64,000 nucleotides of DNA from NCBI GenBank assembly GCA_030141605.1, contig JAQGDQ010000067.1, positions 1 to 64,000 on the forward strand, written 5' to 3'. Within the stretch, counting starts at the first letter, position 1. Each line of letters starts with the position of its first letter. Origin of the DNA: Tubiluchus corallicola (Eukaryota > Animalia > Priapulida). A program made the translations under genes and the position numbers. The notes below the pieces were generated by a model. That model ran no database searches, was not told the DNA's origin, and saw nothing but the letters and a program-made list of their open reading frames with translations. Shown here piece after piece: positions 1 through 64,000 of this stretch.

Positions 1-1129
1 TGTTCTACAACACTGCCAAGCCAAACTGAACCGCTGCTGTTAACTCAGGAACCAGCTCTAAAATCCGAGATTGAAAACATACTAACCAAAGCCTTTAAAG
101 AGCTTATCTCCAAGTTCATATAGGCCCAGTATCGTTTAGCTTGTTTTTAGACTATACTCTGAACTTTAAAGCTAGTCTGCGTAAAACTGTTATAAAACTC
201 TTTTTTTACTATGCTATTATGATTTTAATGATGACACTGAATAACAGAAAATTTTTAGCACTGCTGCTAGTGAATTTTTACATAATATGGCAAAATAGGC
301 CAATCCTTCCTAACTCGTGTAAAGATTATAACGTAACAATTGTGTATACTAGTATTATAATAACAATTATCTCACCCACGTTATTACATAATAGGAAATA
401 TTTACTTCTTATAGTACTGTATTCTATACAAGCCCTTTTACTCACAGCCGATGTTAGTATCCTTATGATCGTTCTAAAATTAATTTACCGCGCATGCGTA
501 ACGTTTTACTGTGTAAGCCTGATACTATGCTGCTGTATTACTGCAAAAAACTGCAAGTTAAAGTTATTTTATTTGTGTTAATAGGTACATTTTGGAAACC
601 ATGCGAATTTACCTCTTGTATCATAGTTGATATTTCTAACATATCTTATCATAAAATTACTAAATTTATTTGTGATTATGGCAGCCTTTGTATATTTAAC
701 GCCAAACACCAAACAGTTAAGTTCTTTTATTGTAACTATGTTTACGTCTTAGTTAAACTACGTGCAATACTATCCATACTAAAACTTGAAAATGATCTAA
801 AGTAATTGTGGGTTGTTTCCATGTCTAGTGGTAATTTAAACAACTTTTTCATTGCTTTTCCTGTAAATAGCGATAGAATAAGACACTCTATGCAATTTAT
901 TTTAAAAAGATTTGTATCCATCTTAAAAGTTGTGTACCTCGGTGCTATAAGACAAATGCGTCATGTCAATCTAAAATACGTAGCACTAAAAAAATTGGAA
1001 AAATTACAGATTTCATCTAAATTTGAAAGCACTCTATACTCATGTTCTGAACTGGCTTACATTTTAACCATAATTCGTTTACTACTTATACTTGGTGGTA
1101 TCGAAACTAACCCTGGACCCATTTTGCCA

Positions 1130-1185
<56 letters not shown>

Positions 1186-4100
1186 TAATAATAACACCAA
1201 CAATAATAATACCAGTGATGAGCTAAAAAAATTCATGATTACTTATAAAAAGAACATCAAATTTCTAAATATAAATATTCAAAGTCTCGTCAAAAAACAC
1301 TGGCTGCTCAAAGATACAATTCACGCCACCGAAAATCTTATTGTAGGCATAACAGAAACTTGGCTACATAAACAAATACTTAGCAACACTATAGAATTAC
1401 CTAATCACACATTAATAAGAAGAGATATATGTAAAAATAAGAAAGGTGGAGGGGTTGCGATGTATATACCTTCACACCTGAGACCACAAGAAATGAAAGG
1501 CATCAGAACCGGTAAGATTGAATCTGTTTGGTGCAGCATTGAGAACTATGTAATAGGAAACATATATAGACCACCCAATCTCAAACACAAAACATTTTTC
1601 AAATACTTTAGTGAAGAACTAGAACGCAGTGTTTTCGAAAATAAAAAAGTTCTTATAATGGCCGATTTCAACCTTGATATTTTAGCTACAAACACACTGG
1701 CATACAAAACATACACAGAGCTCTTAAAACAATATAATGTCCACATACTTAACAACAATAAACCTACTCGAATTTCTAAAACATCAGCCACAGTAATCGA
1801 CCATTTCATTTCGAATAGTAACAATAATTTCGTAGCATATGATACTTTCCCGTGTGATTATTCAGATCATCATTTCACAATATTAGTAGATAAAATGACC
1901 CCACAGCATAACAATAACCAAAATTCAGGCTGGCATTTAATGAGAGACTACGCCCAATACAACAAACATTCATACTTAATCGACTTATCAAAAATGAACT
2001 GGACCTCCATATATATGACTGATAAAATAGATACACAAGTTAATATTCTGATTAATAATGTCGAATATTGCCTTAATGTACATGCACCATATAAAAACGT
2101 AAAACAAATCCCACAACAAAGCAAACTCAATAACGAAAGTACCTGGACAACACCTGAACTTGACAAACTAAGAATAGCGAAAAACAGAATGTATAATATA
2201 TGGGAAAAGAACAAAACTAAAAACAATCATAACAATTATAAAAAAAAAGAGAAATCAATTTAGTAATCTTACTAAATGCTTGAAAAATAAATATATACAA
2301 CAACAATGTAAAAACGCAACAAATACTAAAGAAAAATGGGAAATTAGTAACAATGTAATAAATAGTTGCCGTAACAAACTAACGCATATTGACGAAACTA
2401 AAACCAACAACACTGTTATTACAAAACCCAAAGATATTGCCAATGCGCTAAATGCAATATTCCTGAATCTTGGAAATTTTAAGGGAGAGGCTTCTCATAT
2501 TAGCAATAATATAATTAATAAATTAAAAAACAAATCGTCTAACACAGTATTCTCATTCAAAAGTGTCACAGTAGGAGAAATTAACGACATATTAAATAAC
2601 CTAAGTTCCAACAAAGGGAGTGGACCATCAGATATTTCTATCAAAATTCTAAAAGATAGTGCATCTGTAATAGCCCCAAAGATATATATGGCTTTAGCCA
2701 TATATGGCCATTAGTCATATAAGCATATGACTTACATTGCTAATCAGATAATTATGTGAGGCTAATTTCCAACGGTATGTAAAATGGCAAACGTGACTCC
2801 AATCCATAAAAAAGATCCAAAATGTGATCCCATGAATTATCGCCCAATTTCCGTAATCCATTGTTTCGGCAAAGTTTGGGAAAGGATTATTTATGATCAG
2901 ATAAATTCATATGTAAATAAACATGAACTTTTATCAAAACGTCAGTTTGGCTTCCGTAAACACCATTCAACCATTGACGCCCTAATACACACAACAGAAA
3001 ATTGGAGACATAGTTTAGACAACAAGCAATACATTTTAGCGGCATTTTTAGATTTAAGTAAAGCATTCGATAGCATTAATCACGAACTACTTTACGATAA
3101 TTTAAAACAAATCGGATTAGATTCGATATCGTTAAAAATGATACAAAAGAATCTCAAAGATAGACAACAACGAGTAAAGTTAGATACATCCAACTTTTCT
3201 GACTGGGCCACGTTAAACAGAGGTATACCACAAGGAACACTACTAGGTCCGTTATTATTTTGCCTATATATAAACAACATATCCAGTGTATTACAACACT
3301 CACAAATAACGCAATACGCTGATGACACTACAATCTACATAGCCCATGAAAATATCCAAACTGCAAAAAATTATTTAGAAGAAGATATAAAAAATATAAA
3401 TATGGCATTTAGTCATTACAAGCTAAAAATGAATAATGACAAAACAAAATTCATGATACTGTCACCTTCATTAAATACTAATGATGCATCATCAACCACT
3501 TTGACAATAGATAATGCTGTAATCAAACAAACTAATAATGTTAAATTCCTGGGCATCCAGGTAGACAATAATCTTTCATGGGATGAACACTTTAATAACA
3601 TATACACAAAAATGGCATATCTCCGACAAGTTAAAGGGCAACTAACAAAGGAAACTAAAACACTAATATATAAAACTTTAGTTCTACCACACTTCTTATA
3701 TGGATGTACGCTACTTCAAAAAACCAAAAGAGAAAATTACTTAAAATTAAATCTCCTTCAAAACTATGCGTTGAGATTGATAGCTGGGTCCTCATAAAAA
3801 CATAAGGCAGGTAGACAAAATTCAAAGCTTCAACAACTAACATGAGAAAAACTTTAAAATTCCCAATCATTGAAGCACACAAAGAATATTTTACTCTGCT
3901 TTTTATATTTAAATACATTAACAACATCAGCAAACCATTCCAGAATAACAGATTTACCTTTTTTTCCAAATGCTATCGTTAATTCCAGAACAAGCAATCT
4001 AAAACAAATTAGGACAAATACCCACTATGGAACGAACTCTGTAATCAAACAAGCAATTCTACTTTGGAATTCTACTCTACCATTACAGGTTAAACAAATC

Positions 4101-4416
4101 AAGTCCCCATCAGCATTTAAAACAAAATTAAAATCATTAATATTAACCATCACACCAGTACGACAACATACACACTAATTCAGAATTCATATATCCACGG
4201 CCATATTAATTAAATCATAGTTTTTTCATTTTTTTGTGCATAGTTGTAAATATGTTTGATTTCATTCGTCGTTACTTTCCATTATTGCACAGTAGTTTAG
4301 ATTGCACTGACGCATTTGCCTTCAGCAGTGTAAGTTTTTACTAACTAACACTGATTGATTATCTCTGTAAAGTTTTTATCAGTGATTATCAATGTATTTT
4401 AATGGCAAATAAAGAT

Positions 4417-4419
<3 letters not shown>
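1..4419 (+). mobile_element. L2/CR1-group LINE copy A (end of ORF1, spacer, disrupted ORF2 with APE endonuclease and RT, 3' end with AATAAA and TA tail); 5' part lies outside the window
   Basis: ORFs 806-2263 (GITETWL, GGGVAMY, IYRPP, DFN, SDH), 2280-2714, 2784-3797 (NYRPIS, LDLSKAFD, GIPQG, YADD), 3870-4178. Confidence 0.93.

Positions 4420-4472
<53 letters not shown>
4420..4472. repeat. (TA)n microsatellite at the tail of LINE copy A
   Basis: Read directly. Confidence 0.95.
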
Positions 4473-4474
<2 letters not shown>

Positions 4475-4700
4475 CACTATTTGACCTCACTGTAATAGTA
4501 AGTGCTCTATCACCAAATCTCTTGCAGCGAGTCCTAGAAATCATCGTGTTCACGTTGTTAATTATCTTAAAGAGTAAGTTGATATTACAAGTTCAAACAT
4601 GTCTGATAAGTAACTAGGTACATTATTTTTGATATGTTAAAGCGAACAATTTAAACTGAATTCTCTAAGTAGTCGGTAATACTTGGCTAATATTTGTTAG

Positions 4701-4821
4701 GCAACAACTGCAACTGGTAAGCTGGATCTATGGGAAGGACGAGACGAAATCATTCTTTCAGGTGATGGACCTTGCGCAAGTGATGACGAAGATGATTGTG
4801 AGTTTGACACATCCGGTTCAG
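4701..4821 (+). CDS. Nrxn: neurexin stalk/Cys-loop exon (ATTATGKLDLWEGRDEIILSGDGPCASDDEDDCEFDTSGSG), inverted relative to the rest of the gene
   Basis: tatttgttag acceptor, GTAAG donor; 121 nt, phase 0/1; starting phase matches the exon ending at 13720; D.I..S...C.SDDED..C motif of the neurexin juxtamembrane region. Confidence 0.85.
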
Positions 4822-5378
4822 GTAAGCCTTAATCGGCGTCTACCGGAATGCGTTAGTGCATATCAAGCTACCTACAAAATATTTAATAAGAATAGACTAG
4901 CTGAAGAAAAAATAAGGTAGTAATGCATGTTAGAAAAACAATATAAAGTGATTTTTAACGCATAACGCATTGCGACTGTCTGGTCAACACTACTTTACCG
5001 TGCAATGCCGTGTTAACAAAATTTCCACAATAAAGAAAAAGAAAAGATGTAGAAGGCAAGCCATTGTGACTCCTAAATGTTTTATTAGCTACTGTTACAT
5101 ACCTGTCACCAATAGCACGCTCATCATTTTACCCTTAAGAAATCTTAAGTTAGTAGCTGCAATAATTTATCTGCCTCTAATGCTAAATTTGTATTTTTAA
5201 TAATGATAAGTTTCGTGTACTCATTATTATTAAATGACTATAATTCTTCGTGATGTTAGTAGGTAAACAATGTGCCTTGCTTTCTTTTTCACAGCCTTTA
5301 TTGTTGATCTATTTCTCTGCTCTTATTGTTTTATACTAAAAAAGAAAAACTTGCAAGGACGACGTAGTTTCATCTAGT

Positions 5379-7402
5379 TGGCCCAGTCAGAAAAGTTGGA
5401 TGTATCTAACTTTACTCGTTGTTGTCTATCTTTGAGATTCTTTTGTATCATTTTTAACGATATCGAATCTAATCCGATTTGTTTTAAATTATCGTAAAGT
5501 AGTTCGTGATTAATGCTATCGAATGCTTTACTTAAATCTAAAAATGCCGCTAAAATGAATTGCTTGTTGTCTAAACTATGTCTCCAATTTTCTGTTGTGT
5601 GTATTAGGGCGTCAATGGTTGAATGGTGTTTACGGAAGCCAAACTGATGTTTTGATAAAAGTTCATGTTTATTTACATATGAATTTATCTGATCATAAAT
5701 AATCCTTTCCCAAACTTTGCCGAAACAATGGATTACGGAAATTGGGCGATAATTCATGGGATCACATTTTGGATCTTTTTTATGGATTGGAGTCACGTTT
5801 GCCATTTTACATACCGTTGGAAATTAGCCTCACATAATTATCTGATTAGCAATGTAAGTCATATGCTTATATGACTAATGGCCATATATGGCCAAAGCCA
5901 TATATATCTTTGGGGCTATTACAGATGCACTATCTTTTAGAATTTTGATAGAAATATCTGATGGTTCACTCCCTTTGTTGGAACTTAGGTTATTTAATAT
6001 GTCGTTAATTTCTCCTACTGTGACACTTTTGAATGAGAATACTGTGTTAGACGATTTGTTTTTTAATTTATTAATTATATTATTGCTAATATGAGAAGCC
6101 TCTCCCTTAAAATTTCCAAGATTCAGGAATATTGCATTTAGCGCATTGGCAATATCTTTGGGTTTTGTAATAACAGTGTTGTTGGTTTTAGTTTCGTCAA
6201 TATGCGTTAGTTTGTTACGGCAACTATTTATTACATTGTTACTAATTTCCCATTTTTCTTTAGTATTTGTTGCGTTTTTACATTGTTGTTGTATATATTT
6301 ATTTTTCAAGCATTTAGTAAGATTACTAAATTGATTTCTCTTTTTTTTTATAATTGTTATGATTGTTTTTAGTTTTGTTCTTTTCCCATATATTATACAT
6401 TCTGTTTTTCGCTATTCTTAGTTTGTCAAGTTCAGGTGTTGTCCAGGTACTTTCGTTATTGAGTTTGCTTTGTTGTGGGATTTGTTTTACGTTTTTATAT
6501 GGTGCATGTACATTAAGGCAATATTCGACATTATTAATCAGAATATTAACTTGTGTATCTATTTTATCAGTCATATATATGGAGGTCCAGTTCATTTTTG
6601 ATAAGTCGATTAAGTATGAATGTTTGTTGTATTGGGCGTAGTCTCTCATTAAATGCCAGCCTGAATTTTGGTTATTGTTATGCTGTGGGGTCATTTTATC
6701 TACTAATATTGTGAAATGATGATCTGAATAATCACACGGGAAAGTATCATATGCTACGAAATTATTGTTACTATTCGAAATGAAATGGTCGATTACTGTG
6801 GCTGATGTTTTAGAAATTCGAGTAGGTTTATTGTTGTTAAGTATGTGGACATTATCTTGTTTTAAGAGCTCTGTGTATGTTTTGTATGCCAGTGTGTTTG
6901 TAGCTAAAATATCAAGGTTGAAATCGGCCATTATAAGAACTTTTTTATTTTCGAAAACACTGCGTTCTAGTTCTTCACTAAAGTATTTGAAAAATGTTTT
7001 GTGTTTGAGATTGGGTGGTCTATATATGTTTCCTATTACATAGTTCTCAATGCTGCACCAAACAGATTCAATCTTACCGGTTCTGATGCCTTTCATTTCT
7101 TGTGGTCTCAGGTGTGAAGGTATATACATCGCAACCCCTCCACCTTTCTTATTTTTACATATATCTCTTCTTATTAATGTGTGATTAGGTAATTCTATAG
7201 TGTTGCTAAGTATTTGTTTATGTAGCCAAGTTTCTGTTATGCCTACAATAAGATTTTCGGTGGCGTGAATTGTATCTTTGAGCAGCCAGTGTTTTTTGAC
7301 GAGACTTTGAATATTTATATTTAGAAATTTGATGTTCTTTTTATAAGTAATCATGAATTTTTTAGCTCATCACTGGTATTATTATTGTTGGTGTTATTAT
7401 TA

Positions 7403-7497
<95 letters not shown>

Positions 7498-10200
7498 TGG
7501 CAAAATGGGTCCAGGGTTAGTTTCGATACCACCAAGTATAAGTAGTAAACGAATTATGGTTAAAATGTAAGCCAGTTCAGAACATGAGTATAGAGTGCTT
7601 TCAAATTTAGATGAAATCTGTAATTTTTCCAATTTTTTTAGTGCTACGTATTTTAGATTGACATGACGCATTTGTCTTATAGCACCGAGGTACACAACTT
7701 TTAAGATGGATACAAATCTTTTTAAAATAAATTGCATAGAGTGTCTTATTCTATCGCTATTTACAGGAAAAGCAATGAAAAAGTTGTTTAAATTACCTTT
7801 AGACATGACATTACAAATTACTTTAGATCATTTTCAGTTTTAGTATGGATAGTAATGCACGTAGTATAACTAAGACGTAAGCATAGTTACAATAAAAGAA
7901 CTTAACTGTTTGGTGTTTGGCGTTAAATATGCAAAGGCTGCCATAATCACAAATAAATTTAGTAATTTTATGATAAGATACGTTAGAAATATCAACTATG
8001 ATACAAGAAGTAAATTCGTATGGTTTCCAAAATGTGCCTATTAATACAAATAAAATAACTTTAACTTGCAGTTTTTTGCAGTAATACAGCAGCATAGAAT
8101 CAGGTTTACACAGTAAAACGTTACACATGCGCGGTAAATTAATTTTAGAACGATCATAAGGATACTAATATCAGCTGTGAGTAAAAGGGCTTGTATAGAA
8201 TACAATACTATAAGAAGTAAATATTTCCTATTATGTAATAACGTGGGTAAGATAATTGTTATTATAATACTAGTATACACAATTGTTACGTTATAATCTT
8301 TACACGAGTTAGGAAGGATTGGCCTATTTTGCCATTTTATGTAAAAATTCACTAGCAGCAGTGCTAAAAAATTTCTGTTATTCAGTGTCATCATTAAAAT
8401 CATAATAGCATAGTAAAAAAAGAGTTTTATAACAGGTTTACGCAGACTAGGTTTAAAGTTCAGAGTATTGTCTAAAAACAAGCTAAACGATACTAGGCCT
8501 GAACTTGGAGATAAGCTCTTTAAAGGCTTTGGTTAGTATGTTTTCAATCTCGGATTTTAGAGCTGGTTCCTGAGTTAACAGCAGCGGTTCAGTTTGGCTT
8601 GGCAGTGTTGTAGAACATTTATTAGGATAATGAGCTTTAGCCGATTCTGCATAGTACAAACTGCTTCGTTCAGATGGCTCTCTCCGGTTCGAAACGGAGT
8701 AGGTTCGCTGTGGGTCGTTAATTACTGGCGTTGGGAGAAGACCAGGTTTCTTAACTGTGTCTGAATAGCTGGTATTGTGAGATGAACCAATACAAAAACT
8801 AAACGAGTTATTTAGGCGCGAAATTGCAGAATTGTGTTGGTATGGGTTTGTATGGGACATTGGTTTGCGTCTTGTTTTCACGTACCAACGCTTAGGATCA
8901 TTGTGTAAACATAAGTTCAGTTGTTCTGCTAATTTTGATACACCAGTACGACTTAAATGTAAACCGTCTCTTGCCATTAACCCTTCAGCTAAAAAATGAC
9001 TTTGAATGTTGCACAATAAATAGCCCTCTTTGTTAGCTAAATAGACTAGATCATCATTGTAAGAGCGTATAAGCTCGTTTGTCAGAAAGATATTACATGG
9101 TTTTGCATTAAATGCTTACTTTTTGAAGTCAGCGGTATATTACAAATAAAAATGTTTGCAGCTTTAAACTCACTTGCAATGATGTCTTTTTCGCACAGTT
9201 GTCTGCAATTGTAATGATGTCTCTAACTGCTGATTCTTTGTCGATTTGCTGTCCAACCTCGTCGCATTTTTGCGCTAGCCGTCTTATGTCATTTACACCA
9301 CATGCGATGATCACATTTTCAAGTTTCATAGCTGGATAATGGTTTAACACTTTTGTGCTTAACTCTTCTAACGTTAAGCCTCTGTATGAGTGTACCTGGA
9401 CGTTTTGCCCGATGTCCTTTGGATTTAAGTATACGGTCCGTGAGTCTCCCAGGACTAGTGTTTGAGTGGTTGCATGTATGGTTTTATGATTTTCCCTTCT
9501 TTGATTCACAGTTATTGTGGCATTGCAAGTTTCCTTTTCCTGCAAGGTTTCGCCTTGCGATGGAAGGTCGTTATTGCCGTGTTTCGATGAGGAGGTGTCT
9601 CCATTCCCAAGCAAAGTTTGACTTGCTTCATCTGTGTGACTGGGATCTTTGGAGGAACTATCACTTGTTTGGTTGCTTACATTTCGCTTTCTTTTTTGTA
9701 GTTCAGAGAGTTCCGCTGATAATTTATGAACCTTTTCGATGAGAGTTGACTGCTCTTTGTAGCTGGCAACTAGTTTTGATTCCAAGCATTGAATTGTCTT
9801 TTTACTCTCTTTTTCGTCATTTTTGGTTTTTATTTGCAAGGCAATTAGCATTTGTTTACATCGTTCGCCCTCTGGATCACCAACAAGTACGAAGTCGGGA
9901 AACAATTTCTGCCGCCTCGTGTCCATCATTTCCCATATTCGTCGTTTACCTACGTTTTTTGAAGCACCTTTCACACGTTGCAGGAAATAGCTGATTTTTA
10001 TTTACTGGATTTTTTCACTTTTGCAAAGCGTGCAACTTTTCCTTGCCATTCATGTATGTCTTTTAACATATATACTTTGTTCGGCGTAGTATCTTTTAAC
10101 TATAAGTAAATTTGTACAACCTTGGCCTCACGGCCTAATCACAATCTATTCAACTCAAGCTGGTATAATTAGCAACCGGAGCACGACACAAACGATGTGC
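5379..10200 (-). mobile_element. L2/CR1-group LINE copy B with SGNH-esterase ORF1; ORF2 truncated at its 3' end after FSDWA
   Basis: Reverse complement of 1-3210 over 5379-8617; ORF1 pieces 9129-9974 and 8483-9016 carry GDS, G.ND and DGLHL; 5' boundary approximate. Confidence 0.92.
8483..9974 (-). pseudogene. LINE ORF1: coiled coil plus SGNH/GDSL esterase domain, frameshifted
   Basis: LVLGDSR...SYRGLT...ACGVND...RDGLHLS blocks; coiled-coil-like IQCLESKL...LSAELSELQ. Confidence 0.85.
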
Positions 10201-10968
10201 ACCGGACAACTGACAACTGACCTATGGTGATCAACTGACAACAATTCATATGACCTATGAACTGAACTGACAAATAGGTTACCTATGGTGATAAGCTATG
10301 GTGAGATTCTGCTTCTCTGACAGGAGATGCGTTAAATGACAGCTTTTGTTTTGTATTTACAAATAAAAATTGTTTTCAAAATAATGAACAACACTGTATG
10401 TTGTTAATTGTACGTAAGTACGGTTGTGCCTGACTCGATTAACAGTTTCAGTGAAATCAGAGCTTGTCACTTTTTACCAGTGACTAGTGGCCCAAGACTC
10501 AACCAAATACGGGTCAAGATACACCATTCAATTTGTCTCATAAAGGCCTTTCATTTGATGAACTGCTACATATTGTTGCTCACATAGAAAGCATTTTCAT
10601 TACTGTCAGACAATTTCACTTATCGCCCTCTAGTGGGGTCGAAACTGGAAGCTTTGCTTTGTCTCCGACTCTTCGATTTTGGTTTTTGCCCTTTAGCGAA
10701 AAATTTTCCCATACACAAATGACTCATGTTCAACTATGCACAACAACTCGACACCACCTAGCCACATACCACAGATTGTGGCCCTAGCTCAAAAATTGTA
10801 GGAGGAGATCCATAATAAAGAAAAAAGCTCTGCTTGCTGCTGGACTTTTGACCTGAGGGTGACGGGTTAGATAAAAACATAAATCTCCCTAGCTGGGGAG
10901 TGTGGCCAGTGACTTTTGTAAACCTTGCCTAGTGCATGTGTGAGTTATTAAAAAAACAAAAAGGATTA

Positions 10969-10997
10969 AATAATAATAATGATGATGATGATGATGA

Positions 10998-11058
<61 letters not shown>
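10969..11058. repeat. (AAT)(GAT)(ATT)n microsatellite
   Basis: Read directly. Confidence 0.95.
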
Positions 11059-13719
11059 AATAAAAACAGGGGTAAAACAAGAAGATTCTGCTGTAGCCAA
11101 TAAGAACAAATAATAATTAGAATAATAATTTAGGAGTCACAATGGCACGTCTTCTACATCTTTTCTTTTCCTTTATTGTGGAAATTTGTTGTTTGTGCTG
11201 TAAGCAGAATCTTAGCAACAACAACAACAACAATAAGTTTTTTGTTGTGCCCCAATTATATGGTTATTGATTTTTTTCGAGAAGTAAATTTCCTTGTTCC
11301 CTGTTGGCGCTGACACTAAGCTCTAGGACACTGATCTAGTAATAAATAATTGTTTGTACTAGCCAGCACACCAAAAATGTCACCTAGTTAAAAGTTCCCT
11401 GATTTAGTGAAGTGTTGGCTGTTAAAAAATATAACGCAAAGCTGACACTCAGTCACTCACTGGTACTCAATAAACTCTCTGACTAGCTCACTCTCAGTCT
11501 CTGGCGAAGCAGACTTCTGAACTGCTTCTAAGTTTGGCAAACCTGGCTCATTGCCATAGTTATCATATATCATAGTGATACATGTGGGGCAGTCAGGTCA
11601 GAAAAGTGTTTTATGTTGAAATAAATGAACGCCTAACAGAAAACCTGCAGTTCCGGCTCCGACTTTTAACTGTTTTAACCAACGCAACACTACGTTCACG
11701 CTTCGGAACCACAACATAAAGGGACACCATAACACCCTTTTGATATTATGATTTAAATAACACAAAACTTCGGATATACAGTTTATTTCACACTATTTTA
11801 GACCCTCATCCCTATCTCATCTGTGAGATCCTCAGATTAGCAATCTGTAAATGGCATACACAAATAATGTACTAAACGTTTTATAGAAATTTTTCGAAAT
11901 CAACTTGTGAAGAGTGTGAAATTTGTGAAGTTTGTGATGAACAAGAATATGTTGGAAAGACTGGAAAGGAAATTAAGAATGAATTGGATGAAAGATTTAT
12001 AACTAATCCTAGGCAGAAGATCAATACAGCTTACCATACTGATTGCGACAGTACATGTAAGGAATTATACACAAGTCCTGGGCTATGTTTTGCACAATAA
12101 CTATGATAACAGTATTTTGACTGAGTATTATCGTAAAGCATTTACAAGGTACTGAACTAGCATGTTCACACAATTTTAGAATCAGCGCTGCACAAACCCT
12201 GCAACACTGTCCTGGTACGAAATGTGATATCAAATCTCCATTAAACATTAAAACTGAATGCTTCAAGTGAGAAAGTGTCTAGTTAAATTAGAGCAGAAGC
12301 TAACTCGTGCATATAAAATTTATTTTAATTTAACTACATAAACATTTACAAAGCAATTTAATTGTTTATTGCAAAATGTCTGTAGACTATATCTGCAACT
12401 GAAAAGAATGACTTTGGAATCACAAAATGTACTGATTATGCCTCTTGCATGGAGGCTGACACTGATTTCATGCAAATTAAAGTATATTTTCTTGGCAGAG
12501 TTTATCGCTTTGGTAGTTCACTTTGTGCCTTGTGCACTAACTGTGCAATTTGCAATGCAGTTTTGTATGATTATTTTTCAATCATAAGTATACTAGTGTG
12601 CATATATATGACTCTATTATTTATGAATAACTGTATAACGAGATTTTTTTGTAATGATGCTTTCAATAAACGAATAATAATAATAAATATTGGCAGTATA
12701 AAAGTGCAGTTGGCCATGTTAGCAGCAAAAAGGAGTAGTTATAAATGGAATTTGGAGTCCTTAGATTATTTAACATAATGAGCAATATGAGTCTGTTTGA
12801 GCAGGTTGTCTTGGTAGAGATGTTTTGTTACCACTCTAGCCAGGCTGTGCATTTGAATGCACCTGGCCAGATTTGAAAGTAGAGGAGAAATGGTCGAAAC
12901 CCAACTCCTGCTCACGTTGATAACCCAAGGTGTGGTGTCGTTGTGTGCAGTACTGCAAGGAAAACGTGTGAACAAGGTGCGTGGTCTGAACGAGTCTGCA
13001 GTTGTTTTGATTAACCCCAGTGATCATGACATTGCTTGGCAGGGTTTATACAAAAATGATGTCATGATATCACCAAACATTATAACGCATTTTCATCATG
13101 TGCAGTGAAATACGTAGCACATGCGAGCACTATTTTTCTCTAGGAATCATGTCGAACCTGGAGAAATCCAGATTGTCAGCGTCACTGAGTTATGTCGAAC
13201 CTGGAGAAGTGCTTTTAATGAATGAAATAAATGAAACGGTGTTTCCACTGTTAAAAATATTTCATTAAAAAACAATTGCCATTTTTCTCACTAGTCCTGA
13301 ATTACCTACATTAAAAGGTCTGAAAGTCATATCACATCCTGTTATGACATAATATTATATGGATATGTATGGATATCCAACCGAAATTAGCATGTTTAGT
13401 ATGTATCATACATGTACATGTGTATAGCATGTACATGATTTTTTTTGGAAACCACAGTAAAATTACTATTCTACTATACATCTATACAAGCTCTTTTATC
13501 TCTCAATTTCTGTTGTTATTGAGCTTCACCAGCAATGAATTAAACTCTAACATTTCACCGGTGACATAGAAAATTAAATACATGAATGTTCGAGTACCAC
13601 AACCAGTGTCTGACTTTGAAAATTAATAGTATGCCCTGCCGTTATGTGTTGAATTACAGCTTTCAATGTACCGAACTATTTAACAAGAATCATTTATGCT
13701 GAACATTCATCTAACTTAC

Positions 13720-14006
13720 CGATTGTTGCCTCGAACTAACCACGTACTCTGGTGATACGCTGAATTTGGTGCCAACAGGTGCGTTATTAATCTGTCTTGC
13801 GTCCCCAATAATCACTACTCTTGAATCGTTTTCCTTTGCTAAGTCAAAGATATGAATGTTGTTAAAAACCAAGCCTGCCATTACACCTTTAAATGGGCGA
13901 TCTATTGCACCAATGCGATCTTTGCTTTCCTTGCCTCCAATCTGGAGCTTATGCGGCGAATTAAAAACACCCAATTGCTGATCCAGGCAATTGACATTGT
14001 AACATG
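13720..14006 (-). CDS. Nrxn: alpha-neurexin exon, LNS6 end (PCYNVNCLDQQLGVFNSPHKLQIGG...PFKGVMAGLVFN...IGDARQI...SSRQQS)
   Basis: ttttctttttcag acceptor, GTAAGT donor; 287 nt, phase 1/0; QL..FNS and PF.G...GL..N motifs. Confidence 0.92.
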
Positions 14007-14161
14007 CTGAAAAAGAAAAGTTTTCTAAAAACAAGCAGGAGCTGCAACAAGCTAAACTAAATTTAGTTATTATAGATTAGTAATAGAGCAGACAGCCTTG
14101 CATAAATGTCCATTATTGTTGTTGTCCATTACAGGTTGTCGATGTTGTTGTCGCTGTTGCA

Positions 14162-14287
<126 letters not shown>

Positions 14288-14499
14288 GTAAAAATGTTTC
14301 TGACGTCGTAAGAAACTTAAAAATTTTGCAAAGAACAGAATTAGGCCTTAAACTGACATCAGTCTTTTGTTTGAATGCCATAATTTCGTCTTTATTGAAT
14401 TCGCACTACAAAAATACGTAGTACGTTTTCTCCATTTATCCTGCCACCTGTTTACCTATCATTACCGCGAAACTATAGGTAAAGTAAAAATTTTCTTAC

Positions 14500-14671
14500 G
14501 TTCTGGATTTTTTGTCTGAATAGGATGGTCATCGACTCTAAGAGTAGCATTAAGTCCTGAACGGCTAAACCGGACTGTATGATACATTCCATCATTGACC
14601 TTCTCTGAGAGATCCTGAATGGGATGGTCCGTTGTGCCCATGTTGTAAACGAGAAATAGGTTCCCTTTCAC
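14500..14671 (-). CDS. Nrxn: alpha-neurexin exon, LNS6 (VKGNLFLVYNMGTTDHPIQDLSEKVNDGMYHTVRFSRSGLNATLRVDDHPIQTKNPE)
   Basis: gacag acceptor, GTAAGA donor; 172 nt, phase 0/1; NDG.YH.VRF.RSG.NATL motif. Confidence 0.95.
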
Positions 14672-16374
14672 CTGTCAGCAATAACAACTCGTTAAGCGGT
14701 AAGCCGTGAAGAGAAAAAGGCGCCTTGTGAAAAAGGAATGTATGCTAACCAATAGTCGTTGTCACATAGACAATCCATTTGCCATTCTCCGCCATACCGT
14801 AAGCCCGCAGTTCCTCACAAGCCGTTTTGCGCACTTTATAAAGCGCTTCATTGCGAAATGATTTTGGCCATTAATTTCACTTAATGGCCATCGGTCATCG
14901 CTAAAGCAGTGGTTTCTATAGTTAACATTTCGTTTATATCATAAGAACTCATAACACAATTGTCCCATGAACGTTGATGGAAAACAATGATTTTTCATAT
15001 CCTTCCTCATTTTGAAGTACGGCAAAAATACTTATTTTAACACCTATAATACTGCTGAAGTATTTATGATAATTAAATATGGATTAAAAACTTAGCTAAA
15101 GGCGGACGAGCCCAACTACTGATGTTATCATAAATGAACATAATTTTCAACAACAGAAACATGCGTGTTACACGTGTTTGAGAAAGCAAAAAATGAAGTA
15201 CAGTGTTACTGTACAAGATACATTGTGTTATATTAAAACTCGGTAAGTTTTAAAGTAAAAATTCAAATTTCAAATATACCACTGTGCATGAGTTCGCAAA
15301 CGTGTGCGTTACGTCATAAACGAACACTTCTGAACTGAGAAGTACAGCACCTTTTTGTGCAACGCGTTTCCGAAATGCAGGCGCTAGTGCTGATCTAACT
15401 AACGAATGGCGAAATGCATGTAACCGCGAAGAACTAGCCACGCATTTGCGAAATTGGGTTTGTGTGGTAATAATTTTTGACACGTAAGTCATTCTTGAAA
15501 AAATAGTATGTTCCTTTTCCGTACTTTAAAGAGTAAATCTTTTGACATATAGTTCAAGATCGGGTCTGGTTTTCCTTTAATAAGCAACTTTTTGAACACG
15601 ATATATTTTTACGGATTTTGGATTGCGGCTTGGTTCACATTTTGGTTGGACAGCCAAAGGATAGGACCATGCGTTAAGGTATAACATTCCATTAGTGTGT
15701 TGGAACTATCTGTAAAAAGTTCAAAATAGAGAAATAGACTGGTGAGGTGCTGTCGCCCTTGCACATTTTTAAAATGAGTATATCGGTCACCAAAATAATA
15801 AAACAACAATGACGACAATAACAACAACACCAGCAACAGTAGCAACAACAACAAGTCCAAATGCTCCACGAAAACTCTTATCACTGCGCACAACTGCCAC
15901 ACTCACCACGCTTGCCAAACCTCCAAAGCCACCAAATCTGCCATACCGCCAAACCATCAAAGCTCTTTCTTCTTCTTTTTTCCTTTTCTCTCTTTCTTTT
16001 TCTAGCTGAAATCAAATTTATTCCCCCTTTCCCCTTTCTTTCATACTTTTCTTTTTTGTTTTTCCTCTTTCTCTCTTTCTTTTTTGCTTCCTGTCTTCTA
16101 ATACTTTATGAATAATTGCATACTAAATTTTTTTAAAAATTCTGGCGAACATTTCAATGAATCCTGAGCTGACTGTTTTCAATTTTACTGGTCAGCAAAT
16201 GGTAGAACTAACCCATCTCAGTTGTAATCAACATATTAGCTTGTGTAAACGATTACACACTTTGTTGTATTTAAATAACAATAAAGACTCATCAGGCAAA
16301 TAGGCCTTCCATTCTATATGGTCACAATCCTGCGCATAAAATAGACAAGGCTGTTTCCAGATTTAAATGCCACG

Positions 16375-18500
<2,126 letters not shown>

Positions 18501-19456
18501 GTGGCTAACACTCAAGATAGAGACGTCCTTGCGTTACTAGGTCTAAAAGCTGGTCCAAATAAGGATCACGAGGTTCTAATTTTTTTCTGGACCTCACCTG
18601 ATTTTCTTTCAGCTTTACTCAGGACAAAAGCACCACCTGGCAGCATGGAGACACCTGGCGGTAGTCCAATCAATTCGCACCAAATTGTGTGCTACGCAGC
18701 TGCCACTTGTAAACGGATTCCGCGCTGCGGCCGTTTCACTAGACCCATGTTAGTACCATACTTAAAACTTATGACAACAAAATTAACATTTTCAACTTTG
18801 GGAAACAGTAACTCTTGGAAAAAGACATTTTGAATCACGTTCATTTACACAGCGTTTAAAGGAAAACATGTCGATACCTGATATATAAGTATGGTACCGA
18901 CATGTGTCCAATGTGTCCAGAAAAACTGTGTCGGTGGCGGCTATGTGACACTTTAATGATAGGGAATTGATCGAACAATCACCACTCCTACGGTATCTTG
19001 GTAGGAGGCGGTTCTTGTAGGAGTAATTGCTTCTCAAAAATAGAGTATTTTGACGATTTTCGAGTCATAACTCAGGCGGCTCAAAAGATCACCCGCAATT
19101 AAAAGCAAAAGTGGCCCTATAGCTAGCTATAGGCACCCCAAATTTGGTGAACTACCTCTGTCTAGTTTCTGAGTTATTCCAAAAAGATTCGTATCTCGGA
19201 AACTAAACATCGCAGAACGGAAATAAAAGCAGATTCTGAATATCAAATTTTCAACCGGACATCCTATTTATTGCCATTTTCTGGCTAAACGAAACTCGAC
19301 GCGCGATTTTGACACAGAGCATCAGATTCTACATTTCACTGCGAATCCAATGCTATATGGCGTGCCTCCAGAGGATTTATATCTTCAGTTCACAAAGCAT
19401 TCAGTTGAAAGCATGTCGGTACCTTATTGGTAATAACGACTTACGATAAACTGTCG

Positions 19457-19587
19457 AAAAGATAGACTGGCGAAAAAGTAGAGTGGCGAAAAGCTAGACT
19501 GGCGAGCTATAGACCAAACACCCAGGTAGAACTACAGACCAAAGACCCAGGAGGAACTACAGACTAAAGACCCAGGTGCAACTACAG
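19457..19587. repeat. Two adjacent minisatellites: about 16 bp x3 (aaaa..tagactggcg) and 23 bp x3 (ctacagaccaaagacccagg...aa)
   Basis: Read directly. Confidence 0.85.
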
Positions 19588-19674
19588 AAAAACAAAAAAC
19601 AGATAGATGACCCAAGGTCTTTACTTTCATACCATAGTTCTAACTTCCTACCAAATTTCACATAGTTCACATAC

Positions 19675-19853
19675 CAGTTCCAGCTCCATGTAGTCGTTAC
19701 TGGTGGCACTGTCTATTCTCATGATTACAGCATTGCTTTGAACAGTTTTAAAGCGTAGCGCCAACTCATCGAAGTTCCTGTTTGGATACTGGCCTCCTTG
19801 ATAAGTAAACATAATAAGTCCAGATTGAGGACCAAACTTGTACATCGTTGAGT
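19675..19853 (-). CDS. Nrxn: alpha-neurexin exon, LNS6 start (DSTMYKFGPQSGLIMFTY...DELALRFKTVQSNAVIMRIDSATSNDYMELEL)
   Basis: ctttcag acceptor, GTATGT donor; 179 nt, phase 1/0. Confidence 0.94.
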
Positions 19854-21844
19854 CTGAAAGTAATGAGAGTACTTTAGTTATATTTTTAGATTATTAAATA
19901 ATCGGTAGTTAGCTTAAATTAGTGCAGGCTTACATTGCTCAAAAGTATTAAAAAATGCTCACAGAGCGAAATGGGAAAATATAGTTCCAGGTTCTTTTCA
20001 ATGAGAGTGCACTGTGCAGGAACAGATAAGTTTGCATCTGGAGATCACGTACAAAACACGGGTACGTGAAATTTGGCTTTTTAATAAATCACGGTTTTCC
20101 TAATTAACACATATTCCTAACTCTCACAATGTTTTTTAAGAATCATTATTTCGCTAAATTAAAAATCTACATTTTATTAACATATGGCAGCATTTTATTT
20201 CAAAAATATCTAGTGTATTCACAAAAAAAATCTATCCACACCAAAGTCAGTACATCTAGTACAGCAGTTCAACTAATATTGTAATATAATACAATATTAT
20301 TCAGCGGTTGGTGTTTGGCTTAGAATTAGAAAAAAAAACAGAGAGAATGTGTTGCTTCATTGTTTATCCTAGCTGCCGGCTTGCAAAAGACCAGATCAAT
20401 TAACGAAATTGATGTATGATTATTAAAATCAAGGCTACGTTGAAAATGTCTTTGACGTGGTGAAAAACTGAGATTTTCCAAACAATGTTCACAGAATTAG
20501 GCTTAAAAACATGTCAGTCTTTTATTTGAAAATTCTATAATTTTGAATTGATTTTATTGAAATCGTATTGCTTGATAACCTAGAAACTGCACTTCATAAC
20601 CTAGAAACTGCACTTCAGAATCAAAGTGGCAGCTTACAACTTTGATAAAATTAATACTTAGTGCGCAACTACCCTCACAACGCTTTGTCCCTTATCGTGG
20701 TCCGTTAAATTGTTTTACAATAAAAAGAAAAATTGTCATAATTGTAGTAAGGTCAAAGAATGCCTTCTTTTCAGCTGTGAAATGAAGTTTCAAATCGTTT
20801 ATTATGTTTTATTTGACTAACAAATAATATTGCAATGCATTATGCCGCAAAATTGTAAATGGAGGCACTCTCTAAACATTTTTATATTATAATTTTTTCA
20901 GTCATCAGTCATCATCACACGTCAACCTCATAAAACTTAAATACTTGTGGAAAACAATTTCGAAAAAAGTAAAAGCTCTGATGCAGAGTAACGGAAGAAC
21001 GAAATGACACCCGCAGCCCATGACAAATTGACCAGAGATCAGGGACCGCCACACTGCTGCCCTTCTTCCACCCAGGAGAACCCATCCTATAAGTTTCGTT
21101 AAGCCTTTTTAAGTCTTGTTTAGTGGTACTTCCACATTTGCAATGTTGCAATGAGGTGGGACTACAAAATATAATGTTATATCATATATCTTTTGGCTAT
21201 CTAACTACTGAATTGTATTTCGATGTTGTTTCTAAATTCTTTGTTTTAGATGCCTTGACAATGAACAGTTTTGTTCGAAACCGGTCGGCAATAAATTTCA
21301 TTTTGATGTAGTCACGTCTATTAGCCAAATATGGATAATTCAGATATAAAAATTTGAAAAATTATAAAATATTTGAGAAATTAATGAATATAAAATATTT
21401 TTACGTAATCCTATTACTCGTCCGTTGTTTATAAAAATAAATAAATAAATAAGTTTGATGTTATGGTACCCTAAATTCCTAAATACTCACACCATTATTA
21501 ACGTTAGTCAGGTTTTGATATACTACTGTCAGTGATTAATATTCGTATGCGTACTTGTTTTCGCATGAGTGACTGCATATGGTCAGTGAGCATCTCACCA
21601 AAATAATTTGTCACCAACGACGTCTTACTAGTTTAGTAACCTGCCCACACGTTTATACTTGTGATATGATATGTCCATATATTATTTCCATATGTCCAAA
21701 ATGTGATATGTCCATACATTATTTGATATGCGTATTTACTCTCGAACCTAAGTTTATGTGTGCACATGTGTAATGTGAACATAAACTCTGAATTCATAAT
21801 AATAATCAATACATAGTCATATGTCAATAAATAATAATCACTAC

Positions 21845-21845
<1 letters not shown>

Positions 21846-21891
<46 letters not shown>
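21846..21891. repeat. (AAT)n microsatellite
   Basis: Read directly. Confidence 0.95.
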
Positions 21892-22308
21892 CAATCATGA
21901 ATGCACAATACTAATCAAGACATGGTCAATAAATCGTCATGAATACATATCAATCATTAATACATAACTAGCAAAGGCCCCGCAAAAAATTTTGCATATA
22001 AATACACTTATAATCAAGAATACGCGAACATCCCACATTGTCCTCATTTATAACGCAAAGCAAGTAGCAGCTTTTACTGAATTAAAGTTAGAAGGTTATA
22101 AGCAGAGTATAATGGATGACGTCAGAATAATTGCTTTGCATCAGCAGTTTTCCAAGCGAAAATTGTCAAAAATGGATCATCTAAGTAACTCGTCGCCACT
22201 CCTCTTGGTGGATGTGTCCTAAAATATAAGCCCACATCATCGTGTAGGCCCGTACTTCCTCTTCCTAAAGAACTATATATCTTCTTCCAAGAGTCCCACT
22301 GGATGCCG

Positions 22309-25055
22309 CTAGAACTGAACCGAGCCCAAGAAAGACTTCAAGCTTGAGACGTCTGTAGGAGGTGGCATCTTCATGACTGCCTCGACCTTGGATCCTTTTG
22401 CAACTCCTTCGGCCGATAAGGTGTGTCCAAGATATTCAATACTTGGTTGTGCGAACAAGCACTTTTTATGACGACATCTGAGTCCTTTGTCGTTCAGACG
22501 AGTGAGCAAGCGTCTCAGGTTGCTCAGGTGATCATTTGTGTCTTACCCGCGGACGAGCATATCGTCTTGGAAGGCGGTGACTCCAGGCTGATCACTGGTC
22601 AGGTTCTCCATGATCTCCTGAAAGTAACCAGGTGCTGACTTGATTCCGAAAGGAAGTCGTTGCTGCAGGAGTACACCACAGTGGGTACTGAGAGCTAGCC
22701 TGCATTGACTCTCAGGTGCCAGCTTAATCTGGTTATAAGCATCAGCAAGGTCGATCTTCATGTGGCCGTATCTGCCTTCCAGCTTCTGCATCAGTTCCTC
22801 TGGGAGTGGCATCGGATCGTAGTCCTCTAGCTGATCGTTGATGCCGACTGAGTAGTCACCACAGATCCGCAATTTGGGCTTCTGAGTGCCCAGAGTGTAA
22901 GCTTTACGAATCGGTACCACTGGCGTTCCCGTATTCGTTGACCTGGACTGGCTTCCAGACACCCTTGGCGATGCCTTCTTCGTAACCTTTGGCCAGGTCA
23001 TCTCGAAGAGCGAATGGAACCAGTCGTGCCTTATGAAAAACTGGCTTCGCGTCAGACTTGAACTTCACTTCCAGTTCGAAGTTCTTAAGACACCCCAATT
23101 CTTCTTTGAAGAGATCTGGGAACTCGTCACACAGGTTGTGGCACTCTCGTTGCAAGTTAGCATAAGACGTGAAGGAGGTTTCTGGATGTGACGTTTTTAC
23201 ACCCTTGCTCTTGTCTTGACTCTCTATGCTTCTCAGTCCTAGAGCATTGTCCACAGAAATTCCCAGCTTCTGGATAGCATTTCGTCCAAGCAGGTTTAGG
23301 TCAGGGATCTTGGTGACGATGTAAGGAATTGAGCTTTGTTTACAGTCTTTGGATCCTTGGTCTGGCCCATGAAAGTTCCCAGCACTGGCAGGTGGTGCTT
23401 GCTGGCAGACTCGTAGCGATGTCTGTCGTCATCCAGCTTTGGCTTACCTAGTTGCTTCCAGACCGGCACTGAAACGAAATTTCCCGAGGTTGCAGTGTCA
23501 AGTTCCATCTTGAACTGTCAGTCTTGGATGTTGAGTTCGACATCCAAACAAGGAGAATCTTTGGGAACTTCACCGAGGATCGCCTTGACAAGCTCACCTT
23601 TCCTGATTCTCTTCACGGACTTTCCAGATTTTTGGTCCCATTGCTGTCGTTGCTTCTTCATGCAAACAGCCTCCAAATGTCCTTTCTTGTCACAGAAATG
23701 GCACTTGGCATCTTTGTAGGGGCAGTCAGTCACTTTGTGGGCCTTTCCACAATGGTAGCACTTTGTATCCATATCTGTGGAATTTGACTGCTGATGGTTC
23801 TTTCGTTGACCTTTGTTTTGGTTCAGCTTGACTTTGTGGACGGGCCTGGTCTTGGAACCATAGACAGCCTTTACCGCGTCTTCAGTCTCGGTAGCGATTT
23901 GGATAGCACGGGCGAAAGTCAGATCTTCATCCTTGATTTTGAAAATAGCCTTCAAAACAGCTTCGTTGTTGATAGAGCATATGAATCTCTGCCTCAGAAC
24001 TTCATCTTGTGGGTCTTGGATTGAAGAAAAATCACAGGTAGCAGCGTCTTGGCATATGTGGGCTGCTAACTCCTGGGGAGTTTCGCCTGGATTCCGTTGC
24101 ATGTCACTCCAGAACTTGAAACGTTCTCGCACAATGAAGAGTTTCGGGTCAAACTGTTCCTTCATAAAGTAGTTAATTTCGTCAATTGTCAGTTCGTTGA
24201 TATTCTTGGATGGAGACTGTTGAGTCGCTAGATTTGCCAGTTGTTCGTAGATGCCGCAGTCTGATTTGTTAGGAAAACTTGAGCCTTGCATTGGTCAGGC
24301 ACTGCATTGGCTGCCATGAAGGAACAAAAACTTGACCAGTAGTCAGGCCACTGTTCAGAAGTTGGATCGAAAGCAGCAAATGGTGAAATGGTAGCTGTAA
24401 GCGCTGATGCAGGTGGAAGGTGGGTGCTTGAGCTGTAATTCTCTTCAGGAGTTCGAGCCTGAAGCAGCCTCCTCATAGCATTCATATCTTCTTTGTGTTG
24501 CTGCGCCTGCTGATCCATATCTTCTTTGTGTTGCTGCGCTTGCCGATCCATCTGTTCCCTCTAGATTTGAATCTGCTGCGCCTGCTGATCCATCTGTTGG
24601 CAGAGGAGCTTGATAAGTTCGCCCATCTGCTTTGCCATCATTGCTTGAAAAAACAACTGTCCACTGAGTTACCAAGGGAATATTTGTTGTGTTTTGTTTC
24701 TCTCGGAAGGCTCGTAGAGAGAACCAGAAAACACTTCGTCAAATTAAACTAGTTTAATAAGCGAGAATTCTACAACACAAAAGTATGAAGGAACGCGAAA
24801 TGATTACACTAAACGTAAAAATCTGAAAAACGTTTGAGTGTATCTGAAAATACAGGTATACAAGAGAGTGTGTGAGTGTGCGTCCGTGTGAATCTGCGTG
24901 CCTGTCTCAGCGGCCTGCTTCGCCTTATATAGCGTGCCCGAGAAGCTTCTAGAAGTTTTTGTTCCAGAACATTCTACACGGTAAGACGATTATTCTAACT
25001 GAACATTCTACAATGTTCTATGTAATTCTAATAGATGCCAGCGATCTCCACAACA
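22309..25055 (-). mobile_element. Mag-like Ty3/Gypsy LTR retrotransposon: 5' LTR, gag, PR, RT; 3'-truncated and frameshifted
   Basis: gag with two Cys/His knuckles (CYHCGKAHKVTDC, CHFCDKKGHLEAVC); protease MELDTA; RT LRICGDY, IDLADAYNQ, LPFGIKSAP, FQDD, IEYLGH. Confidence 0.9.
24685..25055 (-). repeat. Putative 5' LTR (371 bp) of the Mag-like element
   Basis: Terminal inverted 7-mers TGTTGTG...CACAACA; TATATAAG near 24925 and ATTAAA near 24755 on minus strand; TGG-initiated PBS-like sequence near 24673. Confidence 0.7.
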
Positions 25056-25079
25056 CCAATAAATCGTCAAGAAAACAAT

Positions 25080-25312
25080 GATATCTGTGTCTCCTATCCT
25101 CTGCAACTAAATTTGTAGCCAAAGTATGGGTTACCTTAAAAAATACTTTTGGAGAGTTGGTAGCTCTAAAAGTTCATGCATTAAATTTGTAGACTGCTGT
25201 AAATGTTGTGTAATCTCAGGAATTTTCTTCCATTGGAATTTGATGATAAGCACTTTGAGGTCCAAAATAGTAACTCCTTTTACTACTTCAAAATACTATC
25301 AATCCGAGGTGG
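25080..25312 (-). mobile_element. Short Gypsy RT fragment, same family as 37620-39570
   Basis: Reverse complement aligns with 37620-37721 joined to 38516-38670 (PPRIDSIL...SAYHQIPMEEN...DYTTF). Confidence 0.75.
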
Positions 25313-26721
25313 TTGCGTAAGGTCCTTGAATTCAAATATGGAAAGTCCACACACATACGGTAAGATACGTACCCTTTCCAAACAAGTAAGACTGCACTGC
25401 AAGAAGGAGCATCTGATGACTTATTATTTCTGCTTCTAAAGCGATTCGATGTCTGCTTCTAAAGCGACATAGGAATGCAGATTAAACCTTAATCATGTTT
25501 AATAAAACTGCAGAAATAATTTGATTTTCATTTTGCTCATACATCAGTTTTACTTGGAAGAATAATTTTCTTCTGTGCCTTGATGAAATAAGTCAGATGA
25601 CTATGTAGGAAGACAAACGAATAATGCCAGAGTCAAGCAACAATACTGAATTAGCTATATCCAAAATTGCTCCAGATTTATGAAAAAATGGATTTCCCAA
25701 TATAAGAAGTGTCGCAATTTGAAAAAGTAAGTGAAACATATTTTTACCAATAGTTATTGATAATACGACTTGTTGCCGTCTATGTTTGCCAGTTGCACCC
25801 CCTGTTTTAAGTTTTTTGGTAATTCATCCTTCTACGACATTCTTTCTTGGAAGTTCTGATCGCCAAACTCTCATATTTGAACTTTGCAGAAAGGTGTATG
25901 TTCACTAACTAAGGTGACAACTAACTTTGCTCTCTCATTGTTCTTCTTGGTTACTTCTGCATTGTAGTCCATAGAGTGCTTTGATGCCTGCCTCACATTG
26001 TTCTTAAAACAACTATCGCTTTTCGACATCTTATTTTCGTCAGTGCTCTTATGTTACTCTGTTTTTAAATCCATTTTCCTTTGACGGTATCTCTTTGTAT
26101 CTCTTACAAAATTTCTTTTCTGTATCTATATTGGGTAAGGGTTAACAACAGATTCTATCTTGCAAACTATAAACATTTTCTAAACTTTCTTCATTCTGTT
26201 ATTCTTATGCCAATTAATGAATAACTTCGTCAAAAATAATGCTACTCTTGACTGAAGGTGGCAGCACAAGACTGGAATACAAAATCAATACAGCAATATT
26301 ATCAATCGTTAGGTAAACGATTCGTGATACAGTTTAGATTAATACTTAAAGTGAAAAATAATTAGTAGCAGTAATCTGCTAGATGGGGGACCATCACAGA
26401 GCCTTCCCCTAAAGAATATTGAATATTTCAAGATCATGATTACGAAACTTAATATTTTTCACTGCTAAGCTAAGATAACATCATACATATACCATGGCAA
26501 ACATGAACAGAAGTAACGACTTTGTAGCTCACTGAGTTATTACATATTTTTCAACTTAGACAAAATAAGGACAAAAAGAAGTAAATTGATCATTACATCA
26601 TACACCTCAAATATGTCATCAAAACAAATATATCATATATAGCATCTAGACATGCAAACTTATTTAAGCATTGAGAAAGTAATGCAACTTGTTGGGCATT
26701 TCATACTCTGACGCTTTATAT

Positions 26722-28410
26722 TTATTTCCGACTTAAAACATCAGTAACAAGGTTTTGTGCACCAGTAATATGCTCAATTGTACAGCAGTATTCTGAAAGA
26801 ATGAGTGCCCAGTGACACAAACGTCTGTTATTCTTACGCATTTTTTGAGCGTAAACAAACTTCTTTGATCAGTGCGCAATGTAAACAGGCGGCCTTCTAA
26901 ATAGTAATTTAACTTCTGCACGCAAAATACAACACTCAGAAGTTCACGTTCAACTACAGAATATCTGACTTCGGTGGGTGTAAGCCTACGACTGACATAT
27001 GTGATGGGCACTTCTCCCAAGCCATCCATACGATCTTGTGTGAGCACAGCACCAATGTCCACAAAGCTGGCATCTGTAGTTAGGATAAATGGTTTCGAAT
27101 AATCAGGGGAATGTAGAACACTGTCAGAAGTATCCTGAAGGGTAAGAAAGCTCTTCTCACAAGCTTCTGACCAAGGTACTTGGGTGGGAGCATATTTTTC
27201 TGTTAAAGAATACAGAGGTGCAGCGACAGTGCTGAAGTTTTCAATAAAACGTCTGTAGAAGCCCACCATTCCTAGGAATCTAAGTACTTGAGTTTTTGTT
27301 TGTGGCAGCGGAAAATCACGTATTTGTTGTAGCTTCTTCTGTTGAGGTCGTAGGCGGTTCTTGCCTATAATGTATCCAAGAAAATTTGCCTCCCCCAGAG
27401 CAGTACTTGAGTGGCTTAACAGTCAAGCCTGCCTTACGAATGCAAGTAAGCATGTCATCTACATGTTCCAGGTGATGTGACCAATCTCGCGACTTGATTA
27501 ACACATCATCGATGTAGCCTCGTGAAGAATCTCTTGCGTTTTCTAAAACGCGGTCCATAAGTGACTGTGCAGTACTGGCAGCATTCTGTAAGCCAAAAGG
27601 CATGACGATGAACTCGAACTTACCAATATCAGTTACAAAAGCTGATATGGGTTGCGATTCAGGGGCAAGCTCGATTTGCCAGTATGCCTTGAACAAATCA
27701 AGTGTCGATATCCAAGCGACGTTGGGAAGATCATCGATTATATTGTCCGGGCGAGGCATTGGATATGGGTTGAAAATTATATGAGCATTTAACTGTCGGT
27801 AGTCAATAGTTGGTCGCCATTCGCCATGTGGTTTTGGCATGAGGTGTAGAAGTGAGGCACACTCGGACTCTGATCGTCGTATTACCCCTAAATTTAGCAT
27901 CTCTTGGAGCTCGCGCCAAACTATCTCTTTGCGGGATTGCGGCAGTCAGTAGGGATATAGTTTGACTGGTGTGGCATCCTTAAGGTGAATGTGATGACGA
28001 ACTACAGTAGTGCGACCTGGTAAATCCGTAAACATTTCCGGATACTTGTTAAAAATAGCACGAAGTTCTGTGCATTGTTGCTCTGATAGATCGTCTGGTA
28101 AAGTGACATCATTTACTGACTATGTGGTAATGGCTGTTGGCAAAAAGGCATAATCTGGAAGACCCCCAGGTTCCACTATTCCTTTGCCTAGGTTTGTTAT
28201 TGCCAAATCATTCATGTCATCTTCCTCAACATCTTCATCAACACAATATGCCATAACTTCACTCAAGTTTGTTTCATCATTGCCCAAGCTCATTGCTAAA
28301 ACGATCAGGGACTCTTCTCTGTCCACATATTGCTTAAGCTTATTGATGTGAACAATTCTAGTGTCCTTTCGTCTACCCTTCTTGCCAAAACAAACATTAT
28401 AAACAAACAA
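26722..28410 (-). mobile_element. Gmr1-like Gypsy pol remnant (IN C-terminus, then RT, then RH)
   Basis: RIVHINKLKQY lies upstream of RT (IDYRQLN, LDLFKAYWQI, MPFGLQNA, YIDD) and RH (TTDAS, ERELL), ending NLVTDVLSRK*. Confidence 0.8.
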
Positions 28411-30299
28411 ACATTGGTTGTAATGAGCTTGAAACGCATAGTGTTCACGTAATTATTAATGAAAAAAGTATCAATTGATACACGATTTTCCTGACGTTTT
28501 CTTAACTTATTTATAAGTACTTTTATATTTTTTATTGACTGTACATATTTTTACTGTAAACTGATATTTTTGCACAGTGTTTGCCGTATAATGCTTGAAA
28601 TCATGTGCGAGAAAATTGATATAATTTATTCAGGGGTTGAGATTTGATATGCTCTTCCAAGTTATGTAAAAGAAGGACCATGATACAGTGCCACTATAAT
28701 TAGACTAACAATACCATCAATAATAATATATTGTGTGTTCTTCATGCTTGTCTCTTACAAATGAACAGGAACGTGTTACACTTGGCGTGCGATAAAAGCA
28801 CAGTCCTACTGGGTTCTGTCTGGATCGATGGAGTACAGTAGCTGCTAACAGCACAGTGAATACTGAGCGGAATGGTGCGATGTTAAAAGGTAATGTTAAA
28901 ATGCATGGGCGAGACGGTGCTAACTAACAGAAAATATTATAACAGAATAGGTTAACGTAACTAGAGACTTATAATTCACTTCAGATATGCCTATACTTTT
29001 ATAATTCACTTCAGATATGCCTATACTTTTAATACTACGTTTTGCATTTTAATGTCTAATGAATATAGCCTGTTAATTAACTAAAATCAACAAGAGGTGA
29101 TTGTTTATTTACATTATTTGTTTTCAATACTTACCGAGGCTTATTAGTTCTAGGTACTGCGGAACTGCAAGCATTACATACATGTGGAGATAACGGCAAG
29201 AAAAACTCCATGTGGCACCGTATAACTTATTTGAAACCATGCCGAAAATCAAGAGCTACTTCATGACTTCTTCACATTACATATTATTTCAGTGATAATC
29301 TTGAATTAATCATACACTCAAGTAAATTTTTCTAATCAGTATACTACACCTGTACAAAAGATACAATGCCTGGATGATCAGTACTGAATGGCAATTTTTC
29401 ACAACCTAAAGGGAAGCCCTGTTGTGGCTGCTAGAGGCACATCAGCGACAGGCTTCGTCCAATCATAAATGACAACGCAGGTTGCCTGTTCTTAATATTA
29501 CAGCACAACCAGGCAAGCTGAGACAGCAGCAATTGACAGCAACGATGAAGGGGAAAAATTCGAATTGATCTGCTGCTGTTTTTGCAAGAGGGTCTACTGT
29601 AGATAAGTAGTAATCAATAAACTAAGATGGACTAAACGTTTCTTTTAGATTTAAAGCCACTTACATTTCGTAGGCATTGACCCACGATTTGAACCCTGCG
29701 TGGTCCGTCTACTGCTGCAAGAGCACGAATGGGATTGTATACGTGCGAGAATTTATAAAATTAAGCGAAACTGGTGAACGTCTTTGACTGTGTCAAAAAG
29801 TGCGTTAAAATTCTATTCCTATGTCAGGAAACGTGTTAAGTGACGGTTTTTTCGCAATAACATTATAACGTGCACTTAGTAGTGTTGTGCTTGACATTAG
29901 TAGTTTAAATGAAATCAAAATTTGTCACGTTTTCACCTGTGACTCGAGGTCAAGGCTCTGAAGGTCATAACATTAACCTTCACTAAATTGGTCATACTTG
30001 ATTACCTAGGAATACCGTTTCGTCTTTAACGAAATCAAAATCTATAGCTTTTTGGTCCATGATTTTGGGTCAAGGGATTAGACGAACATGAATTATTTAG
30101 TATGGCTCATCGAAGCTTTTTTATTAGATGTGTATAAACTGCTAAAATGGGAACTCGTTATTTTTGATTCAATTCGTCTCCTCAATGCTTTTCTTTGGAT
30201 AATATACCAGAGCTGTGAATCGAATGAATCGATCTCAAAATGAATTTCATGATCAGCGCCGCCTAGTATAGAGATGTTTGCACAGCCGCCATTACGGTG

Positions 30300-30980
30300 G
30301 CTATTAAAGGAAGGCTGTGTTAGAAGAACTTTTTATCAAAAAGAGGAAAACCTTTAAGATTGCAGGATGAGTTTGCTAGATGGATATGGAAGGCAATGGG
30401 ATGTAGCTGTGCAGCGATAAGAGGTGGAGTTGGATTTTCTTCCTTTATGGAGAGAGAGGCCCGCGCACGGTTAAAGTAGTAAAAAGAATTATTTTTATGG
30501 ATAATAATAATAGAGTGCAATGCTTAGGAGGATATGATCTAAGTGGATGAGAAGAATAAGTTTTCTAGTAGATAAACTTGGTTTGTCTAGTTTTTTAGTA
30601 ACGTTTTGGTGTTAGGTGAACTGACTTGTGATGGTTTACCACGGATATAAGTCTCAGTGAAAAAAGTTGGAATGCTTTAACTGACCGCACTAAGAGAGAA
30701 AAAAGCTTAGAATGGAGGACAAGGAAGCTTAAAAGCTTTTCTACCACGTAAAATCTCTACTACGCGGCGCAGGTGAGCCAAATTCTGTGGGAAATTGGAG
30801 TGATTCAGCTTAGCTCGTAGTAACAATTCATAAGCTTTGATTTTATAAACTACTATTGTACGACACTGGAAGTATTTGACTCCCCATCACCAATTTCGGT
30901 TTTTGTCTCATATCGAGCCGATCAATCTTGGCGTAAAGCCGTTTCACACTGATGAGGACGCAAGGAACATGTCGTTATTT
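30300..30980 (+). mobile_element. Possible highly decayed Penelope-like element with hammerhead remnant
   Basis: KAMGCSCA RT-like motif near 30390; ctgatgaggacgcaag..gaacatgtcg at 30949-30974. Confidence 0.35.
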
Positions 30981-31540
30981 ATGTTATCTAGAAAGAGCTC
31001 AGTTTGTGTCTTGTCATTTAAATTTGCGTCCCATTCTGTTTGATCTTCTCCCCTGTGTGTTATTATATTAAACACTGGATTAGGTTGTGCTAAGTTAAAT
31101 TCAGTTGTTTTGAATCAGTAAGCCTACTAGCCGTTTTTTGACAGTTTACGTTAAAATTTGTTCGCTGTTGATTAGGTCAACAGTTTTTGCGGATTGTTTG
31201 TCATTTCTTCTCCACTGAAATAATGGCGTCAACCACTTGGCGAGTTGCAGCATTCAAAGTCATTGATCAAGTTCCAGGTTCTTCTATGCACATTCCTTTG
31301 CCAGTGAACAATTCATGGGCAGCACAACGATGATACAATGTTGTTTCAATAGCTAGAAAAATGCTTCAAAGTGATATTCTCTATAATAAGCCTTTCTGTT
31401 TTACAAGCAAAAACTAAGTCACCGTGAAAGTTGTTGTTTTTTTTATTTGGACCTATATCCAACTTGTATAGCGCGTCCTAGCTATATAATAAAAATGTTT
31501 TGAGATGTTTTCTATGGTCTATAAAGAAATTGTTTCTCAC

Positions 31541-31660
31541 CCATTTCACATCTTGTTCCTATAAACGAAGTGTATGTACAGTCACACGTGTAATTAGTCC
31601 AATGCTGAACACATTCACCGTGGTTCATGCAAGAACTCTCATCACATTCTACATCTGCGC
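31541..31660 (-). CDS. Nrxn: alpha-neurexin exon, EGF3 (GADVECDESSCMNHGECVQHWTNYTCDCTYTSFIGTRCEM)
   Basis: tttacag acceptor, GTGAGA donor; 120 nt, phase 1/1; six-Cys EGF with CDC..TSF.G..C. Confidence 0.95.
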
Positions 31661-32549
31661 CTGTAAAAATATTAACAATGACAACAACGCACGTAATAAC
31701 AGCAAAAAGTAGGTGCTGAGAGAAGCACCCAGGTATAATAATTAATGTGTAATAACCAATCAAAAACATATCTGATTTGAATAGGTAAGTCATTATTATT
31801 AATTAACCCATTTTTTCCATATGGATGCACTATTCATCAACCTATTGTATGTATTAATACAATAGTACAATTTTTATGCCTTGAATAAAAGGTTCAAGGT
31901 CAGTGGACATTTGCTTTCGGCTGTATTCTTTAATAACTTCCAGTCTAATAGCTTGAGACATATAATTTATAGAATAGGCACTTATGATAAGTAAAGCGTA
32001 CACATTTGGCTGAACAGTTGGTCAGTTTTTGCTATCCACAGAGTCATGCAGCCTTTTTACATGATAGACAAGTACTCAAATAATGTTGCTCATGCATAAA
32101 TTAGTACTTATACAATAATACAAACTTTGTTGACTGTCAGCAACTTGACCTGTATTTTTAATTTGTAGTACAACATTGCGCAGATTACAGATTTCACTAA
32201 TCGAGCACTCGTGTTCCAGCTGCAGTTCACGGGTTCATGTGTTGCAGGATTTGACACCAAACTTGAAAAGCACGAAATATGAAAAGATTGGAAAACTTTT
32301 ATTTTTATTTATTAAAATACGACTACCTATATGTGGTTGCCGTTTACAGGAAAGTGACACTAATGTTATTTAACAAATACAGCTACAATTACATACAATT
32401 ACATTTAAAATTTACAATTATAGTTAGCAGCTACGGGATTATAATTTTTAAAAGTTTTAACACAGAAGTTCCCAATAAAAACTGTATTCTAATAAAATGT
32501 CAAGACATGTGTGCGTTTCTTCATGGGTCGTCGGGTTAGATGGTCCATC

Positions 32550-33000
32550 TCTTCTGGCCCAACTCGCTTACCTATAGTTGTTTTTTTACTACGTTGATTG
32601 TTACTACTTCTCTTATGCATTCTGTAAGCAGCTTCCAGATGTTTACTGGTCTATGGCTAAAGAAATTTCGACAACAAGCTATTTTCTTTTGGAGATCGCA
32701 ATTGGAACGCAATTCATGGTACTTAGAGATAGCCGATTCAGAATGTTCTCTACGTGGTGAGAAACTGAAGATTTTGCAGACAATAGTTAGAGCGTTAGGC
32801 CTTGAATTGATATCGTATAAGTTGCGCTTCAAAATGAAATCGGACCAGCTCGTGGCCGGTAGGTCAAAGGTCAACCAATCAGTCTAGCCACTTATACCAT
32901 TCAATTTACTTTACTGAAGCGTCTCATTAGATGTTTTACAACCTAGTGTTGCTTGGTGCTGCAGCATTTGTCTCGTCCGACCCTTATTTTGTTCCTTAGT
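32550..33000 (-). mobile_element. CR1-like LINE 3' fragment
   Basis: RNFFSHRPVNIWKLL...VVKKQL resembles the CR1 ORF2 C-terminus. Confidence 0.65.
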
Positions 33001-33817
33001 GGGAGCCAGAGGTCAACTAATCTCGACGTCGCTTATACCATTTGATTTGTCTCATTAATACATTTCGCTTGATGTGGTAAAAACTAGTTTCGGCATTGCT
33101 GATACGCAATGGCTTCGTGGCGGATCGAACCATCACAATATAAAGGAAGAGGTGAAAATAAATGGCTTTTCGCGGTCGTAACAATATTTATAAGCTGGTG
33201 TTATGAGTGTATTTAATATCATTTTTATAACAAACTATGTTTTTATTGTTCCAAGTTTGACATGCAGCTCCTGGATTTGTAGGATCATTGCCATGAACAA
33301 TTAACATGCAACAAAAGTGAAAGTCAACCCCTCAACTCATAACAAGCTTTTGTGACACGGGATTCATTGTTATGTTGAGATGTATTGTGAAATATTACAT
33401 TGGAACTTTGTTTAACTGTTTGTGTCATATCAGCAAAGTTTAAACTTCACTGTACACCTGCATACAAATGGAACCAAAACATCAATGGTTAAGAGGTAAA
33501 TAAATTTATTCCGGCTAGATTGAGCACTAGTGTATCCGCCGCTAGACCAAACCATACTGCAGTAAGAAAGAGATTCCCCGTTCAAATCGAGTCCGTATTA
33601 TAACTGTTTCACACTTCTTGTCTTCAAGTTTAGTGTCAAATTTTAGTGAGTTTGTATCATCATTTATAATATTCTTGACATTTAGATCATATTTTTAACA
33701 AATAATAATTAATTGCCAGAACTTTAACTTTTAAATTAGCGACCAATTTATGTATTCTTACTTATTAATGGTTATTTACACATTAAAAATAAAATCGATT
33801 AAGAGTATAATACTTAC

Positions 33818-34573
33818 CGCTGCAGCCATCGACGACATTCCACAAATCCCTTAATGATTCTTTAATCAAGTTAGGGTTCCTTTCATTTACAGACAACGAT
33901 GCAAAGCAACCTTGGAATCCGTGTTTAGAAAGCACCGCTTTGGATAAGTTAATGTAGGAATTTCTAGGCACTCCACCCACATAAAAAGGACCTGTGAAAT
34001 CTAATTGTTGTGCTTGCTTGATGTCTTTTGCTCTGGCGACCGTGCTATCAACTATGAGAGTACACTCGTCAGCACTAGGACGCATTATTGCTACGTCATG
34101 CCACCTGTAGTCTGATAATGACTTCCAAGTCATCGAGCGTACAACTTTTGGACCATCTCCAAAATCAAATGCTAAATGTATATGACCTTTCACTAACTCA
34201 ACTACGAAGAAGTTTTCATTACGGCCACGACTATACAGTAACAAGCCATTTTTGGCTAAAGTACGAAACTGAAAATATATGTTTAAATTTTTACGGGCAC
34301 TTAATCCTGGTATTGCTACATAAGTCGTAGGCGATAAATACGTCACGGGCCTTTGAATAATTAGATCCTTTTTTCCAAAATTCGCAGTAATTTCAAAATT
34401 ACTCATTTTGCCACTATAGGCCATTTCAAAAAACGGGTATCCGTTGAAGAGCAGCTGTTGCATATGACCAACAAAATCTGACATGCTCGGTGTGCTACTA
34501 TCGTTACCGTGTGAAGAATAGCCTACTTCTATGGTTTGAAACTCCAGCACAGAATGATTACCTGCGATTTCAG
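33818..34573 (-). CDS. Nrxn: alpha-neurexin exon, LNS4 end plus whole LNS5 (AEIAGNHSVLEF...HGFQGCFASLSVNERNPNL...VVDGCS)
   Basis: Within ORF 33783-34583; tttttag acceptor, GTAAGT donor; 756 nt, phase 1/1; GFQGC.ASL motif. Confidence 0.95.
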
Positions 34574-34824
34574 CTAAAAACAATTAAACCAATGTTAAAG
34601 AACATATTGATAAACTTAATTAATGCGGAGCACATTTTATCAATACTGCCTGGAACATAGCTATCAGCAAATTATGGAACCCACGCTTAAATTTTACCCC
34701 ATGTTGTTGGCACCCTTCAACCAAATAAGCACTTTGCAAAACGGTTCATTAAGTTTTATATCTTGTACTTAGCAGTAGTAGTAATATGGCAGTTAATTTT
34801 ATAACCAAACACATTGTTATTTCT

Positions 34825-34943
34825 TACAGTAACAGTTACAGTTACAATAACAATTACAGTTACAGTTACAGTTACAGTTACAGTTGCAGTTACAGTTACA
34901 GTTACAGTTACAGTTATAGTTAATGTTATAGTTACAGTTACAG
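34825..34943. repeat. (GTTACA)n hexamer repeat, probably a LINE tail on the minus strand
   Basis: Read directly; follows AATAAA on the minus strand. Confidence 0.9.
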
Positions 34944-36267
34944 TTTACTTTATTTAACGCCGGTTTCGAGTATAAAGAAGATTAGTCTGTAAAGACTATT
35001 TTCCGACATAAATACACAAAGCCTAATATCCCGAATAGAACATTATTTAGTCGAAATACATTAAATCACTGTAATCTAAAAAATTAAAACAGAAGCATGC
35101 ATACGAAAAAAGCTCATTTATAAGATTAAGGGAAAGATGGCTAAAAGATAAATTAGTGCCTCGAGTGAAAAAAAAAACATTCAAATAATTAAAAATGATG
35201 TGAATTCAATGATGGGTTTTATCTTGTATGAAATTATTAGTGAAAACGACACAACTTTGAAAAAAGTCCTTAGAAATTCTTTCCTTTTGTTTCGCAAGAT
35301 TACGAAAGGACTCGATATGAACACCTACACAGTTAGCTATAATAAATCTAGTCAAAGACTGAGCCAATCGTCTAGAAATAGGGTTTTTAATTTTTTGTAA
35401 AAAAGTCAGTTGGGGGAAATGGTAAAGCATCCGTGTTTTGAATTATTTCGCTACATTCACGTTTGTATATACCAGTAGTTGTTCATTCTTGTCTGTATTT
35501 TTACGTGCTATATATATATTTAATTTATTTTACATATAACTTAATTATCTATTTTTAGTTGAACCATTAATGTATTTGTGTATTTGTTCAACTGCTGTTA
35601 ATAAATAGTAATAAATGCTGTTATTAGTAATATAAATAATAATAAAATAAATGAAAAGCAAATAAATAAAGAAATTCTGAATAAAATCTGGCATTTGGGC
35701 ATTAAATTAATTAATTTAAATCTCAAAAGTTCTACTTATTCCTCAGTATTCAAATATACTTTTGCCTTTTAATGTTCCAATGTTTGTAAACTGATCATTA
35801 ACATATTCATTTTTGGCTCATTTGTAAGTAAAAGAAAATGTCAAACATCGCATGGATATTAGGGTTTTGTATTTATGATGGAAAATGGTCTTTACAGTCT
35901 AATGTTCTTTGTATTACCAACTGATGTTAAATAAAGTAAACCGTATCTGTAACTATTTTACTTTCTAAGGCCAATGGCAGATGTGCCGTTTTTCATCTAC
36001 TGCTCAAAGCTTGTTGCTAGACAATTTTCAAGAATAAAATTGCCATTTTGTAGAAAGCTACTGCAAGTTTCTTGTAGTAAAAAAGAAGAAGAAATGAATA
36101 TATAAAATCGCATAAATCTAAGCTGACACCAGTCAGTACATGTGTTTATATACCAGCATTTTCCTCCGTAGTTCTCTTTATTATGTGTGCTTTTGTCTGT
36201 ATTTATATTTTTGTTATTTGTTTGTACGAATTATAGAAAGAGACAGAAATAAAATCTGAATTTATAC

Positions 36268-36376
36268 CCGACTGTGGACTATCTTCGTCAACTTGAAGCT
36301 CGATTGCACGTCCTCGTCTTCGTACCCGGGTAACGTGCCATTGGTCATCATTAAGGCCGTGTCCAGTTTCAAGGAT
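36268..36376 (-). CDS. Nrxn: alpha-neurexin exon, LNS4 (ILETGHGLNDDQWHVTRVRRRGRAIELQVDEDSPQS)
   Basis: Translated by hand; atgtag acceptor, GTATAA donor; 109 nt, phase 0/1; LND..WH..RV.RRG motif. Confidence 0.92.
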
Positions 36377-36835
36377 CTACATACGTTAAAACCATATCAT
36401 TAATATGGAAATAAATTTACGCACAATAAATTCATTGTTATTGTCGTTACATATGTTATATATACAATAAAACCAGGTATACATATGTTATATATACAAT
36501 AAAACCAGGTAAAGTGTCTAAAATAGCTCCTACACATTTCCTAGGCGTTATATACAGCGCGAAAGTCTCTCTAGGAAAGTGTGTAACTACTAGACTTAAG
36601 TATACGTTTCCTAGGCATTTTATAAAATGTCGAAACTGTTTTAGTTAATACAGAAATAAAAAAGGTTCAATTGTTCTGATTTAAGTTTCCTAGGCATTTT
36701 ACATAACGCCAATTTTATTTTAGGGAATGTGCGAAATTGAACCAAGTATGTTTCACTGCGCTTGCAAATTTGTGATTTATTGCTTTGCTTTTTCTCCTGT
36801 CTGAGTATTCTGTCATTCCCCTTCAGTGGTGGACG

Positions 36836-37044
<209 letters not shown>

Positions 37045-37619
37045 ACAATTCCTAAAATACACAAATTATGCGCTAATTATAATTATACACTAGGATTATG
37101 CACAAATATTTTATTTTTGCTAATCTTTCAAATATTTATGTTTATTGATTTTCCATAAAATTAATATTGCATAATTAATTACTTGCAAATTAGAAATATA
37201 AAACACCGTCCAAGTGCAATATAATGTTAGTAAACACTGAGCTGTTATGATAAACAGAACCACAAATATGTAAACACATCTGCACTGCCAAAAGCAATAG
37301 CACATTACTGGATCAGATTACATTACACCAGTTTAAATAGGTACCTCGCAATAGGTACCTGACCAATGGTTAGTCAATGCTGACCAATGGGCGGATGACG
37401 TCACGATGATTGACAAATGACGGTCACTGTGGGTGGATGCCGTAGTGATCATTACATATAATGATCACTGTGGGCAGATGACGTCACAGTAATTGAACAG
37501 TCACAGTGTAACGACGACACATTATCGCACAAAAAATTGGCAAATGGCAAGAGAATATCAACCACAAGACATATATGATGATGAAGTATATGATGGGAGA
37601 CAGGTTGAAACACAAATAG

Positions 37620-40340
37620 TTTTCCACCTCGGATTGATAGTATTTTAAATCGTCTAAAAGGAGAAACTATTTTTACTGTTTTGGACCTCAAAGTGCTTAT
37701 CATCAAATTCCAATGGAAGAATAGTGATCTTCAATCAGCCCTGGGTGCAATTAACTTATGGGCTAATGAGTGGCAACTAGCCATACCGAAATGTAATGTC
37801 AACCAGTGCATTGAGGTAGCTACTAAAGCCAATAGAATTACAAATATGTTGTTTAGAATGTTTTCTACTGATGATATATTGTTAAAATAGTTCAAAGTTG
37901 TAAAGTATTGCTCTACTAACCAGTCTGGAATCCAGCTTTATTAGGTAATGTTGACCCAATATAGAAAGTGTACAGCGATACTTAACTCGACGCCTGTTGT
38001 ATAGATGTAACTTAATGTATATGCCATATTCTAAGCGTCTGGAGATTCTGCATCTAAAATCTTTAGAGGAGAGATGCATTCAAAAAGATTTAGCTTTATG
38101 CTGCCAAATTATTCATAGAGAAGTTGATGTTGACTTTGACAAATTTTTTCCCCGTGTATTTTGCAATAGAACAAGGCAAAATCATGATCTGAAGCTTTTT
38201 TGCTCGAACAGCTGATGTATCATATGGTCAGTTTTTCTCAAATCGAGTTGTACCGATTTGAAACTCATTGCTTGCATATGTTGATGGTGCACCCCTTGTA
38301 ACTGCACAAAATATTTAGTTATTTAAAAGCCGCTTACATAAAGTTAACTTGCATAAATTTCTTGTAAACAATAAACACATGCAAGCAGTTTGTGTCTTTA
38401 CCACACTCTTGTAAGTACTTTATTTGTATGTTTTTTGCCAACGTGTCTTACTAATATTGTTTTTATTGTAGACCGTATTTTACTATTGGGTGTGAATAAA
38501 ATAAAATAAATAAATAAGAAAATTCCGGAGATTACACAACATTTACAGCCTATGATAGCAGTCTATAAATTTAATACATGTCCTTTCGAAGCTACTAACT
38601 CTCCGTTGGCATTTCTTAAGTTAGCTCAAACTTTGGTCTAAAGATTTAGTTACAGAAGATAGGAGACAGGTTTCATAGTTTATTGACGGTTTATTGCTTT
38701 CAAGCCCAGATGTTGAAGCTCATGTTGAAAAGACTTACAGGATGTTTTTCGACAGATTAAGAAAAGCAAATCTGAAGTGTCACCCTCGGAAATGCAAATT
38801 TTTAACTGAGTTGAATATTTCGGATATGTAGTGACGCTCGTAAGCATTCAGATTTAGCCAGAAAAAATAAGGGCAATTAAAAACTTTGATTTACCAAAAA
38901 ACTCTAAAACAAGTTAAAGCTTTCGTGGGAATAGCAAAAATTTATAGAAAATTTATACCTGATTTCACCACAAAGGCTGAGCCACTTTTACGATTACTTA
39001 GAAAAGGACTCAAGAAAGAAATCAAGCTTTTTGCGACTTAAAAATGCATTGGTTAAGGTAGTAATCCTCAGATTCCCTGACCCTAATAAAGCTCATACAG
39101 CCCATACAGACGCGAGCGATTTTGCCAATTCGACAGTGATACAGCAAAGTGATACTGATGGTACTTAGAGAACCAATCCTTATTTATCACAATCATTGTC
39201 AACCCCGCAATGTAACTGGCTGACTATACAGAAAGAAGCTTATGCAATATTCACGGCATTTAAGAATTCAAATCTTATTTGTCTGGTTTGAAGGTAGATG
39301 TCAATTGCGATTAGAAACATTTACGTTATCTTTTTATGTAAAATTGTATGGGCAATCGCCTGCTACAATGCTGATGATGGCATTGTCAGAATTTGACTTC
39401 ACTTTACATTACATACTTGGAAAACAAAATGTAGTGGCAGATGGGCTCACACAAATGAACCCAGTGCCGGAAACTCCAACAACTGGATTGACATTCAGAG
39501 AATGCCAAAAACAATTCGATTTGCAGAACACTCAATGGAATATAGATAAATACCTAGCAGAAATGTAAATTGAACTAACTGATTGAAAAAACAACGTCTA
39601 GACGAATTAGAACTAAATAATGATGATAGTCAAAATGAAACTGACGAGGATAGCTTTGTACAGAGCAAAAAAGAATTTTGAAAATCTTTTAACATTTGTT
39701 GAGTAACATTTCGCAAAGTATAGATGGCTTTTTCATTTTTAATCACTTTTACTAAAGAAATGTTAACTAATGCAGCACTAGATTGCAAAATTGATTGCGT
39801 TTATTGCTGAACGTTATGAACAGAAGTTAATAAGTCTTCGACCCACAAAAGGTAACAGACTTCGTTTGAAATGATGTATATGAATGTGAACTTCTGTGCT
39901 ATCCGTTAACTGTTATTTCAATAGTTTCCTGTGTTCCTGAAGTCTTATTCGTAATTATTTCAAATGGTGTAACTATTTAATTCGAAACAATCTTAATGCA
40001 TTGATTTCTTCACGTGCGACGTAAGTATTGGCAGACCATAATATTTTCAGAACCCTTGCCAACAATGACAGATTATTTTGCGAATACAATTCAAATATTT
40101 GACCGTGACCTGACCGATCTAGATATTGCTGCTATAAACGATTTAATGTTACAACGCGTACCGCAGACCTTAATACTGCCGCATAACATGCAACAGACTT
40201 TATCTCAAATTAGTCTTGAATTACCGGCAAACTTAGTTTTAACTGCATCAAATGAAAATGCGATAAATTTTTATTAAAGCCAAACTAGTTTTGACTGACC
40301 AAGGTTCTGCTATCTTGATGGCAGTACCACTTTAAGTACC
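37620..40340 (+). mobile_element. Decayed Gypsy element (RT-RH and env-like remnant), interrupted by a CR1 fragment
   Basis: PPRIDSIL, AYHQIPM, FDRLRKANLKCHPRKCKF, FYRKFIPDF, HTDASDF, QKEAYAI, GKQNVVADGL; env-like ORF 40014-40277. Confidence 0.75.
37722..38515 (+). mobile_element. 5'-truncated CR1-like LINE with (TAAA)n tail nested in Gypsy RT
   Basis: WANEWQL, YSKRLEILHLKSLEER, FFSNRVV motifs; flanked by aagaa direct repeats, where the paralogous copy near 25225 is uninterrupted. Confidence 0.8.
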
Positions 40341-42280
40341 GCATAATCAAACCAATGCACACCAACATGCACTTCCTTTCTAATTTTCATCATTGCACAT
40401 TAACCTACACCATACCTACCTGCCTTTCATTCTCCACTGCGTACTAAGAAATAAGATAATGGTTGGAAGCTAGTAGATTTTTATGGTGGGGGTGCAACTC
40501 TTTTCCTCCCAACTCATCCACAAATCTGACTACCCTGTCGCGTCATCTTTTATTCACAATAAAAGGGTTGTGCAACATACGTGGGCGGTTGTTGTCCTAC
40601 AATTTTCGAGAGGGCAACAAGGCATATAAACCAAAATTCAACGACACAGGTATAATTAATATATCTTTAGAGAGGTTGCACTTGAAAAGCCAGCGGGTCT
40701 AAGGCTTGATGTTACGTTTTACGGGGGTTTACTTAGGCATTATGGTTTTCCATGTTGACCATGACATGCATAGATTCCAAACATTCCGACAACAAAATCT
40801 TATATGAAATGGAGGAAAAGATTATGATTATGTTTACTATTTTTATTCACTTTTTGCTCTGTTTAGATAAATCAGAACAGGTTATATTATCAATAACAGT
40901 TTCGCGTAAAGGCAGTTAATAATAATAATAACAATGACAAAGTGAAAAGAAAACAAAATGTCTACTTATCAGTTAACCCTTCCCCTGAGAGGACAAGGAC
41001 ATGGGAGAGGAGTCCGCGGACGTAGCTCACTCCAGTCAGTCGCAGCAACACATCAACGACTTCAAGTCTATGGCCATAACAATCAATGGTGATGACGCCG
41101 GCTGCAGCACCAATCAAACATGAACTAAGGAATGGCTCACAAGTCTCTGTGGTTAACTCAGGATACGTCCACAATCCACAACGTCTGGACACTGGTGGCT
41201 AGTCACGCATTTCCATGTAGTTTAGAATAAGACACATTGTAGAGAGTTCCAACATCTCATCAGTGTGAATCCATCCACAACATCAAAACAGAAGTAGATT
41301 GGTATCACCACTGATAGTCTCTTTATGTTAGATCAGTCAAATAGTAGATGTGCACAAGTTTAATGCTTCAGAGACTCTTATAACCAAGATTAGGATTTTA
41401 ACCGCTTTTCGTAGAGTAAAGTTAAAGTTAAAAGTTAAGGCACTTTGGCTGCTTTCAGATTCAGCAGTTGCACTGTACTCTCCTGGATATCTGTGTCATG
41501 CATTTTCCAAGACCATGTTATGCATGGATAGGTTATAGTATATTACGAAAGGAGGGGTGATAGGTAGGAAGCCCTTCCCACAGACTATACTACAGCAATA
41601 TCTAGTTTAGCTATGTGTAAGAACCTTACAGTAATAAACTAATCAAATTTCAACAATGGACCATATGTATGACGACAACACTATTTGGCTCAGATGACAC
41701 TTCCTTTCTAATTTTCATCATTGCACATTAACCTACACCATACCTGCCTTTCATTCTCCACTGTGTACTAAGAAATAAGATCATAAACTAATCAAATTTC
41801 AACAATGGGCCGTAGGTATGACGACAACACTATTTGGCTCAGCTGAACACTAAGTTTCACAACAAGAGACGGATATTAGGAACGAAAATAGGTCAGACGA
41901 ACGAACACACCATCATTCATCTATCATTTTTACTCTATGTCATTCATATATTTTTCTATGTCTTCTTTAATATTTTTCTTTATTAATTTTTATTCACTTT
42001 AGCCCAATGATATCAATTTGGAAACACCTATAAATTTATAATTCAAGCGACATGACAACAACTTATTTTACGTTCCATTCCCCAAATTATAAAGATCACT
42101 AGAGCAGTATGATTTTACACCCCTTTCACATTCTTGAAATGTTATTTACAACAACATTATTTAACCCAACCGCCCATAATTTCAACACTATTTAGTCTCA
42201 TCATGTTGTAATATTTTTCTTTTTACCCAATAACTTCCTTTGCTCAAACAATTTTGTCAGCAAACTTTTATGCCTTTCAT

Positions 42281-42420
<140 letters not shown>

Positions 42421-42849
42421 TTACGCAATCTCAACCACGATGATATGCAATGAAGTAACAAAGACAATTATATTATGTTAAACAAAACCACAAATATGTT
42501 AGCACATCCACACCGCCATAAGCATTGGCACGCTACTGGACCAGATTACATTGCATCAGCTTATGCGGGTATCTCGCAATTCTGCTGACCAATGGGCCGA
42601 TGACGCCACAGTGATTGACTGATAACGGAATTGAAATACTGAAATTCGATTGGATTCGAATTCGCTTTCTGGCAGAGAATGCTTAGCCCTAACTGTCACG
42701 GGGGCGGATGACGTAATGATTGACAGATAATGGTAGCTGTGGGCAGACGATGTCATGACAGACACGCAACAGTCGCTGTGGGCGTATGACATCATGATTG
42801 ACAGACAATGGTCACTGTCATGCAAGCAGGCAATCAGTGTTAAGCTAAC

Positions 42850-43702
42850 TGTTGCAAATCCGATAAGTGCAAACAAGGACGAGAAGAATGAGCTGGAGCT
42901 TGTTTTGTCTGACATAATGAAGATGGTAAATGTGGTGAAGTCAAACAGTAAGAAACACATGATGTTTAGCATGCTGTGTGCAGATATGGAAGCTGAGCTT
43001 ATGAAACTGCTTTTTCTTTGTGAAATACGATGGCTTTCTCGCATGTTTTGGCTTTGAGAGATGAGCTTTTTTGTGTTTTCATAAGTTGGAGGACGACAAG
43101 GCTGTTAAATTGTAAGACGACTTCTGGATTGCAAAGCCAGCGTATTTGGCTTCGGTTTTTAGGCACTTGAATCAACTCAACCCGACTCTTCAGGGAAGAA
43201 GTGGTGACATTTTCACTGCCACGATCCAAGATCTTGAGTTTCAAGAAAAGGTCGAGCATTGGCAATCCAGGGTTATGATGTCATACTTTTCCAATTTTCC
43301 ATATAAGTTTTCAAAATGTTCTGCAGAAGTGTAATTGGTAGCAGTTATCTCCAAGAGGAACACCAGCTAACCATGGAAGAACAAATACCGTAGCTCGTCG
43401 ATGACCGTTTGTCACTTCCGAGGTCAAGATTCGAGAAGTATTTCCCCGCTGAAGAACGCGAACGTATTGCTGCCGTGAGCGGGTAGTCAACCCTTACGTG
43501 GTGGAGACCAACAATGAAAACCTCATTGATTTGAAAGAAGACATTGTGCAGAAGGTGGCGTTCAAGTCATTCATTGCCTACTCAGAATCTTGTGTATCAT
43601 TATTACGAATTCTGGAGTATGAAAACATTGCTAAAGAAGCCATAAAAGTGCTGGCAGAAACCCAAGTTCGTATTTGTGTGAGCAGGGTTTCTCGGCACTC
43701 AG
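42850..43702 (+). mobile_element. hAT (Buster/Charlie/ZBED5-like) transposase fragment
   Basis: KMVNVVKS, LL..CEIRWLSR, HLNQLNPTLQG and C-terminal CEQGFSAL dimerisation motif; frameshifted. Confidence 0.85.
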
Positions 43703-44420
43703 AGCATATATTTTCATTTTGGCCGAAAGAGGTAAGAAATGCATTAGCCTATTAATTATTCCAAGGGCATTACAAATCTTTTTATTTAAGACATTTGTAC
43801 GAACAGACCAAGACAAATGTTCATCGATGATTATGTCCAGAAATTTAAACGGCGTAACACGTTCAATTTCAGTATCACTAACTTTAAGATCTAAGGCTGG
43901 TATCCGTTTGTTCATAGTATGAAAAATCATATATTTTGTTTTAGTTATGTGTAAAGATAGTTTGTTTTCCAGTTACCATTTGTTAACTTTTTGCAATTCT
44001 TTGTTTTTCACGATTTATTGTCACAATTAACATTTGTGTTATGTAAGACTGAAGTTGTAAGAAGTGATGCATCATCTATATATAATACATATTTTACAGT
44101 ATTCTTAAATGCTATGTCATTTAAATAAATAATAAACAACAATAGACCTAAAATGGATCCTTGCGGGACACCTATATTTATCGGGAGAACATCAGACGAA
44201 CACTCATCATATACAACATATTGCTTACAATTTTTAAGTAGCTGTATAAGAATACTATTGTATCTCATTTAAACCATATTTTTTCAATTTATAAAGAAGA
44301 ACATTAAGCTCTAACGTGTCAAAGACTGGTTAAATGCAGAAATAACCCGCCAGACACCATAGCCTCTGACACTTCGTTTACAAATTCCAGTGTTGCCAAT
44401 TCTGTTGCCACACTGTGTCG
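43703..44420 (-). mobile_element. L2-like LINE RT fragment
   Basis: GVPQGSILGLLLFIIYLNDI, YIDD, FKFLDIIIDEHLSW. Confidence 0.8.
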
Positions 44421-44777
44421 AATATAAGCCACATGTATTCGTGAACACATGTTGCTGATACCTCATTGTGAAAATGTCAAATTGTTTAAAGTCAAATCAA
44501 AACACTTTCAAGATGAATTCTTCCTTTAAACCTTGAAGTATGTTAAATAACACAATTTAAGGATTTGAGCTATATGTGTTAACTGCAAATTTATGTATGC
44601 ATAGTATTCAAGCTGCATGGTGCAAGGTTATATGGGAAGTTTTGCAACATCATCTAAATAATTTGTTGTACAACTATCTGAAAAATGATTATTCTTGTGC
44701 ACTGCTTCTTGACACCGGACCCTGTTGTAGACTAAACGAGCACTGTGCTTAGATTTATCCTGTTTAAAGATTTTGTA

Positions 44778-44951
<174 letters not shown>

Positions 44952-45546
44952 TATGTGCTCTTTGGATGCACATTTTAGTAAAACTTCATTAGAGCTAGTT
45001 TTTCCGGAAACTGAATCTATGAGAAATTCTATTATAGACAAATTTTTCAATGAGAAATAAACTCATCTTTCGAAATATTAAATTTTTATTAGAAAAATTC
45101 AATGGTTTTGTTTTCGTTTTGAATGCTAAACCATCCTTTATATATATCTTGATGGTAGAGTTCAGTAGAAATAGTTGAATGCTTCTTGTAAAAATTTATT
45201 AAAATCCATTACATAGTGGCTCTTCAAGAAACAGCTACAATTTTTTGGCATAAAGAATTTAAATAATGTTCTTTATATATTTTCCTAACCCAAACTCTAT
45301 CTCAACCCTAACCATAACCCTAATCCGCTTCACAAACTAATTTCTTGTGTGTGGGAGATTGTAAAGTTTAGCTAAAAGTTAATAAAACCTGTTATGTAGT
45401 GGGTTTTTCATGAAACAGCTACAGCTTTTGCTATAAGAATTTAAACCATTCTTTATATATTCCTTAATGATGACTGGGCAGTGTGCAGTAAAAACATTGA
45501 ATTGTTCTTATTATAAAGAAGTTTAAAAACTTTACTCATACTGTAC

Positions 45547-45682
45547 CTGCTGTCCTCGTCCTAAGTTCAGCTTTAATATGATTTTTCCATGTTGGAGGAA
45601 TAACTCCAATTTGTCATTGCTACTGATATTATGTAGAGGTACAATACTGATTAACAGCCCGTTGGGACGATTGGTTCTGAAC
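45547..45682 (-). CDS. Nrxn: alpha-neurexin exon, LNS4 (FRTNRPNGLLISIVPLHNISSNDKLELFLQHGKIILKLNLGRGQQ)
   Basis: ttttttcag acceptor, GTACAG donor; 136 nt, phase 2/0. Confidence 0.88.
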
Positions 45683-46449
45683 CTGAAAAAATAATTACTA
45701 ACTAGATTAATTAATTGTCGTGAAGAGGGGAGACGGCAATTACCTATCAAACATAATTCATTTATGCCTAGCCAGTTTCGTGCAAATACTTTCTTGTTCA
45801 TTTTCAATACTAAAATCACCACACCATAGAAACAACCTTAATATAAAAATAGTAATAGCCAAATATTGAATACGTGTATAGAGATATAACATCTTACCCT
45901 ATTGAATGAAGGTAAAATGCTGTACGCTGTACACTGGCTAATGTCGAACAACGAAGCTGGGGCTTTAAAAATAACAAAGCAGTCTAGCCACTGATTGCCT
46001 CGTCCTTATTAATGAAGAGAGGAAAAAACAATGTATGTACTACTTCCTTTTCTTAATAAAGCCTGAAGCTCAATGCCCGACATCAGCAAATGTACAACAT
46101 TAGCTGATTTTATCATCATATATATTAATTTCTGTGGTATGTCTCCCTAAGATACGATAAAGTTACATTCCATGGTCTAAAATGGTTTTTAATAAGTGGA
46201 CATTGGATTTAGAGGAACATGTAATTGTCCACTTAATTTTGTCAGCTTTCAAACTCAGCGAATGTTATCTGCTAGTAGAGGTCACGTTTTCAATTTTTAA
46301 GTACATACTGAAACGTTTGTTTGATATAAAGCATTTTTCTGGTGTTCCATAATAGGGTTTAATGATATTTATAATATGTCCACCTAAATCCAGTGATATA
46401 AACTGGTGACTTTAGGAGACTTTGAGTTTTCTTCAAATATATTTTAATC

Positions 46450-49400
46450 AAAAGTGCATATCTACATTATGTATACATAATATTAATGTAGGGCATGCTC
46501 TAAGAATCTCAGTGTTTGTTCAGACAAATAATGGTAGTTCTAATATCCGTGCATGTCCAGATACTGGTGCTGACATATGTTGTGCTAGTCTAGCTGTGTT
46601 AAGACAATTAAATGAATCTCAATTCAATTTACGTGACCCGATTGAGGCACCAGAGTGCATAGATGGACGTAAGGTCCATACAACTGGAAATTTGTCTGTC
46701 ATTTTTAAATTAGGTGATGTCAGTGTTCATGAAACATTATGTAATACCAAGAATGGAAGGGCTAGCATTGCCTTGGTCATGTGCCGTGATTTAGGTCTCA
46801 TACCGAAAAATTATCCTGAACAAATCTCAAAAATATCTTGTAGTAGTATTAATAGGATTCACAATGAGCATGATATGAGAACCATGTTAATGCAAGAGTT
46901 CCCAACTGTATTTGATGGAATTGTACGGCCAATACCTGGTGAAGTATTTAAAATTACTCTTGTAGATAATGTTGTTCCATTTTGTGTAAAGGCACCAAGA
47001 CGTATACCATATGCGTACGAGAGTAAGTTAAAGGAACATTTAAATCAACTTGAAGATAAGGGTATCTATTTTTAGGGTATAGAAAAAGTATAGATCAGGG
47101 TATCATAGAAAAAGTAGCCTATCCAACCCCACGGTGTGCCCCAATTGTAGTGGCACCTAAAAAGGAATCTGATGATATTCGCCTATGCGTAGACTTGTCA
47201 AAACTAAATGTTTGTTAACCGTGAGAGGTATCAGTCTCCCACACCAGCTCAAGCTGTTGCTGATGTTTGTGAAGAAAATGCTAAAATTTTTAGCGTGTTA
47301 GATGCTAAGAAATGTACCATCAGATTCCATCAGAAGCTTCAAGTCAAGATTTGACGTGCTTTATGACTCCATTTGGTTATTAAAAGTATATAAGAGCTAT
47401 TATGGGTTATGTTCAATAAGTGAACACTACAATAGAAGAATGGATGAGGCATTTGAAGGCCTCGAGGGTTTTAGAAAGGTAGTAGATGATGTGGTTGTTC
47501 ATGATAAGGATATTAATAACCATGCAGCACATCTTAGAGAATTCCTGCAGCAGTGTAAAGATCGTAATATTGCATTAAATCCTGATAAGTTTGTCTGTGG
47601 CAAAGTAAGGTCAAATTTGCTGGCTTTGAGTTGTCTAGTAAATGGTTTAGAATTGATCCGGCTATAGAGGAAGCCATCCAGAATTTTCCTACGCCTCAGA
47701 ACATAACGGATCTGCGCTCTTTCCATGGTTTGGTACAACAGTTGTCATCCCTCACTCATACAGTATCGGATGCAATGAATCCCTTATGGCCATTGCTTAG
47801 TAGTAAGAACAAATTCTTGTGGGATTCCACACATGATGCTTTTTTGAGTAAGGCAAAGGCATCATTGTCCAATCCCCCGACTTTGGCATTTTACGATCCG
47901 TCAAAACCTACTGCATTATACACCGATGCGTCTAGGTTGAATGGCTTAGGTTTTATCTTGGTACAGCAACAAGCTGATAGTTCGTGGAAATTAGTTCGTG
48001 GTTCTAGTTTCCTGCCTGATGCAGAATTTCGCTATGCAACTATGGAATTAGAAATGCTAGCAGTCGCTTTGTCTGTTAATGTATGCAAAATCTTTTTGCA
48101 AGGCTTGCCAAAATTTCAATTGCTATTTGATCACAAGCCACTGTTGTCAATATTGAATAAGAAACAGCTTGACGAGATAGGGAACCCAAGATTGCAAAAC
48201 CTCAAATCAAAGCTCATGCCTTATAATTATGTGGCTTCTTGGTTACAAGATAAGGCTCACTCAGCGGCTGATGTTCTTTCTCGTTATCCATTTCTCCGCC
48301 CTACGGGTGGATGATGAACATGCAGAAAGTGACATTTCTAATACAGTTCATGTTATACGAGAATATCGAGAATGATCGAGAATATCAGCAGTTGCTCCAT
48401 GTTGTGCAACATGGATTTCCCAATAGTAAATCAGCTTTACAATTCAGCTTGAGGCAATATTGGTCTGTTGATGAACAACTATCAATTGATAATGACTTAC
48501 TACTTGTAGGTTGTAGGATTCTCATTCCTCAGACACTTCGGGTAAAAATCTTAAAACTTTTACATCAAGGTCATCGAGGCATAGAGCGCACTAAAGAGCG
48601 TGCACGTCTAATCGTATAGTGGCCTAATATTACAAATGATATTGAGAATGTTGTCCGTTCATGTATAGATTGTGAACGAAAGCTTCCATCTCAAGCGAAA
48701 GAGCCCATGATGAAGCACCCTCAAACAAGTAGGCCATTCAAAATCGACTAAATTAGCTGAAGAAAAAGCTGCTAAGATAAATAGGCAAGTAGAAGAGCGT
48801 TACAATTGTCATGCTAAACCTTTTCCTCACCTTAGTGTAGGGACCAAGGTAGTGGTACAAAACCATGTGACTAATGAGTGGGATATTTATGGTACAATTG
48901 TGGAAATAGGTAGATATCGCAGATATTATGTGAAACTTGATTCTAGTGGTAGAGTTTTGACGAGAAACAGAAAGTTTTTAAGGCGAAGATATTCTGTATA
49001 TGTTTCTCAGATTCCTTCTGTTGTAGGAGATAACAGTAATGACAGTTCTGATATTGTTCAACCACAAAATGCCCCACCACCAGTTAATGATGTTATCCCA
49101 CCTGAGCCATTAAATCAACTCCAAGAAAATAATGTCAATCGTTACCCGATAACGACTAGAAGTGGAAGGGAGGCCAGACCTCCTCGTCGTCTTATAGAAG
49201 AAGATTAATTTGATGAAGTTGTTTCAAAATTATCTTTTACTTAACATAATTACAATATTAATAACTTACAGTTGAATTACGTTTGGAAAACTTTCATGAT
49301 AATTTGTATCCATCTTTTAAAAGAACAAGTAGTCACAATTTCAGTTTAATTCGTTAAAAATTCCATTTGTGCTTGGGGAACTGAATTTCTATAGTATTTA

Positions 49401-49620
49401 GGCCTGTGATTGATACCAATGTCTCAGACCTGTTGAATGACAGTAATAACCACTGAGTTAGTTGAACATGGCTGTATAATCACACATAGGTTATGTGTTT
49501 TGAATTAAGTTATTTCCAATTATCTTTGCTAATTGTTAATAACTGGGGACGTGTATGAGTTTGTATTTTTAGTGGATAGCTGGAGCGAGCACGTCGAGAG
49601 CGAAAAACAATATTCAACAG
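46450..49620 (+). mobile_element. Decayed Ty3/Gypsy pol (PR-RT-RH-IN) with integrase core deleted; PPT-like tract and possible 3' LTR start near 49552
   Basis: PDTGAD, VVDD, YTDAS, ELEMLAV, HQGHRG...SCIDC, RNRKFLR, TTRSGR..RPPRRL; ctggggacgTGTATGAG at 49543-49559. Confidence 0.88.
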
Positions 49621-50324
49621 ATAGTCGAATATTATGTGAACAAATTTTTTAAAATACAAGTAATGAGTACTGTATTTACAAAATCCATTGCTTTATCGTA
49701 TTTGTATTTTACGTTTTAAATACAAACAAAGTTAAAACAGTCTCTCTCTATATATATATTAACCTCCAAAAATGGCCATTTTTCGGCCGTTTTTGCAAAA
49801 CTTATACCTCTTATTTCTGGAGAACGGGAATGTGCCCTGCATGGTGCCAATAGTGGTTGTATAGTCCGTCCAATGGTGGGTGTAGTAGACATATTTAGAA
49901 TTCGCGGGAGAGCCGCAACGGGCGTTTTCCCGTACCCAACTCCCGATTTTTTCGAAATTTCGATCAAACAGCCTGTAGAAAAAACATGCTAGCGGCGCCT
50001 GGTGGCACTCTGTGACGAGTTAATTTGAGGTTCGATTTCGGTCGATTTTCGCTTGGAAAACTGCTGACGCAAAGCCACATTGTTGTGACGTCATCCATTA
50101 TACTCTGTCCATAATTTTGCTTCAGTAAAAGCTGCTGCTGTCTGTTATAATGTAAACGTTATAATAGTAGTCAGTCCATTACAATCAAAAGGAGTAGTTT
50201 GCAAACACCACGTAGAATGCGCCTGCATTATTGATCATTGGTAGATGGGTCTAATAGCATTTATCATAACATGCAATTTCAACGTTGTGCAAAATGTTTT
50301 GCGTGGTTTCGCTATGCTGCTGTG

Positions 50325-50545
50325 TTGTTGGTGTTGTCGTCGTCGTCACCATCATCATCATCGTCATCATTATAATCACCATGTGAAGTGATGGGTTTGG
50401 GGTGGTGGGTGTGGTGTGTTGTAGGTAGTGTGATGTGGTGTGGTGTATGAGTGGTGTGGTTTGGTGGTATGGTGTGGGTGGTGTGGTGTGGTGTGGTGTG
50501 GTGCGGGAAGCGTGGTTGTGTGGTATGATGTGGGTGGTGTGATGT
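50325..50545. repeat. Low-complexity tract with (TCA)n and (GTGGT)n
   Basis: Read directly. Confidence 0.85.
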
Positions 50546-51682
50546 GTTCACTTATGCGCAAAATTCTTTTTGCGGGGTTTGGCTAGTATAACATTATTTT
50601 CACTAATATGAAACATTGTTAACACTACACTACACGTCACGACATGCAACTGAGATGCTGAGGTTTTCTTCCTATGAAATCTGTTTCCCAAAGTTCAATC
50701 AGCCCAATGTGGTGTACCATTTCAAATATCAATGGTGCAATGAATTTAGAGAGTTTTAAGGAATTTAAAGAACTGCGAAGTCAAATTGACGCTTAACGAG
50801 GCTAAACCTGGAAGCCTAAACCTGTAGTGGGATATTTTATTCCGCCATAATTCCATGGAGAGGAAAGGTTTTCCCTCTATTTGGATTCTATGAAGGCTAA
50901 ACAAACAAGTTAGCACTTACGTCCTTACACTTTCGCTTTGCAAAAGTGTGGGCTAACTGTGTGGGAGTCCAAAATCTAAAATGGTCACCATCGCCCATTT
51001 TGAAAATGATTTTTTTCAGTAGTTCACCATTTCAGTTGTTTGGCCTACAGTGCTGCACAATACATATTTGGTGTCTTTTTCTATCTTTTAAGTGGCTTAG
51101 TCTGCAAGGCAACATAGCAGGTGGTTCTCAGGACATGTGAGGCCAAAGAATTTACATTTTAGTTATTTATCCCATTTTTGCCAAGTTAGCAGCCAATGTA
51201 TTGCCTGGTAACATTTTTTAGTCAACGTCAATGATATACAAGAGGGCAACCTGTGATTTGTGATTCGAAAGTGAACAAAGCAGATCTAAAAATCAAAGAC
51301 CAATAGGAGGTGTAGTTTGTCCTTCACATCGACATGGAGATCTAACTTGTCTTCGTCATGTGAGAGATGGGTCCTGCCTTTTTTCAGTTTACACCAATTG
51401 AATCCTGCAGCCTGCCCACACATTATATCTGTGCAGCCAAAATAAACTTTGGAGGGAATAAATGTCTTCATAAACTTGCTCTTACTTCTCTAGTTCCAAT
51501 TTCTCACCTAGTCACATGAGATGCTCTCTAACAGTCAATGAAATTTTTTGAGTAAAGATTGTTGTCGTTGTTTTGGCTGCTGCTCTGTTGTTGCTCTGTA
51601 CCGTCCACTAGAGCTCAACAGAATGCGCTGTACCTGTTTCATTATTGCAAGGGATATTTCTCACTTTTCTAGCAAAATTTAC

Positions 51683-51773
51683 CTAAGAGACATATCTTCT
51701 GCTTCCGTTTGAGATACATGTGGCATAGTTATCTTCAGATATTGGCTCCCATCAAAATTTAGTGTAGTGGCAG
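51683..51773 (-). CDS. Nrxn: alpha-neurexin exon, LNS4 start (AATTLNFDGSQYLKITMPHVSQTEAEDMSLR)
   Basis: Translated by hand; tttttgtag acceptor, GTAAAT donor; 91 nt, phase 1/2; TEAED.SLR motif. Confidence 0.93.
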
Positions 51774-52779
51774 CTACAAAAATGAAAATTGCTCGTAATT
51801 ACGTGCATTGTGTCTTTCGCTGTCCATTTGCTTGCAAATGTTTTAAATAATTATGATTATCTCAGTATTTTTGTCCATTGCACGAAAATTGAACATTTTT
51901 TTCTAGAAATAGTAGTTTTATTATAGAAAAAGCACATCATCGTGGGCGTAGGATAAAGAGAATGTTAGTGTGAAATAATAGAAAAATTATCCTGGGTTGG
52001 GTGGCCGAGTGGTCTAGATTTCAGACTGCTACCACGCAGTCACTGGAAGCTGTCAAAATTCCCTAATATTCTATACGATTCGTTATTAGTGTGTTGTGGC
52101 CGTTAGTACTAATTTTGTTAAAATGAGCGACAGTAAATTAATGACGTCTTTTTCCTTTTTGTCTTTTAACGGTATTTGAAAAATAATTAATGAGAATAGT
52201 ACTTCTAAAATCTTAAACAACAGCAAACGGTTTTTAAGGCTATTAAAAACATTATAAGAGCTCAATTTATTTCAGTTATTGCTCCCATATGTCAGTGAAA
52301 TTCATCAGGAATCACAAATGCGTTAATCTTTTTGGACTATTTTTGGTCTATCAACACGGAGCACTAGTCCATCAACGTATCAAGCTTGCTGACGTATTTT
52401 GCATGTCAAATTTTATGATTATGATGCTATAATATGGCACAATTTAGATTCAATATTGCACAAGACGTTGAAGTTCTTTATTCTAAAGTAGGCCGTTTAT
52501 CATTTTAAAGCTTCTCATCCTTACTAAAGGTGATCAGTGACATTGCGCTCCTAGCTTTCTATCGATGACATACATCTTGCCACCTCAACATATCTATTGG
52601 CACAACTGTCTTAACTACCTTGTGCTCTTCTTTACAACACAGTTGGTATCACCGACCTTCGACTCAGTCTCATACATGGTAAATGACTTGTAAAGGATTT
52701 GCGGGTATAAGAATAAAACGAAAACTTTGAAAACTATAGCCTGGTTGCTTATCAAAACAACTTTTCTCGGCTTTTTGTC

Positions 52780-53040
52780 AGGCTTTCTCGACAGCCAGAG
52801 ACATAGTTTAACAGAAATTGTTTTTTTTCCAAGAGTTTCAATATCCCTTCTACGGATCTGCCCAAACACCAGTTCAGAAAGGCTAAAACCCAGGCAAATG
52901 TGGGCATTTTCTCTTATGGTAAACAATAACAAGTCTGGGTCTAAATCCCGATTTTTTCCAGATTTTTTAAACAATATACGTAGCGTGACACGCGGGTAAA
53001 CACATCCACGATGAGTTCATCTTTTTAACACATTTGCGTT
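52780..53040 (-). mobile_element. Gypsy integrase fragment
   Basis: LLLFTIRENAHICLGFSLSELVFGQ resembles LLFAYRE..Q.STGFSPFEL.FG. Confidence 0.6.
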
Positions 53041-53222
53041 TGCTATTCAAAGCACAACTGAAGTTAGGTAAGCAGGGTTATAACAACTCAATCAAGGTAT
53101 ACTGAAATTTGAAAATATAAATTTTCTATAATATTGATACATTAACCTGGCTATAACATAAAACGAACATTAAATTCTGTGTATTTAACATCAAACACGA
53201 CGTTAAGACACCATAACATTAC

Positions 53223-53529
53223 CTTCAGAGCAAGATGGTCCCCAGTAATCCGTGCCTGTACAATCACACACAACACGATTCCAACCTTCAGTGCACCGAC
53301 CATCATAACATGTCTCTTCTTCACACAATGGTGGTAACTTTCGACAATATGGCTTAATTTCCCTTTGGTTTTGTTCCACTGCTGCAGCAGCCAGATCTAC
53401 AATTTTTCCATTTACCAATAAGTCTCTCATACAACCAACAAAACCGTATTGCAACATAGCAGACCACACTTCGCGTGGGAGCAGCATGGCATTGTTACTT
53501 CTGTCTACACTTCCAACAAAGAGATAACC
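53223..53529 (-). CDS. Nrxn: alpha-neurexin exon, LNS3 end plus EGF2 (GYLFVG...LPREVWSAMLQYGFVGCMRDL...CYDGRCTEGWNRVVCDCTGTDYWGPSCSE)
   Basis: atacag acceptor, GTAATG donor; 307 nt, phase 0/1; EGWNR..CDC.GT.Y.G.SC is the neurexin EGF2 signature. Confidence 0.95.
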
Positions 53530-53717
53530 CTGTATAATAAAAATAAAGCAAAAACTTAGAGCCATAATGTGAATAATGTGAAGTAAATGCAGATTTTCAC
53601 TTTTGAATAATCTAAGTATGTATTAATTCTCCAGGTATATTTATGGATGGATGTCTGGATATATAAGTGTTTATCTGGAATTGTAAGTGTAAATCACAAT
53701 TGTTTGATTCAAGCAGG

Positions 53718-53747
53718 TGACGTTTCAATCCTCGTGATCGTCATCAA
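53718..53747 (-). ncRNA. Degenerate minimal hammerhead ribozyme (Penelope pLTR type)
   Basis: Minus strand tTGATGA-CGATC-acgag-GATTG-AAACGTCA; first core base C is replaced by T. Confidence 0.45.
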
Positions 53748-53959
53748 ATGTATATTTAATACCCCTTCACATAGTCGCTTCTTATACCACTTTTGAGGTT
53801 TAGGGAATTGCAAAGTTGAATTTGAATTTAACTTTTTTATTTCACACTCATACATACATACAATCGCGCACAAACTGTAAATACTATTTACAAACAGACA
53901 CAGAAAATGCTAAGCCATTTGTGACTTAATTCCCTACGATATAAACCAAATAAAAATAT

Positions 53960-56200
53960 TAAGCATATATAAGATTGATCGTCATTTAGCACGTATACTA
54001 ATACCTAATATCGTGTTACACAGCTGATTCACATTTGCATTACTACCGTTTATTATCCTTATATACATGCTAAACACACATTTTCTTATAACAAAATCAA
54101 AGTATTTTAAATTGTAGGATACACATAATTGTCTTGCACTAAAGTTTAACGGCTTTCCGTAGTTTCTACGGAAGTAATTTACGTAGTAATACATTGTATG
54201 CTGCCTTTAGTTTTTCAATATTGTAAAGATTGTAGTTTCTCCATGTGGCCATACAGTAATAGTTGCTGCAGTAGCTGTTTATCAAATATCTTTTTACATC
54301 ATCACTACAATTTTTAAATGTATTTAGCAGTTTGTTTGTTCTACAATAAAACAGGAAACGTTGCTTTATGATGTCTACATCGTCTTTGTTTGTCGAAGTT
54401 ATGATATGTCCTAAGTATATTTCGTGATAGCACACGCTTATACTACAGTTTTTTACATATAATGAGCTAAACGATATTTGTGACATGGTATTTGATAATA
54501 AATAATAATAATAACTTTATTTAAAGTTGGCTTTTTGGATCAACAATTAACATAAGCTCCGAAGAGCTTTTCGGCCGACTGTAAGCAACAACCTACAACT
54601 ACATAACAGAGACTATTATTGCCTCACTTTTACCCTAAATGCCACGCGTCAGGCAGGGCAACAGCAGGTACCATTTTTAAAGTCTTTGGTATTACACGGC
54701 CGCTGTATCGAACTCGCGACCTCCCAGACGGAAAGCGAACGCGTTAGCACTAGACCAAACCATCTGATTTAAGGAGATTAATTTTGTTTTACTCTCATTC
54801 ACTAGTATGTCATGTTCGACAGAATACTTCATGTATATATCAACTAACTGTTGTAAAACACTCATTGTTGTTGCCAGGAGACACATATCATCAAATGGTT
54901 AACACATTTTTCACCAATGCAACAGCCTTTATGTGTTGCACTTAATTTAACACTAAGCTCCCTGAAATAAAAGTTGAAAAGAACAGGACATAGTATTCCA
55001 CCTTGTTTAACACTGTTTCCTACTTTAAAGATTTGGGAATTAAATTGATCCCATCTAACAGTAAGCGACTGCTCTGAATAAAAAAAATTACAGCACACGT
55101 ACAATAATTTTTGGAACTATAGTTTGTAGTAATTTAAAGAATAGCTTGTGGTAGTTCACTAAGTCAAGTGCTTTTGAGATATCCAACAACAATAGATGCG
55201 CAGTGGTTTGCTTATTCAGATATGACTCTAAAAGTTTCTTCATTGTGTAAATGCAAAGTTCAGTGCAGCACTTTTCTGCAAAGCTAAACTGTAGAGATGT
55301 TCTTGCAAAATTGTCACTGTATCTGTTGAGTATTAGTCTAATAATTTACTACACATGGTCGAGATGGCTATCGGTCTGTAGTTATTTTTTAACGCTAAAT
55401 CTTCATTTTTGTTTTTAGCAAGGAGTCATAGATGAATTGAAAGATGCATAACTATAGTGTTCAGCGCGTAGGCCATCAGGCCTCGATGACTTGTGCAGTT
55501 TTAGCTCTTGTACGCAAGCTTGGTCGTCGGGAGCCGTAAATCGAGGTATGGAATCTAGTTCCGTTGTCAGAGCCCTTGACAATTCTTCGGGCGGATACCC
55601 ATTGTCTACTGAGTTAAGCAGGCAGCATAAATGTCTTTCTCACCTGTGGCTCCTACACGTGGCGATTGCGGTACTTTTTTCCAGACTAAGTTTTCCAGAC
55701 TTAGTTTAACATAAGTATTACCTTGCATATACATATATGCAATTTGTCAGCTATAATAGCAGCCTCATGCTCCTGCAGTCTCTGACAGCATATTTAAATT
55801 GCGCACGCGCACACCTCAAGTTTTCAGCCAGAAAACCACGTCAAGGTTTTCCATGAAGGCGCCACAAAGTAAAACAGTATCTAGTTGATGTTTTTCTCGG
55901 ACATCCCACAATGTTCGTTATTCTGATTACTAGGGCGTTTAGGAATAGCTAGAGCTGAAGCCATGCGAAGTGCGTCCGCGATGGTTGACGCGTTCAATAG
56001 GTTCCTGTGCTCAACTGACATGCAGTCATTGTGTTCACTCAATAATACGTGGTAAGGAGAATGTACTTCTGATAATGTTGAATAAGTTACATTGCGATAA
56101 CCAGTGACATGTCTATCTCTGACATTCTCCCAATTTACAGCATGTACTTTATCATATTTACTTATAGCTTATCTCATCACTGGGTTTTGGACTAAGACTA
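53960..56200 (-). mobile_element. Decayed RTEX/L2-like LINE RT
   Basis: NNYRPIAIS, NSVKQGGILCPVLFNFY, YLGHII, AYNVLLRKL motifs with many disruptions; boundaries approximate. Confidence 0.7.
54495..54762 (-). mobile_element. tRNA-derived SINE with MetaSINE-like central domain, nested in the LINE
   Basis: A-box-like TGGTCTAGTGCTAA, B-box GAGTTCGATAC, then TACCAAAGACTTTAAAAATGGTACCTGCTG, and a (TTA)n tail. Confidence 0.75.
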
Positions 56201-56406
56201 ATACCGTCACGTTGTGATGGAGCTCAGTGTGTTCTTGGTCTTGTTCTTCTAATTCCTATTCTTCTTCTACTCTTCTAGTTCTCTTTCTCGTTCTTGTCTT
56301 GCTCTTCTTGTACTTGTTCTTGTTCTTGTTGTCGTTGTTGCTGTCGTTGTTGTTGTTTTTGTACTATTTTAAAATAAAGTGATTTAAACCTAACTTAAAC
56401 TTTTAC

Positions 56407-56533
56407 CTGCAAGTCCAGTTGTGCACTAGTACCTGGTGATTGAAATGTAGTGGTCGTCCCATCTACTGAAAGTCTTCCCGTCTGACTTTCACGGTGTAAA
56501 GAAACAGTGTGCCACTGACCATCATCTACACGC
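56407..56533 (-). CDS. Nrxn: alpha-neurexin exon, LNS3 (RVDDGQWHTVSLHRESQTGRLSVDGTTTTFQSPGTSAQLDLQ)
   Basis: Translated by hand (absent from ORF track); ctcttttag acceptor, GTAAAA donor; 127 nt, phase 2/0 fits both neighbours; DG.WH motif. Confidence 0.92.
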
Positions 56534-57649
56534 CTAAAAGAGACGTGAATGAATGTTTTTCATCCGGCGAATGAAATTTAAAGCAGCACATTAAAGAAAA
56601 ACAGGGCGGTTTTTCAAATTTTTATATCATACCCAATTTTGAAGAACGGTAAAAAGTATACATTATAATAATAATATGTATAATTATTAATAATCTGTGA
56701 TAATGCCAAAGGGTTTCTGGAGTTACCTTCAAGCTATGTAAATCTCGCTAAAATATATCATGAGTATAAAATTTCAAGATTGGTGCGTGCCAGTTAGATA
56801 GTAGCCCCGTCTGAGGGGTACCACTAATTTCTTTTGCCTAGGGCCCCAAAAGGTCAATATCCGGTCATGACAGCAAGGAAAGCGATGTCATTGATGCTAC
56901 ATGAGTATCTGATAAGCCTACAGTTATCTATGATTAATTTGCTAGAACAAAGTAACACGTACGATGATGCGGGGCAATGTTGCCTACCAACAATCAGCGG
57001 TGGTCAAGCAGCAAAAAAGGCTGATGAAAAGCTGCAGCTTTTGGCTTCTCGTGCACGCATTGCCGGGCATATTTTTATTATTATTCTGTTATTACTTTAT
57101 TCATTTACAAAATCTACAATAAAAGTAGAAAGACCAAAGGTTTGAAGCACTTATGCACTTTAATTAAAATGCATATAATATAGGTTAAAAATGCTTATGC
57201 AAAGTATTATATAATATTATACAAATCGCAAGTGAGGAAATCTCTTACTAAAATATAAGTAAAAATTCGCTCGGAGAGAACCACAGATATTATGACATAA
57301 ATTGATTAAAATGACAATTATAGTAAATCAACATTAGACAACTTTATGCAAAAAAGTGTATAATAGTTCGAATTTACAATAGCTGGATCAAGGCTATTCC
57401 TTGAAAATGAAAATTTATCTAAATTTAAGCAAAAAAATACAAATTACTTGTTACTAAGGCCACATGTAACTACTGTTTACAGATGGGGCACATTGAAAAT
57501 AAATCAGTGAAAGGTAGATATACTACTAGTTTATGGCAAATTTTGCAAACTATTTTCAAATCGAAAATTATACGTTAAGTTTTGTGGCCTACTGGCTTGT
57601 GCTGCAACAAAAACCTATAAAACAATCTTAGTTTTAAAGGAAACAGAAC

Positions 57650-57900
57650 GAGAGGAATGAGAGAGAGAGAGAAGGGGGAAGTGAGGGACAGAGAATGAGA
57701 GGGTGAGAGGGGTGAACGAGAGGGACTAAGGAAAGGAGGGATGGATGGAAGGAAGGAGGAGAGAGAGAGAGAGCAAAAGAGGATGAGAGGAAGAGAGTGA
57801 AGTAGAGAGTAAGACAGAACAAGAATGAAAAGGATTAGAGAGACGACAAAAACGAAGAGCGAATGAGAGGGAGAGAGAAGGTAGGAAATGAGGGAGATCG
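57650..57900. repeat. Polypurine GA-rich low-complexity tract
   Basis: Read directly. Confidence 0.85.
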
Positions 57901-58869
57901 GGGCGAGCAGAAAAAGTAACATCAAAGGTTTTATTCTATTAACAGCAGATTAGCAGATTTTTCTACTAAAACAGAACCCTGATTCTTCTGTGATAAAATC
58001 TTACTGAGCAAAATATATTTATTCGAGTTTTCTAGAATCAGTCATTTTTTCCGTGAAGTTATTTTTCTGGGAAAGAGTTTTTCTGTAAAAAAAATTATGG
58101 GAAACACTTTTTTCTGGGAAACGTAATTAATTCTCTCTCGACAACATTATTTGGCATACAAGCTTGCACTAGAGGAAGAAATCTCGCGAAACGAAAGACT
58201 ATATTGAACTGACCGCGGCCAAAAGGTCCTGTGTTCAGAATTGGCTTTGGTCTTTTGCTGTGAAATTTGTAGAAACTCTTCAAAACAGTGTAGAAAACGC
58301 AATGAGCAAATTCAGAGAAAAAGTAGCCAGCAAACTTGTCCTGTATCCCTCATACTGGTCGTCCTACGAGGAACAGGTGCTAAGGTAACTGTACTTGCTG
58401 CTATTGGACCAGGAAACCTCTTTCTGCATGCTAGCTTTCCTTTTAGGTGCTACAGATTTCCGTTTTAAGTGCACAGGTTAGGTAATGAAAAGAACCATTG
58501 CAACATAGGAGAACATGAAAAACTGGTTTCACTACATTATTATAATATACGGTGTAAAGACTATTTTCCTCTTATTTGTGTTTCGCCTTCAAGTCTTTCC
58601 GTGAGTGGTTTTAAGGTGTTTCGTTTTTGATAGCATTGGAGCTTTTCCATCTCACAAAAGGCAAGACAACTGAAAAGAATCAAGTACAGGACTAAAGCGG
58701 CCAGACTGTCCCATCCGAACAGAATTCCTAACGTATGGTGCTTCTTAGTAATTTTACATTTTAACATATCCGTGTAATGACGTTAATCGCTGAAATCAGT
58801 GAAACGTTCAGGCATTGAAAAATAAATTTGACTGCAATTGTAACAAAAATATTAATACTAGTATCATAC

Positions 58870-59225
58870 CTATTTGTTGCTTTTAGTTTTGTTACTCCTG
58901 AACCCATATTCATAATCATGTACACATGACCTGCCATCATTTCAAAAGCAAAGAAATCCGGCATAGATACATGACGTGCACCATTGTTGTACATTAAAAG
59001 GCCATCTGGTTCATTAGTCCGAAATTTAAAAGATATACTGCCAGATTTTTTGGCTTCCCATTTAGGTAGACTCAGATACGCCCAGTCGGTGGTAAACGTT
59101 ATGGGCTGCGATTCCTCAAATGTATCACACTCAAACGTCAAGTCCCCGTGCACCGTGAGGAACTGGTGATTGTTTTGCGCTAAGTCTGTGAGATCCAGCT
59201 TTAAGCTATCAGCTTCAAAAGTTAC
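58870..59225 (-). CDS. Nrxn: alpha-neurexin exon, LNS2 end and LNS3 start (VTFEADSLKLDL...PITFTTDWAYLSLPKWEAKKSGSISFKFRTNEPDGLLMY...GSGVTKLKATNR)
   Basis: tacag acceptor, GTATGA donor; 356 nt, phase 0/2; LPKW..KK.GSISF.FRT.EP.GL motif is typical of neurexin LNS3. Confidence 0.95.
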
Positions 59226-59908
59226 CTGTACAAAAATAAGCAAACGTGCTCAAGATCTTTATTTTGGCGTCATAAGAAAATTTGTTGAGCGTGCATGGTA
59301 ACAGAAAACGCAATGTTCATGTGAAAACATAATGAAAGACGCAAGTTCAGTCATACTGTCAAACAATCTTGCTCTGAAATTCTGTAGATTTGTACCGATT
59401 TTAAGTTAATATAAAGTCATATATTGGTAAATCTGCATAAAGTCAACAAAAACGTTGTACCGAAAGGCGTTGGGAAACAAGGCATACCATATAAGCCCAT
59501 GAAAATGTTAACTGCAATAATGTTAGAATAGTGAAACGCTTTCGTGCACGGCGAATTGATGAAGTTACTCAGTCCATGTTAGGCGTAGAATTTTTCAACT
59601 AATAACCATGCGCATTGACAATCTTGGGCAATATAAGATGAAAGAAACTCAGAATAATGAAAACATCATAGTACATATTCTACCAAAATATATTATATTT
59701 AATAATGCAATTTTCGATAGCTTCATCTTCAAGCAATAGAAAATGAATTGTCAGAAGACTAAAGTGTAAAGCTGTGCGAAGATTTGGGTTATTAAATGAA
59801 AAATATTTTGTAGAATATCTAATATGATACTTTCATTATTCGGAGTCTTTTTTCAACTTTCATGATTTTAAAGATTCAAAATTTCATTAATTCCGCATTA
59901 ACACAGTT

Positions 59909-60046
<138 letters not shown>

Positions 60047-60192
60047 AAAGATTTGAACTGCTCTAATGTGTGTTAATGCGGAATAAATCAGGTACGTGTA
60101 TAATAAAATTTTCACAAATTACACAGCGCAAACTCAGAAAATTCAGAAATTTCAATAAATATACTGCCAGATAAGATGATGCCGAGCCTTAC

Positions 60193-60351
60193 CTTACGCA
60201 AACACCCTATGTAGTAATTTCTAATATGCCCGCCTGGAAGTGAATAGACGTCTTGGCTTCCGCCTACGTACACCACTGTGCTTGTCAAGGTAGTAAAATC
60301 TCCAGCAGTAGCCCCCTTCTCTTCATAGCTGGCGTCTATTCTTAATAGATA
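60193..60351 (-). CDS. Nrxn: alpha-neurexin exon, C-terminal part of LNS2 (YLLRIDASYEEKGATAGDFTTLTSTVVYVGGSQDVYSLPGGHIRNYYIGCLRK)
   Basis: ttatttcag acceptor and GTAAGG donor; 159 nt, phase 0/0; resembles neurexin LNS2 end (YVGGS...LPGS...NNFMGCLK). Confidence 0.9.
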
Positions 60352-60759
60352 CTGAAATAATTGCATACTATGTACAATCCATTGAAACCTTACTTTTCAC
60401 AAACAGTCTGGATTATTTATTCTATTTATGTCTATTTATGATGACAATACTGTATTTACTGCTTGTGTCAGCCGTCAAATAACAAATATCTGTAAATACA
60501 TTTTCGCAAATAAGGTCATACTCGTCCAGGTTACATTAAAATTAAAGAAACGTGCCACATTATCCATACAAAACTACACAAAAATCTATTATGTTTCATA
60601 CTTAATTTTCGAAAAAATAATAGCAATAGTTGGTTTTAATTATGCAGGCAAATGGGTATTTATCCCTCTTAATGGGGAAAGGACAGGCGTTCACCGATAC
60701 CCCCTAGAAATTCGCCTTTTGAAGCCTGTTCATATTGGGCCCTATTAACCTGATGTGCA

Positions 60760-61750
60760 TGGTGTTCATTTGCTCAGTAGCTCCTTCCCTCGCGTGAATC
60801 ACGCAAACAATGACGTTGTGTTCACAAAATCTTTTTTATGCCTTTATAATGTTGTACACAACAAACGTATTTTACTAAAAGAGTCCTCGATGTACTGGTG
60901 CCCCAGAAGTGGAATAAAGAACCTCGGACTGTCTTTCTTAATCACGGCTTCTGCTGTTGTGCACAGTGCACACGAGGTTTCCTTTTACCTTCCCTGTCCC
61001 GCATCTTTTCCGTATCGGCTTTCTCTTTCCGTTGAAGCTGTCTGCACTCACAGCTCGCTTTTGTAATACGTATGTTGATTTTTGGTGATGTAGCTCTATA
61101 GAGAAGAGAACTCTGAATTTAAACCTGTTGGCTTGCAGATAATACATATCAAAGCAAAGAATAAAGGAGTCGAACTTTGAAATGAAGCCCAACCCCATCC
61201 CCTACAGGCAGCAATTGTTCCAATCTGGCAGCTTCTGCATCTTGCAGTCCTCTTCAGTCATCTAAAGTTTAGCTTACCAGTAGATATCAGTGGCACAGGA
61301 AGAAAAAGTGGGACTGTTTGTTCGTGATTTTGCTGTAGCGTCAGTGTAGCTTCACGGCTTTGAAAATCCTATGTGGATCTGGAAGTATGGACAATATAAT
61401 ATCAGACTTGGATAACCGGAAGCTGTCAATCACACACTTAGGCGACTCAGTGTATTTGGTCGCTGTGCAGTAAAGGAAGAAGGGAAGCCTAAAAATTGCT
61501 ATTTTGTTACTATCTGAGCAGGTCACAGCTGACAGCGTCTCAACCACTTTCTTGTAGAAACATGAGGACTAAACGAATGTCATCACTAATGCTATTCGTA
61601 AAGTATGAAATGTACTCACTCATTCTCTATAACGACAGAGTTTGGTCTTTATACCAACAACAAGGAAAACACTACATGTCGGCACTATAGCAGCATAAAA
61701 GAAGAGTAGGACGAAGCCGTGTAACCCTTCAAATGAAAAGTTGCCTAGCT
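60760..61750 (-). mobile_element. Possible decayed Sola-like DNA transposase
   Basis: Fragments LCFDM...LQKRA and PLLGHQYIEDSFSKI loosely recall Sola motifs; weak. Confidence 0.25.
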
Positions 61751-64000
61751 AAAAATCTCGTTGGCCTTCCAAAAGTCATTATCCATCAGCTTATATAAGG
61801 GCTAGCTAAAGGTAATTTCTAGGAAGAACTGACACTACGAATGACAAGGTTATGTTAAGATGCGCAACGACAAAAGTTCTAACGTCAAAATTAAAAACAA
61901 CAAGTTTTTTCTCAAAACAAACATTATAACACTGAAAGGACAAATGCTGTAGAGTTCAAATCGACGACGAACTTATAAATTTCAGCAATTTTGTAAAGTT
62001 TGGCAAAATCAAAGACAAATGTAATATTTTAACGTCAAATTTATAAACATTGTCAAATTAGCGACAGACATTATAAATTTGCTTGAGTGTAGTAAAAGTG
62101 TAATTTATGTCTCACAGCTGTTTTTGCGATTTTTAGAACCCATCAGCCAACTACTTTAAAGTATAATCACAATCAAATGTTTTGAGCCTTGAGTTCCCGG
62201 ATTATTCAGGTTTCATGATTGTTTCACTAGATAGAAATGTATTTTTACATGGATACATTGAAAGTACATGTGAACAATGTTTCCATGCAGTTACGAAAGT
62301 TAAAAAAGACGATTTTAAATAAGTAAATTTCACCCTAAAATTACATGTTACAGCAGCATAAAGAGAACAATGGGAATGCATTACATTAAAATTAACAGTT
62401 ACTGATAATAATGATCATGATTTAGATTGTATTTGGACATATTAAGAGGCAAAGTTTCGCATTAAAACTTTTTAAATGTAATTATATTAGATACCGTTAA
62501 ATAAAATAATTTATACATAATAATTTTACAGCTGCTACCTGCTGTAGAAGAGTTGTTTTGGATGCGGTACAGAAAAATGGATCCTTAAACCGTGGTCAAT
62601 TTGTTGTTTGTGTTTATCTTTGAAAGCTATCGTAGGGCACAGTTTTCATTGTAGGAAGCTGAAATTTTGCATGAAAATACTGTGGATGCAGACCGCAACG
62701 GATGATTTTCACGTTCCCATTACGGCTCTCAGTTATGTTCGTTAAATTGATCACACCCATTTAATGGCTGGGATTTCTTTCCAGATCTGCCCCCAACGAA
62801 GTTGCGTATTCATGACAACAGTAAACATTTGCCATGACATTCTTGCGGAAACCATTGAATGAAAAAAGGACCTGCCAGACCCAAGGATAATAGTACTCCC
62901 ATTCTTGTTATGTTTCATACAGGATGGCTGTAAAAATACCTGACTGCTCTCTGCTTAAAACGAAAGAGAGATTTTACATTGAATTACATAGAAAGGGAAA
63001 GCAAAAAACACTGTCTTTCTAATCGACGAATAATACCAGTAATATTCAGTAACACACTGCACAGTAAAAATAATAAATTACCAGCTTATTATTGTTATGC
63101 TTGAATCTTATACATATTAGGGTCAAATTTGTCGGTAAAAACAGCTGCGGTGCGGTAAACTCGTGTGGTAAAAGCAGCTGCGCTTATTGACAAAATAAGA
63201 TCATTGTCTCTAAATTCGTACTGTTGCACATATATACTGTTGCACAAGTATCTAGTGATAATTCACTAGAGAAAGAACTAAGGTCCCATCCATCATGCAC
63301 CATGCAACTCAAGACCGCGGGATCTAGAAGGTAGCATATACATGATCAGGTTTGTTAAGGCCTAATTATGATAAAAAAAGGAATGACTCGACAATCGTTC
63401 GAACTTTCTAAAATGATTTCAAGCTTCTTTTAACAAATGTTATATTCTTGCAAATATAATAATTCAACGTTGTAGCTCAAAATTGCATGAGACAGCAATT
63501 TACCTTTTAAATTTGGCTAAAATTTTATCAGAAAGCATTAAGAAAACATTTGAAAGTTATCGCCTTTAGACTAGACGAAGTTTCGGGAAAGTGGAATCCT
63601 ATAACTAATCTTGTCAATTTGAGTATGCTGAAATGCGAAAAATACCTGTTGAAAGCTTGAAAAATTAAGGGAAAAGGATCAAGAACGAAAAAAAACAAGA
63701 TGGTCGCCACGTTTCTGCGCAAATAACATATATATATATATATATATACCTACTAGTTGTTTATAATATAATTAAAACAATATAATTAACAGAAGTTCCC
63801 AGAAAATTAACATTACGAGGTAATTCTTACATCTATTTCAGGTTAGTAGGACCTAAGCAATTCGTTTTGTTACTTTTATTTCAAAAATAGTTTTCGTTTT
63901 CTAAATAGTTGCCGCACAGAAAGAAATTATACTAATCATGCAATAATTGCTTCTCCCGAAGACTTTTTCAAGTCGGCGGAGAAAATGGCTGTTGCTAGTT

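Follow-up and report, generated by a model that had tools for sequence, protein, structure and literature searches.

In vertebrate neurexins, the heparan-sulfate site is a serine placed ahead of an acidic Cys-loop, according to the available text of PMC8024894. No publication on an invertible neurexin exon came up in a literature search, from which absence from print does not follow. The closest described systems are fold-back inverted duplications, artefacts of long-read sequencing and inversions such as HsInv0102. Human fold-back duplications, in the accessible part of the report, have spacers of 766-70,466 bp (median 3,428) and 2-8 bp of microhomology (PMC3907307), and those of yeast are described, in the accessible part of PMC10622511, as resolved by recombination with another copy of a repeat. 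In the excerpts available of such reports, the known cases affect megabases or chromosome arms and bring a gain of copy number together with terminal loss. About 0.55-0.6% of ONT genomic reads are fold-backs, one figured example showing ~2 kb between the segments, and in unamplified HiFi data fold-backs are virtually absent, as stated in the portion available of PMC12870357. Amplified HiFi libraries contain inverted chimeras that misassemble, in the available text of bioRxiv 10.64898/2026.06.11.730069.

The window, i.e. the whole stretch of 64,000 nucleotides analyzed here, contains part of a neurexin gene. Searches by tblastn with oyster and crab neurexins located twelve neurexin exons between 60345 and 13720, all read from the minus strand, the largest of which matched neurexin-1-alpha with E 1.5e-86. 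The preliminary description of this DNA, which had twelve minus-strand exons ending at 13720 in phase 0, was borne out. Eleven of these exons (14522..60345, boundaries approximate), supported by tblastn and by Laminin G and EGF matches, extend from the end of LNS2 to LNS6. The twelfth (13720..13983, start approximate) encodes the end of LNS6 and has its donor in phase 0, and reading through it leads to a stop two codons on. The LNS-EGF-LNS order of alpha-neurexins was found from the end of LNS2 to LNS6, with EGF2 and EGF3. A first protein search returned laminin alone. The tails of 19 homologues gave no tblastn match in the window at E 0.01 for the transmembrane and cytoplasmic exons, and the transmembrane exon and the PDZ-binding tail are expected beyond it. 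The gene resembles alpha-neurexins of the Nrx-1 type, as presented in the available part of PMC8024894, in its LNS/EGF order and in an acidic Cys-loop with an SG just upstream, after LNS6. It differs in that the window is without the transmembrane and cytoplasmic exons, and heparan-sulfate glycosylation is here putative.

The Cys-loop belongs to an exon of 121 nt on the plus strand (4701..4821, phase 0/1), the neurexin stalk exon, which carries the SG serine. Its AG and GT are intact and its frame is open. Aligned to residues 948-974 of the crab neurexin (the Cys-loop), it scored 65, the best of 500 shuffles reaching 59, and this is the only occurrence of the Cys-loop motif in the six frames of the window. 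The best match to it lies just downstream of LNS6 in 19 of the 29 homologues with an LNS6 end. Taken alone, the exon had no neurexin match in PDB and no Pfam family; its identity follows from the crab Cys-loop alignment and from the placement after LNS6 in homologues. The exon is coding and frame-shifting, and its orientation is opposite to that of the twelve other neurexin exons. We conclude that it is a genuine neurexin exon lying backwards in this sequence, and its earlier assignment as a plus-strand Cys-loop exon, made from splice sites and open frame, agrees with the homologue alignments. Also, the loss of the membrane anchor predicted for the orientation shown holds as a prediction.

Self-comparison of the window gave a single long inverted repeat, 1-3210 against 8617-5379, 97.5% identical over 3249 columns. 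The inverted arms reported before (1-3210 and 5379-8617) were thus recovered, and their presentation as 3.2 kb copies was not: the window begins inside the left arm, copy B extends to about 10200, and the identity is uneven. The element is a non-LTR retrotransposon, with an ORF2 containing an APE-type endonuclease and a reverse transcriptase, a simple-repeat tail and many copies, putatively of the CR1/L2 type. RVT_1 was matched with E 3.6e-39 over 2769-3794, and Exo_endo_phos, in the inner part of copy A, with E 2e-4, below the cut-off. The depth of the LINE is 10 to over 100 times that of single copy, and its copies are decayed, with stops and frameshifts. Copy B (5379..10200, minus strand) comprises the 5' UTR, ORF1 (10001-9132) and a broken ORF2 cut at the join, and is ~3% off the family consensus; its 5' end, at about 10200, was set by a drop of depth and by a unique contig at 10193-10346. 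The 3' part of the LINE (reverse transcriptase end and 3' UTR, 3211..4472, plus strand), with a TA tail at 4420-4472, occurs once. It had been proposed that copy B is without its 3' end and that a flip of the spacer would supply it. The 3' part and the TA tail do lie in the spacer, but one copy stays cut in either orientation. No target-site duplication was seen by eye, and of 347 loose ends, the 24 listed included no empty-site allele of the LINE. A further candidate, twin priming with 3' transduction, was rejected, as it inverts part of one new insertion whereas the element here is dead, and it cannot yield two 5'-part copies around host exon DNA.

The two arms do not diverge evenly, as 27 substitutions fall in positions 1-830 of copy A against 5 in 831-3210 (Fisher p 5e-12). 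The inner arms (830-3210 in copy A) are 99.8% identical and are separated by 5 substitutions, 1 base and 13 AAT units (27 units in one arm and 40 in the other). The 5 substitutions and 13 AAT units fit two alleles. With respect to the LINE family, 40 of the 42 variants listed are common to inner A and B, i.e. 37 of 39 listed LINE variants and 3 of 3 more up to position 7807 of B, the listings showing 40 of 69 rows (one intronic) and 40 of 108 rows. A 45-bp insertion is also common to inner A and B, and the family contigs skip it. Thus, the shared variants and this insertion identify the inner arms as one dead insertion seen twice: the inner part of copy A (830..3210, plus strand) is copy B's insertion, from the second haplotype or as a duplicate. 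The outer part (1..755, plus strand, from the end of ORF1 to the start of ORF2, cut by the window edge) is near the family consensus and unlike copy B. It carries the family letter at 8 of the 10 listed sites where B differs from the family, plus the 4-base insertion of the family, and according to counts per contig nearly all A-B differences there are B's own. Between them lies a cluster of changes (756..829, plus strand) with 7 A-versus-B substitutions and 3 small insertions, and depending on the alignment at least 6 of the 7 substitutions are in neither B nor a family contig. A family contig over 7645-7880 of B differs from it at only 4 sites, 3 of which are common to A. An outer part resembling the family, joined to an inner part sharing the variants of B, makes copy A a hybrid, with the B lineage inside and a younger copy or the consensus outside.

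The spacer between the arms (3211-5378, 2.17 kb) is unique and single-copy, with an arm on either side. Its last part is the first 561 bases of the intron that follows the Cys-loop exon (4822..5382, plus strand), an intron that raw-data contigs extend by 642 bases or more of other DNA. The join itself (5379..5382, no strand) is a 4-bp microhomology, TGGC, common to the intron and to the reversed LINE; at least 4 bp would be expected there by chance with a probability of about 0.024. The join lies within the first 8% of the window and base 1 falls within the left arm, which is how a fold-back at a contig end would look. In the window, the same LINE insertion appears on both sides of the single-copy 2.17-kb spacer, with the two copies head to head, and the layout is a fold-back anatomy: a segment, a single-copy spacer, a microhomology, the inverted segment and an exit into another repeat copy. 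The 2.17-kb single-copy spacer and the 4-bp inverted microhomology at its end are shared with fold-back inverted duplications as these are described in the accessible text of PMC3907307 and PMC10622511. Another likeness, to the duplications of PMC10622511 in the part available, is that the far end of the arm enters another copy of a dispersed repeat. In the deep run, unlike in known fold-back duplications, the flank has no gain, and a loss of the continuation is not clear.

A search of raw-data contigs with the large neurexin exon covered six runs, four of which had the exon (X1-X4), X5 and X6 being nearly without its words. X1, X2 and X4 are one sample, probably the source of the assembly, and X3 is another sample. 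No RNA run was among those listed, which has no bearing on expression. Contigs were compared over 4452-7360. The X1 contig (1576 bases) matched 4483-5382 without difference and went on with 642 other letters, and the X2 contig (1582 bases, depth 174) likewise reached 5382 from the intron before 642 other letters. The X3 contig (773 bases) matched 4940-5382, then had 330 other letters. Hence, in all 3 runs with a listed contig at 5382, of 4 examined, the intron is left for non-LINE DNA. The start of the X3 continuation gave 0 matches in the window at 3 mismatches. X3 is without cover at 4452-4936 and X4 without a listed piece at 5382, and such holes prove nothing. At 5379 the family contigs, like copy A, proceed to the 3' part of the LINE. 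The probable source sample therefore has the normal allele, in which the LINE 5' part is followed by its 3' part, the tail, the exon, the intron and the continuation, and the second sample too has the continuation of the intron.

These contigs bear directly on the invertible cassette proposed in the preliminary description. With such a cassette, LINE sequence should always follow the intron end at 5378, and the three informative runs continue instead into unique DNA that the window lacks; nor would flipping the spacer restore the normal allele, in which the intron passes 5382 into other DNA. The passage of the intron into other DNA past 5382 in X1, X2 and X3 excludes an invertible cassette that is fixed, and leaves at most an allele that is rare or heterozygous. 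Two features of a cassette are lacking, namely inverted arms in both orientations (on the common allele) and arms that pre-existed as separate repeats. The locus shares with HsInv0102, in RHOH, a reversed internal exon and, in the assembly, inverted homologous arms (bioRxiv 10.1101/501981, available text). As described in that text, inversions of this type keep the same flanks in both orientations, whereas the common allele here is without a second arm at 5382; also, in contrast with the exon described there, the exon here is coding and frame-shifting.

None of the 32 listed contig pieces bridged the join of the window (1601 pieces lie outside the listing), no listed piece spans an arm, and such contigs show the presence of a join and not its absence. 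De Bruijn simplification may prune a short path from unique DNA into a high-copy repeat. Pruning of paths into a repeat of ~100-fold depth being possible, a heterozygous join may be hidden from the contigs. X2 has an 8-base insertion at 4842 that is missing from X1 and from the window, which means that two spacer alleles exist in the sample. Among the listed deletion rows, 10 of 11 are found only in X1 or X4, all in homopolymer runs of 3-9 bases; errors of this kind suggest noisy long reads in X1 and X4, beside a deep short-read run.

Depth was compared between the spacer and its flank. In X2, the contig with spacer and continuation has a depth of 173.9 and the flank contig (10504-10970) 178.9, a ratio of 0.97, where 0.79 is expected if one haplotype is without the continuation and 1.29 if there is a third copy of the spacer. 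The 22 comparison contigs in X2, which were hand-picked, have a median depth of 174, and 2 of them are at 145 or less; contig depth is not equal to copy number, and arm depth is swamped by the LINE family. The ratio of 0.97 speaks weakly against a haplotype without the continuation. Spacer depth is about half that of the flank in X1 (8.25 against 15.7) and in X4 (3.5-4.6 against 8.1-9.9). For 8 other contigs common to X1 and X2, the depth ratio between these runs is 11 to 35, and the spacer (21) falls inside this scatter. A long real duplication of the upstream gene was considered as well, and is disfavoured by the flank depth of 178.9 in X2, close to the median of 174.

Together, these data make it probable that the flip of the Cys-loop exon is a fold-back misjoin of the assembly across two haplotypes and does not belong to the DNA of the animal; otherwise it would be at most a rare broken neurexin copy on one chromosome. 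An assembly error had been raised before as a serious explanation, in the form of a flip between near-identical arms. Assembly error is indeed the likelier class, but a simple arm flip does not account for the data, as the anomaly is the join at 5379-5382 and the inner arms are one insertion. We propose that a long read, folded back or chimeric, reversed its direction at 5379-5382, perhaps near the end of a contig, after which the contig retraced the other haplotype. Past about position 800, it would have drifted into another family copy or the family consensus. The true gene would be normal, its part beyond 5382, up to the transmembrane exon, lying on another contig. Such a walk along the other haplotype would give the 0.2% difference and the unlike AAT lengths of the inner arms. 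The inner arms being not identical, one recently copied molecule is insufficient and two haplotypes must be invoked; an amplification fold-back of one molecule was thus rejected as the whole story, given the 5 substitutions and the 13 AAT units. The locus resembles long-read fold-backs and inverted chimeras, as reported in the available parts of PMC12870357 and bioRxiv 10.64898/2026.06.11.730069, in the strand turn with retrace and in the ~2 kb between segments, and also in that other data from this sample contain the normal continuation. It differs from these artefacts in that its arms are apart by 0.2% and by AAT length, so that they are not one molecule, and in being seen from contigs only. 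The misjoin reading also needs a second event for the hybrid copy A, and a microhomology of 4 bp is more in keeping with template switching by an enzyme than with a read folding back at random. The near-absence of fold-backs from unamplified HiFi data (PMC12870357) likewise speaks against it.

A real heterozygous allele of some kind, by inversion or by template switching, is taken jointly a possible but less likely origin of the join. One such allele would arise by fold-back or MMBIR and be a neurexin null on one chromosome. A younger LINE would join copy B by homology near position 800, copying would pass through the exon up to 5382, and it would switch back at the microhomology. The product would directly have the orientation of the window, with an inverted exon, a duplication of 2.4 kb of LINE and no continuation. 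This single event would cover the hybrid copy A, the transition cluster, the microhomology and the orientation, and it agrees in spacer size and microhomology with human fold-back duplications (PMC3907307, in the text available) and, in its end by recombination with another repeat copy, with those of yeast (PMC10622511, likewise in part). The half depth in X1 and X4 also favours it, and might be that of a real palindrome depleted from long-read libraries. We nevertheless regard it as unlikely, since X2 gave 173.9 where 141.7 was expected, a value of 145 or less being seen in only 2 of 22 comparison depths, and the 5 substitutions and 13 AAT units would need copying from the homologue or an age that is improbable for a null. 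A heterozygous balanced inversion of the 2.17-kb spacer at the inverted microhomology, with a U-turn of the assembler onto the normal haplotype, would make the palindrome false and the inverted exon real on one chromosome. It would fit all depths, including the 1:1 depth in X2, as well as the microhomology and the allele-like difference of the inner arms, and a human inversion of an internal exon exists, HsInv0102 in RHOH, in the available part of bioRxiv 10.1101/501981. Against this, the join is in none of the pieces listed (the reciprocal join, of the reversed LINE 3' part to the continuation, lies outside both stretches compared), an allele inverting an exon of a synaptic gene would be a priori rarer than a misjoin, and the hybrid copy A still requires a second event; we consider it quite unlikely.

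A real fold-back palindrome on one allele, whose 2.2-kb core toggles through the 2.4-kb arms in the germline or in somatic cells, appears very improbable; it narrows the DNA switch of the preliminary description to a single allele. Just as improbable is its functional version, in which neurons would turn the Cys-loop exon on or off, and the membrane anchor along with it, by rearranging their DNA. Near-identity over 2.4 kb around a 2.2-kb spacer would be a workable substrate for non-allelic recombination, as in human recurrent inversions, and the greater identity beside the spacer could reflect gene conversion. However, toggling requires a real join and a transmembrane exon surviving to the left of the window, the normal allele without cassette is present in both samples, and there is no recombinase or specific site, the arms being decayed LINE with stops and frameshifts. 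Least credible of all would be that two LINEs inserted independently in opposite directions and became fixed, and that the spacer was turned over in the animal or by the assembly. The resemblance of outer copy A to a different family member is what would be expected of such insertions, but 40 of the 42 variants listed are the same in both inner arms, which also have the 45-bp insertion that family contigs skip, the 3' truncation of one copy persists whichever way the spacer lies, and in the three informative runs the intron goes into other DNA.

If the misjoin reading is true, the neurexin gene model of this assembly is interrupted towards the 3' end, and the locus is a warning that an inverted exon between near-identical inverted repeats needs a check in raw data first. 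If the join is real, the animal would be heterozygous for a natural neurexin null that arose when template switching took place in a dead LINE, an event of a known kind. Only toggling would surprise, since a synaptic adhesion gene would then be switched in its DNA with no recombinase involved. In arms of this sort, private variants common to both of them betray a fold-back.

Next to the neurexin Cys-loop exon (4701-4821, plus strand), a contig assembled from X2, a deep sequencing run, carried an 8-base insertion at 4842, and X1, another run of the same sample, and the window were both without it. This site lies 21 bases 3' of the donor of the exon, and the difference between X2 and X1 shows two alleles within one sample.

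Both LINE copies bordering the spacer carried a 45-bp insertion (5866-5911 and 2684-2721), which consisted of short imperfect duplications containing in-frame stops and was skipped by the raw-data contigs of the LINE family. Over the LINE ORF1 region (8500-10000), X2 depth reached approximately 11-13 times single-copy, whereas in X3, a run of another sample, depth at 8500-9250 was only about 2-3 times single-copy. LINE copy number may thus differ between the two samples, as judged from depth, which is a weak measure of copy number, and such a difference would hint at a recently active family. The 5' flank of the LINE (10300-10970) was a patchwork of another dispersed repeat, where raw-data contigs showed many loose ends and skips. 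Also, about 60 bases were seen by eye to be similar between the intron following the Cys-loop exon (5020-5080, plus strand) and the intron preceding the LINE (11130-11190, minus strand), probably representing a small dispersed repeat.

The neurexin introns also contained broken remnants of LTR retrotransposons, on the minus strand at 22100-24600 and 26700-28500 (with an RVT_1 match at 27319-27945, E = 2.3e-25) and on the plus strand at 38900-39600 and 47300-48620 (with a weak integrase zinc-binding match at 48272-48616). Fragments at 42700-43750 (plus strand), which gave no match in a Pfam search, resemble a decayed DNA transposase. Self-comparison of the window revealed an old, short intronic inverted repeat pair (25057-25229 and 38516-38696, 77%) and a self-complementary intronic stretch (59635-59859, 74%). 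Finally, the neurexin exon at 33816-34577 (minus strand) was unusually large, its approximately 760 bases covering the end of the laminin-G-type domain LNS4 and the whole of LNS5.
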